Part shown: positions 1-64,000 of the stretch, one piece after another
Position numbering within the stretch: the stretch's first letter is position 1
How the letters are laid out: every line of letters begins with the position of its first letter
IMG/VR virus record: IMGVR_UViG_3300034073_003340
Location: 62,001-126,000 of that record
Strand: one strand, 5' to 3'
DNA length: 64,000 nucleotides
Program-made: the position numbers and the translations under genes
The notes under the pieces: model-generated
The model's database searches: none
The model's input: only the letters and a program-made list of their open reading frames with translations
What the model was told of the DNA's origin: nothing

Positions 1-344
1 TTCTTTACACGACCGTCTTCCAGAGGAATGTGCTCATGTGTCATTACTCTCCACACAATACTATCAACTGGAATCGACAGTGGGTCAATTTCTTCAATTT
101 TGATCTGATGATTTTTAAGACCTTTTTCCTTTTGGATTAGCTTTTCAGCCTGCATCATCTTCTTGGCCTTGCTCTCACGAACCGACTGGATGAGCTCTAG
201 ATTGATTTCATCAAGCGATCCTACGATACAGTCATAGGATGAATACTTGGGATCTACAAAATAGGAAAAGGTATTCTTGGACTTGTGAATCTCGCTCAGG
301 AGTTCTTTGTTGGTTAGATAATTGACCTTGGGTGTAATAGCCAT
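1..344 (-). CDS. Partial gene (runs off left edge); probable late-transcription sigma factor (T4 gp55-like)
   Basis: Manual translation from ATG 344 with AAGGAG SD gives MAITPKVNYLTNKELLSEIHKSK.., resembling the N-terminal (H/N)YxxNKE(F/L)L motif of gp55-like proteins; open to the window edge; not in the ORF track. Confidence 0.55.
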   Translation of the reverse strand, partial: MAITPKVNYLTNKELLSEIHKSKNTFSYFVDPKYSSYDCIVGSLDEINLELIQSVRESKAKKMMQAEKLIQKEKGLKNHQIKIEEIDPLSIPVDSIVWRVMTHEHIPLEDGRVK

Positions 345-579
345 ATGTGGCGCCGCTCCTTATGTTTTTATTATTGGCGGTTAATGTAAAAAGCAGTCTC
401 TGGGTCATTGCCAGCGCATCGCTTGTATTCTTTTTATAGACTAATAGACACCAGAAATCTATAAATTATACACTCGCCATACCCTTGACTGATTGAAATA
501 AAAGAATAATGACATCTTATTATGGTGTCTATAGAGAGAAGACAGGTTTATTAAAACTCAGGTTTATAGGTCGGTAAAT

Positions 580-1152
580 ATGAATAGAGGCAGTAACAAA
601 GTGGTCTTTGGAGTTGGGCGTTTGAATCCGCCTACTAGGGGTCATGATGTGATGGTTCAACAGGTCAAGGAAGCTGCTGAGCGTCTTGGAGCCCGAGCAA
701 TGCTCTACATCGTAGATGGAGAGAAATCAGGTCAGGACAAAAGCAAAAATCCTTTAACTGGTGAACAACGTGTTGCGATTGCCCGCAGGCTCTTTCCAGG
801 GGTCACTGTTGATGTCGTTGGATCAGCCTACGAAGCCCTGGAAGTGTTAGACCTACAATACCTTGAACCAAAGGTATGGGTTGCGGGATCTGACCGTGCT
901 GCCAAATACCGCAAGCTTCTTGCTAGTGAACAACTAGATTGTGAAGTGCTTGAGGTGGACCGTAGTGCAGGTGAAGCAGATGGTGTAAGCGCCACTGCCG
1001 CACGCAAAGCAGCCCTTGAGGGTAACATGGAAGAGTTCGCTCACCATATGCCCTCAGACCTTAGCCCACAGGAACTTGCGGAGATAGCAGATATGATTCG
1101 TGAGGTGTCCTTGTGTCAGAACCCAATAAGAGTAATACATCAACTGGGCTAG
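580..1152 (+). CDS. Cytidylyltransferase-like (HIGH-family) nucleotidyltransferase
   Basis: GRLNPPTRGH motif, KNPL, VAGSDR, VSATAAR; typical of phage cytidyltransferase-like proteins. Confidence 0.8.
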   Translation: MNRGSNKVVFGVGRLNPPTRGHDVMVQQVKEAAERLGARAMLYIVDGEKSGQDKSKNPLTGEQRVAIARRLFPGVTVDVVGSAYEALEVLDLQYLEPKVWVAGSDRAAKYRKLLASEQLDCEVLEVDRSAGEADGVSATAARKAALEGNMEEFAHHMPSDLSPQELAEIADMIREVSLCQNPIRVIHQLG

Positions 1153-2249
1153 TATCCAGCGGTAGCGGACAAAGCGTAAACGCTAAGGCTATCAGTGCCG
1201 GTGACTTTGCTTATGGTGCTCTAGGCAATGGTACGGCCGGTGGACTAGGTAACGCTGCTCTATTGAGCACCACTACAATTCTTCCCAACACTCGCAGAAC
1301 CAAGATCAGCAGAACCCAATTGGAAGCGGCGGATAAAGAGTATACCCGCCAGATGAATATCCTCAGCCAGTTTTGGTCCGTAAAGGATACTTCTAGCCCT
1401 GAATACGCGGCCCAAAAACAAAATGCTATGATGGCACAATACCAGTGGGAACTGGCAAGAAACAATCTTGAAGAAGTTGTCTCTTCTGAATTGTCAAGAC
1501 AAGATCAACCAATCGAAGTTCTACCCGGCGACATCGTAACCTCTCCAACCATCATAGGAGATCTTGAAGGTATTGTCCCCCAAGTTGACGCTGCCCCGGT
1601 AGAAGACGAGATTGTAGTTATTGGTCGCCCCAGAGATAGTAGAATTCGAATCTCTCCAAAGGAAGGCCAACGAGAAGAAATCTTTGGTGACGAAGAATCC
1701 ATTCTCTATATGTTGCGAGAAACAGATGGGGTATTTTTCCCCTATACTCCAACGATAGATTTCAGTCACCGCGCTGAATACTCGTCTATGGCTCCTACAC
1801 ATGCGAATACTAGCTATTATACCTATACCCATACCCCAGCAGTGCAGATCACCATACAGGGGCAATTCAGTGCCCAGAACTTGGCCGAAGCCAAATATAC
1901 TCTAGCGGCGATACACTTCTTTAGAACGGTAACTAAGATGCATTTTGGTGCTCAAGAAGCTGAAGAAGGCACAGCCGGTCTTCCCCCACCAGTTTTGAAC
2001 CTAAATGGGTATGGTGAGTATATGTTTGATAATCTATCGGTCATCATTCAGGAATTCAAAATGGATCTGCCAAACAACGTGGACTATATAGAAGTAGAGC
2101 ACGCTGGTGGGATAGCATGGGTTCCGACTCTTACAACTTTTACAATAACTTGCGTAGTACAAAATACTCCCAAGCAGCAACGAGATGAATTCAATTTCAA
2201 AGAATTTGCCAGTGGAGAATTGATGCGTAATGGAAATGGATGGATCTAA
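1113..2249 (+). CDS. Putative baseplate/tail-tube initiator protein
   Basis: FPYTPTI..QITIQGQF..PPPVLNLNGYGEYMF segment like gp48/gp54-type tube initiators; first gene of the baseplate block. Confidence 0.5.
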   Translation: MSEPNKSNTSTGLVSSGSGQSVNAKAISAGDFAYGALGNGTAGGLGNAALLSTTTILPNTRRTKISRTQLEAADKEYTRQMNILSQFWSVKDTSSPEYAAQKQNAMMAQYQWELARNNLEEVVSSELSRQDQPIEVLPGDIVTSPTIIGDLEGIVPQVDAAPVEDEIVVIGRPRDSRIRISPKEGQREEIFGDEESILYMLRETDGVFFPYTPTIDFSHRAEYSSMAPTHANTSYYTYTHTPAVQITIQGQFSAQNLAEAKYTLAAIHFFRTVTKMHFGAQEAEEGTAGLPPPVLNLNGYGEYMFDNLSVIIQEFKMDLPNNVDYIEVEHAGGIAWVPTLTTFTITCVVQNTPKQQRDEFNFKEFASGELMRNGNGWI

Positions 2250-2555
2250 ATGAGCAAAGTTGAATATCAAAGATCAAGCCCATACGCTGATACTCCTCAA
2301 ACAACCTGGTATTTGAGTAACTATGAGCCACGAATCATCAATCGTGATGGAACCGATATACGCAAGATACTAGAAACCAAATATGAAAACAGACCAGATT
2401 TGCTTTCTTACGATCTGTATGGGACTCCAAATCTATGGTGGATATTTATGGTTTTGAATCCTGATTCCATAAAGGATCCCATTTATGACTTCAAAGCAGG
2501 TCTTGTGATCTTTGTTCCAACAGCCACTCGTATCTCAAATACATTGGGAATCTAA
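2250..2555 (+). CDS. Baseplate wedge subunit, gp53/LysM-like
   Basis: RPDLLSYDLYGTPNLWWIFMVLN motif characteristic of T4 gp53-like proteins. Confidence 0.8.
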   Translation: MSKVEYQRSSPYADTPQTTWYLSNYEPRIINRDGTDIRKILETKYENRPDLLSYDLYGTPNLWWIFMVLNPDSIKDPIYDFKAGLVIFVPTATRISNTLGI

Positions 2556-5425
2556 TGACAAGAGCTAGACAACTTTTAAATTCTGAAACCAGAACTAATC
2601 AATCGCAGAATAGCACTGAGGGCCAATCAAGTTCAAATGGTTCTACTCCCCCTAATTCTGGGTTCAATGGTCAGTCTCTAGACAAAGCAGATATTGAAAA
2701 TGGTGGTACACCTGGTGGATTTTTAAAGCACCTGAACTTTGTTCCTGAGCCCAACCCAATGGGGGATTTGTTTCAGCCAACTTATCACTTCTCCTTTTAT
2801 CTTGATACTGATGTAGAAGCAGAGCAGGGAACTGGAAAGGAGTTCGTTATAGCTGAAACTGGCTTGACAGGAATGAATCTACAAAGTGTCGAGATTGATA
2901 GCTTTGTTGGTCCCAACATTAGAACTCGTAATGCTACTGCGACCAGTATCACTATGAAGATCTATGAGCCGTTTGGTGCTCAGTTTCCCGATCTGTTGTT
3001 CAATGCGGCTGTGCGAATGAATATTCGCAATTACCTAAAGGCACCTTGGTTTCTGAGATTAAAGCTTCATGGATACGATGAAAATGGTGTCAAAGTAGAA
3101 GTGGGCAAAGGTTGGAAATGGAAGATGGTTCTAATTGATGTTCAGAGCAACATCAGTGAGAATGGATCTGTTCATACCGTGACCGCAATGCCCATGGCTG
3201 AAGTTGCGCTGAATAATCAATATTGTATGCTTCCTTCACTGGTTAACACTAGCGGAACAACCGTTGGTGAAGTTCTCAAAAACATCATAACCAGTATGAA
3301 CGAGAACGTTAAAACCAAGTATGGTGATACTAATCCACCAGTCTTGGAGTTTGCGATTGAGGACAGGGAATATCCCTACGATACCAAGATAGGAGTGAGT
3401 CGTCCTTTCGATCATAGAATTGTTTCTGACTCTCCACAAGATAGTAACACCAGAACCTCCGAAAACTTTGGTACTCAGGATACTCATTTCAGTCCTGGGA
3501 CTGATATCCCTGCGGTGGTTGATATGTTGATGGCACGAACTGATACCGCGATTCAAGCGGCACGCATCAGCCGTGAAAAACCAAAGGTCGATGGACCCGA
3601 CTTGGAAACTGATGTAAGAGATCCGGCTTCTCTCATGCACCGAATTGATACTAAAGTAGAGTATCTTGCCTATAACGCAATTATTGGTGACTATTGTAAG
3701 AAGATAACCTTTATTGTGAAGCCCTATCAGAGCCTACGCTTGTTGACGTCTATGGGAAGAGCAATGTCTTTTGATAAAGAAAAGGTATTGAACCGACTAA
3801 AGGCCAAGCACGCGGTAGATCAGGTTTTGATGAGAAAGCAGTATGATTACATTTTTACTGGTATGAATACTGAAGTAGAGAAATTTGATATCAACGTGAA
3901 CTTTAGATGGGCTGTCAGCATTCCTGTAATCCAAGGATGGAATACAAATACTGGAACAACTGCTAGGGTTGATATTGCCCAATCAGCACAAGATCATTCG
4001 CTAAAATTGAATGCCAACAGCCAGGAACTGGAAGCTACTCGTCTTGAGATTTTCAATCTTGATAGGGATATTGAGGAAGCAGGTTCATCGGTAAGTCCTG
4101 AACAGACACGTCGCCGCGAGGAATTGGAAGCTAGACGTCGTAGGCTTGATGAAGAGAATCGTCAGTTGAGAACCGTGACGGGCTTTGAAGTCGATGAATT
4201 GAATCGTATTGAAAATGAGAAGTCAGAAAAACGACGCCGCGCCAATCCTATAACTGGAAGAATTATAGATGGCGAGGACGATGTCTATGACAATGCGCAA
4301 AGCGAGGCGGATGGAAGTGCCCGTTCTGGGTTTGGTGGATCTGGATCTGATGATTTAAGTTATCTCCCGATCACTATTGTTCAAGACCCTGATTCACCAA
4401 GTGCTAGTGTATATACGGGAACTTCCACTGATAACAATTCCAACAAAGGAGTTTACGGCGCTCTTTTGAACCAGCTCTATGGAAGCTTTGACGGAAACCT
4501 TCAAAGCTTGGAGTTGGATATCAGGGGTGACCCGTATTGGCTGGGCCCTGGTTCAACTGGTCAGGAATATTCCGATCCGTCAACCGCGGATGTTCCTAAT
4601 TTCAATAACGGCGAGCATATGTTTGTTTTCCGTTTTAAATTACCGCAAGGTTATGATCAGTCTACCGGAACAGTAAGTGTCGCTGCCGATGATAAAAAGG
4701 GAGGCAGCAGTGGTCCAGGTGAGGATCAAAAACCCAAAGGTGGCGGCAATAGTAATATCTTTACTGGCTTCTATGCGGTAACCCAAGTCGTTAATCGCTT
4801 CAATAATGGATATTTTTCTCAAACTTTGAATGCCCAGAGGATTCAAGGTTGGACTTATGAAAATATCATTGAAGGTAGAGAAGTCATCGTAGATGACAAT
4901 ACTAATATTACAGATTCTGATGTTCCTTTGATTTCAAATCCTAGGGCAAATGAATCAACCGCTATTGCGAACGGTGGCCGAGGTTCTGGTTCTAGACTAC
5001 CATCTAGAACTACTCTAAGCGAGCGAGAATTGTTGGCGATTACCTTAGTGGGTGAAGCCGGTGGTGAGGGCGATCAAGGAATGTTGGCGGTTGGAAACGT
5101 AATCGTCAACCGTGCTAGAAAGAACTTTACCGGCAATACGGTCAGTGAGGTTATTATGAGCCCTAAGCAATTCTCCGTATGGAACGGCCAACGACCGGAA
5201 ACCCTCTATAATGCTCGTAAGGACACCGATGTATATCGCCGAGCCGACCGAATTGCTGGTGAACTATTGTCCGGCCGCGCCAGTGACGTGACTGGTGGGG
5301 CTGACCACTACCTCAATGAGGTAACTACTAGACAGGGTCGTTCCGACGGTGGGTTGCCCCCTTGGTACCGCAGAAGCAAAGTTACCAAGAAAATTGGCAA
5401 ACATACTTTCCTGAAAATCTTATAA
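2555..5425 (+). CDS. Baseplate hub protein with C-terminal SleB/Hydrolase_2 cell-wall hydrolase domain
   Basis: LDIRGDPYWL hub motif; C-terminal LAITLVGEAGGE..AVGNVIVNR..QFS..GADHY..IGKHTF. Confidence 0.8.
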   Translation: MTRARQLLNSETRTNQSQNSTEGQSSSNGSTPPNSGFNGQSLDKADIENGGTPGGFLKHLNFVPEPNPMGDLFQPTYHFSFYLDTDVEAEQGTGKEFVIAETGLTGMNLQSVEIDSFVGPNIRTRNATATSITMKIYEPFGAQFPDLLFNAAVRMNIRNYLKAPWFLRLKLHGYDENGVKVEVGKGWKWKMVLIDVQSNISENGSVHTVTAMPMAEVALNNQYCMLPSLVNTSGTTVGEVLKNIITSMNENVKTKYGDTNPPVLEFAIEDREYPYDTKIGVSRPFDHRIVSDSPQDSNTRTSENFGTQDTHFSPGTDIPAVVDMLMARTDTAIQAARISREKPKVDGPDLETDVRDPASLMHRIDTKVEYLAYNAIIGDYCKKITFIVKPYQSLRLLTSMGRAMSFDKEKVLNRLKAKHAVDQVLMRKQYDYIFTGMNTEVEKFDINVNFRWAVSIPVIQGWNTNTGTTARVDIAQSAQDHSLKLNANSQELEATRLEIFNLDRDIEEAGSSVSPEQTRRREELEARRRRLDEENRQLRTVTGFEVDELNRIENEKSEKRRRANPITGRIIDGEDDVYDNAQSEADGSARSGFGGSGSDDLSYLPITIVQDPDSPSASVYTGTSTDNNSNKGVYGALLNQLYGSFDGNLQSLELDIRGDPYWLGPGSTGQEYSDPSTADVPNFNNGEHMFVFRFKLPQGYDQSTGTVSVAADDKKGGSSGPGEDQKPKGGGNSNIFTGFYAVTQVVNRFNNGYFSQTLNAQRIQGWTYENIIEGREVIVDDNTNITDSDVPLISNPRANESTAIANGGRGSGSRLPSRTTLSERELLAITLVGEAGGEGDQGMLAVGNVIVNRARKNFTGNTVSEVIMSPKQFSVWNGQRPETLYNARKDTDVYRRADRIAGELLSGRASDVTGGADHYLNEVTTRQGRSDGGLPPWYRRSKVTKKIGKHTFLKIL

Positions 5426-5435
5426 GGAGTTCAAA

Positions 5436-7307
5436 ATGGCTAACCAAGGATTCCGTAGATCATTTCGAACTCCTCCGGGATATCTGAATCAAGAAGCCAA
5501 TGCTAGAGTTGGGCTGTTCAATCAAGTCTATCTCGGGTTTGTCAAAAACAACGAAGATGCTTTCAAGAACGGACGTCTCCGAGTTTGGATTCCTGAGTTT
5601 TCCACATCACCTGACGATGAAAGCCAGTGGGTGACTGTTCAGTATTGTTCCCCAATGGCAGGTGCTACTCCGGTAAAAGACAACGTCAAGGAAGGTAGAA
5701 CGCTTGCTGATACTCAGCAATCATATGGGTGGTGGTCGGTTCCTCCTGATGTCGATAATGAAGTTATTGTAATGTTCATCAACGGAGACCCCAACCGAGG
5801 CATCTATATTGGTGGGCTCTATCAACCGTTTATGAACCACATGGTTCCTGGTATTCCTAGTGCTACTTCCTATCAAGAGGGTGTTGAGGGACAGGACCCA
5901 CCAGTGGCCGAATACAATCGCTGGGATCCAGGAGTCACTGATTCTGACAATCACACTAGGGCTCGCTTTGAGCCCCTACACGAGGGTCTAAGAAACCAGG
6001 GTCTCTACACCGACCCACAGCGCGGTCCTAGTGATGCCGGAGCTCGTAGGGCTCCTGTGAGCAAAGTATATGGCTTTAAGAGTCCCAAAGGTTCTCAGAT
6101 GGTATTTGATGATGCTGATGAGAATTCTTATATTCGCTTTAGGACGGCTTCAGGCGCTCAGATCCTGATCAATGATACCGCGGGATATGTTTACATTATC
6201 AGCGCAAATGGTAACAGTTGGTTTGAAATCAGCGATGATGGTATTGATGGATATTCGGCCAATTCTATCAGCTTGCGATCACAACAGGATATCAACCTAC
6301 ATGCTGACGGCTCAATCAATCAATACGCCAAACGCACCTGGAATGCGTATGCTGGTGGTGGGGCCACGATGCAGGCTAAGAGTGTTGATATTTTGAGTGC
6401 TTCAACAGCAAATATCAGTGCTAATAGTGATCTAAATCTGTTGAGCAACGCCAATGTCAACACAAGTGCGGGCGGTAATTGGAACGCGAGGGCGGGCGGA
6501 ACCGCTGCTTTGAATTCTGGCGGCGCCATGGGAGTAAGCGCAGGGGGAACTCTGTTTCTCAGAGGCTCTCAGATCCAGCAGAACAGTGGTAGTGGCCCAA
6601 GAGCAGCTTCAGCAAAGGAAGGTTCAGGTCCCAAGCCAGAAGAACTAGAAGACCGTGAACTCAACGTAGAAACCAATTATGAAGAAATTTCTACAAAAAC
6701 AATCGTGAGTAGAATGCCTACACACGAGCCATGGTCTGGTCATCCCAACAGTGGTTCTGGTTCGGTTCGTCGTAGGGTTGATCTCAGCGTGAGTTCTAGA
6801 AACCAAGTAGATGGCAACGGCAATCCAGTGGATAATCCAGACGACATACAGCCAGGTGAAGAGGAAATCATCCCAACAGATAACGCAACCTTTGTAGCAC
6901 CAGCATCTGGACCAATAACATCACTGTTTGGTCCTAGGAACACTGGTATCCGAGGAGCAAGTAGGGTTCACAAGGGTGTTGATCTTGGAATTCCAAGAGG
7001 AACTAGTGTGGTTGCTATGCGTGATGGAACGGTAACAAGGGCTGGACGAGCAGGTGGATATGGTAACCTACTTTGTATCAAACATGACAATGGTTATGAA
7101 ACCCGATATGCTCATTTGACTAGCTTCAATGTTCGAGTAGGAACAAAAGTAAAACAGGGACAGGTTATTGCCAAATCAGGTAACACTGGGGTGGGCTCTG
7201 GACCACATCTTCACTTTGAAATTCGTAAGAATGGGACTGCTATAAATCCAAACACCAAATTACGAAATATTCGTAAAGGTGCTAGATTAACCGCAGGAAG
7301 AAACTAA
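5436..7307 (+). CDS. Baseplate central spike (gp5/VgrG-like) with C-terminal M23 peptidase
   Basis: N-terminal OB-fold (GRLRVWIP..VPPDVDNEVIVMFINGD), beta-helix-like repeats, HKGVD and GPHLHFE M23 motifs. Confidence 0.85.
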   Translation: MANQGFRRSFRTPPGYLNQEANARVGLFNQVYLGFVKNNEDAFKNGRLRVWIPEFSTSPDDESQWVTVQYCSPMAGATPVKDNVKEGRTLADTQQSYGWWSVPPDVDNEVIVMFINGDPNRGIYIGGLYQPFMNHMVPGIPSATSYQEGVEGQDPPVAEYNRWDPGVTDSDNHTRARFEPLHEGLRNQGLYTDPQRGPSDAGARRAPVSKVYGFKSPKGSQMVFDDADENSYIRFRTASGAQILINDTAGYVYIISANGNSWFEISDDGIDGYSANSISLRSQQDINLHADGSINQYAKRTWNAYAGGGATMQAKSVDILSASTANISANSDLNLLSNANVNTSAGGNWNARAGGTAALNSGGAMGVSAGGTLFLRGSQIQQNSGSGPRAASAKEGSGPKPEELEDRELNVETNYEEISTKTIVSRMPTHEPWSGHPNSGSGSVRRRVDLSVSSRNQVDGNGNPVDNPDDIQPGEEEIIPTDNATFVAPASGPITSLFGPRNTGIRGASRVHKGVDLGIPRGTSVVAMRDGTVTRAGRAGGYGNLLCIKHDNGYETRYAHLTSFNVRVGTKVKQGQVIAKSGNTGVGSGPHLHFEIRKNGTAINPNTKLRNIRKGARLTAGRN

Positions 7308-7336
7308 TAAAAATGGGGGCTTCTGCCCCCATTTTT
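7308..7336. terminator. Bidirectional intrinsic terminator
   Basis: AAAAATGGGGGC-TTCT-GCCCCCATTTTT between convergent genes. Confidence 0.85.
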
Positions 7337-7940
7337 ACAACCTGTTTGGAATTCCCTTGATGGGACTTAAACCACGGGTTTCGCGCATCATGTTGATAAA
7401 CATTGCGCCTTGCTCTATGGCATCATCAATTGCCACATGGGTATGTGGCAAATCATCAAACCAATGTTTTGGCATCGTGCGTTTGCTACAGCTTTGGAAA
7501 TGTCTACCCAATACTGCCCATGCGTAACTCTTGACATCAACCGCTCTACTAAAGCTAAATGGGTTATTGCCCAGATATTTTACACAATAGTAGTCAATCC
7601 ACTTGAAATCGTAGACTGCTGGGTAACCTACAAAAATTGGTTGCCCCGGTAGGGTTTTGAGCCAATCAGCATATTCCTTCATAGCAGTTGAAGGATCTTG
7701 TGTATTGACTCTTGTTGCCGCATAGGCTTTTCTATTGGCTTCGCTTTCATTCCAAAAAGCCATGGTATCAGGAGTGGGACTGGCCCCTTCCATAAGTTCT
7801 AAATTGGCTTCAAATGTTCCAACTAGATTCTTTTCTACATCAAACGCCGCAGTAGCAAAACTGAGCATACTGGAGAGGCCTGGACATTTTCCGTCAGCCT
7901 CAATATCGGTCATACAGTAGATTTCTTGTTTACCGCCCAT
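7335..7940 (-). CDS. DEDDh 3'-5' exo(ribo)nuclease
   Basis: DIEADG, YDF, THVAIDDAIEQ motifs; ATG 7940 preferred to the track start 8027. Confidence 0.8.
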   Translation of the reverse strand: MGGKQEIYCMTDIEADGKCPGLSSMLSFATAAFDVEKNLVGTFEANLELMEGASPTPDTMAFWNESEANRKAYAATRVNTQDPSTAMKEYADWLKTLPGQPIFVGYPAVYDFKWIDYYCVKYLGNNPFSFSRAVDVKSYAWAVLGRHFQSCSKRTMPKHWFDDLPHTHVAIDDAIEQGAMFINMMRETRGLSPIKGIPNRL

Positions 7941-7971
7941 TTGCTCGCTTCCTGTTCGCTTTATGCGATTC

Positions 7972-8214
7972 TTAGGCTTGAGGTTTGGGATCGCTTTCGA
8001 CCTTTTTGGCCGCTTTGCGCTCAGCAAAACGGTCTTCAGGAGTAATAACCCAATTGGGGTTCTTCTCCTCTGGGCTTTTGAGTTCAGGAGTGTCTTTTCT
8101 TCCAGCTCTGGGCTTCTTCGTAATCAACGGAGAAACCAAAACCTTTTCAACACTATTGAATTTTTCGCGATCCGCTATTGCTTTAGGATCGCCTGTTTTG
8201 GTAGGCTTTTCCAT
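7972..8214 (-). CDS. Hypothetical small basic protein
   Basis: Lys-rich ORF filling the gap; likely start ATG 8214. Confidence 0.45.
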   Translation of the reverse strand: MEKPTKTGDPKAIADREKFNSVEKVLVSPLITKKPRAGRKDTPELKSPEEKNPNWVITPEDRFAERKAAKKVESDPKPQA

Positions 8215-8289
8215 ATTTCCTACTTTATAGCACCTTTTATCCAATTGTCAAGAATTGGTTTTCCGTAAACTGCGTATTTTATACACCGA

Positions 8290-8295
8290 TAAATA
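8290..8295 (+). promoter_or_regulatory. Putative late promoter TAAATA (also 22265, 22881 on +; 48076, 54154, 63674 on -)
   Basis: TAAATA recurs 21-28 nt upstream of start codons; resembles the T4 late promoter TATAAATA. Confidence 0.6.
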
Positions 8296-8316
8296 TCAAT
8301 ATATTGGAGGGATCGC

Positions 8317-8700
8317 ATGACGCAACGCAGATTGTTTGTTGGCTTTAGTACTCAGGAAATGGAAGGCAAACGTGGTTGGTCCGTAACTGATATTGAACTG
8401 ATCAAACGCGATCTTCTCAACCATTTCTATACTCGCAGGGGCGAAAGGGTAATGCTGCCAACCTATGGCACTATAATCTGGGATTTGCTTTTTGAACCAT
8501 TTACCGACTCCATCAAGGCATCAGTAGAGGCGGATGTCAAAAGAGTGGTTAGAAGTGATCCAAGAGTTGTTTTACAAAACGTCAATGCTTCTACATCTGC
8601 GTATGGTATAACCATAGCCATTGAACTCAAGTATGTTCCCTATGATTCAATTGGAACATTTGCTTTGGAGTTTGATCGTCGCTCCCTTGAGAGGAACTAA
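8317..8700 (+). CDS. Baseplate wedge subunit, gp25-like
   Basis: LLNHFYTRRGERVMLPTYG..LLFEP..DPRV motif of the GPW/gp25 family. Confidence 0.9.
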   Translation: MTQRRLFVGFSTQEMEGKRGWSVTDIELIKRDLLNHFYTRRGERVMLPTYGTIIWDLLFEPFTDSIKASVEADVKRVVRSDPRVVLQNVNASTSAYGITIAIELKYVPYDSIGTFALEFDRRSLERN

Positions 8701-8702
8701 GA

Positions 8703-11700
8703 ATGTCACAATCAAACCGCCAGAGTGAACTATTCGCTGGTAACGACTGGCTTGCTGCCTATCGTGCGTTCACTGAGGTAAATCTGAACGCATTTGACTT
8801 TAACACCATTCGTAGTGCGATGGTGGAATATATCCGTCGTAACTACCCAGAAGACTTCAATGACTGGATTGAATCCAGTGAATTTGTGGCTTTAATTGAT
8901 CTGCTGGCATATCTTGGCCAATCTTTGGCATTTAGAACTGATATCAATGCTCGAGAAAACTTTCTTGATGCCGCGCGTCGTCGTGAGTCTATTCTGCGAC
9001 TGGCTAGATCACTATCCTACAATGCTAAAAGAAACTATCCAGCTCGAGGATTGGTAAAACTTACCGAAATCCGTTCTACTTTTGATGTCTACAACTCAAC
9101 TGGTAGAAACCTGAATAATATTGCTATTAGATGGGACGACCCAAACAATCCGGATTGGTTTGAACAATGGGTCATAGTTCTCAATGCTTCTTTGATAGAA
9201 ACCAATCCGTTTGGTGTTCCTTTGAAGACGGAAAATATTGATGGCGTTGAAACTCAACTCTATCGAGTTGACAACGTTCCTACCACCGCGGGTAATTATC
9301 CCTTTAGTGCCACCGTCAATAACCAGTCATACAATTTTGATATCTGTAACGCAGATTTTAATACATCATATGGTTTCGTTGAAAGAGAGCCTGATCCAAA
9401 CGGGCCATTCCATCTAATTTACCGTTCAGATGGTAATGGTAATAGTTCTCCCAACACTGGATTCTTTTTGTATTTCAAGCAAGGAACGCTTCAGAAAAGT
9501 GATTTTTCAATAAGTGAGCCACAAGAAAACAGATCTATTTTCATTGATACTACTGGTATCAATGAAACTGACGTTTGGGTCCAATCGGTTGATGATTTTG
9601 GTTCGCTAATCCCAGATGGTTCGTGGACGAGGGTTGGGCATGTTCCAAGTGATGATATTGTAAAAGTTCTGCTGACAACTGAGAATATCACCTACAATTC
9701 AATTGATGTAGATGTTCAGAACATTTTCCAAGTTGTCACACAAGAGCAAGATCGTATTGCTCTAAGATTTGGAGACGGACGATTTGGTCTTTCACCAGTT
9801 GGTAACCTACGAATCTGGTATCGTGTCTCAGCAAACCAGAATCTAAATATTCGCCCTGAAGATATGCAGGGTCTAGCTATCAATGTCCCGTTTTTTGCTC
9901 GCAACAATACGCAAAAGCGTCTGACCTTGACCTTCTCTCTTCAAGAGGCTGTCAACAACGGAGTCAATAGTGAGAGTAATGCCGATGTTAGACGTAGGGC
10001 CGCTCGTGTTTACGGAACGCAGGGGCGCATGGTTAGTGCTTCTGACTATAATGAACTGCCAGTCCAGACAAATCTAGCAGTACGTCTAAAAGCCGTCAAC
10101 CGAGTCTACTCGGGTCAAAGTCGTTTTATTGATTTGAACGACCCAACCGGTAACTATCAGAATACTAAAGTTTTTGCTGACGATGGTGCGTTCTATCTAC
10201 TGGAGAAAAACGAATCTCAAGAAGTGTCTCAGACAGTTGCCAGCGTTGAAGAAATGATCACCAAATATATTGCTGATGTTGCCGCAAGTGTTGCTCTTCG
10301 AGATTTCTACAGTAACTGGCTTTATAAGAGTCTTCCTACTGGAACGGATATCTATCTACCTTCGTTCAATCGTTTTTCCAACGACTATACCGCCAAATCA
10401 GATGTACGTCGTGAAGTGCGAGAGAATTTAGAACTGAATAGAACTTTTGCTCTCGGGTTTAATAACGAACCCGGCGAAGGCTGGTATGTATTGACCTCCA
10501 GCGAAGTCAATCCTGATCTGGATGATCCTTATGAATTCGTATCAACCGCATCACCAGGACCTAATAGCTGGTTGATTCATGTTGAATTTAACAACAATTT
10601 CTGGAGAATCACTAACAGAGGTCTCAATTATGTTTTTGAGTCAGAGAGGGATTGTAAGTTCTTCTTTGTTAGTGAATACAAAAGCATTGACCCTAACACT
10701 GGAAGGGCAGGTGCAGATACTGTCAATCTTTTGAAGTCACCAAATAACTTCAAGGGTGTTGTTTTGACCAACAATGAAGGCGGCCAAAACAGATTGACTT
10801 CAGATTTGATTTTGAAACTTGAAGATCCATTCATTTACGATGATGGTTTCCACGAGCCATCAAGAGTGAAGGTTCGCTTTAACGATCGCCAATCTGATGG
10901 TATCCCAGATGTTCCTTTCACATATCAGGCTTTGAAAAATATCAGTACAGATGACCAGGGTCGTTTAAATCAATTGGCCATAGTTCATTTGAATACCACT
11001 GACACAGATGGATATCCAGTTCAGCGCCTTATCAAGCGACTTGAACCAGATATCACTCAACTCCTCCCAGGTGAATATGGGTATGTGGAGAGAATAGATA
11101 ACGGAAATGTAGTGGATATCTATAAAGGTAATCCTGGATATTTGATCCCTAGAGTTGATGATATCGTTGGTAACTCACTTCGTCTAAATGAACAGCCTAC
11201 TGACTATTTGGTAGATGGACGCTCATTTACTCTAAGAGAAGGCGTAAACAATTTGGTCTATCAATGGAATCACTTTGCTCCAAGTAGTCATCGTATTGAT
11301 CCGGCTATTTCCAATATCGTTGATATTTTTGTTCTCACCAGAGAATATAATGACGCAATGATAAGTTGGCGAAATGCTGGTGCCAATCCGGCTGATATGC
11401 CAAAGGCACCAAGTGAGTTGAATTTGAGAACCACATTCAATCCTCTAGAGGAATTCAAGATGTTCTCTGATGAGATAGTCTGGCGTCCTGTTAAGTTCAA
11501 ACTTCTTTTTGGACAAAGCGCAGAGCCTCAGTTTAGAAGCAAGTTCAAAATTGTAAAGTTGGCAGGAACTTCAATGTCTGATGGTGAGATCAAATCCAGA
11601 GTGATCGAAGCCGTGCGAGATTTCTTCGAAGTAAATAACTGGGACTTTGGTGAGACATTCTTCTTTTCCGAGTTAGGTGCCTACATTCACAGGCAGTTAG

Positions 11701-11867
11701 CAACGGCAATCTCGAGTGTGGAACTTGTCCCAGTCTTGAATGATAGCTATTTTGGTAACCTGCGTGAAATTAGATGTGCTCCTGATGAGCTGTTCTTCGC
11801 AACCGCGCAAGTAAGTGATGTAGATATTATCACTGCGAATACCCCGACAAACCTTAGGATTAGGTAA
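8703..11867 (+). CDS. Baseplate wedge subunit, gp6-like
   Basis: DFNTIRSAMVEY..DLLAY..ENFLDAARRRESILRLA..FGDGRFG..RMVSASDY. Confidence 0.85.
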   Translation: MSQSNRQSELFAGNDWLAAYRAFTEVNLNAFDFNTIRSAMVEYIRRNYPEDFNDWIESSEFVALIDLLAYLGQSLAFRTDINARENFLDAARRRESILRLARSLSYNAKRNYPARGLVKLTEIRSTFDVYNSTGRNLNNIAIRWDDPNNPDWFEQWVIVLNASLIETNPFGVPLKTENIDGVETQLYRVDNVPTTAGNYPFSATVNNQSYNFDICNADFNTSYGFVEREPDPNGPFHLIYRSDGNGNSSPNTGFFLYFKQGTLQKSDFSISEPQENRSIFIDTTGINETDVWVQSVDDFGSLIPDGSWTRVGHVPSDDIVKVLLTTENITYNSIDVDVQNIFQVVTQEQDRIALRFGDGRFGLSPVGNLRIWYRVSANQNLNIRPEDMQGLAINVPFFARNNTQKRLTLTFSLQEAVNNGVNSESNADVRRRAARVYGTQGRMVSASDYNELPVQTNLAVRLKAVNRVYSGQSRFIDLNDPTGNYQNTKVFADDGAFYLLEKNESQEVSQTVASVEEMITKYIADVAASVALRDFYSNWLYKSLPTGTDIYLPSFNRFSNDYTAKSDVRREVRENLELNRTFALGFNNEPGEGWYVLTSSEVNPDLDDPYEFVSTASPGPNSWLIHVEFNNNFWRITNRGLNYVFESERDCKFFFVSEYKSIDPNTGRAGADTVNLLKSPNNFKGVVLTNNEGGQNRLTSDLILKLEDPFIYDDGFHEPSRVKVRFNDRQSDGIPDVPFTYQALKNISTDDQGRLNQLAIVHLNTTDTDGYPVQRLIKRLEPDITQLLPGEYGYVERIDNGNVVDIYKGNPGYLIPRVDDIVGNSLRLNEQPTDYLVDGRSFTLREGVNNLVYQWNHFAPSSHRIDPAISNIVDIFVLTREYNDAMISWRNAGANPADMPKAPSELNLRTTFNPLEEFKMFSDEIVWRPVKFKLLFGQSAEPQFRSKFKIVKLAGTSMSDGEIKSRVIEAVRDFFEVNNWDFGETFFFSELGAYIHRQLATAISSVELVPVLNDSYFGNLREIRCAPDELFFATAQVSDVDIITANTPTNLRIR

Positions 11868-14800
11868 TGGCCAATAATACTCGTAATAACCCGTTTGCTT
11901 TCACACCAATTGTCTTGGATCAAGACTCACATGAAAAGCGTCGAGTTATCAGACAACTTCCTGCCGTTCACCAGACGGAGACTCTACAGAAGTTCTTTGG
12001 ATCTTCTGTTGATCATTTGTTTGATCCCGGCAAGGGTAAGCCTATTAACGGCTATGTGGGTCAAAAGCCACTATGGTATGAACCAGATCAGGACTATTAC
12101 CTTGAAGAATCAACTGACGATAGAAACTTCTATCAGCTTGAAGCTAGTATGGTCAGTAAGAATTCAGAAGGCGAACTAACTGATCTTCTTCCCTACCCTG
12201 ATCTAATCAATCAGTTGCGCTTCCAAGGTGCTCTGGTGAACAATCACCATAGATTGTTCTCACAGGATTTTTATACCTGGTGTCCTCCTATTGATTTGGA
12301 CAAAATTGTCAACTTCCGACAGTATGTATGGCTTCCCTCAGATGGACCTGAGATTGTCAATAATGCCATCATTATCAAGGGACCTACTGTATCATATAAC
12401 AGCTCTGGAAATGATACGACATTTGACCTTCCGGGATATGACAATACCGGAAATGCTTCTCTTCAGGCTTTCTATGACATATCAGTTCTAACTTCAGATC
12501 TAATTGTTGCTGAAGTCGATGGTGAGCCAAGACCATTTTCCTATGTGTCAGGCCAGACCACTATTACTTTTGACCAGAGGCCACCAGCTGACGCATCGGT
12601 ATCAATTTCCGTATATAGTGATCTAGAAAATAATGCGATTGGGTTACCAAATGCTGATCCAGCTGCGTTTGGTGGAATTTCTCTGAGCTCTGGTATGCGA
12701 GTAATTGTCCTCAATGACAAGAATAGCGACTTCAGCCCAGACGACGTTTTCATTGTTGAAGGCGTTGGTCAGAGCATTTTTCTATTGAACGAAAAGGACT
12801 ATGTGGGAGACTCGCTGTCTGATTACATGGTTATGGCTCGTGGTGCCACAAATCGTAACGAGTGGTCAACTGGAAATCGCTGGTTCCATGTCTCAACTCT
12901 GCCGTCAAATCTAGATCCTGACTTTGTTCTGAGACAGAGAGCAAAACGTCCAATCATTGAATTTAATCGTGATCTAGAACTACACAACTATGGTCTGCGT
13001 CGTCGACTTGATGTGGATCTGGTTATAGAGGATATTGAAGACTTAAACGGATATCTAAACCAGAATCCACAGAATGCGGTATTCTCTGGAATATCAGTAT
13101 CCTGCGTGGCCAACAGCCAGATCAATGTAACCGCTATCAATCCGGCTACCAACGCGCCATATGGTAACGTTGATAGCATTAGAGTTCTTGTACGCAATAC
13201 CGTCAATCCGCTACTGAATAATAATATCTTGGTTCTGGTAAACCAAGGTAATGTTCTAAAGCTGATTTTGGAAACTGATGGTGAGAATCCGTCTGGAGAA
13301 CCAGTGGATGGGGAAGTAGTAAAGATCCTCCTAGGTTTCTATGCAGGTAAAAATCTAAACTGGAATGGAGTGAATTGGGTTCTAAGTCAGAATAAAGGGG
13401 ATGTGAACCAGTATCCTCTATTTGAGCTGTATGATTTGAATGGTAATAATCTGGCAGATCCTGTTCTTTATCCTAACTCCACCTTTGCTGGCTCTAGGCT
13501 ATTTTCTTACAAAGAGGATCGATCAGGCCTACGTCCTTCCGATCCAATTCTCGATATGCCTTTGGTGTATGATAACAAGGGTCAAATCCTGTTTGAAAAC
13601 TATCTCAGCACTGAGAGATATCAGTATGTGATCGCTGGGAGATTTCTTGATATTGATGGATTTTATTTCCATAAGATTGGCAATATTGATCCTTCTCTGG
13701 AGACTTTGAGTAACGATTGGCATAAAGCGCCACAAAAAACTCGCCAGTTTATGGTCGATCGCTATGTTAGCGATGGTAGAACCAAATTGTTCCAGATCAG
13801 CCAAGACGCTTTGGAAATTTCAGTTTCCAGAGGTAGGGTCAATACTGATGGTTCTTTTGAACAAACCGCACTGGTCGAAGATAGCGACTTCATTCGTGTT
13901 GATAGACAGATCTTCATTCTCAACATTCAGTTGGGTGACATAATTGAGATCAGAACTTTCAATCCTGCGAATCCACCGGCTGATGCTAAGGGATTTTATG
14001 AGGTTCCTTTGAATCTCCAAGCTAACCCGGATAATGCCGAAGTCTCGGACATGACTAAAGGTGATTTCTATGATCACTTCTCAGAAATCATGAAGAGGCA
14101 GGATGGATTCCAAGGTGCTGAATATTCAACCAACAACTATCGAGACACTGCTAAGCTTCCTAATTTGGGAACCAACATAATCCAACACTCTGCCGGTTTG
14201 TTGAAGACAATGTTGCTGGCAAGCCAGAGTCAGCTGGACATCACTTCAGCAATTCGCTTTGTTGAATCAGAATATGCTCGCTTCAAGGACAAGTTCCAAC
14301 AGCGAATTCTATCATATGTTGCCAATAATCGTATTGGTAATGCCGCCACTTATGACACTTGGATCAATACCGCTCTTACTGAACTGAACAAAGGTAAAAC
14401 CAAGAGTTTTCCATTCTATCTAAGCGGTATGGCGAAGAACGGGACCAATCAGCTTCCTACCTTTATTCCTCCTACCCCAAGTTTTCTCGGGGTATATCCC
14501 CTATACGCTCCTGAGATCATCTCTCAGGAGGTCGACGGTGCTGACGATGTCTGGTTCGTAAGAGGCCATGATGGTTCTCTTACACAGGGACAGAACGAAA
14601 CAGTAGCCAGGGTTCTACTTGCTTTGGAGCAAAGAATCTTTGATAGTGTCCCTGCTGCGATTCGAGAGCGCGAACGTCCAGTTTGCGATTACCAAGCAGC
14701 TTACGGCGATCAGTATCGTCGCAACGACTATTCATATGAAGAATACCTTCAGATCCTTCGTCCGTCCTTTGAACGCTGGGTGGTAGCGTTTAGGCTTGAT

Positions 14801-17800
14801 CCAAGAGAAAATGATCTTGGACAAGATACTTTGGAGTCAAAGATCAACCTAAAAGCCAATCCATGGACCTGGAACTGGTCTTCTACCAGAACCGCTGCCG
14901 GTGAAAAGGTTCCAGGTAATTGGCGTGGTATCTATGAAAAGTTCTTTGGTACTCAACGACCTGACTTGACTCCTTGGGAGTCACTGGGTTTTTCGATCAA
15001 GCCTGCTTGGTGGGATGATCGATATGGTCCTGCTCCATACACTAGCGAAAATTTGGTTCTTTGGGAAGATCTAGAGCGTGGATATATCCACGACGGTGAT
15101 AGAAAAGGTATCAATACCGAATGGGCACGCCCTGGTCTTCGTGACTATATGCCGGTTGATGCTCGAGGTCGATTGCGCCATCCTGGTCCTCGTGAACTCA
15201 TTGCTTTGAACGAGGTCACCGTTGATACTGACCTAGCTTATGCGACTGATCCTTTGATGTGGGAAGACACCAGAGACGATGGTGTGTTGGGATGTGGTAT
15301 CTGTACTTCCGTTCCTTTGGTCCAAGAACGCAAAGCCGATTGGGAATGGGGAGATATTGGCCCAGTTGAGCAGACTTGGAGAAGAACCAGTAACTTCGCT
15401 TTTGCGGCATCTACTGCGGGCTATTTGATGAAGCCAGCAAGTTTTGTTGAAATGGGTTGGAACACTCAAGACATGAGCCTGTTTTTCAAAGGCACCATGG
15501 GTGAACAGTATCTTAATCAAGATACCAAAGGTCGCCCTGCCCACCGTGCTTTACAGGTCCATGGTGAGGTCCTAGAGGACTTTAGTCTGGTAACCAAGGT
15601 TGGTATCCAGCAATGGATAAGTGATTTTCTCACCAGCAGAAACACCTCAATTAATAGTAATCTTGCTGAAAGAGTAAGAGGTCTTGGAACTCAGCTAAGC
15701 TATAAGATTGCCGGTTTCACTGACTCGACTACTCTTGGTGTGGTAAGTGATGCGTTTGGTAGAGTTCCTAGTGAGGACGTTACCGTAGCTCTGTTTAGAA
15801 GTCCTAGCGTTCGTGAAGAAACCTATAGCGGTGTTGCCATTGAATATACTGGTCGTGGTTATGAAGTCTTTGGATACGATGTATTGAATCCTTACTTTTC
15901 CACACTGCCCCCTGCTATAAACGGTGGTAAGATCAGTGTTGGTGATGGTCTAGGTAGCGTATCTATTCCATCATGGCGTCCAACTACCTATTTCAGTGTT
16001 GGTATCACGGTTAGATATCAGGACAACTTTTATCGAGCAGTAAGAACTCATACTTCAGCTACATTTTTTGAAGATGAATTTTGGACGCAAGTGGCTCGTC
16101 CACAGTTTGCTGACGGCTCTGCTTTGATTTGGTATACCGATGGTGAAATTGAACCAATAGTAGAAAAGGTTTCCTATGGAACCGTCTTCAAAGACCCGCA
16201 GGAAGTTGCCAATTTCTTGAACGGATATGAACGTTATTTGGAATCCAAGGGTTGGATTTTTGAGAACGTTGGCGAGGATGAGTTGGAGGTTCGAGATTGG
16301 AAATCTGCTCTAAGAAGCTTTATTACATGGAGTGGTGCCGATGCTAGAGCAGCTGGTGATTTTATCAGCTTGAGTCCAGCAAGTCGCATGGTCCAATTCT
16401 CTACGGATCAAGGAACTATCCAACCAATCGAGCAGATCGTAAATGGTCTGTATGCCATTGTGGATCAGAATGGTCAACCAATAGACAACCAGTTGACTAG
16501 GGTTGTTCGTAATGACGGCAATGTGAGTATCACATGCGACAACTCGACGTCTGGTATATTCGGTCTTCGTCTCTATATAAGCGAGATGGAGCATGTTCTA
16601 GTATTCAATAATACAACTATCTTTGGTGACACCATTTATAGTCCTTTGTTGAATATCAAGCAGCCAAGACTACGTCTACAAGGCTTCAAGACAGTTGCTT
16701 GGAAGGGTAGAATTGACGCTCCTGGTTTCATCATTACTGGTGACACTTTGACACCAAACTTTGAACGATCAGCAGATGATTTCCGTAGATTCTTTGACAT
16801 TGAATCTATGGAAAACAAGAAGCTACAGGATCGCGCCCGCGCAAACTTTGGCTATGAGGAAAAGGAATATCTGAATAATCTACTACTGACTCCAACCAAT
16901 CAGTTTGAGTTCTATCAGGGTATGATCCAACAAAAGGGTTCTCCCACCTCTATGCGTCGTTTGCTGCGCTCAAACTTCATTCGTCACAATAAGGGTCTAC
17001 GTCTTTTTGAAGAATGGGCATTTCGTGTAGGTGATTATGGAGGTCAAGAGGTCGCACCACAGCTTGACATCTTGATCCGTCAAAGTGAATTCAAGCACAA
17101 CCCTCAGTTGATTCAGTTCAGTAACAGCCAGTCTCCAAATTCGTTTGGTATAATTGATGTCATTGATGAAAACGTAGGACAGGATAATCGAACTTTAGAT
17201 GGTCGTTGGCAATGGCGCCCAGATATGCAGAGCATCAATTGGCCACTAGCTGATTTTGGACAAGGCGACACTCCTCTACCAACTGCTGGCTACGTGAATC
17301 TAAGCGAAGTTCGCTTCACTGTTGCTACTGACTCTGATTTTGAAAACTTCTTTGGTGATCAAGAAGCCACTGAGGATCCAATTGAAAATGGTGATCGCGT
17401 ATGGGTCTACGGTATTGGTAACGGAGACCCAAGCACCGCCTGGATGACCTATAGATTCACTGACACCAACTATGACATGGTGAACTCCTTTGTTCCTTCC
17501 CATGTGGACCAGGGTGTTATCATTCAAGTTCAAAATGATCTACAAGGTATTGTTGATATCAATACTGACCCCACTCAGACACCTGTGTTTGTGGCTCAGA
17601 ATCTAGTTTCCAATGAAACCGATGATAATGGTATCGTGGTTTCTGGGGAACGTCTGATACTAAAAGATATAGTGGGATCAGATATCAATCCATTGGCGAC
17701 CTATATTCCCAAGATTTCTAACCGTGCTAGTGTGACACTGGATTCCACTGTTGGATCTGAAACCTTTATCATGAGTTTCTATCCGGAAGCCAAGCAGATC

Positions 17801-20800
17801 ATCCGCAAGGTTCGAGTAACGATTGAAGAAGCCTTTACAGAAGGTTCCACTTTACAAATTGGCCATACTGGAAATCCTGGCTTATTTGTCAACGTCAGAG
17901 AAGAAGCCGATCGCGGTATTTTCCCAACTAACTTTGACCAAGAGCAGGTTTTGATTCAAACTCCGGCTCTATCCTATATGCCACCAAATGTGACCACCGC
18001 CGATGTAAATCTAGTAAGGGTAGGTCGTGTAGGAAACTTCTGTGCTCAGACAATAGTTGAGTGGGAGTGGGTGAGAGCAAGTGACAACCAGTCATTCACT
18101 GGGCAGGTGACTTACATGCGCCCAAGTGATTATGATTCCTCTAGAGATCAAACTGAAGCTTATCTACAGACTATTAGAGTTCCAGTATTGGCGGAGGATG
18201 TTGTAGGAGGTAGCGAAGGAACTCTCACCATCAGAACCAATGGAGTTCAAACTGATACTCAGGTATTAAGATTTGAGCGATCCACTAGTGCTCGTTTGAA
18301 CTTTGTGGATCTTACTCGAACTGGCTCTTATGAATTTGATAGTGTAAACTTCTCAGTTTTCCCTTGGGACTCAAACCTCGCCGGTGAAAATCGTGATATG
18401 ATTGCTACTCTATTCAACACTGGTTCAAATGGATCAGTTAAAATTGAAGTAGATTATCACTACATGAAGGGATTTGAGTTAACAGAATCTATCAACGGTT
18501 CAGTTGTTCCGGTTATTGCTTCTTCTGAAGGAGGAACTGCTAACCTCTTCACATGGGTCAAAACCCGTTATCCTACGCTTTCAGGCATGCCTGAAAGCCT
18601 GTTTGAGGTTGGTGATTTAATTGAAGTAGATTCAGCGCATGATAACCCTGGATATTGGGCGGTTTATTCTCGTTCAACTTCAGGTTGGGATCAAATCAGA
18701 CGACAAAACCGCAAGGTGGATAGTAGCCTGATTACCAATGCGGCGATCTTCAACAACAAGGAAAACCAACTCAAGCTAGTTCTTCAACTCTATGATCCTT
18801 ACAAGGGCTTCATCCCAGGAGTAGCTGATCGTGAGTTGACTTATAAGACTTTCAACGACCCGGCGACCTATAATGATGGTCGACTAATATGGGGCAAGGA
18901 ACAGGTAGGCCAACTATGGTGGGATCTGAGTGCCGTCAGATATCTCGATTATGAAATCTATGATAGATGGAATGGTAGTGACCATGAAGGTGTTACCTAT
19001 CGCTGGAAGAACTGGGGTAAGGTTGCTCCTAACTCCAGCGTTGATATCTACCAGTGGGTTAGAAGTCCAGTAGCACCCAATGGATGGGCAGATTTTGTTG
19101 AAAGTAAGGCAAATCTAAAGATTGATAATAAGCCGTCTGGCACCGTTTCCGAGGATTCCAAGTTTATAACTGACATGGAATGGAATGAAGAAATTCAAGC
19201 GGACGAAACTGTTTACTATTTCTGGGTTAAGAACCCCACGGTAGTGCCAACTTTGGCCTCTAGGAAACTTTCAGCTCAGCAGGTAAGCAACATTCTTACT
19301 AACCCTACTTCAAACGATATTCCCTTCTTTGCGGTCATTGACACCAACAAATGTATTGTTGGTGGTATCAAGCAGTTCTTGAATGAGACTGATACAGTTC
19401 TAAAAATCAAGTGGCTCAAGGAAGCTGACGTCCATAACAACCACCATAAACAGTGGATGCTACTGCGAGAGCAAGATGAGCGTAATACCATAAATGATAC
19501 GCTTTGGAACAAAATGCGAGATAGCATTGTGGGATGGGACGCAACTGAGAAGTCAGTTCCTGACGAAAAGCTTCCAAAGAATCAACAAATTGGAGCACTG
19601 GTCCGTCCAAGACAAAGTTGGTATCCGGCAGATATTACGGATCTAGGTCAGAGACCTAGCCGCGCCGCGCGCGCCGCGTTTGTTGATGCGTTCAATGATA
19701 TAATGAGCAAACAGCCATTTATCGACCAGTGGTTTGGTTGGGAAGAGGTATTTGATAATGGCGAAGCATTACCTTCGGCTGACAGATATGTAACGACCGC
19801 TCTTGATCTTATCGACTTGAGAAACCTTCTACCTGCTACCCGTAATATGGTCCAGGTCGGGGAGTGTGTTCTTATTGAAAATACAATGGAAGTTGCCGGT
19901 TTCTGGACTCTGTGGAGACTTGCTGAAATCAACGGCCAAAGAACATTTGTCATTGAAGACTTCCAGAAATGGAGAATGCAGGAAGGTGAGCTCTGGAATC
20001 TTGCTAACTGGTATGCGGAGGGTTGGAGTGCCAGTAACTTCCCTAACTATAGATTTGCCACTTATGCTGATCGTGACGCCGCCGGTAACCTAGACGTTAC
20101 CTTGCTCAAGGGAACCTTAGTCCAGGTCGACGTCCAGAGTCCTACTGATGACCGATGGTCATGGGATGTTTATACATCTACGTCTAAGTATCAGGTAGCT
20201 AAGGCTCGTTCTACGATGCGTCTAACTGAAGCGTTTTATGATAAGAGTAGAGTTGAATTTGGACCAGTTCAGGTAAATGGTCTTCTCAACGCTAGCGACG
20301 ATAATCGCATTACTCCTGAAAGAATTCAGGAGTTGGCAGATTTGATCAACTTCCGCGACGGTTCAAGAGAAATAGAATTCATCTTGAATACTATGAGGAC
20401 CAAGCTGTTTGATTCCCTACAAAAGAATAATCTATTCTTTGCTATGGTTAAGAGCGCATTCAAACAGAGTATCAATATCGACTGGGCATTCAAGACTTCA
20501 TTCTTGTATCTTGGTGGCTATTCAGAAAATCTAAGACAAAGCCCAGTGGCGTTCAAAGATCAGATTGATAACGTTATTGCGTATCTGGAAGAGGTGAAAC
20601 CTTACCACGTTAAGATTCGCGAATATGTTCGTCGATTGAGCTATGGACCAGATTTGGCCGCTTTGGCTATGACTGATTTTGACAAGCCGGTTTACCCGTC
20701 AGGGACGTCAAATAGAGTTCTGGATGTAAACAACACGGTTGATCGCTCTATTATGGAAATCAACCGTCCTTGGAGAGACTGGTTTGAAAACTATCTCAAT

Positions 20801-22267
20801 GAAAATCGAGACCTAAACAATTGGGACGAGAACTGGAATGGTGTTCGTCGAATGAAATTAAAGGTCAAGTTTGATCGTATCTCTTGTGGAACAATTAGAG
20901 GTTGGGATACTTCTCCGTGGGATCCTGCTTTGCTTGTTTACAGTCAGCTTGGTAGCTCAACTCAAAGTTTGAGTCAGCTAAGCTCGCTATACAGAACTGG
21001 TTCAACATCTGGATATAACTTTTATCGAGATCAATCAGTGGAAACTATAGAAGAACGAAATCTACTCGTCCGTAGAAATATTGTTACTCCTAGCCGTCCA
21101 GGAACCATCGTAACGGTGCTACAGACAAATGAAAACTTCATGTGGTCTGGTAGCGAGTGGATCAAATTTGAATCGCTAGGCTGGGATCAGGATCCTGACA
21201 TGGGAACCGCTACTAGGATTGAGTCTTCTTATAGACCAGAGCCTGGTATGAAGAGACGTGATGATCCTGGTCTGATTGCCGGATGTGAGTTTGATGGTAC
21301 CGTGATCTCTGATAGTTTTCAGGCCGACGCTTGGGATATCTTCGAATGGGACTCCACTGGATATAGTCAGGGCTTGCGTGAACGAGCAGGGGTTGATCAA
21401 GAAAGTGTTGATGGTAACACGACACCTCAAGATGAGGCAGACCCTGCTTATATCGGCACTACTGGAAATGAATTCAGTCAACCAGCGGTGAATGGAGGTA
21501 GACCACATGAGCTAGTTCAAATCAGAGGTGTTGAAAGCATTGTGGTAAATGTTTCCAGAAATAACGGTCCATATCAAAAGTCATTTATGAACCACAAAGG
21601 CGATTGGCAAGATATGTTGATTTCTGGTTCATCTCTGTCGTTTGTTTCATGGGACCAAACAAACCACAAATTGGTTGTCAGCGTTGCCTCTTGGACTGAA
21701 GACGCACAGGGCTTTACTCCGCTTCATGACCCTCAGAACCCTTCTACGGGCTTTATAAGGGACGTTATGGCGAGCAGAGCCTATCGCTCTACAAGTAATA
21801 TCGATATGACCTCAGCAGGAACAAAAACCTTTAAGTTGAGGAATTTGGGAGAAGTAGAAGGTATTCCTGCTGGTTTGCGCGGTGACGAAGTCAAAGTTGC
21901 TGTCATTAATCCAAAGAATCCTTCCATTAGAGCTATCGGAACCATTTCAAATTCCAAAGGAAACGAAATCAATTGGGATGGAAATGTTGAGATAACGTTT
22001 GATTCTGATGGATTCGTGGATTTAGGTTCTGGTAAGAGCTGGAATATCATCCCGGTTGATATGTTCAACACCCCAGGCATTGTCTGGGTTGGTGATGCTA
22101 GATTCACCTATAATAGTTTGACAATCAACGGCAACATGGTTGAACTCAATGAGGTCTTCCTATCTGGCAACACCTTGGCTCCCCTTAATATAGGCGAAGA
22201 TAGTATAAGCCTAGTCAAGACTAGCCCGGTTTTTGATGGTTCAAAACAACGTCAAATGGCCCGATAA
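11867..22267 (+). CDS. Giant virion structural protein (3466 aa; baseplate wedge/gp7-like position)
   Basis: Follows the gp6-like gene; VKPYHVKIRE motif and WD-rich C-terminus; internal CBM5/12-like module. Confidence 0.7.
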   Translation: MANNTRNNPFAFTPIVLDQDSHEKRRVIRQLPAVHQTETLQKFFGSSVDHLFDPGKGKPINGYVGQKPLWYEPDQDYYLEESTDDRNFYQLEASMVSKNSEGELTDLLPYPDLINQLRFQGALVNNHHRLFSQDFYTWCPPIDLDKIVNFRQYVWLPSDGPEIVNNAIIIKGPTVSYNSSGNDTTFDLPGYDNTGNASLQAFYDISVLTSDLIVAEVDGEPRPFSYVSGQTTITFDQRPPADASVSISVYSDLENNAIGLPNADPAAFGGISLSSGMRVIVLNDKNSDFSPDDVFIVEGVGQSIFLLNEKDYVGDSLSDYMVMARGATNRNEWSTGNRWFHVSTLPSNLDPDFVLRQRAKRPIIEFNRDLELHNYGLRRRLDVDLVIEDIEDLNGYLNQNPQNAVFSGISVSCVANSQINVTAINPATNAPYGNVDSIRVLVRNTVNPLLNNNILVLVNQGNVLKLILETDGENPSGEPVDGEVVKILLGFYAGKNLNWNGVNWVLSQNKGDVNQYPLFELYDLNGNNLADPVLYPNSTFAGSRLFSYKEDRSGLRPSDPILDMPLVYDNKGQILFENYLSTERYQYVIAGRFLDIDGFYFHKIGNIDPSLETLSNDWHKAPQKTRQFMVDRYVSDGRTKLFQISQDALEISVSRGRVNTDGSFEQTALVEDSDFIRVDRQIFILNIQLGDIIEIRTFNPANPPADAKGFYEVPLNLQANPDNAEVSDMTKGDFYDHFSEIMKRQDGFQGAEYSTNNYRDTAKLPNLGTNIIQHSAGLLKTMLLASQSQLDITSAIRFVESEYARFKDKFQQRILSYVANNRIGNAATYDTWINTALTELNKGKTKSFPFYLSGMAKNGTNQLPTFIPPTPSFLGVYPLYAPEIISQEVDGADDVWFVRGHDGSLTQGQNETVARVLLALEQRIFDSVPAAIRERERPVCDYQAAYGDQYRRNDYSYEEYLQILRPSFERWVVAFRLDPRENDLGQDTLESKINLKANPWTWNWSSTRTAAGEKVPGNWRGIYEKFFGTQRPDLTPWESLGFSIKPAWWDDRYGPAPYTSENLVLWEDLERGYIHDGDRKGINTEWARPGLRDYMPVDARGRLRHPGPRELIALNEVTVDTDLAYATDPLMWEDTRDDGVLGCGICTSVPLVQERKADWEWGDIGPVEQTWRRTSNFAFAASTAGYLMKPASFVEMGWNTQDMSLFFKGTMGEQYLNQDTKGRPAHRALQVHGEVLEDFSLVTKVGIQQWISDFLTSRNTSINSNLAERVRGLGTQLSYKIAGFTDSTTLGVVSDAFGRVPSEDVTVALFRSPSVREETYSGVAIEYTGRGYEVFGYDVLNPYFSTLPPAINGGKISVGDGLGSVSIPSWRPTTYFSVGITVRYQDNFYRAVRTHTSATFFEDEFWTQVARPQFADGSALIWYTDGEIEPIVEKVSYGTVFKDPQEVANFLNGYERYLESKGWIFENVGEDELEVRDWKSALRSFITWSGADARAAGDFISLSPASRMVQFSTDQGTIQPIEQIVNGLYAIVDQNGQPIDNQLTRVVRNDGNVSITCDNSTSGIFGLRLYISEMEHVLVFNNTTIFGDTIYSPLLNIKQPRLRLQGFKTVAWKGRIDAPGFIITGDTLTPNFERSADDFRRFFDIESMENKKLQDRARANFGYEEKEYLNNLLLTPTNQFEFYQGMIQQKGSPTSMRRLLRSNFIRHNKGLRLFEEWAFRVGDYGGQEVAPQLDILIRQSEFKHNPQLIQFSNSQSPNSFGIIDVIDENVGQDNRTLDGRWQWRPDMQSINWPLADFGQGDTPLPTAGYVNLSEVRFTVATDSDFENFFGDQEATEDPIENGDRVWVYGIGNGDPSTAWMTYRFTDTNYDMVNSFVPSHVDQGVIIQVQNDLQGIVDINTDPTQTPVFVAQNLVSNETDDNGIVVSGERLILKDIVGSDINPLATYIPKISNRASVTLDSTVGSETFIMSFYPEAKQIIRKVRVTIEEAFTEGSTLQIGHTGNPGLFVNVREEADRGIFPTNFDQEQVLIQTPALSYMPPNVTTADVNLVRVGRVGNFCAQTIVEWEWVRASDNQSFTGQVTYMRPSDYDSSRDQTEAYLQTIRVPVLAEDVVGGSEGTLTIRTNGVQTDTQVLRFERSTSARLNFVDLTRTGSYEFDSVNFSVFPWDSNLAGENRDMIATLFNTGSNGSVKIEVDYHYMKGFELTESINGSVVPVIASSEGGTANLFTWVKTRYPTLSGMPESLFEVGDLIEVDSAHDNPGYWAVYSRSTSGWDQIRRQNRKVDSSLITNAAIFNNKENQLKLVLQLYDPYKGFIPGVADRELTYKTFNDPATYNDGRLIWGKEQVGQLWWDLSAVRYLDYEIYDRWNGSDHEGVTYRWKNWGKVAPNSSVDIYQWVRSPVAPNGWADFVESKANLKIDNKPSGTVSEDSKFITDMEWNEEIQADETVYYFWVKNPTVVPTLASRKLSAQQVSNILTNPTSNDIPFFAVIDTNKCIVGGIKQFLNETDTVLKIKWLKEADVHNNHHKQWMLLREQDERNTINDTLWNKMRDSIVGWDATEKSVPDEKLPKNQQIGALVRPRQSWYPADITDLGQRPSRAARAAFVDAFNDIMSKQPFIDQWFGWEEVFDNGEALPSADRYVTTALDLIDLRNLLPATRNMVQVGECVLIENTMEVAGFWTLWRLAEINGQRTFVIEDFQKWRMQEGELWNLANWYAEGWSASNFPNYRFATYADRDAAGNLDVTLLKGTLVQVDVQSPTDDRWSWDVYTSTSKYQVAKARSTMRLTEAFYDKSRVEFGPVQVNGLLNASDDNRITPERIQELADLINFRDGSREIEFILNTMRTKLFDSLQKNNLFFAMVKSAFKQSINIDWAFKTSFLYLGGYSENLRQSPVAFKDQIDNVIAYLEEVKPYHVKIREYVRRLSYGPDLAALAMTDFDKPVYPSGTSNRVLDVNNTVDRSIMEINRPWRDWFENYLNENRDLNNWDENWNGVRRMKLKVKFDRISCGTIRGWDTSPWDPALLVYSQLGSSTQSLSQLSSLYRTGSTSGYNFYRDQSVETIEERNLLVRRNIVTPSRPGTIVTVLQTNENFMWSGSEWIKFESLGWDQDPDMGTATRIESSYRPEPGMKRRDDPGLIAGCEFDGTVISDSFQADAWDIFEWDSTGYSQGLRERAGVDQESVDGNTTPQDEADPAYIGTTGNEFSQPAVNGGRPHELVQIRGVESIVVNVSRNNGPYQKSFMNHKGDWQDMLISGSSLSFVSWDQTNHKLVVSVASWTEDAQGFTPLHDPQNPSTGFIRDVMASRAYRSTSNIDMTSAGTKTFKLRNLGEVEGIPAGLRGDEVKVAVINPKNPSIRAIGTISNSKGNEINWDGNVEITFDSDGFVDLGSGKSWNIIPVDMFNTPGIVWVGDARFTYNSLTINGNMVELNEVFLSGNTLAPLNIGEDSISLVKTSPVFDGSKQRQMAR

Positions 22268-22295
22268 ATACATATATAATAGGAGTGAATAAGCC

Positions 22296-22859
22296 ATGAG
22301 TGAAGATTTCCAGGATAGTGCGATTCCCAAAATTACCGGCCATGTTTTAATTCGAGACCCAAATAGTGGCCAAGTTCTTTTGGATAAGAGAAACGCCATT
22401 CACTACGAAAATATGAGTCTTGCTATTGGTTATGCTTTGGCAAATCGAGGCGAAGGTATCATTTATTCTATGGCTTTTGGGAATGGTGGTTCAGCGGTAA
22501 GCGGCACTGGTGCTATTACATATTTTCCTACTAATACGGTTGATCCCAAAGCAGATCTTTATGATCCCACCTATAACAAGCTAATAGACGGTAGCTCTGC
22601 TAATTTTCTGGACGTCAAACATATACTGAGCACTCCATACACTGATATTGTGGTTACCTGTACACTTGATTATAACGAGCCAAGTGGCCAGGAAGCTTTT
22701 GATGATACTACGAATCAAGATGGCACCTTTGTATTTGATGAATTGGGATTGAAGACCAGTGAAGGGTTACTGCTAACTCATGTTATCTTCAATCCAATTC
22801 AAAAAGCCCTCAACCGTCTAATTGAAGTGGTTTATACTCTAAGAATCCAGATGTCCTAA
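22296..22859 (+). CDS. Virion structural protein
   Basis: GHVLIRD..NAIHYEN..FVFDELGL..THVIFNPIQK motifs; late promoter upstream. Confidence 0.6.
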   Translation: MSEDFQDSAIPKITGHVLIRDPNSGQVLLDKRNAIHYENMSLAIGYALANRGEGIIYSMAFGNGGSAVSGTGAITYFPTNTVDPKADLYDPTYNKLIDGSSANFLDVKHILSTPYTDIVVTCTLDYNEPSGQEAFDDTTNQDGTFVFDELGLKTSEGLLLTHVIFNPIQKALNRLIEVVYTLRIQMS

Positions 22860-22908
22860 TATTGGTATATTATAGGGCACTAAATATTCGAGATTCCAAG
22901 GAGAAGTC

Positions 22909-24036
22909 ATGAGCTATAGAGTAACCAAAGCAGACGGCAGAAGCGTTATAGTCCAAGATTTGGCCAAAGAAATTGTCGGTGGTCTCACTCTACTGGGTTA
23001 TGGATTTACGAACTATGGCGACGAGATCGCTCAGAACTTTGTCAAAAATCTAGAAAACAATGCCGGATTGGCTGAGCCGCAGAATCCAGTAATTGGTCAG
23101 TTTTGGTTTCAGCTTCCTTTGGATTTAGCTACTCAAAATAAAAATCTCAGAGTATGTGTTTCTACTGATGCCAACACGCTAGATGGTCGGTGGAGGACCT
23201 TATTTGGTATTCGCCCCGATGGCACCATTGATTTAGATGCCTGGACCCTGCGCGGCAAAGCGCCTGCTGCGATAGACGGAAGTTCAAACCAGGTAGGAAT
23301 GCCAGTTGTTTTAAACAACGACGGGAGAATTCCCACTCAGTATATTGATTTCCCCTCGGTTGGATCGGTTGATGTCGCTACACGTTTGCGAGATTCTAGA
23401 ACGTTTGGATCAAGAAATGGTGGACTTCCGTTTAACGGAACCCAGGACGTTCCTCTTACAACGTCCCATATTTCTGAGGGTGATCAACCATATTTTACCC
23501 CACAACGAGCTCGCGAGTCCTTCGTAGGTGGGCGATACATTGCTATTGATAGTGATGGAACGATTCGCTTCACTGGACCTGATCCAACGAGTGGAAGCAC
23601 TGGTGGAACAGGACCACAAGGCCCTATTGGACCCGCAGGACCAACCGGACCGACAGGACCAGAGGGACCAGTTGGACCAGTAGGACCTCAAGGACCAGCA
23701 GGTCAATGGGACGGCACTGTTGGCTTTGACAAGTCTTTTGCTGAGAATGGCTATCAGAAATTGCCAAGTGGTCTTTGGATACAGTGGGGACTATTTACTT
23801 GGTTTAGTAATATCAGAGGCGGACCAGTTTATTATAACTATCCCATTGCCTTCCCTAACGGAGCATGGCATGTTTATCTATCTATACGTGATAACCCAAA
23901 TGGATCCGGTGATCGCAATGAAGAAGACGATGAGCAGATCTGGGCCATTCCTCATTCTGCTACACAATTCGTTGTTTACGACACTGGAGATGACCACCAA
24001 ACATATCCATGTTCGTGGCTTGCTATAGGATACTAA
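22909..24036 (+). CDS. Tail fibre protein with collagen-like repeats
   Basis: About 11 Gly-X-Y triplets; C-terminal NGYQKLPSGLWIQWG fibre-tip domain. Confidence 0.8.
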   Translation: MSYRVTKADGRSVIVQDLAKEIVGGLTLLGYGFTNYGDEIAQNFVKNLENNAGLAEPQNPVIGQFWFQLPLDLATQNKNLRVCVSTDANTLDGRWRTLFGIRPDGTIDLDAWTLRGKAPAAIDGSSNQVGMPVVLNNDGRIPTQYIDFPSVGSVDVATRLRDSRTFGSRNGGLPFNGTQDVPLTTSHISEGDQPYFTPQRARESFVGGRYIAIDSDGTIRFTGPDPTSGSTGGTGPQGPIGPAGPTGPTGPEGPVGPVGPQGPAGQWDGTVGFDKSFAENGYQKLPSGLWIQWGLFTWFSNIRGGPVYYNYPIAFPNGAWHVYLSIRDNPNGSGDRNEEDDEQIWAIPHSATQFVVYDTGDDHQTYPCSWLAIGY

Positions 24037-24037
24037 A

Positions 24038-24430
24038 ATGACCTACTTCTACAGTCCAGAAACCAAGGGTTTCTATAATTCCGACATTCATGGTTCTATG
24101 CCTTCTGATGTCTTCGAAATTTCAGAAGAGCATTATAGAACTCTTTTAGAAGGGCAAAGTCTCGGCAAAACGATCGTCTACAAGTCTAGAAAGCTTCAGT
24201 TGGTAGATTTCGTAGCACCCCCTTTGACATGGGATCAGATCCGCCAAACCAGAGATTCAAAACTAGCGGCAAGCGATTGGACTCAAATGCCAGACACCCA
24301 GCTTTCAGAGGAAAGCAAAGAGGATTGGAGAACCTATAGACAGGTTCTCCGTGATATCACGGAGTCTTTTTCTGAACCTGATGATGTAGTTTGGCCAATG
24401 GCTCCTAATGCTACGCCTACTGAGGAGTAA
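24038..24430 (+). CDS. Tail fibre assembly chaperone
   Basis: YFYSPETKGFY N-terminus and RDSKLAASDWTQMPD..WRTYRQVLRDI..WP C-terminus. Confidence 0.85.
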   Translation: MTYFYSPETKGFYNSDIHGSMPSDVFEISEEHYRTLLEGQSLGKTIVYKSRKLQLVDFVAPPLTWDQIRQTRDSKLAASDWTQMPDTQLSEESKEDWRTYRQVLRDITESFSEPDDVVWPMAPNATPTEE

Positions 24431-24432
24431 GC

Positions 24433-25770
24433 ATGAGCTATACGGTAAACAAAAGTAATGGTGATATTGCCTCAGTGGTAAATGATTTCAGAAAGGAAAT
24501 CATTGGAGGCCTTAATATTCTAGGTTATGGCTATGTAAATTTCGGTGAAGATATTGCTGAAAATTTTGTCAAAATCTCTGAGAATTTTCGTAATGATTCG
24601 CCGCCATACGGCTATGTGACAGGTCAAATTTGGTTAGATACCAATGGTAGTAGAAGTCCATTTCCTGTTCTACGAATGGCTACCAGAGATGCTTCAAACC
24701 TTGATCAAATCAACTTTACTCAAACGTATGTTCCTGAAGATTGGGTTGGACTTTTTTCTATAGATTTTCAAAATAGAAAAGCCGGTCTAATCCATGAGGG
24801 CGAACCTACATTTCCAGACTTAGACCCCACCCCTGGGAGCCTTGTCGTTAGAGGTTCTGATGGTAAGATTCCATTATCGAGTCTACCCGATGGTCTAGGT
24901 AGTGATGCTGAAAATGCGGTATTTGCTCAATCCGCAGGTCGTTTGAACCCTGGTGCGAATATAAATGGCAACCTATTCACTGGCCAAAACGACATAACAA
25001 TAACTACGGCCCAGATTCCAGAATCTGAAAATCTATACTACACTGACGGAAGAGTTAGATTGGCGGTAACTGGTGGTAGGTATATCACGGTAAATCCTAC
25101 TACTGGTGAGATTGCTTTTACGGGACCAGATCCAACCAGTGGTGGGGATGGTGTCGCCGGCCCTCCAGGCCCAGCAGGACCCACCGGTCCACAAGGACCG
25201 CAAGGGCCTAAAGGAGATACCGGTGATACTGGCCCCGCAGGACCTCAAGGACCAGCTGGTTCAGCCGCGGATGTTATTATCAGTTCCCAGTATCAATCGG
25301 GTTCCGGCTACGTAATATATAATGGCGGCTTTACAGTTCAATGGGGAAGCAACCGAGAAGCTTTTTCAAATGAAAGAATCGCAACGGTAACTTTTCCTAT
25401 AGCGTTCACCACGGCCTTCCAAGTGGTAGCCACTCCTTATCTAGCTTTCTTTAACAGAAACGCGGATCTATGGTTACAGATACTTGGCGAACCAACGGCT
25501 ACTTCATTTTCAATCCAGACTCAACAGGATGGTAATAGTGACAACTTCATGGCCGGATTTAACTGGATAGCTTATGGTTTCATATCACCTCCTGCACCGG
25601 CTTCTGGCTCAGGATCTGGCTCAGGATCTGGCTCAGGATCTGGCTCAGGATCTGGCGGGACTGATACAACTCCCCCACCTGACACTACTCCTCCGCCTGA
25701 CACCACGCCGCCACCAGGCGGTGGCGGTGGAGGAGGGAACTTTGGTGATCCTCCAACTCAGTTTGTATAA
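24433..25770 (+). CDS. Second tail fibre paralog with collagen repeats and GS/Pro-rich tail
   Basis: N-terminus paralogous to 22909..24036; Gly-X-Y run; [15 protein letters not shown] tip domain. Confidence 0.8.
25603..25713 (+). repeat. Coding tandem repeats: 4.5x TCTGGCTCAGGA (GS linker) then 3x about 18-bp (DTTPPP)
   Basis: Directly visible in the sequence. Confidence 0.9.
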
Positions 25771-25773
25771 AGA

Positions 25774-25808
25774 AAAGCCCCAGAGATTCTGGGGCTTTCC
25801 TTTTTTTT
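25774..25808 (+). terminator. Intrinsic terminator ending the virion operon
   Basis: AAAGCCCCAGA-GAT-TCTGGGGCTTT followed by a T8 run. Confidence 0.85.
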
Positions 25809-25825
25809 GTCTTGGACCTATGTAT

Positions 25826-26764
25826 TCAAAGTTTGAATGTATTCTTGAATTCAATCAGCTCACGCTTGCTCATACGGAAATGATCTAAAAATTCAGATTC
25901 AGTTTCAAACTGAGAGGTAATATGATCATAAGCTTCTTTGAAGCTTAGATCAAATTCGTTACTACGATGGATCAAAGCCTGCATCAGTTCGACTTCCATC
26001 CCACTGAGAGATTTAGAGTCACGAATATAATCTTCGTAAGCTTCACAAGCGGCAGGGAAAAGAGGCTTGATAAGAGCATAAATCGCGCGAGCAAATTCCT
26101 GAATCTCCCACTGGGCGTGCGAGTCTTCGCGTAGCTTGAGCATGTGGAACAGGTTGTGCAGATTTTGCTTCCAATAGAGTTCAGTATAACCTGCGACTGG
26201 CATTACAATACGTGCCAGCTCTCGAGCCACACCTTCCTCGGGAAATTCATCAGAAAATTCTCGGTAAGAGTCTTCAGCAGCTTCATTGAGAAGAGACTTA
26301 TACGCCGAATAAGAATGTAACGTTGCGCCCCGAATTACTTGCTGGGCCGTCAAAGCATCCAAATCACTGAGAGCTCCATCGCGGCCCTGCTTGTTCATCT
26401 TGCTCTGTGGAAGAATGTTGGCTACTTCTGGCACATACATTTCATCGGTGAGTACCGAATAGCGAGCCGAATACTCATTCAGGCTAGACGTGCGGTGACG
26501 GACCAGCTGACGCATCACAAAAATCGGTAGCTTGAGATGTAGTTTGACTTCACACATCTCAAGAGGGCTGGTGTGCTTGTGGCGAACCAAATAACGGATG
26601 AGTCCTCGGTCTTCACGAACACTCTTGGTGCCGTTACCATATGAGACTCTAGCCGCGCTGACAATAGCCGCATCATCTCCCATATGATCAACCAGACCTA
26701 CAAAGCCATGGTCTAATACGGGAAGATAGCGATCATTGCCCTGAACGTCGGATTGAAGGGTCAT
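25826..26764 (-). CDS. thyX: Flavin-dependent thymidylate synthase
   Basis: HTSPLE, RQLVRHRTSSLNEYSARY ThyX signature, HAQWEI. Confidence 0.97.
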   Translation of the reverse strand: MTLQSDVQGNDRYLPVLDHGFVGLVDHMGDDAAIVSAARVSYGNGTKSVREDRGLIRYLVRHKHTSPLEMCEVKLHLKLPIFVMRQLVRHRTSSLNEYSARYSVLTDEMYVPEVANILPQSKMNKQGRDGALSDLDALTAQQVIRGATLHSYSAYKSLLNEAAEDSYREFSDEFPEEGVARELARIVMPVAGYTELYWKQNLHNLFHMLKLREDSHAQWEIQEFARAIYALIKPLFPAACEAYEDYIRDSKSLSGMEVELMQALIHRSNEFDLSFKEAYDHITSQFETESEFLDHFRMSKRELIEFKNTFKL

Positions 26765-26824
26765 TATACACTCCTGAAATAATCTGGGTTGAGATCTTAC
26801 TCATTCTCAACCCAGATTATACTA

Positions 26825-27100
26825 TCAGAGTGCTATGTCTTTCAATATGATTTCAGAAAAATGTCGGATGGTTTCTTTTACTTCTGAAAGGTTCAGAATC
26901 AAACCAATTTCCGCAATTCCTTGATCTTCAAAGCTATCATCGTCGCTCATAATCTCTTCGAGTTCTTCGCGGGTAATGATGTGGACTTCATCGTCGAAAT
27001 CAGTAACACATGCTGCTGAAACAAATTCTGCTGGAACATGGTATGGTTCAATTTCGCTGAGGATCTTATCTAGTAGATCCTCAAAATCCTGTGTCGCCAT
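26825..27100 (-). CDS. Hypothetical acidic protein
   Basis: ORF in tightly packed operon. Confidence 0.6.
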   Translation of the reverse strand: MATQDFEDLLDKILSEIEPYHVPAEFVSAACVTDFDDEVHIITREELEEIMSDDDSFEDQGIAEIGLILNLSEVKETIRHFSEIILKDIAL

Positions 27101-27602
27101 TGTCGTCACTCCTAACGAGTTTGACCGCTACCTGATAGCGTTCATACACTTTGCGAACCACCGCGTTCTCTCGAACGATCCGTTGTTCACTAATGTATTT
27201 AATCAAATCCTCGCGAGAGATCGACTCAATAGATCCATCATCCATTGTTACTTCAATGGTTTTTTCACTCTTCTTGATTCTAGGGATATGGTATTTGTCG
27301 TAGTTAATCCATTTGTCATAATAGGAATCAGCCACTGAATAACGATTTTTGATATAGCTGAGATCAACTGATGAGTAGAATGGGGGATTCAAATCATGAT
27401 CTGGTTTCGTAGCCGTGGAAGTAATAGACTGGGTCAGATCACTATTACTAATGGTGTAAAGATGTTTAGTAAGCTTCTCTTCTAAAAGAGATTTACTATA
27501 ATCATTCAAGAGTTCATCATAAGGGTTCTTGGAAGTGTTATAGATGTCTTCCCAGGTCTTGTGAGTGGAATCAGAATTCTCAGACAATGGAATCTTTTTC
27601 AT
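27081..27602 (-). CDS. Hypothetical protein (shared C-terminal helix family)
   Basis: ATGA overlap; C-terminal ENAVVRKVYERYQVAVKL. Confidence 0.65.
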   Translation of the reverse strand: MKKIPLSENSDSTHKTWEDIYNTSKNPYDELLNDYSKSLLEEKLTKHLYTISNSDLTQSITSTATKPDHDLNPPFYSSVDLSYIKNRYSVADSYYDKWINYDKYHIPRIKKSEKTIEVTMDDGSIESISREDLIKYISEQRIVRENAVVRKVYERYQVAVKLVRSDDNGDTGF

Positions 27603-28024
27603 TGCTCAATCAACTTGAAAGTCATGAGAAGCTTGTCCCAGCATCCCTTTAGGATAGCGTGTTCGTTTATACCTTTGAGCATGATTTCAAAATCACGCCC
27701 CATTCTTACCATCTGACTAAGGGCCGCCTGAAACTCCTCATGATCAGCAGGAACCACTAATCTGTCATCTTCATAGAAATTAAAAAAGTTCTCATTGAGA
27801 ACTTCTAATTGCTTGTTATGATGTTTTAGATAATGACTCTGAACTGTAGCAATCAAGGTTGACCATTCATTTCGTAGGTCTCTGACCTTCTTGATCTCCT
27901 GATCAAGACGATCGTTCTTGTCTCTGAGTTGTTCAGCAGCCTTCTCCATACCTTTTTGGTAGGCTTCCTTTTTGATCTGCTCTATCTCTGACCAAACTGC
28001 CGTAATCTCACTTTGTTCCATCAT
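27599..28024 (-). CDS. Hypothetical coiled-coil protein (shared C-terminal helix family)
   Basis: C-terminal EHAILKGCWDKLLMTFKL. Confidence 0.65.
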   Translation of the reverse strand: MMEQSEITAVWSEIEQIKKEAYQKGMEKAAEQLRDKNDRLDQEIKKVRDLRNEWSTLIATVQSHYLKHHNKQLEVLNENFFNFYEDDRLVVPADHEEFQAALSQMVRMGRDFEIMLKGINEHAILKGCWDKLLMTFKLIEQ

Positions 28025-28259
28025 ACCCTGCCAATCTTAGTGTCATCATAAACCGTTCCCAAGCACCCCTAACCACTTCATTTTCTTTCACAGCGGCCAT
28101 GAGAATATCAAAGTGGTCGGCTTTGGTTTTTGCCCTATCTAGTTCTTTTTCTCTGAGATCCAGACGAAGTCTGTAGTCGCGACAATTGTCATTTAGAGTA
28201 GAGATCAGCTTTCTAGATCTCTCGATTTCATCTTCTAAAGATTCAATGGTCTTAGACAT
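28008..28259 (-). CDS. Hypothetical coiled-coil protein (shared C-terminal helix family)
   Basis: C-terminal ENEVVRGAWERFMMTLRL. Confidence 0.65.
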   Translation of the reverse strand: MSKTIESLEDEIERSRKLISTLNDNCRDYRLRLDLREKELDRAKTKADHFDILMAAVKENEVVRGAWERFMMTLRLAGYDGTK

Positions 28260-28690
28260 CAGACGTTTTCGCTACCGCCTAGCTTACGCATCAATTGGAT
28301 ATCATTGAACATTTTTCTTAGCTGTGAATTGTCTTCAAGATCTTCCATGAGATAGTGCCACTTCAAAGCATGGAGAGCCATCTTACGGTAGGCCCTCTCC
28401 ATCTTTTTGATCTCTCGACGAAACCGCTCTTCTAGTTCTCGAACGTTTTCTAGAGGCAACTCGGTCTGATACCAATCCTCTTCATACGCCTCAAAAGGCG
28501 AATGCTCACCAGGATTTTCATAAGCAGTTTCTTCGTAGTCATACGAATCAAACACACCGAAGATTTCACAAGCCATTTGAGGTCCAAATGGGTGTAGGGT
28601 TTGATCAGGAACTGGTCCAGCACTTGGTCTATGCGAATTCATCAGTTTTGGGAGACGCCTGATATTCTGTATTCTTGGTAATCTAGCCAT
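28259..28690 (-). CDS. Hypothetical protein (shared C-terminal helix family)
   Basis: C-terminal DNSQLRKMFNDIQLMRKL. Confidence 0.6.
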   Translation of the reverse strand: MARLPRIQNIRRLPKLMNSHRPSAGPVPDQTLHPFGPQMACEIFGVFDSYDYEETAYENPGEHSPFEAYEEDWYQTELPLENVRELEERFRREIKKMERAYRKMALHALKWHYLMEDLEDNSQLRKMFNDIQLMRKLGGSENV

Positions 28691-28751
28691 AGAAGAATCC
28701 TGGAAAGAGGTTAACTTTCCAGGATTCTACACAATTATTAACTAAAGTTCA

Positions 28752-29012
28752 TTATTGAAGTTCACCACGGTCTTTCATAACATCAATGGATTCAAGAGCA
28801 GCAGCTATAACAGCCGCAGCTTTGATAAGATTATCCTCAAATTCATCGATTTCCGGAACGATCCCGTTCCGTCTAACTTCCGAGGTAACATAGTGAGTCA
28901 CAATAGCCACCCAGTCTCCCGGAGTGTTTTTGACGTCCCATTCTGATCCTGGAAGATCGGAATTTCTCTGACGTTCTGCTCGGACTTTTTCTAGAAAAAC
29001 TTCTAACTTCAC
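28752..29012 (-). CDS. Small MazG-like (all-alpha NTP pyrophosphatase fold) protein
   Basis: AERQR..W..NLIKAAAVIAAALE pattern of phage MazG-like proteins. Confidence 0.45.
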   Translation of the reverse strand: MKLEVFLEKVRAERQRNSDLPGSEWDVKNTPGDWVAIVTHYVTSEVRRNGIVPEIDEFEDNLIKAAAVIAAALESIDVMKDRGELQ

Positions 29013-30037
29013 TTTTTAGCCTTTGGTGGACGACCACGCTTTTTAGGAGCAGGAGCAGTTGCTACTAGTTCACTTGCCTTCGTGCCAGCTGGCAATCCAT
29101 CCTTACGGGGACGACCTACCGGTTTCTTAGGCTGCATCGCCGCCCATTTTTCCTTGTCAGCCTTGTCTTCTCTCAAAGCGGCGCGATCAAGAAATTCCTG
29201 GAGGGCGGCATCACTGGTATCAACTTGATTGCCTTCCATTTCTTCCAAACCGTTGATGCGATTGAGCTCTTCAGTGGCCGCCTGTAGGGCCATCCTAACT
29301 TCTTCAGGAAGAGCCATACCATCAGTGTCTACATGAATGGGGTTCTCTGGGGCCATTGAGGGTTCTACAACTGTCATGTTGTCTTCAGCAGTAGCGTGGA
29401 CGACCTCAGTAGCCATGATAGGCTCAGAGACAATCTCAGGGACAGTTACCGATGTCTCGATTACTTCTGGACTAGCCGTCACCTGTGTATTTGCCGCTTC
29501 TGGACGCAGACTAGGTACTAGACGATACGCCTGTTCCCTTTTACGAGCTGCTTCTTCTTCCAAGTCCATTGCCTGGCGAATGATATTCTTAGCAATGTCG
29601 TATTGTGCCTGGGCACTATCTGTTCTCTGGTTTTCCAAAACGCGGTTTTCCAGTTGCTGATCTACAACTGGGGGAGCATCCTCGCCATTCATATAATCCA
29701 CAATCGTACGCAATGGACAGGGGGCGTTTGGCGCTGGATACATTACGATATTATCGATTTCTACAACGCGGAGAAGGCCGTAGGTATGTAGGGCATTCAT
29801 CATATCTAGACCCAAATCAGGGAGAATTCTTCTCTGAAGAAGGGTATGGAGATGAGGGGTTTGCTGCCCTTCAGTAGAATCAATAATATCCATTAGGGCG
29901 TCGTGAAAACGATCAGGTAGAGCGTCAGTATCTACAACCAAGGCGTTATTTTCATTTCCAGGAATCTGCATGAAAACCACGACGCACCGACGATCAGTAT
30001 TTCTGATGCGACCAACGTGCTTTTTAAAAGTGCTCAT
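29009..30037 (-). CDS. Hypothetical protein with C-terminal AT-hook-like motifs
   Basis: KKPVGRPRK and KKRGRPPK; strong GGAG SD. Confidence 0.65.
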   Translation of the reverse strand: MSTFKKHVGRIRNTDRRCVVVFMQIPGNENNALVVDTDALPDRFHDALMDIIDSTEGQQTPHLHTLLQRRILPDLGLDMMNALHTYGLLRVVEIDNIVMYPAPNAPCPLRTIVDYMNGEDAPPVVDQQLENRVLENQRTDSAQAQYDIAKNIIRQAMDLEEEAARKREQAYRLVPSLRPEAANTQVTASPEVIETSVTVPEIVSEPIMATEVVHATAEDNMTVVEPSMAPENPIHVDTDGMALPEEVRMALQAATEELNRINGLEEMEGNQVDTSDAALQEFLDRAALREDKADKEKWAAMQPKKPVGRPRKDGLPAGTKASELVATAPAPKKRGRPPKAKK

Positions 30038-30160
30038 TTTTGAGTTCTCCTTTTTGGATGTTGTGGAAGGTAAATTCCATACATCAAATTCGTCCTCTCC
30101 AAAGGCACCGAGATTTGGTTCTTGGAGAATTGTGGCGCTTAAGGTGCGCCTTGAACCTTA

Positions 30161-30367
30161 TTAGGTAATTGGCTCTTCTTCAGCAGCTTCTTCCTTGGGA
30201 AGATTTGCTTCTAGAAAAGCTGCCAGCTTGTCTCGAACTGAACCAACACTGGTCAGTTCTCCGCCCTTGAACGCTCCACGTTCAGCGGCCACATCAATGA
30301 TGCGAAGGGTATTCTGCAGATCAACTAGAGTAATCTGAGGGCTTTCAGCCTGGGTTTCTTCAGCCAT
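30161..30367 (-). CDS. Conserved hypothetical phage protein
   Basis: DLQNTLRIIDVAAERGAFKGGEL motif; AGGAG SD. Confidence 0.7.
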   Translation of the reverse strand: MAEETQAESPQITLVDLQNTLRIIDVAAERGAFKGGELTSVGSVRDKLAAFLEANLPKEEAAEEEPIT

Positions 30368-30481
30368 AGTAATCTCCTATTTTCGGCTTATCCGATCTAC
30401 AGAGAATACTAGATATTGGGTAAGAAACTCAATATTCTAACGGCACTCAACCGTATTTAGTTAAGTGCCGCTAGAACTTTT

Positions 30482-31057
30482 TCAAAGAGTCGTTGGACGC
30501 TTACGCCGCTTGGGCTTGATAGTCACAAGGTCGATATCCCAACCAGTGAACTGAGCCCAAGATTCGTGAGGCACATCAATGGGAAGCTTCTGAGCCTTGG
30601 CTACTAGCTGGTAGTAGTCTGGACGCTTGGGCTTACCACACATCGGCGTCACCATGAAGTGGGCCTTCTGATGGTTACACTCAGAACAAGCAGCTACCAC
30701 ATTTTCCCAACGAGTCTTACCACCGTGGAACCGTGGAACCACGTGGTCAAGAGTCAGAGGACCCTTGACTTCACTCTCATGCTTGCCACAGTATTGGCAG
30801 CGGTGATCATCGCGCAGCATGATGTTGTTTCTGCTGAACTTGACCCCGCGGGATACCTTGACATAATCACGAAGCAACAGGACTGCTGGAACATTAATGG
30901 TCGTGGAAGGGCTGTGGACCTCCCAGTCTTCATAATGAGCCAGAACCTCAGCGTTCTCTAGGAATTGAAGCTTGATAGCAGCTTGCCAGGAAAGAGTGCT
31001 CAAAGGCACCACACTTAGCGGCAGACCATCAGCGTTTAGAATCAAAGTGTCAGACAT
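30482..31057 (-). CDS. HNH endonuclease
   Basis: RDDHRCQYCG..LTLDHVVPR..GG..WENVVAACSECN. Confidence 0.92.
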   Translation of the reverse strand: MSDTLILNADGLPLSVVPLSTLSWQAAIKLQFLENAEVLAHYEDWEVHSPSTTINVPAVLLLRDYVKVSRGVKFSRNNIMLRDDHRCQYCGKHESEVKGPLTLDHVVPRFHGGKTRWENVVAACSECNHQKAHFMVTPMCGKPKRPDYYQLVAKAQKLPIDVPHESWAQFTGWDIDLVTIKPKRRKRPTTL

Positions 31058-31169
31058 GGGTCACCATCGTTCTTCTGCGAAGTTGTGTACCCCTACACAC
31101 TTCTACTTATACAGGCATACAGGGGTTAATCAATCTAAAAAGTGAAGAAATTTTCAAATAAAAACTAAG

Positions 31170-32438
31170 TCAATGATATTTAAAGTTTTTAATATTCAAA
31201 TTACTATCCTGGAATAGAATATCGGCAGATGTCAGTCTGCCTCCCTTTCCGCATCCAGTATCCATGAAATAAGCTTCGCCGCCTTTGGCTCCTTTGACTT
31301 TCAGAGGCTGAGTAGTGGATCTAATGTCATGTCCTACCATGACTCGCTTGTCGGCAGGTATCCTATTGACCCAATCATAAACCCTAGTTGGATATCCATC
31401 TGGTCTAGGTTCGGAAGTATTATCGACTTCGCCAAAGAGTGCCATGGTTTCAAATTTGCCAACAAGCCGAGGGGAATCTATATCAAACATCTCTGGTTCG
31501 GCTGCTCCATGAGTAAACAAGGTGTTACCAATAACCCAATGATGTCTTGAAAACCCTAAGAGGGCTTTATAGCGAATCTCAAACTTGCGCCGCGCGTCTG
31601 GTCCCAATTCCTCAATGGCTTTGGTAGTGACCTTGTTGCCATCACTCAACCTGACTTTGACGTCGTTATGCTTGATCTGTTCCAACCATCGTTCAATCTT
31701 CCTCTCATGGTTGCCAATCAAACAAAGTCCTCGCCCTCGAGATACCACATCATAGACATGATCCACGCATTCTATGGGATTAGGTCCATAGTCTATAATA
31801 TCACCCAGGAAGATACAAAATAGGTTTCTTTGTGTTGCCCATTCAGTTGCTGCCTTTAATGGTTCCAACATGGCGTGAACATCACCAATGACCATAAGGC
31901 CCCTAAAGCCTAGTTTTTCGATATTTTCTTTGAGTAACTTGTTTGATAGTCTGGGAACTACTTCAAAGTTTTCTTTCCGAGTGTCAATTACATTGGCAAC
32001 GCCATCACCTCTCAGAATATCTCTTTCATTGTTGCGGAAGATATGTTCCTGTTTGGTAATAGCCGCTATAGCGTTCGGCCTCCAGCTATTCTTTGAATCT
32101 ACAAGTTTGGAATCCAAACTTCGATTACATACAATATAGAAAATAGGAACTCCGATCTTCAAAGCAATGTCTGATAACCCAGTCCTGTCCTTTTTTCTCA
32201 AGTTAGTAGCATCAACCACTACTCGTTCACCAAGTTCTAGTTTGAGTTGAGCTCTTCGGTAAACTTCCCTAAAAACTATGTCATTTATATTGGTTTTCTG
32301 AACGTCGCCACACAGCTCATAACGGATAGCTTCACTACTCATGATTTCATAATCAGCAAACATTTTGGACAAGGTCGTCTTGCCACTGTTAGCTGGACCA
32401 ACGAAGATCACCAGACTATGGAGTGGTATTCTTTTCAT
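31170..32438 (-). CDS. Polynucleotide kinase-phosphatase (Pnkp-like: P-loop kinase + metallophosphoesterase)
   Basis: GPANSGKT and VVDATN kinase motifs; GDVH, GDIIDYG, GNHE, HG, GH phosphoesterase motifs; start ATG 32438. Confidence 0.88.
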   Translation of the reverse strand: MKRIPLHSLVIFVGPANSGKTTLSKMFADYEIMSSEAIRYELCGDVQKTNINDIVFREVYRRAQLKLELGERVVVDATNLRKKDRTGLSDIALKIGVPIFYIVCNRSLDSKLVDSKNSWRPNAIAAITKQEHIFRNNERDILRGDGVANVIDTRKENFEVVPRLSNKLLKENIEKLGFRGLMVIGDVHAMLEPLKAATEWATQRNLFCIFLGDIIDYGPNPIECVDHVYDVVSRGRGLCLIGNHERKIERWLEQIKHNDVKVRLSDGNKVTTKAIEELGPDARRKFEIRYKALLGFSRHHWVIGNTLFTHGAAEPEMFDIDSPRLVGKFETMALFGEVDNTSEPRPDGYPTRVYDWVNRIPADKRVMVGHDIRSTTQPLKVKGAKGGEAYFMDTGCGKGGRLTSADILFQDSNLNIKNFKYH

Positions 32439-32512
32439 ATCACCAATATAAATGAAAATTGACATCAAAGTCAATTTTGTTACATAATAGAGCATACAGG
32501 TGAGGATTCTAT

Positions 32513-32959
32513 ATGCGCCGCTCTTATCTAATTGCCAGCCTTGCTGGTGCTATTGCTCTATTTACAACTGGGTCTTTGGTCGCGGTTTCGAACCGTGCTT
32601 CCAAGATTGAAAGTTTCAAGACCAAGCTTTCAGAACTTACATTTTGTAGAACTGCCTATGAAATTGCCAGTTCTCATCCCAGCTATATCTCTAGATTCGT
32701 AGAGGATGAACGCACCAAGGCTGATCTCCTAAAAGAATCCGAGATCTTGAATTCCAAAAAGGAAAAAATCGATCTGCTTCTTGATCAACATATCAAGAAC
32801 GCTTCTTCTTTGCCATTAGATGATGTGTCGGTAAAGACATTGATTGACAAAACTACTTGGGACGCTGAACTAGAAGCGGTTCAAGCCGCTGGATGGGTCG
32901 AGGAACACGAAGCATTCCTCGACCACATTGACGAGATTTGTAAGCCCTATCTCAACTGA
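32513..32959 (+). CDS. Hypothetical exported/membrane-anchored protein
   Basis: N-terminal signal-like hydrophobic segment; TTGACA..CATAAT promoter and GAGG SD. Confidence 0.65.
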   Translation: MRRSYLIASLAGAIALFTTGSLVAVSNRASKIESFKTKLSELTFCRTAYEIASSHPSYISRFVEDERTKADLLKESEILNSKKEKIDLLLDQHIKNASSLPLDDVSVKTLIDKTTWDAELEAVQAAGWVEEHEAFLDHIDEICKPYLN

Positions 32960-33524
32960 TAGTCGCGTTACCATCCTCTGAAATACGCAGGGTGCCGCGC
33001 TTTACTCGAAGAGAACCCTTGGTGCTTGGATGGTCGGGAGTCTCACGAGTTGTGAAACCAGTCTGGCATTCCATGTGGTTAACATAGAACGTCTTTCCAC
33101 GAGCTTTCACGACCCACATTGGAATGAAATCAAACTCCATGGACTTTTTATTGAAATGGAAATCAATGTTCTTGGTTTCCATTTCAAGAGGGAACTCCTT
33201 GGCCTGCTCTTTGATTCCATTACGCATGGACTTGATCTGATTCCACCGAATCTTAGCGGTTTCCAGGGCTGTCATGAGCTTGCGGGCAATTGCTCGTTTG
33301 TGAACATGCTCAGTCCTCAGCTTGCTGATTCGGTCTCTAACTGGATCCAACATGGGATCTAGATGATCCTTATAATCATTGAACTTTCGTTCCAGTGCCT
33401 TGATTTGAAACTTGCTCGACCTGACCTCCGAAGAGGCGTGAGCATAAAGCTCACGCCAATCGGAACGCCATGCCTGATAGCCAGCATAGTCTTTGAATTG
33501 CGGCTGAATACCATGAACGCTCAT
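32952..33524 (-). CDS. Hypothetical protein
   Basis: AAGGAG SD; N-terminus paralogous to 33535..33795. Confidence 0.7.
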   Translation of the reverse strand: MSVHGIQPQFKDYAGYQAWRSDWRELYAHASSEVRSSKFQIKALERKFNDYKDHLDPMLDPVRDRISKLRTEHVHKRAIARKLMTALETAKIRWNQIKSMRNGIKEQAKEFPLEMETKNIDFHFNKKSMEFDFIPMWVVKARGKTFYVNHMECQTGFTTRETPDHPSTKGSLRVKRGTLRISEDGNATIS

Positions 33525-33534
33525 CCTGATCTCC

Positions 33535-33795
33535 TTAAGCCGCAGCCGCAGCCAAAGCCGCCAGCTGGTTGTTCTTGAATTCGGTTGCTGCCGTGCGCTC
33601 CGACATCATCTTGTTGGCGCGAACACGCAGACGGTAGAGCGCCGCCTGTAAATCCGCATTGTCACCGCCCCTGTTATCACGCTGTTCCTGCTTGTTGGCA
33701 CGGATCTCGAGAGTGACTTCCCGATACTTGGCGCGCCATTCCGCACGGTAGGCCAGGTATTCGTCGCGAGTCGTAAAAGTAAAATTGTAGGTCAT
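33535..33795 (-). CDS. Hypothetical helical protein
   Basis: GGAGGAG SD before ATG 33795. Confidence 0.7.
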   Translation of the reverse strand: MTYNFTFTTRDEYLAYRAEWRAKYREVTLEIRANKQEQRDNRGGDNADLQAALYRLRVRANKMMSERTAATEFKNNQLAALAAAAA

Positions 33796-33796
33796 G

Positions 33797-34114
33797 TTAT
33801 TGTGCTCCTCCGAAAGTGAGTTTGAAAAGAACGGCGATATCAGGTTTTTCAAAATACCACCGTGAACCATTGCCATTGTGCCAAAAACTACTGCCTTTAT
33901 CCATACACCACGTCTTCATTTGGGAGATGGCAAAACCATCTGTTGGCTTGATATCAACGGTTGTCATCTCAGGCCAAGCTTCGCGGAGTCTTTTACTCCA
34001 ATGCTTGTCACGAGTGCTGATACCAACTGGCGGACAAAATAGAAGGCCCTGTTCTCGCCAGACCTTGATGTAGGCCTGAGTGGCCAGGCTTTGTGCTGTC
34101 TTGAAGTCCGTCAT
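33797..34114 (-). CDS. Hypothetical protein, FKL-motif family
   Basis: TGATG overlap with pth2; ends WYFEKPDIAVLFKLTF. Confidence 0.7.
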   Translation of the reverse strand: MTDFKTAQSLATQAYIKVWREQGLLFCPPVGISTRDKHWSKRLREAWPEMTTVDIKPTDGFAISQMKTWCMDKGSSFWHNGNGSRWYFEKPDIAVLFKLTFGGAQ

Positions 34115-34572
34115 CAGCCGACCACCGAGAATCGCTTGGTGATCGCATGAGCCTGCTCCTTGGTACAAGGACCAATACCAAGCGCAGTCACGATGGGATT
34201 ACCATCGAATGCCGTGCCGGGCATGATGTGGTTCTTGTCAATGATAAGCGAGGTGATCAGGCCAGCTTCCTGTGCGGCTTCATAAGCGCGCATAATTGCG
34301 GCTTCGTTCTTGGCCTTAAGGATGACCTGGGTGCCGATGAAGTCTGGGCCCTGGTAAACGCGCAGGAGCTCAGGATCGCGACGGCTCGCGAGAAGCACAC
34401 AGTTCTTGGCCGCATGACAAGCCTGACTTGCCATCTTGCCTGGAGTCATGTCCAGGTCGCCGCGAATGATGCTGTAGATGCGAAGCTTTTCGGAGGCTGC
34501 TTCGAATGCCTGGTAGTCGTTGTCGTTGTCGTAACGAGCAGCGGCTTCCTACAAGAAAGAATTCGTGATCAT
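34114..34572 (-). CDS. pth2: Peptidyl-tRNA hydrolase, Pth2 family, with in-frame UAG at codon 8 (34551-34549)
   Basis: KLRIYSIIRGDLDMTPGKMASQACHA and TALGIGP Pth2 motifs; the conserved first strand lies upstream of the track ATG 34449; every upstream in-frame ATG/GTG/TTG (SD-backed ATG 34572) precedes a TAG. Confidence 0.85.
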
Positions 34573-34612
34573 TTTCATTCCTTTCATCTTTTGTCCAACA
34601 TCGGACAACTTC

Positions 34613-34640
34613 AACTTAGTAGGCAATTAGGATATGTCAA
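34613..34640 (-). promoter_or_regulatory. Sigma70-type promoter of pth2
   Basis: TTGACA-N16-TAAGTT upstream of ATG 34572. Confidence 0.55.
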
Positions 34641-34648
34641 CCTACTTT

Positions 34649-35011
34649 TTACCTCCAACGCAATTTAAACATCATTGCGTCTTTGGAATTCTCAAAAACA
34701 ACACCAACGCTAGTGCTACAACCACTAGACCAGCCCACGGCTTCCCAACTACCAAACTTGGTATTATCGGCGCACCATTGCTTGATTTCACCCATGGAAT
34801 GCCATGTGAAGCCAAACATACGGACCAGGAACCAGCCCGGAAACTTGCTGTTGATGGAAGGGGCGAAATCAGAGTCCTCAAAGTCATCATCCTCGAAGAG
34901 CGCATTACGCTCTTGCTGGGCTGACTCAGCTTGCTCGGGAGTTTCTTCGGCGATAACACCATCACGGTCGAAATAATCGACCCACACTAATTCATTCATC
35001 TCAACACTCAC
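34649..35011 (-). CDS. Hypothetical protein, FKL-motif family
   Basis: Ends VVFENSKDAMMFKLRWR. Confidence 0.7.
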   Translation of the reverse strand: MSVEMNELVWVDYFDRDGVIAEETPEQAESAQQERNALFEDDDFEDSDFAPSINSKFPGWFLVRMFGFTWHSMGEIKQWCADNTKFGSWEAVGWSSGCSTSVGVVFENSKDAMMFKLRWR

Positions 35012-35091
35012 TTTCTAAACTAAATCACAAACGGATTAGCAGCGAGTGGAGGTGCCCTTGGGGCCTAGTGGTGTGTTAGGATCTTTTTCAT
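35008..35091 (-). promoter_or_regulatory. Putative regulatory mini-ORF MKKILTHH*(UAG)APRAPPLAANPFVI*(UAG)FRK*(UGA)
   Basis: Manual translation; amber followed by a RAPP motif; terminal TGA overlaps the GTG start of the next gene. Confidence 0.5.
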
Positions 35092-35094
35092 GCT

Positions 35095-35454
35095 CTACTT
35101 ATACTGATCTAATACGTAAGAGTCAATAACTAATGACAATTTAGACATTATGGCGTCGTCAGCAGTCTGCGTTCTCACTATCAGACGCATTTGGTATTTT
35201 ACTGGCCCTGAAGTCTCTCTTATCTCCATATAGGTATAGAAATGACCCTTTGTATAATCAAGCAATTGCTTGAAAATCTTAGGATTCGGCCAATAATAAA
35301 ATGATGGGTGTTCGCAATCAAACCAGTCTTTTGCGAACCAATGCTGAAGAGAGATCTCCGTTGACCATCCCTCGGTTACTACTACCTCGGTGGATCTATT
35401 GAATTGAATATAGTCTGATCTAAGAGCCTTTGTGACTCTGCGGATGTCAGTCAA
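35095..35454 (-). CDS. Hypothetical protein, degenerate FKL-motif family; TAG stop
   Basis: DDAIMSKL near the C-terminus; overlaps the upstream gene. Confidence 0.6.
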   Translation of the reverse strand: MTDIRRVTKALRSDYIQFNRSTEVVVTEGWSTEISLQHWFAKDWFDCEHPSFYYWPNPKIFKQLLDYTKGHFYTYMEIRETSGPVKYQMRLIVRTQTADDAIMSKLSLVIDSYVLDQYK

Positions 35455-35890
35455 AATAGCCTCGGTCTGCGGCCAGGTTCAGCAGACCGCGATAGACTCG
35501 CATATTAGGTCTATACGGACCCCGTCCAAAATACTTTCTGTCGTCCCCATAGAGGGCCTTTTCAAGGGCCGCGGCAACCGCTGCGCTCCGACACTGCCCC
35601 ATGAGACAGTGAACGTAGATGACGCTTACATTGCGCTCTTTCATCGATTCAACGAAGTCTAAGATCTTTTCAGCATGACTGTCGTTGAAGAGAATACGAG
35701 TTTCCTCTTCCGGTTCGCCGTTCTTATATTCGTCGATATCATGGAACTGTAGGTTGAGTCTTGCGACCAAATGCCCATTCTCATGAACTTTTGGAAAATC
35801 ACCATTTTCACAGATACTGATTAGAGCCCACGACTTCTCAGGCGGACTCACTGCCATCATAGTGGCGCGGCTGTAAACGACAAATTTCAT
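35447..35890 (-). CDS. Protein-tyrosine/dual-specificity phosphatase-like protein
   Basis: VHCLMGQCRS CX5R motif; LISI..F.DI..PN pattern. Confidence 0.85.
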   Translation of the reverse strand: MKFVVYSRATMMAVSPPEKSWALISICENGDFPKVHENGHLVARLNLQFHDIDEYKNGEPEEETRILFNDSHAEKILDFVESMKERNVSVIYVHCLMGQCRSAAVAAALEKALYGDDRKYFGRGPYRPNMRVYRGLLNLAADRGYFD

Positions 35891-35920
35891 AACCAAACAT
35901 TACAGCACGCCGTCTAGTTG

Positions 35921-36739
35921 TCAATCAGCTTCTGGTGGTGTCTTGTTGATATCACCGCGCTGGGCCTGATACCAGTTGTAGACGCAGCGGTCGAGACCAA
36001 TCGCAATCTCGAGGACTAACGCGTCTTTTTCCACAATATCTTTCTTGCCCTGGAAGGTCAGCTTCTGAGGGAAATCAGTCCGAAGGCTGATCGAGCAGAC
36101 TTCCATCCACTTGTCGCCATTCCAAATTTCCACATCCATGGTTCGCTTGCTATAAGCGGGCAGTCGATCACTTTCCACCAGCCGGGTGGGTAGGTGTACC
36201 ATTGCGCCGATCATCTGCTGAACCTTGGGCAACATGGCTTCCTGATAATCCATACCAGAATCAGCAGTGAAGATACACTGGAACTCCTGCTGGTAGAACT
36301 CTTTTAGCCGCATATGCTTGGTGGGCTGGATAATTTCTCGACGAAAGCTTTTACCGGCTTGCCATACGACCAAGGGAGGGAAAACCTTGGGATGAACGTT
36401 ATTCAGTAGATGTTGCGCATAGGCATAGCTACCTGGCGTGGTCTCGGGACGAAGCGCGAGGATGCGTGGTGGAGGGCTAGCCTCACTATCGACCCACTTT
36501 TGATCTTCCTCACTCAATCGAGGATCTTGCTCCCAAATGTCGTTGGCAGTGTAATTGACGTTGAGGAGATCACGCGGGTTGAGCAGTGGAGCCTCGATCT
36601 GGAAAAACTTCCAGCGATCATTGAGGGCCTGAAGTTCTACCTGAATACGAGCGGCAAAGAAATCTCGCATAGTCTCACGAAGCTTGATCTCTTCCTCGTT
36701 CCAAAACACAAGGCCATTGATATTGAAGATGTTCTGCAT
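35921..36739 (-). CDS. Glycyl-tRNA synthetase (alpha2-type)-like catalytic core without anticodon-binding domain
   Basis: LRPETT, QAGKSFRRE..RLKEFYQQEFQ (motif 2), AYSKRTMDVE, EVCSISLRTDF, VLEIAIGLDR (motif 3); ends about 20 aa after motif 3. Confidence 0.85.
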   Translation of the reverse strand: MQNIFNINGLVFWNEEEIKLRETMRDFFAARIQVELQALNDRWKFFQIEAPLLNPRDLLNVNYTANDIWEQDPRLSEEDQKWVDSEASPPPRILALRPETTPGSYAYAQHLLNNVHPKVFPPLVVWQAGKSFRREIIQPTKHMRLKEFYQQEFQCIFTADSGMDYQEAMLPKVQQMIGAMVHLPTRLVESDRLPAYSKRTMDVEIWNGDKWMEVCSISLRTDFPQKLTFQGKKDIVEKDALVLEIAIGLDRCVYNWYQAQRGDINKTPPEAD

Positions 36740-36741
36740 TT

Positions 36742-37113
36742 TTAGTTCAACCTTATATGAGCCGGAAGAGGCAGGAACTCGTCGGTCTTGGGAAATCGAA
36801 TATGGGTGGCGACAGTGTCGCCATTCTCATGAATGATCACACGGAAAGTCAACTCCAACCCTGCATAGGCGAAGTTTCGAGCACAAGCGCCTTCGAGGCC
36901 TAACTCCTCTGCGTCAATTACTCGGTCGTCCTTGGTGCTGTAGACACGAAAGCCGTCCCAGGTCAGAGGAAAACAAGGCTTCTTGGCTCTCTCCTCACGG
37001 CGAGCACGCTCTACACGGATGTTAGCTTCCAAGCGGTCGAGGCATTGGTCATCCATCTTGTCAATGGGTATATCATCATAATTTGCGGTTCCCGTGTGAT
37101 CAATTATACCCAT
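36742..37113 (-). CDS. Hypothetical protein between tRNA-Sup and the GlyRS-like gene
   Basis: GAGGT SD; tightly packed. Confidence 0.65.
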   Translation of the reverse strand: MGIIDHTGTANYDDIPIDKMDDQCLDRLEANIRVERARREERAKKPCFPLTWDGFRVYSTKDDRVIDAEELGLEGACARNFAYAGLELTFRVIIHENGDTVATHIRFPKTDEFLPLPAHIRLN

Positions 37114-37131
37114 GATTTACCTCAAATTCGG

Positions 37132-37204
37132 CCTCCCCGCCGAGATTCGAACTCGGGTCTCGCGATTTTAGAGATCGCTGCTCTACCAACTGAGCTACGG
37201 GAAG
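37132..37204 (-). tRNA. Amber suppressor tRNA, anticodon CUA
   Basis: Canonical cloverleaf: acceptor CTTCCCG/CGGGGAG, D-arm GCTC-AGTTGGTA-GAGC, anticodon arm GCGAT-CT[CTA]AA-ATCGC (anticodon 37171-37169), T-arm CCGAG-TTCGAAT-CTCGG; G73; followed by CCG, not CCA. Confidence 0.93.
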
Positions 37205-37215
37205 ATGTAACCTGT

Positions 37216-37677
37216 TTAGGATTTATTCTCCAGCGCGTCAAGACGCTCCATGATCTCGCGGAGCAATCGAACTTGCTCGTCCGACTGTTTTTTGAGAATT
37301 TCTTGTTCTTCGTGCGTAAAGGCATTGCTGTCAACGATCAAATGTGCTGACATCTTTGCCGTGATAATCGGCACGACCAGAAACACGCAAATAAACATGA
37401 ACGCACCGCCAACCAACTTGGAGATCAAGTGGGTGGGATATAGATCACCATACCCCACCGTCGTAGCAGTGACAGTGGCCCACCAAAAGCTATTGGTGAG
37501 GTCTTTGCCCTCTACGATACTAAAGGTGACCGCAGCGATAGTCATTGTTATAATGAACAACATGACCATGGGAAGGACCTTGTTGGCCATCTTCTGCATG
37601 ATGTTCATTTGAACCATAGGTTGGGCAATAGCAATATCATAGATATCACTACCAACCTTTTCAATTCCCTTACGCAT
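37216..37677 (-). CDS. Potassium channel (2-TM, KcsA-like)
   Basis: [16 protein letters not shown] selectivity filter between two TM helices. Confidence 0.92.
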
Positions 37678-37700
37678 TGCGGTCTCCTGTATAGAAGTTG

Positions 37701-38294
37701 TCAGTCGAGTTCGCTATACTTGCTGGCCATGCGGTCCGACATGCGCTGAAGTCCACCGGCAATGGTCTGGTAGACCGAAGCAAACACTCGCTGGAGGAAG
37801 TCACCAACGAAAGTGCCGATGAACGAAAAGGGCCAAAACACCATCCAAGTGGTGATACGACCCTTGTTATAGCGGACCATTCGGTTTACATTGATGTCAA
37901 GTGCCTTGACATCATAGATGCTATTGAAAGCATCACGTACCGCAGCATCAGCTGGCATTTCCTTGAGACCCCGGCTTTCCAGAAAGCGCCAGCGAAGTGT
38001 TTCATAGCGATCGAAAAGCTTGGGCAGAAAGAATAGACGCCACTTGATGAATGCCCAAATGGCAGCAATGCCCACATATGCCAAGGCACCGTATACCACA
38101 TAGAGTGGATTATCCTGGATAAAATCCAGAACAGGTGCGTTGGTAAATGCCACAATAGCGGCAACCGTGATCAAAAGAGTGAGGGTGGCCGATCCGACCT
38201 TTTCCGAGTCGATCTGAGCCGCGAGGATCAGAGTAACAGTGCCGACGATAATCCAAAAGAGGACACCGCCGAACGTGATGAGTTCTGCAATCAT
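37701..38294 (-). CDS. Hypothetical membrane protein
   Basis: Three N-terminal TM segments; [11 protein letters not shown]; ATGA overlap with cysS. Confidence 0.7.
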
Positions 38295-39640
38295 GTTCGT
38301 CTCCATTCGGTGCCGTGAACGCCATCGGCCAGCGTGATCCCCATTTCACTTAACTGCTGACGGATCCTATCAGCTTCTTCATAATCTTTGGCTTTTCGTG
38401 CTTCTTGACGAGCAACCACTAGAGCATCAACCGCTTCCTTGTCAACACCTAGAGTTCTCCATTGATGTGGAGTATGGTTTAACAGTCCAAGAAGTTTGCC
38501 TGATTTGATCAACTTAGCCTTAAGTGGGGCCTTTTCCCTACTAGAATCAAGCTCGCTAGCCAAAGCGTGTAGAGCGGTAATAGCCGCAGGTGTATTGAGA
38601 TCCTGAAAAAGCTTAGAGGTGAATTCCCCGGTCAGGCTAGTATCTTCAGCCCAATTAATGTCGTCCCATCGATAAAGGATGTCATAAACCCCTGACAAGG
38701 ATTTATGAGCCTGCTCCAAAGCCTCCCATGAAAAGTCCATGGGTGAACGGTAATGGGTTCGGAGAAAATAGTATCGAACGGTCTCGGCCGGATACTTCTC
38801 GAATAGATCACTTAGAAGAATCACATTGCCGCGACTCTTGGACATCTTTTCACCGTTTACCGTCAAAAGCCCATTATGGACCCAATAACGAGAAAGTGGT
38901 TTGTCCATAGCACAATGACTTTGCGCGCATTCTGCTTCATGATGAGGGAAACGAAGATCAGCACCGCCCCCATGTATATCAATTGTCTGTTCCTGGAACT
39001 CTTTGGCAATCATCGCCGAGCATTCAATATGCCAGCCGGGTCTGCCGTCACCCCAAGGACTGCTCCACCGTGGCTCTCCAGACTTAGCAGGCTTCCAAAG
39101 GACAAAATCTCTGGGATCCTTTTTCTTTGGATCAACTACCACTCGACCACCGGATCTAAGATCATTATGATTGGCTAGACCTGGATGTGGATTACTGGGC
39201 ACGTGAAAAAAGACTTCACCCTTAGAAACATAGGCATGCTTGCTAATGATCAATCGCTTGATCAAAGTTCGCATTGCTTGAATGGATTCAGTGGCTTTGG
39301 GCTCGACCGTTGGTGGTAGACAATTCAATGCCTTGAGGTCGTTGTGATAGGAAGCAATAGCCGGATCAGTGATTTGACTGATGTCTACCGTCTGCTGCGA
39401 TGCTGCTTCAATGATTTTGTCATCAATGTCAGTTATGTTACGGGCATAGCGGACATGATCTTCGCCATAGATATATCGCAGAACTCGGAATAGCTGATCG
39501 AAAACCAGTGCGGGTCTCGCGTTACCAATATGAGCAGGACCATAGACCGTAGGTCCGCAAACATACATCATGACCTGCCTAGGGTCCCCAGGCGTAAAGG
39601 TCTCAGTCTGTCGAGATTGGCTGTTATAAATTTCCAACAT
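38291..39640 (-). CDS. cysS: Cysteinyl-tRNA synthetase
   Basis: MYVCGPTVY, HIGN, DFVLWK, GRPGWHIECSAM, DIHGGG.DL.FPHHE, KMSKS. Confidence 0.97.
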   Translation of the reverse strand: MLEIYNSQSRQTETFTPGDPRQVMMYVCGPTVYGPAHIGNARPALVFDQLFRVLRYIYGEDHVRYARNITDIDDKIIEAASQQTVDISQITDPAIASYHNDLKALNCLPPTVEPKATESIQAMRTLIKRLIISKHAYVSKGEVFFHVPSNPHPGLANHNDLRSGGRVVVDPKKKDPRDFVLWKPAKSGEPRWSSPWGDGRPGWHIECSAMIAKEFQEQTIDIHGGGADLRFPHHEAECAQSHCAMDKPLSRYWVHNGLLTVNGEKMSKSRGNVILLSDLFEKYPAETVRYYFLRTHYRSPMDFSWEALEQAHKSLSGVYDILYRWDDINWAEDTSLTGEFTSKLFQDLNTPAAITALHALASELDSSREKAPLKAKLIKSGKLLGLLNHTPHQWRTLGVDKEAVDALVVARQEARKAKDYEEADRIRQQLSEMGITLADGVHGTEWRRT

Positions 39641-39646
39641 ATAACC

Positions 39647-39674
39647 AATCTACGACAAATTGGCCAGATGTCAA
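39647..39674 (-). promoter_or_regulatory. Sigma70-type promoter giving a probable leaderless cysS mRNA
   Basis: TTGACA-N16-TAGATT-N6-ATG, no SD. Confidence 0.6.
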
Positions 39675-40064
39675 TTAGAAGTTGCCTAAGAATGCTAGCT
39701 TAAACAAAGCAGCATGAGCTCTATTGCCAAACTTGGCAGTCAGTTGGGTAGTTCTTTTGTTGGTTAAAAAGTAGTTCAAGCCCAAGTCGACTTTGAATTC
39801 AAAGTATGCTTGATCCTGAGTTATACAATTGCGAGCCCATTCCATTACATTGGTTCCTTGGATTTCAAACGGAGCCCGCTCAAGAATTCCAGTGGAGTCA
39901 TCTGGATGCCACTCACTGGTGATATCAAAAGGAATAACAAATTTAACCTTATAAGGCATTACCAGATGCCAAGGATCTGATCTAAAGCTGTATTTGAATT
40001 TCTTGATGTTATCTAAGGGGTGATCACCGCCTCCATAGCGCGTTGATCTCTTATGCCAACTCAT
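39675..40064 (-). CDS. Hypothetical protein, FKL-motif family
   Basis: Ends KFGNRAHAALFKLAF. Confidence 0.65.
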   Translation of the reverse strand: MSWHKRSTRYGGGDHPLDNIKKFKYSFRSDPWHLVMPYKVKFVIPFDITSEWHPDDSTGILERAPFEIQGTNVMEWARNCITQDQAYFEFKVDLGLNYFLTNKRTTQLTAKFGNRAHAALFKLAFLGNF

Positions 40065-40894
40065 AGGTCCTCGCCAGCCCATTCCCTGGCAGCAGCTTTA
40101 CTGACACCATCGACAACTTTTTCCAAGTCGCAGGCATACAGTCCGGCGCAGCTGAATCCGTTGAGTTCAACAATCTTTGGACCATCTTCAGTTAGAGCAA
40201 CATCACAGGTATAAGCGATATCCACCTGCCATTCATGTTGCGCAACTTTTTGTGCCAACTCCCAACACTCCTGCGGCCAATCACGTCGCACGTCCAGTTT
40301 GCCATCCCAGCGATATTCTGATCCGGCAATAACCTGTTTGTCAGCGATAACAAAGCGGAATTCACCTTGGATATCCACACCGGGATTGATCAAAATCAGT
40401 GTGTCTTCCATTACCCCACTGATCTGTTCCAAGGTAGAGATATCGTCATCCAGCAATCCAAATTTGATTCGCTGGCCAGCAAATGTCTTGAACCCACTAT
40501 TAGGTCGGACAAAGAGCAGATTAGTATCGTGCTCATAAAATAGTTCACGAGCTCTCTGTTTGAACATGGACCATGTCATGAATTTGGCTTCTCGATTGAG
40601 AAACCAATTCAATGGCAAATAGCTCATATACTGAGTCGCAGAAGTCCGCAGATTTACCCCAAGCTGTCCAGGCTGGAATCTACCGTCTGGGTTTACTTTT
40701 TTGGTAAACTCGTGCGAACCGTAGAGAACTACTGGTCCATCAATGTTATCGATGTGGGAATAAGTCCCGTCGTCTTCTCGTTCAATCTCGATCACATTAT
40801 GACCAAGAGAACGAATAACATCAGGTAGAGGGCGCTGACCATAGATCATGCGCTCAATAATGAAATCGTCGAGGATCCAAGTGACTGGGGTCAT
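40061..40894 (-). CDS. ATP-grasp domain protein (DUF4343/R2K-like)
   Basis: FVRPNSGFKTFAG, EFRFVI, YTCDVA..KIVELNGFSCAGLY. Confidence 0.8.
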   Translation of the reverse strand: MTPVTWILDDFIIERMIYGQRPLPDVIRSLGHNVIEIEREDDGTYSHIDNIDGPVVLYGSHEFTKKVNPDGRFQPGQLGVNLRTSATQYMSYLPLNWFLNREAKFMTWSMFKQRARELFYEHDTNLLFVRPNSGFKTFAGQRIKFGLLDDDISTLEQISGVMEDTLILINPGVDIQGEFRFVIADKQVIAGSEYRWDGKLDVRRDWPQECWELAQKVAQHEWQVDIAYTCDVALTEDGPKIVELNGFSCAGLYACDLEKVVDGVSKAAAREWAGEDL

Positions 40895-40934
40895 CCCACT
40901 ATATTAGGGTAGGATGGCCCCAAAGTCAACCAGC

Positions 40935-41282
40935 TTATGCTGCCTGTTGAATATCTTCCTGATAATTCTGCTCAAACGGCAGTTCAGTCAGTATTTCAAC
41001 GTCGTCGCTAAGCCTCTCAATTTTTAGATTGGCTTCGGCCATCAAGGTTAGCATCATATGACGAAGCTGCTCCGACATCTGAATAACCTTGACATCAGGA
41101 TCAAGGTTGGCATCACGACGTATTTGATGAATACGGTCCTTGGCCGCTTTGCGAGCCTGTTGTAGAAGCATTCTGCCAACAGTCTGGCTCACCACATCAA
41201 GAGATACCTCTTCAGTTTGTTCCAGGGCTTCAGGAGCAATTTGAGTTAGGTCTAGGTTGAACTCTACTTTGAACTTTGACAC
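40935..41282 (-). CDS. Hypothetical protein
   Basis: GTG start with GGAGA SD; long structured leader. Confidence 0.65.
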   Translation of the reverse strand: MSKFKVEFNLDLTQIAPEALEQTEEVSLDVVSQTVGRMLLQQARKAAKDRIHQIRRDANLDPDVKVIQMSEQLRHMMLTLMAEANLKIERLSDDVEILTELPFEQNYQEDIQQAA

Positions 41283-41499
41283 AGTCGATCTCCCAAACGG
41301 GTCTCTTATGCGGAAAAGGAAGAATGCTCAGACCAAAAGGGACAAGTCCCAAGGGGCAAAAGCCCTATTCCGATCTGTGTGCCTAAGCATGTCCTGTCCA
41401 CTAGCAGAAAATTTGTAAGAAGCCAAGAGCAAAAAGCATTTTACTTTTTAGTCCAGTTTTTCTGAAAAATCCTGTCACTGTTTTGACAAAAACCCGGTA

Positions 41500-41826
41500 T
41501 TATGATTTATTTGAATACAATCCAAAACTTATGAAAAGCGGTAAGTCCGTCTCGTTATAAAGACTATACGGACCTAATTTGAAATAGAGCGCTTCTCTTA
41601 CGTCTTTGAAAATAATACGTATATAGGTATGAGGGATATGATCAGGTGTTGGAGAAATTTCCTCTATCTGGCTCAAGTCCCAAGGACTTTTACAATTCTT
41701 ATATAACCAGATCTCCACAAAGCTATAAAGAAGATCAATATTGATCTTCTTCAAATGCGTCACCTCAAGGGTAACGGTGAAACCATCAACCAAAGACTGT
41801 GAATGAGACTCTCTTATCAAGTTCAT
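41500..41826 (-). CDS. Hypothetical protein, FKL-motif family
   Basis: IIFKDVREALYFKL. Confidence 0.6.
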   Translation of the reverse strand: MNLIRESHSQSLVDGFTVTLEVTHLKKINIDLLYSFVEIWLYKNCKSPWDLSQIEEISPTPDHIPHTYIRIIFKDVREALYFKLGPYSLYNETDLPLFISFGLYSNKS

Positions 41827-41875
41827 CCCGTATTTATGAGTTGCGCTAACTTCTTAGCGCAACTCACTCAGGGCT

Positions 41876-43078
41876 TCACTCACACAGATTAGTATCCCTG
41901 AAATCACTCCAGGAAGTTCCACCCCACAGGTGACGCATTGAATTCACCTTGGTCTGGCTACCAAGCTGCGAACCCACATACTTGATCAACAGTGAATAGA
42001 CCCCTTCTTCGCCATCTGCCAATCGGTCCCAAGTCGAAAACTTAAAGCCCTGGAGCCCGTTCTTTTCGCTGGTAACCTTTTCAGCAAACTTCTTCTTGCT
42101 ACCGTTGAAGTTGTCGAAATCCGCCTGGACTTCCCAGTAGAGTTCGCTTGCTAGCTTCTTCAGTCCTACGAAAATGCTCTTGGCAAAATCGTCAGCAGCC
42201 TGAACTAGGTCCTCGGGCAGAAAAGGCTTGGCGTCATCCAGCTTTTCGTCCACGATCAGACGAATAACATCCTTTTCATGGTTGAGATGTTCCAGCGTCT
42301 TATGGAGCAGCGAATACCATTCTCCCTTCAGCTTGAGCATGGTGCCGTCTGCCCAACGGAAAACATCACCTTCCTCGCCCTCAACTCCTCGGATCTCGGC
42401 AATGGTTTCGTCGTCAATGCCAGTGATCTCGCCGGAAAAAGAACAACAAGGAATGCCATAGGAGGCGGCTTCCTCCTTGAGCAAAGGAGCATCCATATAC
42501 TCACCGGTTTCGTTGTCGCGAATAGCAGTCAAAACCAGCTGAGTCACGGGATAATCGATAACAATGCGCTGAATGCGAGAGCACCATTCAAAGATCGGAG
42601 TCTTGCCCTGGCTCATCCAATACTTACAGAACTCGTGATACTCAACACGATCCTTGGCCCACACGTCCACCGGCGCAGCCACGCCAGTAAGACCCATCTT
42701 GGTGCAGAAGCGCACTTCGCCCTTGATCAGCAGAGGAGTGATCATCGAACCATCAAGCTTCTTGAATCGACGATACGGCTTTGACCAATCGACTGATCCC
42801 GGCATAGTCTCAGGACGTTCTCCGAGGTTGAAGAACTTGTGATACTTGCGAGAAATCACCTTGCCAGTCGCAGTATCAAAGGTGATGCCGCGACATTCGC
42901 GCAACAGTGCCGTCCGTCGATCAGTTACTGGCGGGAAGGTATCTTCGAAATTGACGAGATAGTTGATCACGGTGTATCCGTGCTCTTCGTCCACCTTGAC
43001 CACAAATTCTTCGCGGCCCTCAATGGCTTCAAGAATTTCCGACAAATGCGTAATCTTGGGAAATTGATAGGAAGTCAT
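41876..43078 (-). CDS. RNA ligase, T4 Rnl1-like
   Basis: RECRGITF, KFFNLGE, KLDGSMI (motif I), FEW, EG.V, KLKGEWY. Confidence 0.92.
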   Translation of the reverse strand: MTSYQFPKITHLSEILEAIEGREEFVVKVDEEHGYTVINYLVNFEDTFPPVTDRRTALLRECRGITFDTATGKVISRKYHKFFNLGERPETMPGSVDWSKPYRRFKKLDGSMITPLLIKGEVRFCTKMGLTGVAAPVDVWAKDRVEYHEFCKYWMSQGKTPIFEWCSRIQRIVIDYPVTQLVLTAIRDNETGEYMDAPLLKEEAASYGIPCCSFSGEITGIDDETIAEIRGVEGEEGDVFRWADGTMLKLKGEWYSLLHKTLEHLNHEKDVIRLIVDEKLDDAKPFLPEDLVQAADDFAKSIFVGLKKLASELYWEVQADFDNFNGSKKKFAEKVTSEKNGLQGFKFSTWDRLADGEEGVYSLLIKYVGSQLGSQTKVNSMRHLWGGTSWSDFRDTNLCE

Positions 43079-43203
43079 TGATTTCACCTTTGCGTTTGGT
43101 TTTAAACTATTGCTGACAAGAAATTTCCTGCTCAGCGTCAATGTTGGATAATGACACTGAACAGGAAATTGTCAACCAGACTTTGGTGTCTAGACACCAA
43201 AAA

Positions 43204-43824
43204 TTATGGGCGGTGTTCAATCACCTTGTCACCCAAGCCCATAGCAACTGCCTCTTCTGCTGAAAGAAACGTGTCAAATTTCATGGTCTGGAAGAGCTCT
43301 TCATATGTCTTACCAGCGGTGTTGTGGCGAACATACAGTTGAGTCAGACGCTCGTTGATTCGAAGAGATTCTTCGAATGACCGCTTGGCATCTTCAAACT
43401 GCAGATCCTGAACATGAACCGACCCACTGGTTCCACGGGTGCCGCTTGACACACGGTGGATCATAGTGCGGGATTCAGGCAGAAGATAACGCTTACCGGC
43501 AGCGCCGGCCTGGGCCAAGAACGAACCCATGGAACATGCCTGTCCCATGACCAGCGTATTCACGTCTGGCTTGATAAACCGCATGGTGTCATAGATAGCT
43601 AGACCAGCAGTAACGGCACCACCGGGTGAATTGATGTAGAGCCAAATATCCTTGGCGGGATCTTCACTTTCGAGAAAAAGCAGCTGGGCACAGACAATCT
43701 GCGCCATCTGATCTTCAACTTCGCCATTGAGAAAAACGATGCGTTCTTTGAGAAGGCGCGAATAGATATCGTAGGCGCGCTCTCCGCGACCGGTTGTTTC
43801 AATAACAGTTGGAACCAATGGCAT
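43204..43824 (-). CDS. clpP: ATP-dependent Clp protease proteolytic subunit
   Basis: [32 protein letters not shown]. Confidence 0.96.
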
Positions 43825-43888
43825 TATAAAAACTCCTTGCGTTAGAACACCGTGTTAAAACCATAAACCATTGATAGCAATATTCAAA

Positions 43889-44200
43889 TTACTTTGTTTC
43901 CCACGCCTGATGACCACCGCGAAGCTTAAACATGAGTGCGTCATTTTTATCTTCGAATCTCACAACCATGATATGGCCGTCAGCTTTTCCCTTGGGATTT
44001 TTATAGGTGTAATAGGCCCATTTACCAGGCGTATTTTCCATTAGCCAATTCTCAACTTCTTTGGCGGCTTCAAAAGTATCCGGAAGTTGGAACTGAGTCC
44101 GAGTCCAAGACTTCTTCATAGGACCAGATAACGACCTGCGAAATAGCTTGTCGGTCTGAACTTCAAAATCAGTAAAAGTGAGGTTTGTTGGCTTTTCCAT
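43889..44200 (-). CDS. Hypothetical protein, FKL-motif family
   Basis: VRFEDKNDALMFKLRGG. Confidence 0.7.
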   Translation of the reverse strand: MEKPTNLTFTDFEVQTDKLFRRSLSGPMKKSWTRTQFQLPDTFEAAKEVENWLMENTPGKWAYYTYKNPKGKADGHIMVVRFEDKNDALMFKLRGGHQAWETK

Positions 44201-44247
44201 ACCACCTATTATGTAGGAAAACTAACCCGGTCGTCTATATTCTAGTC

Positions 44248-44273
44248 AAAAAAGAGCCCCATAGCATGGGGCT
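44248..44273 (-). terminator. Intrinsic terminator
   Basis: AGCCCC-ATGCTAT-GGGGCT followed by a T-tract on the minus strand. Confidence 0.7.
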
Positions 44274-44296
44274 AGTTGACAGCAAGGCTAGTAGGG

Positions 44297-44452
44297 CTAG
44301 GGACGTATTCCAGCCCCTGCGAGCAGCTTTTGAGGGTCTAGTGTGGGGTCTTGCGTAACAAGCATTGTTACGACATGATGAATCATGTCGCCATTTGCTT
44401 GGTCATAATTTTTGAGTATACGAAGAACTTTGATGAGGGTAGGTTTGTGCAT
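44297..44452 (-). CDS. Small hypothetical protein (51 aa), TAG stop
   Basis: Manual translation MHKPTLIKVLRILKNYDQANGDMIHHVVTMLVTQDPTLDPQKLLAGAGIRP; GGAG SD; below the track cutoff. Confidence 0.55.
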   Translation of the reverse strand: MHKPTLIKVLRILKNYDQANGDMIHHVVTMLVTQDPTLDPQKLLAGAGIRP

Positions 44453-44517
44453 TAGCACTCCGATCTATGTGGGAGAGTCCTGGACTCTCCCACACAAAGC
44501 AACTCTCTACAGAATTC

Positions 44518-45807
44518 TTACGCCGCGCGGCGCTCGTTTTCCTTCACATAATACGCGGTCATGCCCCAGGGAGCCACGATGCTCGTGTTGCCATGGACAA
44601 TGAACAGCGTATCGCAATAGTCCTCTTCGCCCCACGTGCCGCACGGATAACCATCTGTGAACATCACGAACTTCTTGGGTTCAATGCTGTCACCGATGCC
44701 ATCGATGTCACCGAAGCCATAGCCGGCCGGATCGCGCATGAACTCCCAGTTACACTCGAACATGGTGCCACCGCCGCCCTTGGGCTCGTAGTCCATAATC
44801 TCGTCAATGTTGTTCTGTGTGAACACCTTGGGATTATAGACCTGGGTGTCGAACGTCCAAAGCGTCAGCTTGAAGTCATCGAACGTTTCCATAATGCCCT
44901 TGGTTTCCGAGAGGAAATCGCGCAGCATCTGATCGGTCATCGACCCCGAGGTATCAATACAGACCGCAACGTCGACCGTGTCCTTGAAGTTGCTGCCGGG
45001 AAGGATAACGGACGCGCCGCCACCAATACCCCACGACCGCTTGCTGGGACGGTTGAACGTATAGTCATCCTTGATAGAAGACTGAATGTGCATCTCGAGA
45101 AGAGTCCGCCAGTCCATAATGGGGTTGGTGAATTCTTCAATGAGGCGACGCACCCCTGCGGGGACCTTGCCAGCACCAACGGCCTGGGCAGCATTGATAA
45201 CAGCGGCCTTGATCTCATTACGGATCTTTTGCTTGTCCTCTTCGGTCAACTGGGGAGGACCGTCGGGACCGCCCTGGACCGTGACCGTAATGGTCTTGCC
45301 ACTGCCGTTGCCGTCGCCATCGCCGTCACCGTCGCTGCCGTCCATTTCCAAATGCTCGTCCAGAGTCATCTGAATCTTGGTCTGGTTCTGTTCCAGCAGT
45401 CGGTAAACTTCCTCAGAAGTCATTTCGTCTGTATACTTGTCATCATACAGACCGCCCTTGGGCATGTTACCCAGCTTTTCCTTGACCAGGGAATAGTTGA
45501 CGATGTAGTCATTCGCCATATTCCACAGCTTGTGTTCGCGCGAACCCTTGCGGCCAAGGTGATCATAAACACAGTGGAGGACCTCATGACCAATGAGGAA
45601 CAGCAGTTCATCAGGGGTCAGAGACTTGATAAATTCGCGATTGTAATACAGCTTGCGACCATCGGTTGCTGCCGTCTTACACCACTTGGTAGCGTCAACG
45701 AGCTCCATGCGGGTTGCGAGATTGCCGAAAAACGGCTGGTTGAAGAGGAGCCCTACTCGGGCCTGAACGATCGACTGAACGACCGGATCGGACATATTTG
45801 CTGCCAT
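44518..45807 (-). CDS. Metallopeptidase-like + vWA domain protein (DUF2201-type)
   Basis: TAATDG, HEVLH, DTSGSM MIDAS, GGGGT, FTDG. Confidence 0.9.
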   Translation of the reverse strand: MAANMSDPVVQSIVQARVGLLFNQPFFGNLATRMELVDATKWCKTAATDGRKLYYNREFIKSLTPDELLFLIGHEVLHCVYDHLGRKGSREHKLWNMANDYIVNYSLVKEKLGNMPKGGLYDDKYTDEMTSEEVYRLLEQNQTKIQMTLDEHLEMDGSDGDGDGDGNGSGKTITVTVQGGPDGPPQLTEEDKQKIRNEIKAAVINAAQAVGAGKVPAGVRRLIEEFTNPIMDWRTLLEMHIQSSIKDDYTFNRPSKRSWGIGGGASVILPGSNFKDTVDVAVCIDTSGSMTDQMLRDFLSETKGIMETFDDFKLTLWTFDTQVYNPKVFTQNNIDEIMDYEPKGGGGTMFECNWEFMRDPAGYGFGDIDGIGDSIEPKKFVMFTDGYPCGTWGEEDYCDTLFIVHGNTSIVAPWGMTAYYVKENERRAA

Positions 45808-45964
45808 GAGATCCTTCCTTTTGTTGTATCCGCTAGTATAGCGGAAAACATCGTCGTGTCAACTTTTTAGGTGACAAGGTCAGTTGTGATTTTGTGATAA
45901 AATGAAAGGGTGACCTGTTGCCAAGCCACCCTTTCCCCGTTAGGCCACGGGAAGCCGTTACGGA

Positions 45965-47182
45965 TCAAGCCGCCAGGATCAGGTCCTGATACTTGTCCGA
46001 GAACTCATCCCAGTTCTTCATGCCCGACGGATCGAACTGGATCCGGAAGATCGCCAGCGCGGTCCGCGAACCCATGATGACCATTTCCGACTGGAAGTTC
46101 TTCATCATGAAGCCCAGGAAGTTGTCCACGTTGGCCGAGAACTTCTTCTTGTCCTCGGGCTTGGCGCCCTTGGCCGTCGAAGAATCATACCGGTCCTTGA
46201 GTTCGTAGCACAGAGCCGTGGTCAGAGCATACATCAGCGAGATGTCAGCGCCCTTCTTCAGTTCAGTGATCTTGCCCTCGAGAATGTCGCCGGCTGCGGG
46301 CAGGTTTGCCGCATTCTTGCGGTATTCCAGGAACTTGACCGCGATACCGTCACCGACCGAGCCGGCGATCAGGCTCATCTGAACCGTTTCAGGAATGTTG
46401 GGATCACCGCGCAGAATGTCGGAGACCATTTCCCAGGAACGCGGGGTGGGGAAGCCGCGCGACGCGCTGGTAGCTTCGAACTGGAACAGTTCGTGCTTGA
46501 AAGCGGTCAGGTAGCCGACCACCGCCTGGTGGAAACCGGTCTGCAGAGCAAAGGTCTGGAAATCCTCGAAGTCCACGCGCATTTCAATGTGCGTGAAGCG
46601 ATTCTGGAGCGGAGTGGGCATCTTGAACGTCGCGCCCTTGTCAGTCTCGCGGTTACCGGCCGCCATCACGATCACGTTATCGGGGACCACGTATTCGCCG
46701 AGGGCGCCATCGAGAACCAGCTGGTAGGAGCCGGCCTGGACCGAAGGAGCAGCGTTGGGCAGTTCGTCCAGCAGGATGATAGCACCATCGTACTTGTGAC
46801 CCATATCATCGGTGATCTGAGCCTTGCGCATGGGCGTTCCATCATCGGCAACGCCGCGCTTCGGCAGCATCTGCGGAATCGCCCATTCAACATAGGCGCG
46901 GCCGGTCATATCGTCCTTGAACGGAACCGGGATACCACGAAGGTCGGTGGGTTCCATCTGAGTCAGTCGGATATCGATGAGCTTGAAGTTCAGTTCGTCA
47001 GCGACCTGCTCGACGACCGAAGACTTGGCAATGCCAGGCGCGCCCCAGATAAACAGACCACGACGCTTCTTGCCGCGTTCTGCGTTCTCGAGGTTGACCT
47101 TGACCATATGCTTGATAGCAATCGCAGCCTCCGACGGCTTGACCGTCAGTGTGTCGATGCGCGTTGAACCCTTCTTGGACAT
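45965..47182 (-). CDS. MoxR-like AAA+ ATPase
   Basis: GAPGIAKS Walker A, ILLDE Walker B, AAGNR, NRF, TPRSW; ATG 47182 with AGGAG SD. Confidence 0.9.
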   Translation of the reverse strand: MSKKGSTRIDTLTVKPSEAAIAIKHMVKVNLENAERGKKRRGLFIWGAPGIAKSSVVEQVADELNFKLIDIRLTQMEPTDLRGIPVPFKDDMTGRAYVEWAIPQMLPKRGVADDGTPMRKAQITDDMGHKYDGAIILLDELPNAAPSVQAGSYQLVLDGALGEYVVPDNVIVMAAGNRETDKGATFKMPTPLQNRFTHIEMRVDFEDFQTFALQTGFHQAVVGYLTAFKHELFQFEATSASRGFPTPRSWEMVSDILRGDPNIPETVQMSLIAGSVGDGIAVKFLEYRKNAANLPAAGDILEGKITELKKGADISLMYALTTALCYELKDRYDSSTAKGAKPEDKKKFSANVDNFLGFMMKNFQSEMVIMGSRTALAIFRIQFDPSGMKNWDEFSDKYQDLILAA

Positions 47183-47365
47183 TGTAACTCCTTTTGTTTG
47201 GCCTAACGGTTTGCTGTAAACCTTCACCATTACTAGCGTCAACGAAAGAGGTGTCAACCAACTTTTTTCCACTAGGTGAAGATTTTTGCCCCCGCCGTGT
47301 TTCAGCTGTTAACTGACAGGTAAGAGTTACGCAATAAAGATTTTGCGTCAGAGGTGAATTTTTCT

Positions 47366-47764
47366 TTAGCCGGAGAATGCGTTGAGGAGAATATCAAGAT
47401 CTCCTACGAGTTTGGCGCGCATGGCGAGATCGGCTTCAAAGAATGTAACGGTTATAGGTAGATAGTTGTTGGCATGCCACGGCATACTACATTGTCGATC
47501 CAGATATAAGACATGACGGCTTGAAAAGGTTTGTTGGTCAGGGAACACCACTTCAAACTTTTTGAAAAAGCTTGTCATTATTGCCAGTCCACCCTGACTC
47601 AACTGAAGTCCACATTTGGCATCATCATTCCCACCTCGGAAATTTTTAAACATCATACGGATAAGTTCATCATCCGTCATGTTTGGTATTTCATTAGCGT
47701 GCTTGACCGGATTGGCATCATATGCCTTTCTTATAGCAGCCACTATGGGATAATGTATGCTCAT
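47366..47764 (-). CDS. Conserved hypothetical phage protein
   Basis: GLQLS..G, LYLDR..PW; ATGA overlap. Confidence 0.65.
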   Translation of the reverse strand: MSIHYPIVAAIRKAYDANPVKHANEIPNMTDDELIRMMFKNFRGGNDDAKCGLQLSQGGLAIMTSFFKKFEVVFPDQQTFSSRHVLYLDRQCSMPWHANNYLPITVTFFEADLAMRAKLVGDLDILLNAFSG

Positions 47765-48048
47765 TCAGAAATAGGCTTGCCACCCGTTAGCTCATAGACT
47801 TTAAATTTGTCAGTCTTGAAGAGCTTGTTGAGCTTTTCAGCAAGATTGAAAGCATGACCGGGATTACTGAAACTTACCTTCTTATATTTTGGACCAGGGT
47901 AGTTTACTAGACTGTTGATCGATCTCAAATTGATCGGTTTGCCCTCAAAGAACACGGCATAGATAGCTTCAGCTTCCAACACCTGTTCGGCTTTGAAGGT
48001 CTTTGGATCAGTGTAATCCAATAGTATTCTTGGTTTTGGCCTAGACAT
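47761..48048 (-). CDS. Conserved hypothetical phage protein
   Basis: MSRPKP..YPGPKYKKVSFSNPGHAFNLAEKLN; late promoter upstream. Confidence 0.75.
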   Translation of the reverse strand: MSRPKPRILLDYTDPKTFKAEQVLEAEAIYAVFFEGKPINLRSINSLVNYPGPKYKKVSFSNPGHAFNLAEKLNKLFKTDKFKVYELTGGKPISE

Positions 48049-48142
48049 TTGCGACCTCTCTATTAAGCACATGGTTATTTATCCAACTTGACTCCTAATG
48101 AATATATGTTAGAGTAATCCTGATTTGGAGAGAATTTTTCTT

Positions 48143-48676
48143 ATGAGCACAATTGGACTATATGCAGGATCCTTTGATCCCATGACACGGGGACATTTGG
48201 ATATCTTGAGCAAAGCAGCTCAGACCTTTGATACAGTCCATGTGGCAGTTGGTCGCAATGCTTCCAAAAAGGGCTTCTTTGATGTAGAAACCCGAATCGT
48301 ACTGATGAAGCAGGCTGTCAATGAATGGGAGAATCCCATTCTCAAACAGGCAGTTGAAATGGGTCGTTTGACGTTTGGTCAATATGAAGGAATCAGTATT
48401 ATCAAATATGCCAACCATATTGGTGCCACTCACATTGTTAGGGGCCTCCGCCAGGCGGGCGACTTCAATGATGAGTTTGCTTTGACAGGTGCCGCTGCCT
48501 ATTTGGATGGCAATATTATCTTTACCCATTTTATTGGTAAGGAAAAATATCTGCATGTTTCAAGTAGCACTGCTCGTGAACTAGCCAGTCTGGATGAAGA
48601 TATCAGCTGGCTAGTCACCCCTAGCGTTGAAAAAGCTCTCGAGGATGAGTTTGCTGCTCGCAGACTCAACAGGTAA
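48143..48676 (+). CDS. coaD: Phosphopantetheine adenylyltransferase
   Basis: YAGSFDPMTRGHLD, IVRGLR..DF..E, VSSS..RE. Confidence 0.92.
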   Translation: MSTIGLYAGSFDPMTRGHLDILSKAAQTFDTVHVAVGRNASKKGFFDVETRIVLMKQAVNEWENPILKQAVEMGRLTFGQYEGISIIKYANHIGATHIVRGLRQAGDFNDEFALTGAAAYLDGNIIFTHFIGKEKYLHVSSSTARELASLDEDISWLVTPSVEKALEDEFAARRLNR

Positions 48677-48865
48677 ATGGAAAGATTTCTCCTCATTTTT
48701 CTAGCTATCTTTTTGCTAGTAACCATCTGCTTGGCTATCCATATTCAGATAGGTCATAAAAGAGATCTCAATTATCCAGCACGTATATTGATATTCTTGT
48801 TGACCCTATTGATGATCTTTACGTTCTATCACGTCAACCAAAGTCTGCTCACGCTGGTTGATTAG
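48677..48865 (+). CDS. Small putative membrane protein
   Basis: Two hydrophobic segments; abuts the coaD stop; overlaps a minus-strand gene. Confidence 0.4.
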   Translation: MERFLLIFLAIFLLVTICLAIHIQIGHKRDLNYPARILIFLLTLLMIFTFYHVNQSLLTLVD

Positions 48866-49075
48866 AGAAATCATCTCCTGCCTCGTAAGGTCACCAAACC
48901 ATTTACGAGGATTACCACAACAAAAATTAGAGCAGGGATGCGGTGTTACCGCTGATCTACGAATCCAACCTGTGCGGTCCTCTGCGTGACCCCACCAACC
49001 AAGAGCGCTCGCGCGACGTTCCGCACGAGCAATAGCGCGCTCACGTTGAGCACGTCTCCAAGACCTATTTCGCAT
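48806..49075 (-). CDS. Arg-rich small protein with C-x2/3-C motif
   Basis: GGAGG SD before MRNRSWRR; TPHPCSNFCCGNPRK. Confidence 0.7.
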   Translation of the reverse strand: MRNRSWRRAQRERAIARAERRASALGWWGHAEDRTGWIRRSAVTPHPCSNFCCGNPRKWFGDLTRQEMISLINQREQTLVDVIERKDHQ

Positions 49076-49162
49076 GTTTACCTCCACACGCCTAGGCCCC
49101 AGCGTTAATTCGCCGGGGTCAGGGCATGTTGGGAGGTCTAAGTTCCTTGATTTCCATATTGT

Positions 49163-50035
49163 CTACTTAGTGGAAATGTCGATTTGAGTCAAGGTAAAGG
49201 GTGGATTTTCCCTTGGATAGCCGCGAGCATTATTGGCGTATATCACGCCCTCGATTTCTCGCATCTGACGATGATGAGTGTGTCCATATATCCAAAGTTT
49301 GATTTTGTTTTTGGAGTCTGCTTGGATTACCTGGTCGAGCGCAGTATTTACATAGCTGGGAGTAAGAGTATTCCAAACAATATCTCCTACCTTCCATTCC
49401 ATGAGATCCGCCCTTGGACTCATGTGAGTGGTAACCACGATAGCATGAATTGATTCGTCTTCACCGGCAATTCTTACTTGTTCGGCAAGATTGATAGCTT
49501 GGGTAGCGGCCAGACTTTCAACCGTAGAACCGTTGAAATCCAAAAAGCGAGAATCGTTGGAATATTGATTCCAAGCCCGCTTGGCAGTGAAATCGCTGAT
49601 TCCTTGGTCTTCATAAGCTCTAAAATTATACCAGCCGGTACTACCAAAGAAAGCCACCCCATCTAGAGTAAAGCTGTTATCGTCCTTTAGATAATGAACA
49701 TTATCCAAGCGACTCAATTGATTGGACAAAAATTCCATACCATGGTCAATCGACATATCATTATCATAATGATCGTGATTGCCTTCAACTACTACCACAT
49801 GCTCATATTCAGCAGATGCTGCTTCAATTACCTGGATAGTAGTGATAAGATTGTTGGATATATCACCAGCAATTACTAAGACCCGACTATCTGGATTCTT
49901 ATATTCTCTCCAATCAATATAAAGAAACAGAGACTCGTAAGGTTCACCTGACCACTTACGACTATTGGGATCATGAAGTCGAGTCTGATTGTGCCAAGCG
50001 TCAACATGAAGGTCAGAGCAGAAATCTATTTTCAT
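49163..50035 (-). CDS. Calcineurin-like metallophosphoesterase; TAG stop
   Basis: SDLH, AGD, GNHD, TH, GHTH motifs. Confidence 0.92.
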   Translation of the reverse strand: MKIDFCSDLHVDAWHNQTRLHDPNSRKWSGEPYESLFLYIDWREYKNPDSRVLVIAGDISNNLITTIQVIEAASAEYEHVVVVEGNHDHYDNDMSIDHGMEFLSNQLSRLDNVHYLKDDNSFTLDGVAFFGSTGWYNFRAYEDQGISDFTAKRAWNQYSNDSRFLDFNGSTVESLAATQAINLAEQVRIAGEDESIHAIVVTTHMSPRADLMEWKVGDIVWNTLTPSYVNTALDQVIQADSKNKIKLWIYGHTHHRQMREIEGVIYANNARGYPRENPPFTLTQIDISTK

Positions 50036-50250
50036 TTGAAAGATCCCCCGCCTATGACAACTTCAGTTACTTCCTTGGCTTTCGAGAGCTCGTTTATTTC
50101 CCTCAATAGTTCGTTTTCTCTAACCAACATCAGGGAAAGCTCATTTGAAAGATCTTGAGCTTGATCCATTGTCATAGAAAATGCCACTGAACGTGATCGA
50201 CTCTTCTGGCGCACTGAATCAATGAAACGTCTTATAACCTGATAGTTCAC
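50032..50250 (-). CDS. Hypothetical protein
   Basis: Coupled overlaps on both sides; ends GGGSFK. Confidence 0.65.
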   Translation of the reverse strand: MNYQVIRRFIDSVRQKSRSRSVAFSMTMDQAQDLSNELSLMLVRENELLREINELSKAKEVTEVVIGGGSFK

Positions 50251-50714
50251 TTGTCTTGCCCCACCGATAAGTTGGCTTGAGTATTCAGCATACTAATGTG
50301 GTTGCTGAGTTCCAGTTTGTTACGAAAAGGTCCAACTGACTCGTATTGTTTGGTGGTACTTTCTTTGGGACAATATGCGATTGTCCAACCGTTGGGGAAT
50401 TTCAAACCCCAATATCCCGCAGCAAATATCATTCTACCACCAGTGGTATACAGTGGTGGCTTCTCGCTTTGGATCACAATATGTTCATGTTTGACTGGAT
50501 AGCCATTTATCTGGCTAACTTCATTGTCTTCTTGTCGCTGTTCCAGAGACAACTTGCCAAACTTCTTTTCAACCGCCTGGTAATCTTCAAATTCAAGACG
50601 ACTAGAAGGGCTCATAAAAAGATAGCCCTCGTCGGTTTTAAACAAAAGACCTGAAGATCCAGATGTCGTGCGAATAATCCAGCTATTGCTGGTGAGTTGG
50701 AGCATTTTGCTCAT
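50247..50714 (-). CDS. Conserved hypothetical phage protein
   Basis: AAGYW..W..YCPK..Y..GPF; GGAGG SD. Confidence 0.7.
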   Translation of the reverse strand: MSKMLQLTSNSWIIRTTSGSSGLLFKTDEGYLFMSPSSRLEFEDYQAVEKKFGKLSLEQRQEDNEVSQINGYPVKHEHIVIQSEKPPLYTTGGRMIFAAGYWGLKFPNGWTIAYCPKESTTKQYESVGPFRNKLELSNHISMLNTQANLSVGQDK

Positions 50715-50772
50715 TGAGTCCTCCAGTTATTATATCTATCCTAACAGATATAACAACCAGAGTTCAATAAAA

Positions 50773-51099
50773 TCATGGATTCAAGGTGGGTGGAATGTCT
50801 TGACCAGTTGCTAGATACGCCGCATGAAAAATGGCTCTAGTCTGATCTCTAGTCGTGTTGGTATCCAATATGCCTCGAACAATCAAAGCGCATTGAATAA
50901 ACCCAATCCAACGACCAGTCTTATCAACAGGATTCTGTTGATTCCGGTCCATTCCAGTTTCTACCAGCCAGAGTAAATGGTCATAGTTGACTTCATCTAC
51001 TATCGGGGTGTTTCTGATAAGCTCTTCATTATCAATGATGACAGTTCTCAATTCCGTCATCACCTGCATCTGAGCATCACGAACTTCTTGGAGTATCAT
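50773..51099 (-). CDS. Hypothetical protein
   Basis: DKTGRWIGFIQ motif. Confidence 0.65.
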   Translation of the reverse strand: MILQEVRDAQMQVMTELRTVIIDNEELIRNTPIVDEVNYDHLLWLVETGMDRNQQNPVDKTGRWIGFIQCALIVRGILDTNTTRDQTRAIFHAAYLATGQDIPPTLNP

Positions 51100-51527
51100 T
51101 TTGGTTCAATGCTTTCGGCGGGACGATAGTAGCGACCAGCTGTCTTACCATCCAGGCGATGTTCGTCATTTTTATCATTGGCCCAAGCACTTACAATGAA
51201 GCCCTCTCTAGCCAAAACGTAGGAATAATCGTAATCTTCGCTTAGGTTATGAACTCTGATGAGCATCTTTTGGATCTTGTTTAACGAGATACCAGACTCA
51301 TTTATCTGTTCATAAATCTCCACAAGAGTGTTGTTGGGATGAAAAATTTCTTCCCTCGAGGGAAGAGGAATGATACCACGACGATCTTCCATAAGCTGCT
51401 CAGCAGCATGGAACGTGACATCTACTTCCTTGATCTGGCCAACAAACTCGGCACACATTTCACCAACGTTCTCGGGGAAGAAAATCTTATTATGATAACA
51501 GCGAAGATTGATACGTGGCTTAGCCAT
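51096..51527 (-). CDS. Hypothetical protein
   Basis: Start ATG 51527 after the CYTH gene; FHAAEQ..SAWAN..H pattern. Confidence 0.6.
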   Translation of the reverse strand: MAKPRINLRCYHNKIFFPENVGEMCAEFVGQIKEVDVTFHAAEQLMEDRRGIIPLPSREEIFHPNNTLVEIYEQINESGISLNKIQKMLIRVHNLSEDYDYSYVLAREGFIVSAWANDKNDEHRLDGKTAGRYYRPAESIEPK

Positions 51528-51531
51528 AAAA

Positions 51532-52098
51532 TTAGGCGATCTCCTTGAGCAGTTGTATGACTTTAGAACGTTCACACAACTTGCGATTCTTGAACCGACC
51601 GTCATCTTCTGGTACGGCAAAAGTCAGATACTCTTTTACCAGCGGATGAAGTCGATCGGGAGGTCCTGCGTTGGCAGGCACCTCAAACTCCGCCATGGCG
51701 AGATAGATGCCTTTTTGGTCTCGGAAAAAGTCAATTTCCCAAACACCTGAAGTATTATTACATGGAAGTAGGAATCGTGTCTTTATAATTTTGTGATCAG
51801 CTTCGTCCCAAGCAAGATCAAAATCCTCCTTGGAGATTTCACTTTCAATCTCCAAACATCCTGGTTGATTGGTCAGATCATGCTTATAAGTGAATATGCG
51901 TTCAGTCTTGGGTTCATCTTGAAGTTTACCTTGGTAAATCTGCCAAGTTTTCAAACGAACTCTGCCACCCCTGCTGAGATATCCTTGCTGGATATCTACC
52001 TTGCCAGTAATAAGCCCAGGGGTGTCAATTGGGCTTAGTCTAGCCCAAAGTTCTTCAGCATCTCGAAGGACATACTTAAATTCACGTTCAATTGGCAT
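51532..52098 (-). CDS. CYTH-domain (triphosphate tunnel) protein
   Basis: IEREFKY, QGYL, RVR, K.R, WEIDFF, AEFE. Confidence 0.88.
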   Translation of the reverse strand: MPIEREFKYVLRDAEELWARLSPIDTPGLITGKVDIQQGYLSRGGRVRLKTWQIYQGKLQDEPKTERIFTYKHDLTNQPGCLEIESEISKEDFDLAWDEADHKIIKTRFLLPCNNTSGVWEIDFFRDQKGIYLAMAEFEVPANAGPPDRLHPLVKEYLTFAVPEDDGRFKNRKLCERSKVIQLLKEIA

Positions 52099-52171
52099 TT
52101 GCGTCCTCCGTCCCTGTGAGTGTCATATGGGACCTGTAAAATCTTACGTCAATCCCTGTAGCTTCGCCTTT

Positions 52172-53218
52172 CTAAGAATTTGTATAGGGTGCCTGTAGAA
52201 GAGCAGCATACTCGTTGGGGTTCTTGGATAGATTGACAAGGGCCATTTCCTCACAGAACTTTAAGAACCAAATTCCAACGCCGGTTTTCTTTGGCTGCTG
52301 GACAGCTTCAAGGATAACGGCATCCAGAAGTTGCTTGATTTCTTCGGGCTGTTGACGAAGATCAATAAGCGTTTGATTGCGACGGTAGGCGTCCTGAACT
52401 TTGACGATGTTGCCTTCATGGTCTTCCCATTCGTCGTTCATGAACAGGGTCCAGTCGTAACCTCTACCGGCTCGGTCTTCGTATGCCTCTTTAATCCCAG
52501 GCTTTTTGGAAGATCCATTCTCTCGCACGCCAGGCTTGGCACTCATGATATTATCGGAGGCGTCACCTCTGATACATTTCTTGAACAGTTCGTATTCGGG
52601 ATCAGGAGGACTGATGAATTCAGTCGTCTTCTTCTTGACCTCGCGAACCTTGCCATTCTTACCAATGACCTTTTCCGTAATAGTCTTTTCCTTGGCGGCA
52701 GGCTGGTCCTTTTCATCAAGAACAAAATCCTTGGTGATGGTCCACTGCTTTACACCGTCGTAGATCTTCACGTTATCAGCTAGTAGCTGATAAAAATCAC
52801 TGTCACCGGAAAAAATGATGTGCTGGTCATTGGGATGAAGGTCAATCCATCGAGCAATAAAGTCATCAGCTTCACAACCAACAGACTCAAGAACTGTCAC
52901 ATTGGTTCTCTTGCGAAGAAACTCAACAAGATGCTTCATTGTGTCAAAATAAAGCTCGTCCTCTTCTCGTTCACTTTTGGTCTTCAAAGCATCTTGGACG
53001 CGACGATGAGCCTTGTAATCTGGATAGATTTCTCGTCTCCAAGAACTCTTATCCAACGCCACCACAATGTGATCAGCCCCAAATTTACGCCAGATCTGAC
53101 GCAAGCTGTTGAAACAAATATGTAGAGCCATTCCTGCTTTGGTAGCAGCGTCACCGGTGGTTACATGCTTACAGCGATGGAAAAGGTTAGAAGCGTCTAC
53201 TATTGCGTAGGTAGCCAT
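52172..53218 (-). CDS. RNase H / 5'-3' exonuclease (T4 rnh-like); TAG stop
   Basis: IVDASN, SWRREIYPDYKAHR, EADD, SGDSDFYQL, GDASDNI. Confidence 0.92.
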   Translation of the reverse strand: MATYAIVDASNLFHRCKHVTTGDAATKAGMALHICFNSLRQIWRKFGADHIVVALDKSSWRREIYPDYKAHRRVQDALKTKSEREEDELYFDTMKHLVEFLRKRTNVTVLESVGCEADDFIARWIDLHPNDQHIIFSGDSDFYQLLADNVKIYDGVKQWTITKDFVLDEKDQPAAKEKTITEKVIGKNGKVREVKKKTTEFISPPDPEYELFKKCIRGDASDNIMSAKPGVRENGSSKKPGIKEAYEDRAGRGYDWTLFMNDEWEDHEGNIVKVQDAYRRNQTLIDLRQQPEEIKQLLDAVILEAVQQPKKTGVGIWFLKFCEEMALVNLSKNPNEYAALLQAPYTNS

Positions 53219-53275
53219 TTGAATCTCCTGATTATCCGTTATCTTAACATCAAGAGAAGTCAGAAATCATTATTC

Positions 53276-54130
53276 TTAGCTGTATTCTGTCAATCCATCA
53301 TCGCGCTTGGTGCGACTAACCCCTGCCATTGGCATCGGATCTGAGGATCCATCATCAATATCTAGTGGATTATCAATGTTAAGCATTTGGCGCATGGCTT
53401 CTTCAAACCATTTGTCTACTATCTCGTCCGGGGTGACGCCAGACCAGCCTTTGCTTTCCAGGAACTGAATAAAGTATTCATTCCAATCTAGCTCAATGGC
53501 CATCTGGGTGTTTTCGCCGCGAATAGTATGATCAGCACCGATGACATTAAACCAAGGTTCTCTTAGAAGAGTAGCCACTTCCTTGTCGTGCTCGTTTTCA
53601 GTTATGTTTCCAAACTTGAGCTCTAATCCAAGCTGAGCAATCTTGTAGTCAATGGATGATTTGTCATCAAACTTCATGTCTAGAAGTTCGTGCTCTGCTT
53701 GCTCTTCAGTCTTATGACCAAATCTGACATCCAGTTTGAGCTTATCTCTTTTGTAAGACTCAGTTTCTTTGTTGTCGTAGGACAATTCAAAAAGCTTGTA
53801 TTCCAGCTCTTCCAAGCTGAGTTTGCCAAACTTATGGAGGTATTTGGCTATCGCGCGCTCGCGGTCCGTCTCATTGAGATTGACATCATTTTCAATCAAG
53901 CCAAGTCCATAATCAAACTCACCAATCTTATGATAGCGATAGTCTAGTCTGAGTTTGTCGGTGCGATATGCCTTGGTATCCTTGTCTTCATGGTCAATAT
54001 CTAGAAGACGGTAGGCCAGATCCTCGCCATCCCAATAGTATTCAGCCTCAGCAACCTTACGAAGAGAGCCTGCTAGTCCCCAGTGAGCGGGCCAAAAGCC
54101 AAAAGGAATGATGCGTTTGATCTTAGCCAT
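53276..54130 (-). CDS. Hypothetical protein with internal about 36-aa repeats
   Basis: IELDWNEYFI..IVDKWF C-terminus; repeated helical units. Confidence 0.7.
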   Translation of the reverse strand: MAKIKRIIPFGFWPAHWGLAGSLRKVAEAEYYWDGEDLAYRLLDIDHEDKDTKAYRTDKLRLDYRYHKIGEFDYGLGLIENDVNLNETDRERAIAKYLHKFGKLSLEELEYKLFELSYDNKETESYKRDKLKLDVRFGHKTEEQAEHELLDMKFDDKSSIDYKIAQLGLELKFGNITENEHDKEVATLLREPWFNVIGADHTIRGENTQMAIELDWNEYFIQFLESKGWSGVTPDEIVDKWFEEAMRQMLNIDNPLDIDDGSSDPMPMAGVSRTKRDDGLTEYS

Positions 54131-54139
54131 ATTAACCTC

Positions 54140-54670
54140 TTATGTTATCTGAGTATTTAATCCAATGATATTCAATATCTGGGTGATGCGATCCACCTCG
54201 GGGTCATTGGTCACTCTATGATAATCAATCGATTTGGCATCTAGAAAGTTCTTGATAGCATCATCGACCTCTATTGCCTGTTCAGCAGTTTGGTTTCGAC
54301 CAGTAGGCTGATAAGCAAAATCTCTACCAATCAAAAAGTTATGATTTTCGTAGGAATTCCAGACTTCCATTAGGAATGTATCAAAGGTAGAAAAGTAGTC
54401 ATCAGATTTATAAATGAGCCCAAGCGGCAATGGACTATCGGTTATTACAAATTCAACCTGTTCGCTCAGACGTTGAATTCTGCGATTCTGCTTTGCCAAG
54501 ATATATAGCTGATCAGTCAAGACATTTTGACGCTTCTCCCACGTCATATCCTTGGCATACTCGGTTACTAGCTCTACTTCCACTTGGCGCTTCTTCATTT
54601 CAAAGAATAGCCCTGCGGCGGTGGTGGATTTACCAGCACCAGGTCCACCCCATATATTGATAACTTTCAT
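54140..54670 (-). CDS. P-loop kinase/ATPase (NadR/AAA_28-like)
   Basis: GGPGAGKST, EYAK, ITDSPL. Confidence 0.8.
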   Translation of the reverse strand: MKVINIWGGPGAGKSTTAAGLFFEMKKRQVEVELVTEYAKDMTWEKRQNVLTDQLYILAKQNRRIQRLSEQVEFVITDSPLPLGLIYKSDDYFSTFDTFLMEVWNSYENHNFLIGRDFAYQPTGRNQTAEQAIEVDDAIKNFLDAKSIDYHRVTNDPEVDRITQILNIIGLNTQIT

Positions 54671-54724
54671 CTTGAACCCTCTTGAAATAACAGGTGGGAC
54701 CATGGTCCCACCTGTTACTTTGTA

Positions 54725-54994
54725 TTATTCTGGATCTGGAATCTGAGTAGCTTCCGCCAGGGTCTCAAACCAGGGCTGCTGTAGCCTGGTTTCCAGGCTG
54801 GCCATCTCGTCCAAAAATACCTGTCTAGCCACTGGTGTTTCAGTCTGATATACTGGGATTTCTAGACCTGCTTGTGACGTGGCAAAAAGCGTACCAGTCA
54901 TAAGATCATTTGGAATATCAACCACAGTAGCTGACAGATAATATCCGTCGATCAGATATGATCTGATCCTTCTAATTGTCTCGAGAATCATCAC
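54725..54994 (-). CDS. Hypothetical protein
   Basis: GTGA overlap with the upstream gene. Confidence 0.55.
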   Translation of the reverse strand: MMILETIRRIRSYLIDGYYLSATVVDIPNDLMTGTLFATSQAGLEIPVYQTETPVARQVFLDEMASLETRLQQPWFETLAEATQIPDPE

Positions 54995-55245
54995 TTCACC
55001 CCACTAGGATCAAAAATCTGATGGCCGACACCGGCCACAAAGATGCCTGTGGCAGTCGCCACTTTTTCCGCCTGAATGGCAGACATTACTGGAGTCAACT
55101 CATAACGCTGACCTGACTTAGAGATTGCGGTAACACGCGCCGAAGAACGGCGAATGTCAGGTAGATTGATTACCCTTTCGGTAACCACGGCTTCGACCTC
55201 ATCTGCGAGGAGTTCGCCATTCATAGTCTTAATGGTATTTGCCAT
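54991..55245 (-). CDS. Hypothetical protein
   Basis: Directly after queE. Confidence 0.6.
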   Translation of the reverse strand: MANTIKTMNGELLADEVEAVVTERVINLPDIRRSSARVTAISKSGQRYELTPVMSAIQAEKVATATGIFVAGVGHQIFDPSGVK

Positions 55246-55246
55246 C

Positions 55247-56122
55247 TTATTTTCCAATCACATTTCCGAAGACCCAGGTGTGGACCCTCGCAGATACTGA
55301 ATACCCACGCTCAACTGCCATTTCAGCAATCTTTGCTTGGTGACTTTCCTGCATTTCACGATCAGCCCCAACAGGCATGATCCAAACGTCCCAATCGATA
55401 CCAGCCTCACGATAGAGGTCAGTTGCTCTCGCGACTTCGTCCCAGTTACGGTCAGTGCCATTACAAACATACTTCAGCTGTCCAGCATTGCTGATAGCCT
55501 TGTATTGTGCCACAACTTCTGGCTTGATCGCGTTAGCCCACATCTCGCCACTCAAGTAGAGCTTGGGAGATACTGACCAAAACAGCTCACCGTCGTGATT
55601 CACGAAAGTGTTTTCAAAAGCGGGACGAGGCTTTTGAGTGCCGTTTGTCTCGATGGTAACAAACTTTGGAGTATTGTTACGAAGAGCAAAGTTTTCCATT
55701 ACATCAACAATAGCCGTCTGACTCATCATAGGCTCACCACCAGTGAATGCCATGTGATGCCACTGCTTGGATGTGGGATGAAGGAACTTGCCTCCTGGCA
55801 GGGTTGCTTCAATCTTATCACAGATTTCAGCAGCCGTGCTCTGGTGAGCTAGAGCACTGAACTTCTTTGCCCAGGAATAGCTGGAATCACAGCCACGATG
55901 GAAAACCGGAAGGGCTTCCATACTCTTATATTCCGAGGGATCAATGTTAAGATAGTCCAGGTCATAGGTCTCTGGCTTGTCTGGCTGTTCCTGACCGAAG
56001 CCTGCGCATTCAAAGTTACAACCCCATACTCTCAGCCAAGTAGTCGGCCTACCGGTATACTGACCTTCTCCTTGAAAAGTCTGTCCGAAAATCTCGGAAT
56101 AACGATACTTCTTCTCTGTCAT
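55247..56122 (-). CDS. queE: 7-carboxy-7-deazaguanine synthase (radical SAM)
   Basis: SEIF..QGEG..G, GCNFEC..CDS, TGGEP, IETNG, SVSPKL. Confidence 0.9.
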   Translation of the reverse strand: MTEKKYRYSEIFGQTFQGEGQYTGRPTTWLRVWGCNFECAGFGQEQPDKPETYDLDYLNIDPSEYKSMEALPVFHRGCDSSYSWAKKFSALAHQSTAAEICDKIEATLPGGKFLHPTSKQWHHMAFTGGEPMMSQTAIVDVMENFALRNNTPKFVTIETNGTQKPRPAFENTFVNHDGELFWSVSPKLYLSGEMWANAIKPEVVAQYKAISNAGQLKYVCNGTDRNWDEVARATDLYREAGIDWDVWIMPVGADREMQESHQAKIAEMAVERGYSVSARVHTWVFGNVIGK

Positions 56123-56628
56123 GCTTTCCACCATTCCTCGTAGGGAAAGATTACCCAGCGCTCATCTTCAGCACGAGAGATTTCTCGACCCACAAAATCT
56201 GCTTCAAATACGTCCTGGCTGATGTTGTTCCACAACACTGCTACCTTGAATTGGTCTTCCCATCTTTCCAAAGGTAGATTAGGTGTCCCACTCAAATTGA
56301 CTAAATTGGTAATCTCATCTGCTACTCTACACAAAGTATCACCAGAATCGCAAATATCATCTACCAGAAGAATGTTTTGTCCTTCCTTGATCCTACGAGC
56401 AACATCAGAGATTTCACTCACATGGCTAACCATGTTATCCCGAAGGCTGTAGTTGATAGTCTGTAGAGGCTTACCTAGGTAGTGACTCAGCATAGTTGCT
56501 GGAACCAGTCCGCCACGAGCTATTCCAACCACTACATCGGGTTTGAAATCACCAACACTCATCTGACGGATGATCTCTTGAAGATCGCCCCGCATTTGGT
56601 CGTTGGTGTAAATGATCTTGTTGGGCAT
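56119..56628 (-). CDS. Type I phosphoribosyltransferase (xanthine/guanine PRT-like)
   Basis: GIARGG, LLVDDICDSGDT PRPP loop, WVIFPYE. Confidence 0.9.
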   Translation of the reverse strand: MPNKIIYTNDQMRGDLQEIIRQMSVGDFKPDVVVGIARGGLVPATMLSHYLGKPLQTINYSLRDNMVSHVSEISDVARRIKEGQNILLVDDICDSGDTLCRVADEITNLVNLSGTPNLPLERWEDQFKVAVLWNNISQDVFEADFVGREISRAEDERWVIFPYEEWWKA

Positions 56629-56683
56629 AACGCACCTCGCTGAAAATACTGGTGTGGTTAACTCCACACCAGTATTCTATATT

Positions 56684-57427
56684 TTAGGAGTGACCCTTCA
56701 TGCTCAGCATGAGCTTGTAGAACTCGTCCTTGAGGTGCGGTTCATCACGGAACTTGCCACGCATGATCGCAGTCGTCATGTCGCTTTCATGTTCCTTGAC
56801 ACCACGATGAGTCATACAGTGGTGCTCTGCTTTCAGAACGACCGCAACGTTCTCGGTCTCCGCATAACGAACCAGTTCGTCAGCAATCTGAGTCGTCATT
56901 TCTTCCTGGATCTGTGGACGTTCCGCAATCCAATGAACAATACGATTGAACTTCGAGAGGCCAATAACCTTGTCCTCAGGAAAGATGCCAACCCAGCAAC
57001 GACCCACGATGTTCTGGAAGTGATGGGCACAAGTAGAGCGAATCGAGATCGGACCGGCGGTATAGAGGTCCTGGTAACCTACGTTGGGGAACGAAGTGAT
57101 CTTTGGAGCACCAACATATCGGCCGCCATAGGTTTCGTTCACATACATCTTGGCAACTCGTCGAGCGGTACCATTGGTGTTGTGGTCATGGTCGGTATCG
57201 ATGACTAGGCTGCGGAGAACCGCTTCCATCTTTTCAGTGACTTCGTCGACCAAAAGAGCGCGCTCTTCATCAGTAATGAAACCTGAAATGTTGTCATTAC
57301 AGTGGAACTTCTGCCCTGCTGCGATGAGGCGCGCACGGATCTTCTCAGAAACGGGAACCTCTTGCCCACAGCCGCCAGCTTCGCAATCGTTGGAGCCACA
57401 ACCTGTGGTAAGTTTGGTATCGGACAT
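56684..57427 (-). CDS. folE: GTP cyclohydrolase I
   Basis: TARRVAKMY, STCAHH, GLSKFNR, QIQEE, HHCMTHRGV. Confidence 0.95.
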   Translation of the reverse strand: MSDTKLTTGCGSNDCEAGGCGQEVPVSEKIRARLIAAGQKFHCNDNISGFITDEERALLVDEVTEKMEAVLRSLVIDTDHDHNTNGTARRVAKMYVNETYGGRYVGAPKITSFPNVGYQDLYTAGPISIRSTCAHHFQNIVGRCWVGIFPEDKVIGLSKFNRIVHWIAERPQIQEEMTTQIADELVRYAETENVAVVLKAEHHCMTHRGVKEHESDMTTAIMRGKFRDEPHLKDEFYKLMLSMKGHS

Positions 57428-57499
57428 TAACTGTCTCTCCTTTTTATTTGTTGTTCTATACTCTACTTAGAATTGGGTAGAGTGTCAATTTATAGGGTG

Positions 57500-57919
57500 T
57501 TAATACGAGCTTAATTTAAACATAACCGCTTTGGCCTTGAGAAATCTGGCATAATCATCCATGTCTTCAAATCCAATTGTCAGTTGACCTTTTGATCCAT
57601 TGGCAGGGCTCAAAAGGCTATCCTGGTATACTGAAATTGATCTATGGTCAGAAGTGGGGACAACTTGGACTGAAATAAAATAGAGCCCAATGTTATTGGT
57701 ATCGCAATATTTACGAATATCCCCAGCAAAGTCTTTCCACATTACTTCTTCAAGTTCAATATGGTTTTTGATTTTTACGGAAAAAGAAGCATTCGCATGG
57801 ATTACTACCCTATTTCTCATCATATTAGCATAGAGCTCTGATCCAGGTGTCACGTTGGAAAGAAGAATCTCTTTGGGCATTTTGACATCAGTTATGGTCA
57901 GATCAACGGATGATGTCAT
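57500..57919 (-). CDS. Hypothetical protein, FKL-motif family
   Basis: IGFEDMDD..AVMFKL; ATGA overlap. Confidence 0.65.
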   Translation of the reverse strand: MTSSVDLTITDVKMPKEILLSNVTPGSELYANMMRNRVVIHANASFSVKIKNHIELEEVMWKDFAGDIRKYCDTNNIGLYFISVQVVPTSDHRSISVYQDSLLSPANGSKGQLTIGFEDMDDYARFLKAKAVMFKLSSY

Positions 57920-58326
57920 TTTGATAACCTCAATATTAGGCCCTGTTCCTTGAGCCAAAGATCCATGTCTTCTCGGCGTTCAAAGAACAGTTCCATGTCA
58001 TACAAATACTGGTCGGTCGTTTTGCTCATATGACTTTTGATCTTCCAAGACCAATAGCCTTCTAATCGAGTGTCACAGAACTTTCTGATACTTTCACGTA
58101 GCTCTGCCCATTCATCAGTTTTGCTGGTTGAAATGCTACAGGAAAACTTCATCTCAACTCTATTGAGATGGAAGGCAACACCAAGATCTTTGAATTCATT
58201 GCGAAGCTTAACCGAAGTTTCTATCCGCTTTAGTTTTCCAAAGGTATCATCAGTTGTGATATCAAAGACGATATCACGATCGATGAATTTGCTATGGCGA
58301 ACCGAATGGCAAACAATATCGTTCAT
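57916..58326 (-). CDS. Hypothetical protein, paralog of its neighbours
   Basis: FCDTRLEGYW..FFERREDMD. Confidence 0.65.
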   Translation of the reverse strand: MNDIVCHSVRHSKFIDRDIVFDITTDDTFGKLKRIETSVKLRNEFKDLGVAFHLNRVEMKFSCSISTSKTDEWAELRESIRKFCDTRLEGYWSWKIKSHMSKTTDQYLYDMELFFERREDMDLWLKEQGLILRLSK

Positions 58327-58688
58327 GGAAGAGACAACTTGGTAATTACCGCACAATCGCGGATATATCGGATAAGGTCTTCCTCATACTCAAACATGAA
58401 CTGAATTTTGAGTTCACTACTAGGCAAACCATCGTCTAGCTCGTCCTCATTATCCCAAACAGTCCAAAAACCTGAGCAGTTGGAATCGCACCATGCTTCC
58501 ATCTGACTAAAGGCATCAGTATATTCGGTTGTGATATCTTCAATGGGTCTACCACCTTCATGAACTTTTCTGATCTTGATGGTTATCAGAAATTTGTTCC
58601 TATGGAAGTTCTGATAGAGGTCAGACCATACAGGCCTGACCTCTCCAGTTGAGCTACTGCCCAGAAACAAATCATTGTATCGGATCAT
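58323..58688 (-). CDS. Hypothetical protein, paralog of its neighbours
   Basis: WCDSNCSGFW..FMFEYEEDL..AVITKL; start uncertain (58688 or 58703). Confidence 0.6.
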   Translation of the reverse strand: MIRYNDLFLGSSSTGEVRPVWSDLYQNFHRNKFLITIKIRKVHEGGRPIEDITTEYTDAFSQMEAWCDSNCSGFWTVWDNEDELDDGLPSSELKIQFMFEYEEDLIRYIRDCAVITKLSLP

Positions 58689-58719
58689 GCGACAGCGTCG
58701 CATTTGATCGATTTTGATT

Positions 58720-59862
58720 TCAGCCAGCATAGCGATACTGCTCGCCCTGTCCCAGAAGAATATCAATAGTGCGGTCAATGGTCTTGTGCTGATCATCAGC
58801 AGCATACCAGACTTCACTATCGTCCAAAGTAGTGAGAAGATAATCCATCTTGGTGATAGCATCTTCAACGGACCAAGGCACATAGAGATGTTTGGCAGAA
58901 TTGTTGAGAGCCTGTGGGAAGCTGCGGAAAGCAGGACATAGGCTCAAGGTGCCAAGCGCCGAAGCTTCGTTCAGGGTATTGCTTTGCCAATCCTGGCGAG
59001 CGCAATTGAACTGAAGCTGTGAATCAGCGAGGATCTCATAATATTCAGACTTCTTGAGACCTTCTTTGATAACCAACTTGCCTTCTGATTCCAGACGACG
59101 AGCCCGGTCAACATATTCCTGATGAGTTGAGCGAAGATGCTTGGCTCCAGTCAAAATCCAAAACTCATATCCACGATCAACAAAGTCGCTATTTTCGATG
59201 AGGTCCATGAAAAAGTCAGGCTGTTTTTCATGGTCAAATCGAGAGGTATAGACAATACGCTTTTTCCGCTCATTGAGGGGCTTTAGAGCGTCAAAGCCTC
59301 CTACGCGACTACGGACTTCCTCACGGTCAAATGGTAGTCCAGTGACGTAGAGAGGGGCTTCTAAGAGGGCAATTCTCATATGCGGGCCCATCTCGGTGTT
59401 GGCCATCAGAATACCGTCACAAGTCTTGCTGACCAGCTGCTCGAAATCACGCATCCAATTACGCCATGGAAAAACGAAGTCGTCAGGATCGATGGACTGC
59501 GCAAGGTTGCGAGTAAAGACCTTGGGCTTCATGTGAGCAGGAAGCTGCTCCATGATATATGGTAGACTTTCATAGCCTGGCTGGAATAGGTCCTCACTGA
59601 AGATTACATCGTTGCCAGTTACTTCACCGGCTTCCATGAGACGAACCAGTTCAGCCATCTGGGTCATGCTCCAATAACAGCGACCGTGGGCATCCAATAC
59701 CTGACCCGTCTTGATTTCCTTATCCTCGCGAAGGGTTCTGCCATAAACAGTGAGGAATGGGATGCCCCGCTCCTTGAACCTGCTTTCGTTCCAGTCCTTT
59801 AGCTGAAGAGTATAACGCTCTTCATAAGGCTCCAGTGGTAAATAGATAATACGCTTGCTCAT
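58720..59862 (-). CDS. Glycosyltransferase (GT-B fold)
   Basis: SRFDHEKQP, YYEILADS, EASALG, P..RSFP C-terminal GT-B motifs. Confidence 0.8.
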   Translation of the reverse strand: MSKRIIYLPLEPYEERYTLQLKDWNESRFKERGIPFLTVYGRTLREDKEIKTGQVLDAHGRCYWSMTQMAELVRLMEAGEVTGNDVIFSEDLFQPGYESLPYIMEQLPAHMKPKVFTRNLAQSIDPDDFVFPWRNWMRDFEQLVSKTCDGILMANTEMGPHMRIALLEAPLYVTGLPFDREEVRSRVGGFDALKPLNERKKRIVYTSRFDHEKQPDFFMDLIENSDFVDRGYEFWILTGAKHLRSTHQEYVDRARRLESEGKLVIKEGLKKSEYYEILADSQLQFNCARQDWQSNTLNEASALGTLSLCPAFRSFPQALNNSAKHLYVPWSVEDAITKMDYLLTTLDDSEVWYAADDQHKTIDRTIDILLGQGEQYRYAG

Positions 59863-59868
59863 TTGGGT

Positions 59869-60240
59869 TCACTCCTTGACGGGGTATTCAGCAAAACTGC
59901 CATTTTCACCATCTTCACTTACCTCAATGGTAATGTGACGTCCTGGATACTTGGTAGTAATCTGAGTAAAGAGATCGTCGCTTATCATTTCGCAACTCTT
60001 GAAATCAAGCTGTAGAGTTCCCTCATTGTAGAGGCCTTCAAGCCAACGCTTGAACTGTATGAACTCTAGATCGCGGTCTTCATGAAAGACCTCAATCCAC
60101 ACCTTGAAGTGGAAAATGTGACGATGGGGATGACCCAAGAAGCTAACGTCAGCTAAATTGGGATCAGTGAGGGCTGCGGGATATTTGTGGATCCCCTCCT
60201 TGCGGAAAGTGACCCAGATCATCTTGAAGTTTTCTGTCAT
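59869..60240 (-). CDS. QueD-like 6-pyruvoyl/6-carboxy-tetrahydropterin synthase (T-fold)
   Basis: GIH, HPHRHIFH, SCEM, EVSED; context with folE/queE. Confidence 0.7.
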   Translation of the reverse strand: MTENFKMIWVTFRKEGIHKYPAALTDPNLADVSFLGHPHRHIFHFKVWIEVFHEDRDLEFIQFKRWLEGLYNEGTLQLDFKSCEMISDDLFTQITTKYPGRHITIEVSEDGENGSFAEYPVKE

Positions 60241-60276
60241 ATCTTGTTCTAGCAGAACAGGTGACCAAAAAGCAAA

Positions 60277-60531
60277 TTACATCCAGGTCATTTTAAACAA
60301 AATTGCCGCTTTGACGTCTTGGAATTCCATGGAAACTTGCCACTGACTGATGATCTTTAGATCAAAAGAAATCCCATGACGATCAACCCATTCACCAACA
60401 TCTCGATAGAGAGTCGCATACCAGATAGACTGACCATCCCTTGGTATAAATTTGCGATCTATTATACAAAGTGGTTTGACACCAATCTCTTTTCCAAGCT
60501 GAGTACCAATCAAAAGAGTTACTTTTTCCAC
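60277..60531 (-). CDS. Hypothetical protein, FKL-motif family
   Basis: MEFQDVKAAILFKMTWM. Confidence 0.65.
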   Translation of the reverse strand: MEKVTLLIGTQLGKEIGVKPLCIIDRKFIPRDGQSIWYATLYRDVGEWVDRHGISFDLKIISQWQVSMEFQDVKAAILFKMTWM

Positions 60532-60848
60532 GCTACTTTCTTTCTTTTATTGATGCTTTGATGGAAAAGTTCTTCAAATTGGGCATTTCCAAAATACTCT
60601 GAACCCCAGGCTAGTATAAATGTTCTCGCCGCCTTTACATCAGAAAACCTCAGATAGACATCGTTGGTAGACCTTTTCCCGGTTTCAGGTTTATCCATAA
60701 GAAGATACTTCTTATATGAAATCCTGTTATCTCTTAGCCAATCTACCATTTCCGTATTGAGTTCAACCCTCCAGCTACTACGGAAAGAGTCAGAGCCTGA
60801 TACCCATCTCCAACAATGACGTCTGGCTAGCTTGACTGTTACATCCAC
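60519..60848 (-). CDS. Hypothetical protein, FKL-motif family (degenerate)
   Basis: GTG 60848 overlapping the upstream gene end; LRFSDVKAARTFILAW. Confidence 0.6.
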   Translation of the reverse strand: MDVTVKLARRHCWRWVSGSDSFRSSWRVELNTEMVDWLRDNRISYKKYLLMDKPETGKRSTNDVYLRFSDVKAARTFILAWGSEYFGNAQFEELFHQSINKRKKVAWKK

Positions 60849-61069
60849 CGCAGCTTGAACATCACTGCCTGATTTTTGTTTGGGATGATCAGTAGTGCTG
60901 CTGAATTCTCCGGACGCCATCCCGGTGGACAAAACACATATTGAATCTGATTCTCTGCCAACCATAGGGCAATCTCGTCTCGAAGCTTGAGACGATAGCG
61001 TTGGTTCGACTTCACCATTTCCACATGGTGAGATCTCAGTTTGAAAGTTTGGTTTGCTGTTATGACCAT
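60839..61069 (-). CDS. Hypothetical protein, FKL-motif family
   Basis: NKNQAVMFKLRWM. Confidence 0.65.
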   Translation of the reverse strand: MVITANQTFKLRSHHVEMVKSNQRYRLKLRDEIALWLAENQIQYVFCPPGWRPENSAALLIIPNKNQAVMFKLRWM

Positions 61070-61350
61070 GTGAGTTTGAACAACATTGCGTGGTCTTTTT
61101 GTTCAAATATGATTCGGCTACGTCCATTGCCCCCGAGTACCATTTTATGAGGAAAGTTACGATCTTGTAGCCATTTCTGAATATCATGCTTGAGTTTTCT
61201 AGACGTTCTTCTCGTCTTGAAACCATATTTGGAAGTATTGGGGGTCGAAAACTCAAAATCCCAATGTTTTATGTGATAGAGCTTGATCGTGCGAATCTTC
61301 TCTTCAGCATAAAACTCTTTGCTCTTCCAAAGATCAGGCTTTTCGGGCAT
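61060..61350 (-). CDS. Hypothetical protein, FKL-motif family
   Basis: IIFEQKDHAMLFKLTWS. Confidence 0.65.
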   Translation of the reverse strand: MPEKPDLWKSKEFYAEEKIRTIKLYHIKHWDFEFSTPNTSKYGFKTRRTSRKLKHDIQKWLQDRNFPHKMVLGGNGRSRIIFEQKDHAMLFKLTWS

Positions 61351-61906
61351 ATTTGTTCCAAATCATTAGATCAAAATCTGCAACGCTCATACCACTAGCA
61401 TCTGCCAACTTGAGGAACTCTTCCTCAAGTGTCTTATACTTGGGGCCGGCCGGTGGAGTCCCCTTTTGATCAGTAATACCCAAATCCCGCATGTGGCGAA
61501 TCACATGAGTATCAAGACAAGCAATGCGCTGATTTTTACGAGTGTGGAGAACAAAATAGCGAGCAGTTTTGGCGCCCACACCGTGGATGGATTCGAGATC
61601 CTCAACAGAGCAGGTAGCTAAATTCTTACCAACACTTTCTCGAAAAGCCCGTTCCAGCTTGGTATACTGACCCAAACGAGATTCTTTGATCCGGTCAAGC
61701 AGGATTCCACTCATATTCATCACACTGACTACCTGGAACGGAGTCGTGAAACCGGGGAACTCTTCCCTGCCTTTACTCAAAAAAGATTCGAGAGCCTTTG
61801 CCTGTTGGACTGCGGTTTTCCCCGCCACACAGATACAGAACAGCCAGAACTCTTGGAGTTCTTCAACGGTTCGGTCAAACTTTGTGACATCAGTTGGATC
61901 TATCAT
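61334..61906 (-). CDS. Helix-hairpin-helix DNA glycosylase-like protein
   Basis: LESIHGVGAKTARYF HhH motif followed by LDTHVIR; DLMIW. Confidence 0.75.
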   Translation of the reverse strand: MIDPTDVTKFDRTVEELQEFWLFCICVAGKTAVQQAKALESFLSKGREEFPGFTTPFQVVSVMNMSGILLDRIKESRLGQYTKLERAFRESVGKNLATCSVEDLESIHGVGAKTARYFVLHTRKNQRIACLDTHVIRHMRDLGITDQKGTPPAGPKYKTLEEEFLKLADASGMSVADFDLMIWNKYARKA

Positions 61907-62126
61907 AACTTTACCATAAGATAATAGAACAGCATTGTCACTCTCGATCTTGGGGAGCCGCCGCTCCCCGCCTTCTGCCTGCTCTCGAGACTCGCGGTCT
62001 CTCGGTGCGTTGATCCGTAATCACCTCCTCAGGTATAAAGTATGGCAGGCTCCAGCAAAGCATTGTGCTTCAAGATGTGTCCGAAGACCTGCTTAGAATA
62101 CAGGAGATCTTCGGACACGTCATTAT

Positions 62127-63646
62127 TCACCAACGCTCTTGGATCAGCATTCCTGAAAAGAATCGCTGCCAGATGCGTTCACTAATAAAGGGCATAATAG
62201 GATGTATCATGGGCAGAATCATTCGCAAACCTTCCAAGAGAGTCAAGAGAGCTTCGCGATCCCCCGCAAAGATTCGTTCCTTGATATCTTCCATGTAACC
62301 GCTACAGAAGTCTTCGAACAAGATCCTATGACATTCTAAGGCAGCTTTGCTGTATTGGTAGTCCTTGTAGAGCTCTTTGAGATGCGTCTGTCGCGCTCTC
62401 AGAAGCTCTATGAGCGCGATGTCGCGTTCATGCTTACTCGGATGCTGCGAAGGTTGCCCAATACGCTCCAAATGAATCTGAGCGAACTTAGCAGCATTCC
62501 AAAGCTTGGTAGACATTCTTTTGCCAGCTTGGAACTTTTCATCCCATATTTTCATGTCCAGGCCCGGCTGGGTAGCTTCTGCCAACGCAAATCGCATGGC
62601 ATCACAACCATACTGGTCAATGATCGTCAGAGGATCAATCCCGTTGCCAAGACTCTTGGACATCTTGCGACCCTGCTTATCCCGCATGATACCATGGAGG
62701 TAGATGGTCTTGAATGGCATCTCACCCGTGAGCAAGAGTCCCATCATCAACATTCTGGCACACCAGAAGAACAAGATATCGTCGGCAGTCTCAATCATTT
62801 CAGCGGGGTAGAATTTCCGCAGGTCTGGTGTGTCATTGGGCCAACCAAGAGTTGCGAAGGGCCAAAGAGCAGAGGAAAACCAAGTGTCTAGACAGCCTGC
62901 TTCGCGTTGGAACCCTTTGGGTCCCTCTTGGCCAATTTGGATCTCTTCTCCCTGCCTCCAGATCGGCAACTTATGACCCCAGCGGATCTGCCTACTAATA
63001 CACCATGGTTCAATATTATTGAGAAAGTGGCGAAGAGTCTTGGCTTCGCTGGCTGGGCGAATTTCCAACTCGTCCTCATCCATTCTATCCAACAACTGCT
63101 TGGCTAGGTCGCGCATGTCTAGATACCATTGATCACCTTGCCTGTAGAGCATTCCTGCCCTATGGCACTTCTCAAGGGCCGTTGTGACCGCTCTTGAATA
63201 GTCCTCATCTAGAGTAAAGGTATAGCGGGACCAATCACATGAAGCGCCTGTTCTACGGATCTGTTGATTGATCTCTCCGCTAAGATTGGCTTTGTATGTT
63301 TCCGCGAAGTCATCAAAGGCAGGACCCATGGGATCCAATCCCTGATCCAACATAAGCTGGTCGAGTTTGTCCTGCGTTGCTAGTCCTGCGTGATCAGTGC
63401 CGGGAAGCCACAAAGCGGCCTTTCCCTGGGAGCGGGCAAAGCGAATAGAGATGTCTTGGAGCGTTGTGAACAACGCATGACCCATATGAAGTTTGCCCGT
63501 GATATTGGGCGGGGGCATGGGGATGAAATAGGGATCATCGCCCTTGGGTCTAAAGGCCCCGACAGTTTCCCACGCGCTGTAGAGCTCTTGCTCTTCAGTG
63601 TTGTGGTCGAAACGCTTGGTTAGTTGCTGACGTCCAACGTGGTCAT
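62127..63646 (-). CDS. valS: Minimal valyl-tRNA synthetase (no CP1 editing domain); start ATG out of frame with the body (frameshift or pseudogene)
   Basis: PPPNITG.LHMGHA, PGTDHAGLATQ, WCISRQ..WGH, LDTWFSS, DILFFW, KMSKS; conserved N-terminus continues upstream of the track ATG 63518. Confidence 0.85.
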
Positions 63647-63798
63647 TTTGTTATCCTCCAAATAATCGTACGATATTTATACAACGGAGGGGCTCAGTTC
63701 GCAAGAGCAAACCAAGCCCCCTCCTAGAAAGGCTAAATATTACAAACAAAGGCTCAGCTGGGGCCCTTGGAACAGAAACCCCAGCTTCGCTTCAGAAT

Positions 63799-63927
63799 TT
63801 ACCTAGTCTCAACGACAGTGGTGCGTGGACGCTTTTTGGCTTCCTTTAATGGAATGAATTTACCAGTTCCAGCATCTCTCGCACGTTTTGTCTTATTAGG
63901 ATTAGTAGACTTTATTTTCTTTGCCAT
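63799..63927 (-). CDS. Small basic protein (42 aa)
   Basis: Manual translation MAKKIKSTNPNKTKRARDAGTGKFIPLKEAKKRPRTTVVETR; RD..TG.F..A..RP.TTVVE motif; AAGG SD. Confidence 0.65.
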   Translation of the reverse strand: MAKKIKSTNPNKTKRARDAGTGKFIPLKEAKKRPRTTVVETR

Positions 63928-64000
63928 AATATTGGCCTTTCTCTAACCATACTTTCCGAAATGGGAAGTTTCAATGGTTAGCTCGTTTGGGGAGTGTTCT

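Follow-up and report, generated by a model that had tools for sequence, protein, structure and literature searches.

Phage-encoded suppressor tRNAs have been linked to stop-codon recoding, with TAG or TGA reassignment reported in crAss-like, Lak and other large phages (Ivanova 2014; Borges 2022; Peters 2022; PMC12636597), where dozens to hundreds of genes, mostly late genes, carry many internal stops, the stop is largely abandoned as a terminator, and expression of some genes is proposed to depend on the tRNA. Short leaders that test the decoding machinery are used in prfB (RF2) autoregulation, which relies on a +1 frameshift at UGA, in trpL and hisL attenuation, which senses shortage of a charged tRNA and acts on transcription, and in TnaC, which stalls at the stop itself. 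The RAPP/RGPP arrest peptides (ApdA, ApdP, ApcA and the Streptomyces set; PMC7897499, PMC10951233, PMC12992588) carry an RxPP core at the end of a small upstream ORF, with the downstream ribosome-binding site in a hairpin that a stalled ribosome would open; known members are 50−130-residue secretory or membrane proteins whose arrest is relieved by pulling force. Among synthetases, the closest described enzymes are the class IIa alpha2-type glycyl-tRNA synthetases (440−690 aa; PDB 8t5n, 1ati, 5z5e) and, by gene arrangement, the pyrrolysyl-tRNA synthetase/tRNA-Pyl system.

We analyzed a 64,000-nt window (positions 62,001 to 126,000 of IMG/VR record IMGVR_UViG_3300034073_003340) of a 435,856-bp contig from a giant soil phage, a Rhizobiaceae-type jumbo phage related to Sinorhizobium phage Phosso and Agrobacterium phage Atu_ph07. 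A first-pass annotation had described, within 3.1 kb on one strand, a canonical CUA tRNA, a 272-aa class II synthetase core with alpha2-GlyRS motifs but no anticodon-binding domain, a mini-ORF with UAG followed by a RAPP motif, and a pth2 gene interrupted by UAG at codon 8. All four elements were confirmed, and the region consists of the following features, all on the minus strand.

37132..37204 (−), amber-suppressor tRNA with anticodon CUA, discriminator G73 and C1:G72
36742..37113 (−), small ORF of 123 aa between the tRNA and the enzyme
35921..36739 (−), GlyRS-like class II catalytic core of 272 aa, with no anticodon-binding or insertion domains
35447..35896 (−), dual-specificity-phosphatase-like protein, conserved between the enzyme and the gated module
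35098..35126 (−), conserved promoter-like motif TTGACT-N17-TATAAG
35020..35091 (−), mini-ORF MKKILTHH-UAG-APRAPP..., a proposed stop-gated arrest leader, with UAG at 35065−35067 and RAPP at 35047−35058
35004..35049 (−), predicted hairpin whose 5′ arm (second Pro codon plus CUCGC) pairs with GUGAGUG just upstream of the start of gene X
34649..34999 (−), gene X, 116 aa, function unknown, the proposed regulated output of the arrest leader
34591..34608 (−), conserved stem-loop (UUGUCC-loop-GGACAA) about 20 nt upstream of the pth2 SD, role unknown
34114..34572 (−), pth2 with an early UAG at 34549−34551

ARAGORN found one tRNA in the window, at 37130−37204 (−), and Rfam RF00005 matched it over its full length at 37132−37204 with 63.1 bits against a 29-bit threshold. 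The gene ends ...GG-CCG, indicating that CCA is not encoded. In an alignment of nine orthologues, 15 of 21 pairs showed compensatory changes and none was broken, while the loop CUCUAAA and G73 were invariant, showing that the gene is under selection as a tRNA. Its body is most like phage tRNA-Trp(CCA), and the best blastn hits were tRNA-Trp. The ‘tRNA-Pyl’ label printed by ARAGORN, and repeated for a related phage in the AP-J-162 paper (PMC11242549), reflects the anticodon only. The locus does share with the pyrrolysine system a CUA tRNA next to a class II core of about 270 aa that would ignore the anticodon, but the D-loop, variable loop and T-loop are normal, and the enzyme matches GlyRS far better than PylRS (1e-16 against 3e-4).

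The 272-aa protein matched Pfam tRNA-synt_2b (4e-9) and the NCBIfam GlyRS model PRK04173 (4e-15), the latter with only 55 bits against a 312-bit cut-off and over the core only. The AF2 model had a pLDDT of 91, and its best PDB matches were alpha2 GlyRS, with which motifs 2 and 3 and the RPET, QxE and ExS/A-xGxDR elements align. Motif 2 (FRRE), motif 3 (GLDR), E99, E152 and E244 were invariant, the catalytic motifs and the acidic residues that align with GlyRS being so in 35 sequences, and A246 stands where GlyRS has the motif-3 Ser. The small ORF between the tRNA and the enzyme had no Pfam match and is not a constant part of the system: homologues occur only in three related genomes (L012−L014; L numbers denote the related phage sequences compared), and it is absent in L011, L015−L017 and Phosso.

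The UAG in pth2 is not a defect. The first canonical start lies at 34449, but the Pfam PTH2 match begins 10 codons upstream of it, and the NCBIfam Pth2 match also starts upstream of this Met. The reading frame instead consists of an SD (34580−34585), ATG 34572, six more codons (MITNSFL), TAG as codon 8, and 33 codons, including strand beta-1, before the internal ATG. Whether homologous genomes carry a sense codon at this position had been named in advance as a point that could count against the reading; an early in-frame stop was found in 15 genomes, comprising the window’s own, L011−L017, Phosso, L099−L102, L238 and Atu_ph07 (L224 is the same phage as L101, and L237 is near-identical to Phosso). 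In these genomes an SD-ATG is followed by 2−6 codons, the stop, 20−50 codons with no start and the Pth2 fold. Leaders of 3−7 codons including the ATG are always in frame, and no ATG, GTG or TTG follows until the family-conserved Met inside the domain. Variable columns by codon position numbered 2/1/4 in the leader and 7/6/22 after the stop, against 6/7/5 in the upstream non-coding sequence, revealing coding periodicity on both sides of the stop. The stop is TAG everywhere except in Atu_ph07, whose only suppressor tRNA is UCA (PMC6102473; L091:30714−30788) and in which both gating stops, of pth2 and of the mini-ORF, are TGA. The stem of the stem-loop upstream of the SD changes by compensatory substitutions among L010−L017, and a longer stem stands at the same place in Atu_ph07.

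A single RAPP in the mini-ORF could have been chance, since two occur in the six-frame translation, but its conservation in relatives rules this out. The arrangement [stop]-x(2−6)-RxPP was found in 13 genomes, with cores APR[AG]PP (6 genomes), VQRGPPP (2), LHRSRSPP (3), NNSPRSPP (1) and HHPSQARDPP (1), and Atu_ph07 has IVFKPP-stop, each directly after the gating stop. Variable columns by codon position were 2/1/11 for the mini-ORF and 1/1/6 for TAG plus 6 codons in six genomes, in which four different codons encode the same Arg. RAPP and RGPP are the most robust arrest cores and are refractory to EF-P, RxPP alone can stall, and ApdP comes from Sinorhizobium (PMC12992588; PMC10951233), the likely host group of this phage. 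The locus resembles the known arrest systems in its RxPP core, in the predicted stall with RAP in the P site and Pro in the A site, and in the hairpin over the downstream ribosome-binding site. It differs in that the nascent chain at the arrest point has only about 14 residues, without a signal or membrane segment, and the motif is reachable only after a stop codon is read through, making decoding of UAG, not protein export, the input. Known RAPP peptides depend partly on upstream residues (PMC10951233), which here include the unknown amino acid inserted at UAG. The promoter-like motif ends 6 nt before the mini-ORF ATG, implying a leaderless or near-leaderless mRNA; it was read directly from the sequences and is conserved in 12 genomes, but was not picked up by a strict sigma-70 consensus scan, which demands T at position 6 of the −10 element. 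Its role is inferred rather than shown.

The hairpin pairs the Pro-Pro codons and following bases with the ribosome-binding site of gene X in every lineage, using different sequences: CCACUCRC/GUGAGUG, CCUCCUCCA/UGGAGGA, UCUCGUUCUCC/GGAGAACGA, UCCUCCUUU/AAAGGAG, CCUCCAUAG/UUAUGGAG and UCUCCUCC/GAGGAGA. The RNAalifold helix was kept in 6 of 6 genomes, and single-sequence MFE folds agreed in 13 genomes, although their Z-scores ranged from −0.5 to −3.1 and the outer helix is nearly invariant within the window’s clade, so that true compensatory changes were seen mainly between clades. Gene X, with an acidic N-terminus and a conserved C-terminal domain, is always just upstream of pth2; its 93 homologues are all unnamed, and no Pfam, PHROG or PDB match was found.

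The locus shares with the recoded phages a phage-encoded suppressor tRNA, in-frame stops in phage genes and the proposed role of making expression of some genes depend on the tRNA. In contrast to those phages, TAG still ends 7 of 73 crudely called genes in the window (about 10%), against 36 for TAA and 30 for TGA. No other early-TAG gene and no other stop-gated RxPP leader occurs in the 64 kb, only these two elements carrying a single stop each, always within the first 3−10 codons, and one of them would act through a regulatory leader.

We favor, with fair confidence, a targeted suppressor-dependent translational switch, in which phage-encoded amber-suppressor tRNA(s) decode two deliberately placed early UAG codons. 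In this view, pth2 starts at a strong SD-ATG and only readthrough produces a Pth2 with its first beta-strand, whereas termination yields a 7-residue peptide. If UAG in the mini-ORF is decoded, the ribosome would translate RAP and stall with the second Pro codon in the A site, covering the 5′ arm of the hairpin that otherwise sequesters the ribosome-binding site of X, so that X is translated; if RF1 wins at UAG, the ribosome would leave about 20 nt before the hairpin and X would stay off. X and Pth2 would therefore be made in proportion to UAG readthrough, meaning suppressor tRNA supply and charging relative to RF1 activity, which could serve as a timer or as feed-forward compensation for the side effects of the suppressor. 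As in prfB and the attenuators, an early stop or test codon in a short leader would sense the decoding machinery to set expression of a downstream translation-related gene, but here successful decoding of the stop is what would lead to the stall and to activation. The comparisons demonstrate the conservation, the coding periodicity across the stops, the covariation of stop and anticodon and the sequestering hairpin, whereas the occurrence of readthrough, arrest and unmasking, and the purpose of the module, are our inference: all evidence is comparative, and nothing in it shows expression, charging, readthrough or arrest. In addition, no CUA tRNA was seen in the stretches available for L224 and L238, whose suppressor is assumed, and the lack of a known function for gene X leaves the biological purpose unassigned. 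The interpretation offered by the first-pass annotation was supported in part: its proposal that UAG readthrough gates specific genes in a genome that is not globally recoded gained stronger support than the sequence alone could give, its suggestion that Pth2 clears peptidyl-tRNA when termination is disturbed is plausible but was not put to a test, and its dedicated, possibly orthogonal enzyme/tRNA pair was not established.

That pairing, in which an anticodon-blind synthetase would insert glycine or another small residue at UAG through a phage-private tRNA and so drive the module, is possible but doubtful. The survey for co-occurrence in related phages, proposed beforehand as a test, gave evidence in both directions. 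The tRNA lies on the same strand 50−1950 bp upstream of the enzyme in 9 of 9 genomes of the closest clade, as the only tRNA within ±6 kb, and the block of tRNA, small ORF and enzyme is precisely absent as one unit from an otherwise collinear relative, L224. The absence of any anticodon-binding domain means that a CUA anticodon would be no obstacle, the invariant G73 and the pyrimidine-rich 5′ acceptor strand fit no obvious host identity set, and a C35U change should weaken TrpRS recognition, although these identity arguments were not tested here. However, L224, L238 and Atu_ph07 keep the stop-gated X and pth2 without the enzyme at or near the locus, and the window’s own genome has a second, different CUA tRNA (A73) 195 kb away. 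The enzyme family has about 1800 members with near-identical active-site motifs, which in other huge phages sit directly after Gly, Glu, Ala, Ser, Tyr or Val tRNAs or far from any tRNA. The acceptor stem does not match known tRNA-Gly identity elements, shared synteny among related genomes can be simple inheritance, and the phage carries other synthetases (CysRS and a short class I enzyme), which suggests a general translation toolkit. The GlyRS-like core is probably a real adenylate-forming enzyme for glycine, which may or may not charge this tRNA.

It is also conceivable, though unlikely, that the module senses release-factor activity rather than, or as well as, the suppressor tRNA, with slow RF1-mediated termination raising readthrough and inducing X and Pth2 to deal with stalled or dropped-off peptidyl-tRNA, the tRNA merely setting the baseline. 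The architecture responds to the tRNA/RF1 ratio by construction, a stop within the first 8 codons lies where peptidyl-tRNA drop-off is most frequent, the induced enzyme is a peptidyl-tRNA hydrolase, and the logic resembles prfB autoregulation at an in-frame UGA. There is no evidence that these phages alter RF1, and the switch of both stops to TGA in the phage with the UCA suppressor points to the tRNA as the matched partner, although it is equally compatible with RF2 sensing there. We consider it very unlikely that no suppression takes place and that the leaders are ordinary upstream ORFs, with Pth2 and the APRAPP peptide made by re-initiation or by initiation at a non-canonical codon after the stop. 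Annotators of Phosso and Atu_ph07 called pth2 from the internal ATG, and near-cognate codons (ATT, ATC, CTG) exist after some of the stops, but the leader ATG is in frame despite different leader lengths, periodicity runs through the leader and starts immediately after the stop, no conserved alternative start exists, the stop type follows the suppressor anticodon, and the conserved mini-ORF peptide begins at the codon right after the TAG. Sequencing or assembly errors, or pseudogenising mutations, for which nothing speaks beyond the bare presence of a stop, are refuted by the same feature in 15 independent assemblies from isolates and metagenomes, with an invariant stop amid synonymous variation.

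Finally, the dual-specificity-phosphatase-like protein matched Pfam DSPc at 3e-5, below the cut-off, and orthologues were found in all relatives except Atu_ph07. A second DSP-like gene lies near the second CUA tRNA.

To place the window in its genomic context, we compared it with related phages. The parent genome, IMG/VR contig UViG_3300034073_003340 (435,856 bp), to which the synthetase-like gene and the tRNA pattern both map at 100% identity, has as its nearest cultured relatives Sinorhizobium phage Phosso (469 kb, syntenic at about 73% nucleotide identity) and, more distantly, Agrobacterium phage Atu_ph07 (490 kb, Polybotosvirus), from which we infer that the host is probably a member of the Rhizobiaceae. 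Genes run on the + strand up to about 25.8 kb and on the - strand thereafter. The elements described in the first-pass annotation (a CUA tRNA, a class II synthetase core, a UAG-containing RAPP mini-ORF and a UAG-interrupted pth2) were all confirmed. Its interpretation was supported in part: UAG gating of specific genes in a genome that is not globally recoded is backed by comparative evidence, whereas a dedicated pairing of the enzyme with the tRNA is not established. The features considered here were as follows.

37132-37204 (-): the only tRNA of the window, anticodon CUA
35921-36739 (-): 272-aa GlyRS-like class II core
35020-35091 (-): mini-ORF MKKILTHH-TAG-APRAPP...
34649-34999: gene X, 116 aa, function unknown
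34572: ATG of the pth2 leader, preceded by a good Shine-Dalgarno (SD) sequence and followed by six codons
34549-34551: in-frame TAG of pth2
34449: first canonical start of pth2 after this TAG
34591-34608 (-): stem-loop about 20 nt upstream of the pth2 SD
35447-35896 (-): dual-specificity-phosphatase-like gene
37216-37677 (-): 153-aa potassium-channel-like protein
38291-39640 (-): full-length cysteinyl-tRNA synthetase (CysRS)
40061-43141 (-): R2K-type ATP-grasp gene and T4 Rnl1-like RNA ligase
62127-63518 (-): 463-aa class I synthetase-like protein
11867-22267 (+): uninterrupted 3466-aa ORF

The tRNA, for which an independent tRNA search had been requested in advance, was recovered by ARAGORN and by Rfam at 63 bits, with a cloverleaf carrying a 7-nt anticodon loop, U33, a purine at position 37 and CUA at positions 34-36. 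Orthologues stand upstream of the enzyme in eight IMG/VR genomes and in Phosso, and in the alignment of these nine sequences 15 of 21 stem pairs showed compensatory double changes and none was broken, while the D-arm, the loop CUCUAAA and the discriminator G73 were invariant, pointing to selection on a tRNA gene. The 3' CCA is encoded in 5 of 9 orthologues but not in the window's copy (CCG at 37129-37131), which must therefore rely on a CCA-adding enzyme, and relatives encode a tRNA nucleotidyltransferase (PMC6102473); transcription, CCA tailing, aminoacylation and UAG decoding in vivo were not measured here. The tRNA body is closest to phage tRNA-Trp(CCA), from which a single C35U change would make it an amber reader, a derivation that we infer. 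A PylRS/tRNA-Pyl pair was considered and rejected, because the tRNA has a canonical D-loop with GG, a 5-nt variable region and a TTCGA T-loop in place of the short D-loop, 3-nt variable loop and elongated anticodon stem of tRNA-Pyl, and because the enzyme matched GlyRS at 1e-16 and PylRS at 3e-4 in a profile search. The "Pyl" label given by ARAGORN, and by the paper on the related phage AP-J-162 (PMC11242549), reflects just the anticodon.

We next examined the early stop in pth2. The Pth2 domain match (PF01981; 76 bits against a 23-bit cut-off, profile positions 3-113 of 115) begins 10 codons upstream of the canonical start at 34449 and reaches full length only when the 33 codons between the UAG and the first ATG are included, and the frame is open back to the TAG. 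In the window and its closest IMG/VR relatives (L010-L017), pth2 begins SD-ATG-[I/L][T/I/S]NSFL-TAG-EA..RY..DND..FEAAS.KLRIYSIIRGDL.M. Variable alignment columns by codon position were 2/1/4 in the leader, 0/0/0 in the TAG, 7/6/22 in the 33 codons after it and 6/7/5 in the 21 nt of 5' UTR, indicating protein-coding selection in one frame on both sides of an invariant TAG; a sense codon at this position in homologous genomes had been named beforehand as grounds for refuting the proposal, and these genomes did not show it. More distant relatives have different leaders but the same plan: MKY-TAG in Phosso, MTYN-TAG in L101/L224 (one 480-kb phage), and MSY-TAG, MTM-TAG, MTAFT-TAG and MSN-TAG in the related phage genomes L100, L102, L099 and L238, respectively. 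No ATG, GTG or TTG follows any of these stops until the Met that is itself a conserved residue of the Pth2 fold, and the annotated 110-aa products of Phosso and Atu_ph07 would lack strand beta-1. The stem-loop upstream of the pth2 SD is kept by compensatory changes at the same place in L011-L017 and Atu_ph07 (L009:9877-9915), with stems UUGUCC/GGACAA, GGUAUCC/GGAUAC and GACGUCC/GGACGC; its role is unknown, and it could be a processing site, an operator or a terminator without a U-tract.

The identity of the gating stop followed that of the suppressor. Atu_ph07 pth2 reads MIGEHF-TGA-INYEE..., and the 33 tRNAs reported for this phage include exactly one suppressor, with anticodon UCA (PMC6102473), which we located at L091:30714-30788 of its genome. 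This tRNA has A73 and an unrelated body and is therefore not an orthologue of the CUA tRNAs. Two non-homologous suppressors, each matched by the stop in the same gene, are hard to explain unless the stop is decoded by the tRNA.

We initially treated the RAPP mini-ORF as a chance occurrence, since RAPP is found twice in the six-frame translation, about as expected, but this view was overturned by its conservation upstream of the same gene X in relatives. The element reads MKK[IV]LT[HQ]H-TAG-APRAPP in L010-L013, MKTNIHV-TAG-APRAPP in L014 and MKKILTHH-TAG-APRGPP in L017. Over TAG plus 6 codons the variable columns were 1/1/6, and the Arg is written AGG, CGG, CGA or CGC. Other lineages carry MNTNKHH-TAG-VQRGPPP (L015, L016), M..HL-TAG-LHRSRSPP (Phosso, L101 and L237, the last near-identical to Phosso), MAHITYT-TAG-NNSPRSPP (L238) and MNTHY-TAG-HHPSQARDPP (L100), while Atu_ph07 has MK-TGA-IVFKPP-TAG, again with TGA as the gate. 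In a distant relative (L239:2400-2520), gene X itself starts ATG-CAC-CAC-TAG and continues in frame, which is direct gating without an RxPP leader, behind the same promoter-like motif. RAPP and RGPP are reported as the most robust arrest cores, refractory to EF-P and purged from proteomes (PMC12992588), and RxPP alone can stall, with RAP-tRNA in the P site and Pro-tRNA in the A site; ApdP is a Sinorhizobium peptide (PMC10951233). The element thus has the R-x-P-P core near the end of a small ORF upstream of the regulated gene that characterizes RAPP-type arrest peptides, although elongation arrest was not assayed, but it lacks the N-terminal signal or membrane segment that provides force-dependent release, since only 5-10 residues precede the gating stop and no hydrophobic segment is present. 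In the window, gene 35095-35454 (-) ends in TAG and is followed in the same frame by the mini-ORF, giving three in-frame TAGs within 25 codons before a TGA (35020-35097), so that a suppressor would extend this protein only slightly.

The predicted RNA structure of the leader was consistent with unmasking of the ribosome-binding site of X. In every lineage the minimum-energy fold paired the Pro-Pro codons and the next few bases with the stretch 5-10 nt upstream of the X start codon, and the inner part of the hairpin differed completely between genomes but still paired. The arm sequences co-varied between lineages: CCACUCRC/GUGAGUG, CCUCCUCCA/UGGAGGA, UCUCGUUCUCC/GGAGAACGA, UCCUCCUUU/AAAGGAG, UCUCCUCC/GAGGAGA and CCUCCAUAG/UUAUGGAG. 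A ribosome stalled at RAP/P would cover the 5' arm, whereas a ribosome terminating at the gate stop would sit about 20 nt short of it, a step inferred from ribosome footprints. A conserved TTGAC(T/A)-N17-TA(T/A)A(A/T)(G/A) motif, read directly from the sequences, ends 5-7 nt before the mini-ORF ATG in 12 genomes, suggesting a leaderless transcript; a strict sigma-70 consensus scan did not recover it, because its -10 element ends in G or A.

Gene X is always immediately, or one gene, upstream of pth2. Its family has only 93 members among 5.8 billion proteins searched, all unnamed and all from large phage contigs, and searches of Pfam and PHROGs, and of PDB and BFVD with an AF2 model and Foldseek, gave no match beyond the Atu_ph07 orthologue and thus no lead on its function. 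Within the 64 kb, no other gene has the early-TAG form and no other stop-RxPP leader exists. TAG terminates 7 of 73 crudely called genes, and long ORFs, including the 3466-aa one, are intact in the standard code, so that global reassignment of TAG was rejected for this window, which covers just 64 kb of the 436-kb genome; whole-genome tRNA surveys of this contig and of Phosso were not carried out, nor were the complete genomes of Phosso, Atu_ph07 and this contig scanned for further conserved early-stop ORFs. The module may serve as a timer set by tRNA expression, as feed-forward compensation for suppressor-induced read-through and drop-off, or as a sensor of RF1 activity, none of which we could single out. 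As one idea only, the arrest would occur on a nascent chain of about 14 residues, a length prone to peptidyl-tRNA drop-off, which would create a substrate for Pth2.

The AF2 model of the 272-aa enzyme was confident (pLDDT 91, pTM 0.89) and consisted of a single domain, and Foldseek placed alpha2 GlyRS first (8t5n, 1ati, 5z5e; E about 1e-14) and ProRS next. The protein matched Pfam tRNA-synt_2b and, partially, GlyRS models. A profile of 35 members aligned RPET, FRxE...R.KEF.Q.EFQ and V.E.A.G.DR to the corresponding GlyRS elements, with Ala standing where GlyRS has Ser. The class II motifs 2 and 3 are present, with GlyRS-type residues around the amino-acid site, and R133, E135, G248 and R251 are invariant, as are E99, E152 and E244; these residues are assigned to glycine binding by reference to the GlyRS structures. 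In contrast to alpha2 GlyRS, the protein is the catalytic core only and lacks the C-terminal class IIa anticodon-binding domain: it ends about 20 residues after motif 3, has no HGTP_anticodon hit, and fell short of the curated equivalog scores (55.5 bits against 312 for PRK04173 and 31.9 against 243 for TIGR00389). The family has about 1800 members of 245-300 aa, often named "glycyl-tRNA synthetase" by JGI, and occurs in Phosso, in 0.6-Mb uncultured phages, in Xanthomonas phage XbC2 and in Brevundimonas and Caulobacter jumbo phages. Charging of tRNA-Gly with glycine was not assayed, and only genomic context bears on it: Gly tRNAs are the commonest immediate neighbour in distant homologues but far from the only one.

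To address whether the enzyme is the partner of the tRNA, we examined their co-occurrence with the gated pth2 in related phages, a survey that the first-pass annotation had itself proposed. In 9 of 9 genomes of the nearest clade, tRNA(CUA) lies on the same strand 50-1950 bp upstream of the enzyme, as the only tRNA within +/-6 kb. In L224 the order CysRS-255-259-260-261-phosphatase-263-264-X-266-pth2 is collinear with Phosso, with the one exception that the tRNA, ORF 257 and the enzyme are missing together. However, L224 still has both TAG gates, as does L238, which has no cassette between CysRS and X, and Atu_ph07 has no homologue of the enzyme at all. The window's genome contains a second CUA tRNA (L177:382-457, -, on the same contig about 195 kb away) with A73, a different acceptor stem (GGCCUUU...) and an encoded CCA, which may be the ancestral reader of the gates, and CUA tRNAs of this D-arm type are common in IMG/VR, with at least 120 hits. 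An exact D-arm pattern search and blastn for an orthologue of this second tRNA in Phosso or the L101 phage were uninformative, and genes next to it and next to the Atu_ph07 UCA tRNA contain no synthetase-like domain. More distant homologues of the enzyme lie directly after Gly (4 cases), Glu (3-4), Ser (2), Ala, Tyr or Val tRNAs, or near no tRNA. The small ORF between the tRNA and the enzyme was considered as an obligatory tRNA-binding partner and rejected, because it is absent in half of the clade. The phage also encodes the full CysRS (TIGR00435, 460 bits), conserved upstream of the module in Phosso, L224 and L238, and the 463-aa class I protein, which has HIGH-like and KMSKS motifs and an anticodon-binding domain but, at about half the length of Val/Ile/LeuRS, apparently lacks the editing insert, suggesting that the enzyme may belong to a general set of pared-down synthetases. 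We regard the dedicated-pair reading as doubtful. A bolder form of it, in which the tRNA(CUA, G73) and the GlyRS-like core are a natural, minimal, anticodon-blind orthogonal pair carried as a mobile cassette, and the stop-gated RxPP leader and pth2 form a dedicated sensor-effector circuit reading out the activity of that pair, is compatible with the data but unlikely; if true, it would be a phage-built genetic-code-expansion switch with its own reporter.

The system works like two known things joined together, phage suppressor-tRNA-dependent expression and RAPP-type arrest peptides that unmask a downstream ribosome-binding site. It is not a globally recoded phage, a Pyl system, a canonical GlyRS or a force-sensing monitoring substrate, each of which fails a defining feature tested here. 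Our data establish conservation at the sequence level, and all steps of the mechanism beyond it are inferred without bench evidence. Suppressor tRNAs are common in large phages, but outside globally recoded genomes their purpose is mostly unknown, and the papers on Atu_ph07 and AP-J-162 list the tRNA as "suppressor" or "Pyl", annotate pth2 from an internal Met, and mention the suppressor tRNA and the Pth genes separately, without linking them (PMC6102473, PMC11242549). Here the targets can be named as one conserved two-gene module, gated twice by an early stop whose identity tracks the suppressor anticodon of the phage, with one gate being an RxPP arrest peptide that would become reachable only after readthrough. 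In the full-text literature searched we found no description of a stop-gated arrest leader, of such an input for a ribosome-arrest switch, or of stop-gated pth2. If confirmed, the module would provide a direct and easily assayed natural reporter for suppressor tRNA activity in Rhizobiaceae phages, a compact part of about 130 nt that converts amber suppression into translational activation, and a concrete test bed for whether a 270-aa class II core can act as a stand-alone synthetase.

Other genes around the two CUA tRNAs also drew our attention. A dual-specificity-phosphatase-like gene lies within about 1.5 kb of each of them (35447-35896, -, in the window, and L177:1291-1824, -); if the tRNAs are transcribed from promoters abutting their 5' ends, an RNA 5'-triphosphatase role is conceivable, although this is pure speculation. 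The potassium-channel-like protein, with the TVGYGD selectivity filter (Pfam Ion_trans_2), is wedged between CysRS and the tRNA and is present in most of the clade but not in Phosso. The R2K-type ATP-grasp gene and the T4 Rnl1-like RNA ligase lie next to CysRS, as in Phosso, L224 and Atu_ph07, and may be a tRNA repair set.

What the first reader, a model, noticed from the sequence alone, without database searches (positions are those of the whole stretch)
35008..35097. Amber ladder with a RAPP arrest motif coupled to the next gene
Seen: the upstream gene ends in TAG and the frame continues S-MKKILTHH-TAG-APRAPP-LAANPFVI-TAG-FRK-TGA. That is three in-frame ambers in 26 codons, and the final TGA overlaps the GTG start (35011) of the next gene. 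Established: RAPP/RAGP motifs cause ribosome arrest in ApdP/ApdA/SecM-type peptides. Inference: only ribosomes that read through UAG reach the stall motif, giving a readthrough-sensing leader that controls downstream genes or generates peptidyl-tRNA for Pth2.
Basis: partly seen in the sequence, partly recalled or inferred. Interest (0 to 1): 0.75.

Follow-up and report, generated by a model that had tools for sequence, protein, structure and literature searches.

The report
Amber-gated ribosome-arrest leader in jumbo phage
A giant phage that carries its own amber-suppressor tRNA appears to switch on two neighbouring genes only when the UAG stop codon is read through, one via a tiny leader peptide ending in a ribosome-stalling RAPP motif that unmasks the next gene's ribosome-binding site, and one (a peptidyl-tRNA hydrolase) via a UAG at its eighth codon.

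Summary
The string is real, on the minus strand, but the 'ladder' is not the signal. Three TAGs in 26 codons is what chance gives (3 of 60 TAG-ending genes; about 2.2 expected), and only the middle TAG (35067-35065) is conserved. That TAG is invariant in 20 related jumbo-phage loci.

The shared grammar is: sigma70-like promoter ending 5-7 nt before an ATG, 4-8 codons, TAG, 2-15 codons, R-[A/G/S/D/P]-P-P, then no conservation. Arg uses six different codons and variation falls on third positions, so the frame is translated across the TAG. The Pro-Pro codons pair with the ribosome-binding site of the next gene, using different complementary sequences in different clades. A ribosome at UAG leaves that hairpin closed; one stalled at RAP|P opens it.

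A conserved tRNA(CUA) lies about 2 kb upstream. About 500 nt downstream, PTH2 carries a conserved in-frame TAG at codon 8. In Atu_ph07, whose suppressor is opal, both sites carry TGA.

The ladder, the first amber and the GTG/TGA coupling are incidental. This is a new variant of arrest-peptide and leader-peptide control. Nothing has been shown experimentally.

The parts
37130..37204 (-). tRNA with anticodon CUA (amber suppressor). Discriminator G73. It is conserved with covarying stems in related phages.
   Evidence: ARAGORN; Rfam tRNA 63.1 bits; orthologs aligned, anticodon loop CU-CUA-AA invariant.
35921..36739 (-). 272-aa class II aaRS catalytic core of dimeric-GlyRS type, with no anticodon-binding domain. 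Candidate charging enzyme for the tRNA(CUA); this is inference only.
   Evidence: PF00587 at 4e-9; GlyRS chains and NCBIfam GlyRS models are the best matches over residues ~95-254 only; syntenic with the tRNA(CUA) in relatives.
35098..35126 (-). Sigma70-like promoter of the leader: -35 TTGACT (35126-35121), 17-nt spacer, -10 TATAAG (35103-35098). The predicted start of transcription is at or next to the A of the leader ATG, giving a leaderless mRNA.
   Evidence: Direct reading; conserved at every locus, with the -10 box ending 5-7 nt before the ATG; one of only 11 such consensus motifs in 436 kb.
35068..35091 (-). Leader ORF, first part: ATG (35091-89) then KKILTHH.
   Evidence: Relatives encode M-[KN]-[KT]-x-x-[TH]-H-[HL], with differences mostly at third codon positions.
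35065..35067 (-).
   Evidence: Invariant in 20 of 20 loci; no variant in 4 DNA runs.
35047..35064 (-). Post-gate codons A-P-R-A-P-P. RAPP is 35058-35047. [quoted passage not shown]
   Evidence: The Arg column uses AGG/AGA/CGC/CGG/CGA/CGT; the Pro columns vary only at position 3; x = A/G/S/D/P; conservation collapses after PP. Arrest mechanism from PMC10951233 and PMC12992588.
35000..35051 (-). SD-sequestering hairpin: 5' arm 35051-35036 (starts inside the first Pro codon), 3' arm 35023-35000 (ends one base before the AUG of the next gene).
   Evidence: RNAfold MFE and pair list; same architecture in all loci with different sequences; cognate duplexes average -14.5 against -8.9 kcal/mol for between-clade pairs.
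34649..34999 (-). Regulated gene (116 aa): acidic N-terminus and a conserved VGWxSGCSxSVGV...DAMxFKLRW domain. Function unknown.
   Evidence: Homolog alignments; 111 unannotated clusters; no Pfam/PHROG/NCBIfam family; AF2 model pLDDT 73 with no significant fold match.
34613..34640 (-). Separate conserved promoter-like element upstream of PTH2: TTGACA 34640-34635 and TAAGTT 34618-34613.
34549..34572 (-). PTH2 true start and second amber gate: ATG 34572-70, then I-T-N-S-F-L, then TAG 34551-49.
   Evidence: The same short peptide plus TAG is found in more than 25 related loci. TGA stands at this place in Atu_ph07.
34114..34548 (-). PTH2 coding sequence after the gate: N-terminal extension 34548-34450 plus the ORF that gene callers find, 34449-34114.
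   Evidence: The PF01981 match grows from profile positions 13-113 (64 bits) to 3-113 (76 bits) when the extension is included. Two relatives lack the internal Met.

Best explanation
The element is a regulatory leader peptide gated by an amber codon.

A conserved sigma70-like promoter starts transcription at or next to the leader's AUG. Ribosomes translate MKKILTHH and meet UAG. If host RF1 wins, they terminate; the hairpin 35051-35000 stays closed and buries the ribosome-binding site of the next gene. If the phage's own tRNA(CUA) decodes the UAG, the ribosome adds A-P-R-A-P and stalls. [quoted passage not shown] The stalled ribosome covers the 5' arm of the hairpin, frees the ribosome-binding site, and allows translation of the 116-aa downstream gene.

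A second, simpler gate is a UAG at codon 8 of the true PTH2 reading frame. It makes full-length peptidyl-tRNA hydrolase depend on the same suppressor. Together these form a small suppressor-dependent regulon next to the tRNA(CUA) and an anticodon-blind aaRS-like gene.

Shown by sequence comparison: translation of one frame across the TAG, conservation of TAG and RxPP, the covarying hairpin, and the match between gate codon and suppressor type. Inferred: the leaderless start, the actual stalling, who charges the tRNA and with what, and the biological purpose.
For: 1. Twenty distinct loci share promoter, ATG, 4-8 codons, TAG, 2-15 codons and RxPP directly upstream of the same gene family.

2. 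There is coding signal across the TAG. Eighteen of 28 variable sites fall on codon position 3 (P = 8e-4). Between the TAG and PP there are 42 synonymous and 10 non-synonymous codon differences. Arg is encoded by six codons. After PP all three positions vary equally.

3. The x of RxPP is A (9), S (6), G (3), D (1) or P (1). RAPP and RGPP are reported as robust arrest cores; RSPP and RDPP are reported as permissive and under-represented in proteomes (PMC12992588). The stall state is defined structurally (PMC10951233).

4. In every locus the PP codons pair with the downstream RBS. Arms start -6 to +3 nt from the first Pro codon and end -1 to +5 nt from the start codon. The complementary sequences differ between clades. 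Cognate duplexes average -14.5 against -8.9 kcal/mol for foreign pairs. Constrained folds keep the hairpin with a ribosome at UAG and lose it with a ribosome at RxP|P.

5. A conserved tRNA(CUA) with covarying stems lies in the same cluster.

6. Independent second gate: PTH2 has an in-frame TAG at codon 3-9 in more than 25 loci, and the post-TAG segment is part of the Pfam domain.

7. Covariation: Atu_ph07's only suppressor is opal (PMC6102473). It has TGA at the PTH2 gate and a TGA four codons before CCU-CCA upstream of the other gene.

8. In other samples a related, abundant phage matches the window only from the -35 box to the second Pro codon. The TAG shows no variation.
Against: - There is no experimental or transcriptomic evidence. 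No RNA run was listed, so the transcription start, leaderless initiation, read-through and stalling are all inferred.
- The nascent chain at the stall would be only 13-15 residues. Published RAPP peptides are longer, and their N-terminal context modulates arrest.
- Part of the PP conservation could come from the anti-SD role of CCUCC.
- The SD in the window's clade (GUGAGUG) is weak.
- The tRNA's amino-acid identity and its charging enzyme are unknown.
- tRNA(CUA) presence could not be checked in a few fragmentary contigs.
- The Atu_ph07 covariation is a single evolutionary event.
- A crude genome-wide scan found no further gated genes, so the 'regulon' is two genes.
Confidence: 0.62

Rival explanations
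1. RNA-only 5' UTR. The conserved block is a promoter plus an SD-sequestering hairpin (an RNA switch or thermometer). The mini-ORF either is not translated or simply terminates at UAG. The 'RxPP' reading is a by-product of a conserved CCUCC anti-SD sequence.
For: CCUCC(A) is the anti-SD sequence and pairs with the RBS in every locus. No known RNA family matched, which is neutral.
Against: - An RNA-only constraint does not explain an Arg kept through six codons, including AGR/CGN switches.
- It does not explain the excess of third-position variation on both sides of the TAG, or the absence of any other stop between ATG and PP in 20 loci.
- It does not explain x being restricted to A/G/S/D/P, or the invariant in-frame TAG.
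- In clade C the paired segment is CGUUCUCC (the R-S-P codons), yet PP is still kept.
Confidence: 0.1
2. Amber-gated translational coupling without true arrest. Read-through ribosomes open the hairpin simply by translating through it and then terminate near the downstream start, allowing re-initiation. RxPP only slows them.
For: In many loci the read-through frame ends at or overlaps the downstream start: ATGA in L014, L018 and Phosso, and GTGA plus a later ATGA in the window. In five loci it is fused in frame. The L024, L025 and L056 variants lack RxPP but keep ATG-short ORF-TAG and an ATGA overlap.
Against: RxPP is kept in 20 of 20 loci of this type, and conservation ends exactly at PP. In several loci the stop lies 17-30 nt upstream of the start (L010, L011, L020). 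The window itself has a non-conserved TAG and TGA before the start.
Confidence: 0.15
3. The UAG senses host RF1 activity or general termination efficiency, for example after host shut-off, rather than the phage's suppressor tRNA. Read-through is by near-cognate host tRNAs.
For: RF1 and any UAG-reading tRNA compete at the same codon, so the element necessarily responds to their ratio. The phage has no release-factor gene of its own.
Against: A conserved tRNA(CUA) lies in the same cluster in nearly all loci. The opal-suppressor phage Atu_ph07 has TGA, not TAG, at both gates.
Confidence: 0.1
4. Chance. This is an ordinary intergenic spacer that happens to contain stops in one frame and a RAPP string.
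For: Three TAGs in 26 codons is within chance expectation.
Against: Position-specific conservation in 20 independent assemblies, coding periodicity, covarying structure and gate/suppressor covariation. The full grammar occurs essentially once in 436 kb, with one weak second hit; the TAA and TGA control versions give 1 and 0.
Confidence: 0.02

Closest known systems
RAPP-type ribosome arrest peptides (ApdA, ApdP, ApcA; SecM with RAGP) that regulate a downstream gene
   Same: A C-terminal R-A/G-P-P core. Conservation ends at the arrest point. The peptide is encoded just upstream of, and co-directional with, a gene whose RBS sits in a stem-loop that a stalled ribosome would open. The variants seen (RAPP, RGPP, RSPP, RDPP) match the published arrest-competent or permissive set (PMC12992588, PMC10951233, PMC7897499). 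ApdP comes from Sinorhizobium, the host genus of the related phage Phosso.
   Different: The peptide is only about 15 residues at the stall and has no signal peptide or membrane segment, so release by pulling force cannot be the control. Control would lie in whether the ribosome reaches the motif at all, through an in-frame UAG. It is phage-encoded and probably leaderless. The regulated gene is not part of the Sec/YidC machinery.
Stop-codon recoding in phages (TAG or TGA reassignment; 'code-change modules' of suppressor tRNA, aaRS and RF upstream of lysis or late genes; Borges et al., bioRxiv 10.1101/2021.08.26.457843)
   Same: A phage-encoded suppressor tRNA next to an aaRS-like gene. In-frame stops make expression of particular genes depend on the suppressor, as a timing or regulatory device.
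   Different: The genome uses the standard code, with no TAG-specific split ORFs. Only two genes are gated, each by a single stop within the first nine codons. One gate acts through a leader peptide and SD unmasking rather than within the protein. There is no release-factor gene.
Leader-peptide attenuation (trp, his, pheST) and drug-dependent leader stalling (ermCL, cat)
   Same: A short leader ORF in which the ribosome's progress past a diagnostic codon, set by the availability of one decoding factor, decides between alternative mRNA structures controlling the downstream gene. As in ermC, the output is SD unmasking by a stalled ribosome.
   Different: The diagnostic codon is a stop codon read by a virus-encoded suppressor. 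Decoding success, not failure, leads to the stall. There is no terminator in this clade; the distant variants L024, L025 and L056 do have a terminator-like hairpin.
Synthetic amber-suppression switches (UAG placed in the tna leader peptide; Liu, Qi, Yanofsky and Arkin 2011, as reviewed in PMC6412442)
   Same: [quoted passage not shown]
   Different: Those switches are engineered and act on Rho-dependent transcription termination. This element is natural, acts on translation initiation, and adds an arrest motif.
prfB (RF2) autoregulation by an early in-frame UGA
   Same: An in-frame stop codon near the 5' end whose fate reports the balance between a release factor and an alternative decoding event.
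   Different: prfB uses a +1 frameshift at CUU-UGA with an internal SD. Here the zero frame is kept across the stop, and the alternative event is decoding by a suppressor tRNA.

Membership tests
RAPP-like ribosome arrest peptides | R-A/G-P-P (RxPP) core at the C-terminal end of the conserved region | tested here: met
   RAPP at 35058-35047. Across 20 loci: RAPP 9, RSPP 6, RGPP 3, RDPP 1, RPPP 1.
RAPP-like ribosome arrest peptides | Selection acts on the amino acids, and conservation ends at the stall site | tested here: met
   Six Arg codons; 42 synonymous against 10 non-synonymous differences; all three codon positions vary after PP. The DNA similarity island ends at the second Pro codon.
RAPP-like ribosome arrest peptides | A downstream co-directional gene whose RBS lies in a structure that the stalled ribosome disrupts | tested here: met
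   Folding with and without ribosome footprints, covarying arms and duplex-energy controls. Computational only.
RAPP-like ribosome arrest peptides | An N-terminal signal or membrane segment that lets the localisation machinery release the arrest (monitoring substrate) | tested here: not met
   The leader has only 8 residues before the UAG and about 15 at the stall, with no hydrophobic segment.
RAPP-like ribosome arrest peptides | Demonstrated elongation arrest (toeprint, peptidyl-tRNA accumulation) | not testable with these tools
   No RNA or ribosome data were available.
Stop-codon-recoded phages (code 15 type) | A phage-encoded suppressor tRNA for the recoded stop | tested here: met
   Two tRNA(CUA) genes in the genome, one of them in the window.
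Stop-codon-recoded phages (code 15 type) | Many genes interrupted by the recoded stop, with gene calls that improve under the alternative code | tested here: not met
   ORFs are long and dense under code 11. Same-frame adjacency across TAG (34 cases at 80 or more codons) is no higher than across TAA (36) or TGA (35). 5'-proximal gates show no genome-wide excess.
Stop-codon-recoded phages (code 15 type) | A code-change module containing a release factor | tested here: not met
   No PF00472 match in the 436-kb genome.
Leader-peptide transcription attenuators | An intrinsic terminator that alternates with an antiterminator downstream of the leader ORF | tested here: not met
   There is no terminator-like site between the leader and the gene in the window; the hairpin is not followed by a U-run. 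The distant variant L024 does have one.
PTH2 peptidyl-tRNA hydrolase (PF01981) | A full-length Pfam domain match above the gathering score | tested here: met
   76.4 bits over profile positions 3-113 when the post-TAG extension is included; NCBIfam Pth2 models also hit.

The most novel reading that the evidence does not exclude
A clade of jumbo phages that infect alpha-proteobacteria runs a natural amber-suppression gene switch. A phage tRNA(CUA), possibly charged by the neighbouring anticodon-blind GlyRS-type enzyme as a private tRNA/synthetase pair, is the master input. Its activity is read out by two gate designs: a leaderless UAG-gated RxPP arrest peptide that unmasks an RBS, and a codon-8 UAG in PTH2. 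The gate codon co-evolves with the suppressor type (TAG with CUA, TGA with UCA). This would be the first arrest peptide whose trigger is stop-codon suppression, and a natural counterpart of synthetic genetic-code-expansion switches.
Probability: 0.4. Interest if true: 0.9.

Novelty: new variant of a known kind. Interest (0 to 1): 0.8.

Why it matters
Arrest peptides are known as sensors of protein export, membrane insertion, small molecules or drugs. Phage suppressor tRNAs are known from genome-wide recoding. This element joins the two: an arrest peptide whose input would be decoding of a stop codon, in a phage that otherwise uses the standard code.

If confirmed, it would:
- give a function to suppressor tRNAs in standard-code jumbo phages, where they are usually noted and left unexplained;
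- show that single 5'-proximal stops can act as regulatory gates, which gene callers systematically miss (PTH2 is mis-started in every record examined);
- show that RxPP can work in a leader of about 15 residues;
- provide a compact natural part (promoter, 14 codons and a hairpin, about 130 nt) for suppressor-dependent expression.

It is directly testable, because Phosso and Atu_ph07 are cultured on laboratory Sinorhizobium and Agrobacterium strains.

Tried and rejected
1. **Global TAG recoding.** Rejected: dense long ORFs under code 11, and no TAG-specific split genes.
2. **First guess of an N4-like phage**, from the 3,466-aa ORF. Rejected: the window lies in a 435,856-bp record with terminal repeats and 59 tRNAs.
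3. **Statistical significance of the three-amber ladder.** Rejected.
4. **Direct similarity searches.** Megablast and tblastn of the upstream ORF against phage records and viral contigs found nothing. Relatives were reached through PTH2, the downstream protein and the aaRS-like protein instead.
5. **Known RNA families.** Only the tRNA matched.
6. **RNAalifold on a MAFFT alignment of the hairpin region** gave no structure, because the arms are not in register. It was replaced by per-locus folds and cognate against non-cognate duplex energies.
7. **Function of the regulated gene.** No Pfam, PHROG or NCBIfam family. The atlas gave only viral hypotheticals. The AF2 model (pLDDT 73) had no significant PDB or AFDB match.
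8. **Complex prediction** of the aaRS-like dimer with the tRNA was not folded by the tool. It is no evidence either way.
9. **RNA-seq support.** No RNA run was listed.
10. **Is Atu_ph07's opal suppressor an anticodon variant of the same tRNA backbone?** No pattern match.
11. **Genome-wide scan for further 5'-proximal amber gates.** No excess over the TAA and TGA controls; only PTH2 stands out.
12. **First structure job.** That sequence was left out.
Full report
**1. The observation**

The reported string is on the minus strand. The 119-aa ORF 35454..35095 ends in TAG (35097-35095). The same frame then reads S, MKKILTHH, TAG (35067-65), APRAPPLAANPFVI, TAG (35022-20), FRK, TGA (35010-08), and that TGA overlaps a GTG at 35011. 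So the description is accurate.

As a 'ladder' it is not unusual. In a crude call of 606 genes in the whole genome, stops are TAA 286, TGA 260 and TAG 60. Three of the 60 TAG-ending genes have at least three in-frame TAGs within 26 codons. About 2.2 are expected from the overall TAG frequency.

**2. Genome context**

The window is part of a 435,856-bp virus record with direct terminal repeats, so this is a jumbo phage. It has 59 tRNA genes, two of them with anticodon CUA. One of these is in the window at 37204..37130, on the same strand as the finding (Rfam tRNA 63 bits).

The genome uses the standard code. ORFs are long and dense. Same-frame ORF pairs separated by a single TAG are no more common than for TAA or TGA. 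No release-factor gene is present.

The neighbours on the minus strand, in order, are:
- a K+ channel-like gene;
- the tRNA(CUA);
- a conserved 123-aa ORF;
- a 272-aa class II aaRS catalytic core, closest to dimeric GlyRS and lacking an anticodon-binding domain;
- a dual-specificity-phosphatase-like gene;
- the 119-aa ORF;
- the finding;
- a 116-aa ORF;
- PTH2.

**3. Relatives**

The downstream protein, PTH2 and the aaRS-like protein led to syntenic loci in several sources:
- Sinorhizobium phage Phosso and Agrobacterium phage Atu_ph07;
- IMG/VR contigs;
- metagenome contigs;
- contigs encoding members of the downstream protein family.

Twenty distinct loci carry the same construction directly upstream of the homolog of the 116-aa gene:
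- a sigma70-like promoter (TTGAC-N16-18-TATAAG or TAAATA) whose -10 box ends 5-7 nt before an ATG;
- 4-8 sense codons;
- TAG;
- 2-15 sense codons;
- R-x-P-P;
- then sequence with no conservation, of variable length and with a variable stop.

Examples (# marks the TAG):
- MKKILTHH#APRAPP (window)
- MKKILTHH#APRGPP
- MKTNIHV#APRAPP
- MNTNKHH#VQRGPP
- MNKKYTHL#LHRSRSPP (Phosso)
- MNTHY#HHPSQARDPP
- MKKILTHH#ALPRPPP
- MTQTSNIFL#LYRRLVRPRAPP

The TAG is present in 20 of 20. The third TAG and the TGA are not conserved. Homologs show that the downstream gene starts at ATG 34999.

Laying contigs of four metagenome runs on the region gave three results. There is no variation at the conserved TAG. A related phage, about 25 times more abundant, matches the window only from 35128 to 35048, that is from the -35 box to the second Pro codon. 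Its differences there include ATC to ATT (synonymous) and TAG to TAA at 35097-95.

**4. Is the frame translated across the TAG?**

Anchored on the Arg, the first 11 loci use AGG, CGC, CGG, AGG, CGG, CGA, CGA, AGA, CGT, CGT and CGT. The two Pro columns vary only at the third position. The ten codons after PP have 8-9 different amino acids per column.

In two gap-free subgroups, 18 of 28 variable sites between the ATG and PP fall on codon position 3 (binomial P = 8e-4). Between the TAG and PP there are 42 synonymous and 10 non-synonymous pairwise codon differences. After PP the three positions vary equally.

No ATG, GTG or TTG lies between the TAG and the Arg. The only way to translate RxPP in this frame is therefore to start at the leader ATG and read the TAG. 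There is no consistent SD before the leader ATG, while the -10 box sits 5-7 nt upstream. A leaderless mRNA is thus the simplest reading; this is inference.

**5. The output**

In all loci the minimum-free-energy fold of the leader has a hairpin. Its 5' arm begins at the Pro-Pro codons and its 3' arm is the ribosome-binding region of the downstream gene. In the window, 35051-35036 pairs with 35023-35000, ending one base before the AUG.

The paired sequences differ between clades:
- CCACUCAC with GUGAGUGG;
- CCUCCUCCA with UGGAGGA;
- CGUUCUCC with GGAGAACG;
- CCUCCUUU with AAAGGAG;
- CCUCCUCUCUUUGGUCAA with UUGACCCAAGGAGAG.

The arms start -6 to +3 nt from the first Pro codon and end -1 to +5 nt from the start codon. 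Cognate duplexes average -14.5 kcal/mol, against -8.9 for between-clade pairings, and they beat shuffles in 12 of the first 14 loci.

Two constrained folds were compared. A footprint for a ribosome waiting at UAG keeps the hairpin. A footprint with the first Pro codon in the P site removes it and frees the RBS.

**6. Link to known arrest peptides**

[quoted passage not shown] RAPP and RGPP are the most robust cores, need little N-terminal context and resist EF-P. RSPP and RDPP are permissive and depleted from proteomes (PMC12992588). The variants found here are RAPP 9, RSPP 6, RGPP 3, RDPP 1 and RPPP 1. Conservation that stops at the arrest point, together with an RBS-masking hairpin, is the usual anatomy of such leaders.

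The element differs from monitoring substrates in two ways. It has no export signal, and the nascent chain is only about 15 residues. Control would therefore be at the UAG.

**7. A second gate**

The 199-nt 'gap' before PTH2 holds another conserved promoter-like element, a 5' UTR hairpin and an SD. The sequence then reads ATG ATC ACG AAT TCT TTC TTG TAG GAA..., in frame with PTH2.

The post-TAG segment (EAAARYDNDNDYQAFEAASEKLRIYSIIRGDLD) belongs to the domain. With it, the PF01981 match extends from profile positions 13-113 (64 bits) to 3-113 (76 bits). Distant PTH2 homologs start directly with MKQVIIIRRDLHM, and two relatives lack the internal Met.

A short ATG-led peptide followed by TAG precedes this extension in more than 25 loci, including distant phages of about 576 kb. 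Gene callers start PTH2 at the internal Met in every record seen.

**8. Covariation with the suppressor**

The Atu_ph07 paper reports 33 tRNAs and a single suppressor, with anticodon UCA (PMC6102473). Two pattern searches found no tRNA(CUA) in that genome.

In Atu_ph07 the PTH2 gate reads MIGEHF-TGA-INYEELG...KLRIYSIVRDDLEM. Upstream of the other gene, the preceding ORF ends in TGA, four codons before CCU-CCA. That is the same spacing as in the window, and CCUCCA pairs with the downstream GGAG. There the motif is FKPP followed directly by TAG, not RxPP.

So the gate codon follows the suppressor type at both elements. This is one evolutionary event, but it hits two sites.

**9. What remains unknown**

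- The regulated 116-aa protein belongs to a family of at least 111 clusters, all unannotated. Its model has no significant structural match.
- The amino acid carried by the tRNA(CUA) is unknown. G73 and the anticodon loop are conserved while the acceptor stems vary.
- The aaRS-like gene sits next to the tRNA(CUA) in this clade. It also occurs in other jumbo phages next to other tRNAs, so a private pair is only a hypothesis.
- No RNA data were listed.
- A crude genome-wide scan found no other gated genes.

**10. Literature and verdict**

Searches for a natural stop-codon-gated arrest or leader peptide found none. The nearest are the synthetic UAG-in-tna-leader switch (reviewed in PMC6412442) and phage 'code-change modules' (bioRxiv 10.1101/2021.08.26.457843).

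I conclude that the finding is a real, conserved regulatory element. The ladder, the first amber and the GTG/TGA overlap are incidental. The element is a new variant of arrest-peptide and leader-peptide control, joined to phage suppressor-tRNA biology.

Noticed in passing
window 34549-34572 (-), with 34114-34548: PTH2 is amber-gated. Its true start is ATG 34572, there is an in-frame TAG at codon 8 (34551-49), and the N-terminal strand of the domain lies after the TAG. This is conserved in more than 25 loci. Gene callers mis-start the gene at the internal Met everywhere.
   Followed up: yes
L019 (Atu_ph07) about 3978-4075 and 4890-5001: In the opal-suppressor phage both equivalent sites carry TGA instead of TAG. 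Upstream of the 116-aa homolog the motif is FKPP followed directly by TAG. The stop-to-CCUCCA spacing and the anti-SD pairing are the same.
   Followed up: partly
L024 4771-4925; L025 24-163; L056 upstream of 5001: Distant relatives have a different leader: -10 box, ATG, 1-2 sense codons (ML / MYL / MFL), then TAG-LHL..., and a 45-50-codon open frame that runs through a strong terminator-like hairpin with a U-run. It ends in TGA overlapping the downstream ATG. This may be an amber-gated transcription attenuator or coupling device; there is no RxPP.
   Followed up: partly
window 34591-34608 (-): A conserved 5' UTR hairpin lies before the PTH2 SD: TTGTCC-GATGTT-GGACAA. One relative has compensatory changes (GACGTCC...GGACGC) and an invariant loop. 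Its role is unknown.
   Followed up: no
genome G000:C1:293258-293333 (outside the window): A second tRNA(CUA) has a different backbone and discriminator A73, at the edge of the large tRNA array. It may insert a different amino acid.
   Followed up: no
window 35921-36739 (-); L006 7893-8783: The 272-aa GlyRS-type catalytic core without an anticodon-binding domain occurs in about 20 jumbo-phage records, always near tRNA genes. In Xanthomonas phage XbC2 it directly follows a tRNA-Ser(GCT). In this clade it follows the tRNA(CUA) and a conserved 123-aa ORF.
   Followed up: partly
window 35048-35128, runs X3 and X4: A related phage at about 590x depth (against about 23x for this phage) in the same subsurface and soil samples shares only the promoter-to-PP island and a short stretch at 34629-34696. 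The gene in between is replaced by unrelated sequence of similar length.
   Followed up: partly
window 35054-35064 (-): A small 4-bp hairpin (GCCC-CAA-GGGC) starts one base after the gate UAG. Similar hairpins occur in most loci of the RAPP and RGPP clades but not in the RSPP clade. It could modulate termination or read-through, or it could be a by-product of the GC-rich A-P-R-A codons.
   Followed up: partly
window 11867-22267 (+): A single 3,466-aa ORF lies among plus-strand genes of the window. It was not characterised.
   Followed up: no
window 37216-37677 (-): A potassium-channel-like gene (PF07885) lies immediately upstream of the tRNA(CUA) and is conserved at this position in several relatives.
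   Followed up: no

What the first reader, a model, noticed from the sequence alone, without database searches (positions are those of the whole stretch)
35921..36739. Stand-alone GlyRS catalytic core lacking the anticodon-binding domain
Seen: LRPET, GKSFRRE, EFYQQE and LEIAIGLDR keep the acidic residues corresponding to the glycine pocket of alpha2-type GlyRS. The ORF stops about 20 aa after motif 3 and the insertion domains are missing. Inference: it recognises tRNA by the acceptor stem only, or it transfers an amino acid to a non-tRNA acceptor as other aaRS paralogs (EpmA, amino acid:carrier-protein ligases) do.
Basis: partly seen in the sequence, partly recalled or inferred. Interest (0 to 1): 0.75.

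Follow-up and report, generated by a model that had tools for sequence, protein, structure and literature searches.

The report
Stand-alone mini glycyl-tRNA synthetase core
A 436-kb jumbo phage encodes a 272-residue protein that is only the catalytic core of a glycyl-tRNA synthetase, and it belongs to a large, uncharacterised, always-short family of jumbo phages and some alphaproteobacteria that may be a minimal, anticodon-blind tRNA-charging enzyme.

Summary
Window 35921-36739 (minus strand) is an intact 272-aa ORF carrying class II motifs 1-3. It also carries the three-glutamate glycine pocket of alpha2-type GlyRS (E99, E152, E244). It has no anticodon-binding domain and no insertion domains. 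The predicted structure is very confident (pLDDT 94.9), and its best matches are bacterial alpha2 GlyRS catalytic domains.

It is not a recent truncation. More than 1,800 clusters (90% identity) of 210-350 aa relatives exist. They occur in jumbo phages, including Sinorhizobium, Caulobacter, Brevundimonas and Xanthomonas phages. One bacterial clade (Rhizobium, Devosia, Phenylobacterium and others) is named only 'aminoacyl--tRNA ligase-related protein'.

In phages the gene often lies in tRNA arrays, with tRNA-Gly modestly enriched nearby. Here it lies in a tRNA-repair and translation island. No carrier protein or other conserved partner gene was found.

Best explanation (about 0.5): it activates glycine and charges tRNA(Gly) through the acceptor end alone.

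An amber-suppressor tRNA(CUA) lies 390 nt upstream. That linkage is the synteny of one phage lineage. Enzyme and tRNA each occur without the other, so a dedicated suppressor pair is unlikely (about 0.1). A non-tRNA acceptor remains open (about 0.25). Biochemistry is needed to decide.

The parts
35921..36739 (-). Gene for the 272-aa stand-alone GlyRS-like class IIa catalytic core (mini-GlyRS-like protein)
   Evidence: ORF. Pfam PF00587. PDB profile hit to GlyRS at 5e-21. AF2 model pLDDT 94.9. Foldseek best hits are alpha2 GlyRS.
36572..36610 (-). Motif 1 region, KFFQIEAPLLNPR (residues 44-56)
   Evidence: Coordinates. E49 is nearly invariant in the family. Strands 44-47 and 53-55 in the model.
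36431..36457 (-). ALRPETTPG (residues 95-103). E99 is the first glutamate of the glycine pocket (human Glu-245).
   Evidence: Alignments to GlyRS. Pocket residues named in PMC4938167. T101 is invariant; R97, E99 and T100 are kept in at least 90% of sequences.
36272..36373 (-). Motif 2 with its loop, LVVWQAGKSFRREIIQPTKHMRLKEFYQQEFQCI (residues 123-156). Includes R133, E135, F148, and E152, the second pocket glutamate (human Glu-296).
36068..36094 (-). SISLRTDFP (residues 216-224). R220 and D222 are invariant and align with the GlyRS 'NRTDF' segment.
   Evidence: Correspondence of R220 to human Arg-410 is inferred from that alignment and from PMC4938167.
35978..36022 (-). Motif 3, ALVLEIAIGLDRCVY (residues 240-254). 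E244 is the third pocket glutamate (human Glu-522). R251 is the motif-3 arginine.
   Evidence: Mycobacterial GlyRS has VIEPAAGLTR here, so A246 is compatible with glycine.
37130..37204 (-). tRNA with anticodon CUA (amber suppressor). It has a C1:G72 pair and G73, and A76 is not encoded. It lies 390 nt upstream of the gene on the same strand. Neighbour of uncertain relation.
   Evidence: ARAGORN. Rfam RF00005, 63.1 bits. Conserved position in 9 syntenic loci, later 13. Compensatory changes in the acceptor stem.
36742..37113 (-). 123-aa ORF between the tRNA and the gene. Its stop lies 2 nt before the gene's ATG. It has no known family and is not conserved outside close relatives.

Best explanation
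The ORF encodes a free-standing class IIa aminoacyl-tRNA-synthetase catalytic domain descended from the dimeric (alpha2) glycyl-tRNA synthetase lineage. It belongs to a large, always-short family carried by jumbo phages and by one clade of alphaproteobacterial chromosomes.

Most likely mechanism:
- It binds ATP and glycine and makes glycyl-adenylate in a pocket built like that of alpha2 GlyRS.
- It then transfers glycine to the 3' end of a tRNA that it recognises only at the acceptor end, because it has no domain that could reach the anticodon.
- The most likely substrate is tRNA(Gly), phage-encoded or host. The phage's four tRNA(Gly) genes carry the bacterial set G1-C72, C2-G71, U73.

In the phage this would supply anticodon-independent glycylation as part of a tRNA-repair and translation-maintenance toolkit.

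Shown here: the architecture, the conserved ATP and glycine residues, the confident GlyRS-like fold, the family's age and spread, and the tRNA-rich context in phages. Inferred: glycine activation, the tRNA acceptor, and tRNA(Gly) as the substrate.
For: **1. Active site kept under strong constraint.**
- Among 54 sequences 28-78% identical to the window protein, the invariant positions are T101, P122, Q127, R133, E135, F148, Q150, E152, Y196, D202, E213, R220, D222, E244, D250 and R251. Nearly invariant (at least 90%) include R97, E99 and A246.
- E99, E152 and E244 align to the three glutamates that bind glycine in alpha2 GlyRS (PMC4938167).

**2. GlyRS is the nearest kin by sequence and by fold.**
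- The family profile hits GlyRS at 5e-21. SerRS and ProRS follow at about 2e-7.
- Foldseek best hits are GlyRS from M. tuberculosis, N. equitans and T. thermophilus.
- All 30 best Swiss-Prot models are bacterial GlyRS.

**3. Not a truncation.** There are 1,844 hits, and all 120 shown are 237-325 aa. There are 155 clusters at 50% identity with E below 1e-10. None of the best 150 representatives exceeds 352 aa.

**4. tRNA context in phages.**
- Of 56 dereplicated phage loci outside this window's clade, 17 have a tRNA within 1 kb of the gene. In the window's own genome 55 of 59 tRNA genes lie in one array of about 34 kb out of 436 kb, roughly 8%.
- tRNA-Gly is the commonest neighbour. It makes up 7 of 24 tRNAs within 300 nt, against 21 of 153 in the loci overall (Fisher p = 0.025). 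In the window's genome it is 4 of 59 tRNAs.
- Examples: L311 has tRNA-Gly 102 and 195 nt upstream. L035 has tRNA-Gly 77 and 167 nt downstream.

**5. The window's neighbourhood is a tRNA and translation island**:
- PNK/phosphatase-like gene
- PTH2
- this gene
- tRNA-CUA
- full-length CysRS
- T4-type RNA ligase

In another clade the gene is followed immediately by CysRS.

**6. No sign of a non-tRNA partner.**
- No PP-binding carrier protein in the genome.
- No conserved partner gene across phage loci or across bacterial genera.
Against: - No activity was measured.
- C35 and C36 are part of glycine identity in the bacterial, yeast and archaeal GlyRS systems studied (PMC9976931). Loss of the anticodon-binding domain should therefore cost efficiency and specificity.
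- Most known free-standing class II cores do not charge tRNA. Examples from my own knowledge are HisZ, AsnA, EpmA and the amino acid:carrier-protein ligases.
- The roughly 40 metagenomic loci whose gene is closest to the bacterial clade, and the 80 bacterial genome loci, show no tRNA context (3 incidental tRNAs in 80 loci).
- From my own knowledge, not tested here, those bacteria have a canonical GlyQS. A redundant GlyRS there would be unexplained.
- The tRNA-Gly enrichment is modest. It rests on about five partly related loci.
- The complex prediction with tRNA was not run by the tool and gives no evidence either way.
Confidence: 0.5

Rival explanations
1. Dedicated suppressor pair. The anticodon-blind enzyme charges the adjacent amber-suppressor tRNA(CUA, G73), with glycine or another amino acid. 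This would give the phage its own way to read UAG.
For: - The tRNA(CUA) lies upstream on the same strand in the window, in phage Phosso and in 7 IMG/VR relatives, plus 4 further distinct metagenome loci (L292, L294, L295, L303). Distances are 53-1,950 nt.
- It lies apart from the main tRNA array, which holds 55 of the 59 tRNAs.
- G73 and the anticodon loop are invariant, while the acceptor stem changes by compensatory substitutions.
- An enzyme without an anticodon-binding domain could accept a CUA anticodon.
- There is precedent for phage aaRS:suppressor-tRNA 'code-change' operons, namely TrpRS:tRNA-UCA (PMC12636597).
- One family member sits in a TGA-recoded phage, where both in-frame TGA codons fall on glycine columns.
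Against: - All tRNA(CUA)-adjacent IMG/VR and Phosso loci examined share one extended syntenic block: CysRS, membrane protein, (K+ channel), tRNA, (ORF), gene, phosphatase, PTH2. The linkage is therefore the gene order of one lineage, not repeated association.
- Double dissociation. Caulobacter phage CcrSC and Brevundimonas phage Domovoi have the enzyme, and the tRNA search found no tRNA(CUA) in them. The 80 bacterial loci show no tRNA(CUA) within 4 kb of the gene; the bacterial genomes were not searched as wholes. Conversely, the complete or nearly complete phage genomes G027, G032 and G033 have G73-type tRNA(CUA) of the same build but no enzyme.
- The genome is not recoded. Coding density is 0.86 under the standard code. 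TAG ends 56 of 566 ORFs. There is no excess of in-frame TAG.
- The first base pair flips between G:C and C:G among the adjacent tRNAs, while the enzyme's motif-2 loop (QPTKHMRLKEF) is unchanged in the window, in Phosso and in the close relatives aligned.
- The tRNA body resembles tRNA-Lys(CUU), not tRNA-Gly.
- G73 is not a tRNA(Gly) discriminator in any domain of life.
Confidence: 0.1
2. Non-tRNA chemistry. The core activates glycine or ATP and passes glycine to a protein, lipid, cell-wall precursor or small molecule. Alternatively it makes a dinucleotide polyphosphate such as Ap4A. Other aaRS paralogs do things of this kind.
For: - The architecture matches the general pattern of free-standing class II cores with non-canonical roles (my own knowledge).
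- The chromosomal copies in Rhizobium, Devosia, Phenylobacterium and others have no tRNA neighbours. From my own knowledge, not tested here, these bacteria keep a canonical GlyRS.
- In the two Rhizobium arrangements the neighbours are cell-wall enzymes: a DD-carboxypeptidase in one, and a lytic transglycosylase plus DUF459 in the other.
- Human GlyRS is known for glycine-independent Ap4A synthesis (my own knowledge; PDB entries 2zt5-2zt8 appear).
Against: - No carrier protein in the phage genome.
- No partner gene conserved across phage clades or bacterial genera.
- Similarity to amino acid:carrier-protein ligases is insignificant, E 0.14-0.36.
- The cell-wall neighbours are confined to Rhizobium.
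- Phage copies are enriched in tRNA arrays and tRNA-repair islands.
Confidence: 0.25
3. Decayed remnant or purely regulatory, non-catalytic paralog (HisZ-like or pol-gamma-B-like).
For: It is short and far below the GlyRS equivalog cut-offs.
Against: - All ATP-binding and glycine-binding residues are invariant or nearly invariant across 54 sequences 28-78% identical to the window protein.
- The frame is intact in nearly all loci.
- The fold prediction is very confident.
- Non-catalytic paralogs usually lose these residues (my own knowledge).
Confidence: 0.03

Closest known systems
Dimeric (alpha2-type) glycyl-tRNA synthetase, e.g. M. tuberculosis (8t5n), T. thermophilus (1ati) and human (2pme)
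   Same: - Class IIa catalytic fold and motifs 1-3.
- The RPET, FxQxE and xEx(A/S)xGxxR glutamates of the glycine pocket.
- The RTDF arginine.
- Best match by sequence profile and by fold.
   Different: - No C-terminal anticodon-binding domain.
- About 55-70 residues of insertions are missing.
- Only 16-23% identity.
- Scores far below the GlyRS family cut-offs.
- Distinct, more basic motif-2 loop (QPTKHMRLKEF).
Amino acid:[carrier protein] ligases (Bll0957 family, 3mey/4h2w)
   Same: Free-standing class II core without a tRNA-binding domain. Some activate glycine (my own knowledge).
   Different: - They are SerRS-derived. Similarity here is insignificant, E 0.14-0.36.
- No carrier-protein gene nearby or anywhere in the genome.
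N-terminal-domain-less pyrrolysyl-tRNA synthetases (PylSc and deltaPylSn class, about 270-290 aa)
   Same: A class II enzyme of similar size that charges an amber-suppressor tRNA(CUA) without reading the anticodon (my own knowledge). Weak profile hits at about 1e-4.
   Different: PheRS-like subclass IIc, with a large hydrophobic pocket. Here the pocket is the small acidic GlyRS type, and GlyRS scores 17 orders of magnitude better.
Phage 'code-change' operons pairing an aaRS with a suppressor tRNA (TrpRS:tRNA-UCA; PMC12636597)
   Same: An aaRS-like gene lies next to a suppressor tRNA in a large phage.
   Different: - This genome is not recoded.
- Enzyme and tRNA each occur without the other.
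- The enzyme here is a truncated core, not a full synthetase.
Other aaRS paralogs without tRNA-charging roles (HisZ, AsnA, EpmA/PoxA)
   Same: Stand-alone class II catalytic cores.
   Different: They derive from HisRS, AspRS and LysRS respectively. None appears among the matches. This protein keeps a complete GlyRS-type active site.

Membership tests
Canonical alpha2-type glycyl-tRNA synthetase | Class II catalytic fold with motifs 1, 2 and 3 | tested here: met
   Pfam PF00587 above cut-off. AF2 model pLDDT 94.9. Foldseek best hits are GlyRS. R133 and R251 invariant.
Canonical alpha2-type glycyl-tRNA synthetase | Three conserved glutamates forming the acidic glycine pocket (human Glu-245, Glu-296, Glu-522) | tested here: met
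   E99, E152 and E244 align to them. The residues are defined in PMC4938167. They are invariant or nearly so in the family.
Canonical alpha2-type glycyl-tRNA synthetase | C-terminal HGTP-type anticodon-binding domain that reads C35 and C36 | tested here: not met
   The protein ends 21 aa after motif 3. No PF03129 hit in the ORF. The only PF03129 hit in the genome is in the ThrRS-like gene.
Canonical alpha2-type glycyl-tRNA synthetase | Score above the curated GlyRS equivalog cut-offs | tested here: not met
   NF003211: 55.5 bits against 312. TIGR00389: 31.9 bits against 243.
Canonical alpha2-type glycyl-tRNA synthetase | Glycylation of tRNA(Gly) | not testable with these tools
   Only context is available: tRNA arrays and modest tRNA-Gly enrichment. 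The complex prediction was not run.
Amino acid:[carrier protein] ligase | Significant similarity to the SerRS-like aa:CP ligase family | tested here: not met
   E 0.36 against PDB 3mey/4h2w. E 0.14 against NF005479.
Amino acid:[carrier protein] ligase | Carrier-protein (PP-binding) gene adjacent or in the genome | tested here: not met
   PF00550 has no match in the 436-kb genome. No conserved neighbour.
Phage aaRS:suppressor-tRNA code-change module | aaRS gene next to a suppressor tRNA | tested here: met
   tRNA(CUA) lies 390 nt upstream on the same strand. The position is conserved in the syntenic clade.
Phage aaRS:suppressor-tRNA code-change module | Genome uses the stop codon as a sense codon | tested here: not met
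   Coding density 0.86 under the standard code, little gain with TAG read as sense, and no excess of in-frame TAG.
Phage aaRS:suppressor-tRNA code-change module | Enzyme and tRNA co-occur across genomes | tested here: not met
   Enzyme without a detected tRNA(CUA): CcrSC and Domovoi, whole genomes searched. The 80 bacterial loci show none within 4 kb of the gene. G73-type tRNA(CUA) without the enzyme: G027, G032, G033.
Mini-GlyRS-like family ('aminoacyl--tRNA ligase-related protein' of RefSeq) | About 210-350 aa, full-length homology, shared invariant motifs | tested here: met
   58-90% identity to phage relatives and 52-57% to Rhizobium and Devosia proteins. Names. Trees.

The most novel reading that the evidence does not exclude
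The enzyme is an anticodon-blind glycine-charging enzyme that phages use to load tRNAs with non-glycine anticodons. Here that would be the adjacent amber suppressor tRNA(CUA), and in the TGA-recoded relative L040 a tRNA reading UGA. This would be a natural, compact (about 250 aa) orthogonal synthetase-tRNA pair for reading stop codons as glycine.
Probability: 0.1. Interest if true: 0.85.

Novelty: new variant of a known kind. Interest (0 to 1): 0.6.

Why it matters
**If it charges tRNA.** It would be among the smallest natural aminoacyl-tRNA synthetases: about 250 residues, catalytic core only. It would also be a natural experiment on how much of a class II synthetase is needed for tRNA selection. 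That bears on models of early synthetase evolution and on the design of compact orthogonal pairs.

**In phage biology.** It would add an enzyme to the tRNA-repair and translation-maintenance toolkit of jumbo phages: large tRNA arrays, RNA ligase, PNK-like kinase/phosphatase, PTH2 and synthetases. This toolkit is thought to counter host attacks on tRNA.

**If it has a non-tRNA acceptor.** It would define a new GlyRS-derived paralog family, shared by phages and by Rhizobium and Caulobacter relatives.

**Either way.** The family is large (over 1,800 clusters at 90% identity). It is present in culturable phages (Phosso, CcrSC, XbC2, Brevundimonas phages) and in genetically tractable bacteria (Rhizobium leguminosarum). 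It is annotated inconsistently as glycyl-, 'serine-', generic or hypothetical. It is therefore directly testable.

Tried and rejected
1. **Recent truncation or pseudogene.** Rejected by the length distribution of homologs.

2. **Global TAG recoding of the phage.** Rejected by coding density, stop-codon usage and the in-frame stop census.

3. **Dedicated enzyme:tRNA(CUA) pair.** Examined in depth.
 - The adjacency is the synteny of one lineage.
 - A pattern scan found 97 tRNA(CUA) stretches of the same build in IMG/VR. Only those of the known clade have the enzyme nearby. My first discriminator-calling script was faulty, so I read the discriminators by eye.
 - Genome-level double dissociation.

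4. **Carrier-protein acceptor.** No PP-binding domain in the genome. No free tRNA_bind (Trbp111-like) domain that could act in trans.

5. **Conserved partner gene.** All-against-all clustering of flanking ORFs found none in phages. The 33-locus cluster is the antisense ORF of the gene itself. None was found across bacterial genera.

6. **Complex prediction with phage tRNA(Gly).** The tool did not fold it. This is no evidence either way.

7. **PHROGs.** No family.

8. **Literature.** Full-text searches for a phage mini-GlyRS or a truncated phage aaRS found nothing on this family.

9. I removed that row and did not resend it.

10. **Tree artefact.** In the tree my script picked wrong-frame ORFs for two Rhizobium rows (L223, L243). 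Those two rows should be ignored.
Full report
**What is there.**
- Window 35921-36739 (minus strand) is an intact 272-aa ORF with an ATG start and a TGA stop.
- It matches the class II core shared by Gly, His, Pro, Ser and Thr synthetases (PF00587, E 4e-9).
- Among curated NCBI models it matches GlyRS best, but far below the cut-off: 55.5 bits against 312.
- The chain ends 21 residues after the motif-3 arginine.

**Genome.**
- The window is bases 62001-126000 of a 435,856-bp phage genome with direct terminal repeats.
- The genome carries 59 tRNA genes, 55 of them in one array at 292-326 kb.

**Relation to GlyRS.**
- A profile of 54 family members hits solved alpha2-type GlyRS at 5e-21 (M. tuberculosis), followed by N. 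equitans, T. thermophilus and human. The next synthetase kinds (SerRS, ProRS) are at about 2e-7.
- The residue-level alignments place E99 and E152 on human Glu-245 and Glu-296, and E244 on the 'IEP(A/S)' glutamate, Glu-522.
- PMC4938167 names exactly these three absolutely conserved glutamates as the glycine-amino-group binders of this GlyRS type. It says Ser-524 is not conserved.
- The equivalent residue here is A246, as in mycobacterial GlyRS.
- An AlphaFold model built on the family alignment is very confident: pLDDT 94.9, pTM 0.92.
- Foldseek ranks GlyRS structures first, then ProRS. All 30 best Swiss-Prot models are bacterial GlyRS. They align to residues 8-258 of this protein over their residues about 30-340.
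- The anticodon-binding domain and about 55-70 residues of insertions are therefore truly absent.
- The only HGTP anticodon domain in the whole genome belongs to a ThrRS-like gene. There is no free tRNA_bind domain.

**Not a truncation but a family.**
- The word-index search found 1,844 relatives. All of the best 120 are 237-325 aa, and many lie on contigs of 200-960 kb.
- The exhaustive search of 1.84 billion representatives found 155 clusters (50% identity) below 1e-10. None of the best 150 representatives exceeds 352 aa.
- Sixteen positions are invariant across 54 sequences 28-78% identical to the window protein. They include the motif 2 and motif 3 arginines, the adenine-stacking phenylalanine and two of the pocket glutamates, E152 and E244. 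E99 is kept in at least 90%.
- Cultured phages carry the gene under inconsistent names:
  - Sinorhizobium phage Phosso: 'serine-tRNA synthetase', 58% identical
  - Xanthomonas phage XbC2: 'RNA synthetase class II'
  - Brevundimonas phages: 'aminoacyl-tRNA synthetase'
  - Caulobacter phages CcrSC, CcrBL9, C1, C2, J4, BL47 and RB23: 'hypothetical'
- PHROGs has no family for it.

**It is not phage-only.**
- A scan of species-representative genomes found 118 relatives. Many are in Rhizobium chromosomes, and others in Shinella, Devosia, Labrys, Pseudaminobacter and Phenylobacterium.
- RefSeq calls them 'aminoacyl--tRNA ligase-related protein' and JGI calls them 'glycyl-tRNA synthetase'.
- In a tree, the true chromosomal copies form one clade nested among phage lineages. 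Two rows there, L223 and L243, are wrong-frame artefacts of my script.
- Their neighbours differ between genera. The cell-wall enzymes beside the gene are confined to the two Rhizobium arrangements.

**Context in phages.**
- Around the gene the window encodes the following:
  - a PNK/phosphatase-like protein (31170-32495)
  - PTH2 (34114-34449)
  - a DSP-like phosphatase
  - the mini-GlyRS-like gene
  - a 123-aa ORF
  - tRNA(CUA)
  - a K+ channel
  - a membrane protein
  - a full-length CysRS (38291-39640)
  - an R2K ATP-grasp protein
  - a T4-type RNA ligase (41876-43141)
- This is a tRNA-repair and translation island.
- Outside this clade, 17 of 56 dereplicated phage loci have a tRNA within 1 kb of the gene.
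- tRNA-Gly is the commonest neighbour. It is 7 of 24 tRNAs within 300 nt, against 21 of 153 overall (Fisher p = 0.025). In this phage's full set it is 4 of 59.
- That signal is modest and rests on about five partly related loci.
- In another clade the gene is followed immediately by CysRS.
- No protein partner is conserved. The genome has no PP-binding carrier protein.

**The suppressor tRNA.**
- A well-formed tRNA with anticodon CUA lies 390 nt upstream on the same strand (Rfam 63.1 bits).
- The same arrangement occurs in Phosso, in seven IMG/VR relatives and in further metagenome loci.
- G73 and the anticodon loop are invariant, and the acceptor stem shows compensatory changes.
- This suggested a dedicated pair, with an anticodon-blind enzyme loading a suppressor. 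The tests do not favour it:
  - All adjacent IMG/VR and Phosso loci examined share one long syntenic block, so the linkage is the gene order of one lineage.
  - The genome is not recoded.
  - The first base pair flips between G:C and C:G, while the enzyme's motif-2 loop is unchanged in the window, Phosso and the close relatives aligned.
  - The tRNA body resembles tRNA-Lys(CUU).
  - The enzyme occurs without a detected tRNA(CUA) in CcrSC and Domovoi, and the bacterial loci have none nearby.
  - Complete or nearly complete phage genomes with G73-type tRNA(CUA) of the same build lack the enzyme (G027, G032, G033).
- Two anecdotes keep a small probability alive:
  - One family member lies in a TGA-recoded phage, and both of its in-frame TGA codons fall on glycine columns.
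  - In another contig the only tRNA found is a tRNA-Gly-like gene with an aberrant anticodon loop.

**Verdict.**
- The most likely function is glycine activation followed by anticodon-independent glycylation of tRNA(Gly) through the acceptor end (confidence about 0.5).
- The phage's tRNA(Gly) genes carry the bacterial acceptor identity set G1-C72, C2-G71 and U73.
- A non-tRNA acceptor or product is the main rival (about 0.25).
- The dedicated suppressor pair is the most novel reading not excluded (about 0.1).
- No paper in the searched library describes the family.
- The attempt to model a tRNA complex was not executed by the tool and counts for nothing.

Noticed in passing
window 37130-37204 (-): Amber-suppressor tRNA (anticodon CUA, C1:G72, G73, A76 not encoded), isolated from the main tRNA array. 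A second tRNA(CUA), with A73, lies in the array at genome position 293258-293333. Several relatives carry both a G73 type and an A73 type, sometimes in tandem.
   Followed up: yes
window 37216-37677 (-): 153-aa viral-type potassium channel with the TVGYGD selectivity filter (Pfam Ion_trans_2, 1.8e-11), between CysRS and the tRNA. Conserved in several relatives.
   Followed up: partly
window 31170-32495 (-) and 41876-43141 (-): A kinase (AAA_33) plus metallophosphatase fusion and a T4 Rnl1-type RNA ligase. Together they look like a tRNA-repair pair of the T4 Pnkp/Rnl1 kind, flanking the synthetase island.
   Followed up: partly
window 34114-34449 (-) and 38291-39640 (-): A PTH2-type (archaeal/eukaryotic-type) peptidyl-tRNA hydrolase and a full-length CysRS (TIGR00435, 460 bits). 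Both are conserved in the syntenic block. In another phage clade (L015-L020) CysRS follows the mini gene directly.
   Followed up: partly
own genome, L049:1426-1878 (-) and L048:1189-2385 (-): Two more reduced class II synthetase-like genes. One is a 150-aa HisRS-like core fragment inside the tRNA array (PF13393, 6e-15). The other is a 398-aa ThrRS-like protein with core and anticodon domain but no N-terminal editing part.
   Followed up: partly
L040:4001-4660 (+): The family member in this 39-kb complete phage contig has two in-frame TGA codons, at the invariant G9 column and at a consensus-glycine column. Long ORFs appear only if TGA is read as sense. This suggests a phage using TGA as glycine (code 25-like).
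   Followed up: partly
L372:1501-1575 (+): In the contig that holds family member L038, the only tRNA found has a tRNA-Gly acceptor end (GCGGGTA...TACCCGC-U73-CCA) but an aberrant anticodon arm. ARAGORN reads a 4-base 'tccg' anticodon.
   Followed up: no
L213-L291 (bacterial genomes): Chromosomal homologs in many Rhizobium species and in Shinella, Devosia, Labrys, Pseudaminobacter and Phenylobacterium. In the two Rhizobium arrangements the neighbours are cell-wall enzymes: a DD-carboxypeptidase in one, and an SLT_2 lytic transglycosylase plus DUF459 in the other.
   Followed up: partly
window 35447-35896 (-): 149-aa dual-specificity-phosphatase-like protein (phrog_5614) directly downstream of the gene. 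Conserved in the syntenic block and annotated 'tyrosine phosphatase' in Phosso.
   Followed up: no
window 43204-47272 (-), 40061-40894 (-), 25826-26764 (-): ClpP protease, a DUF2201 metallopeptidase/VWA protein with a MoxR-like AAA ATPase, an R2K-clade ATP-grasp protein, and ThyX.
   Followed up: no
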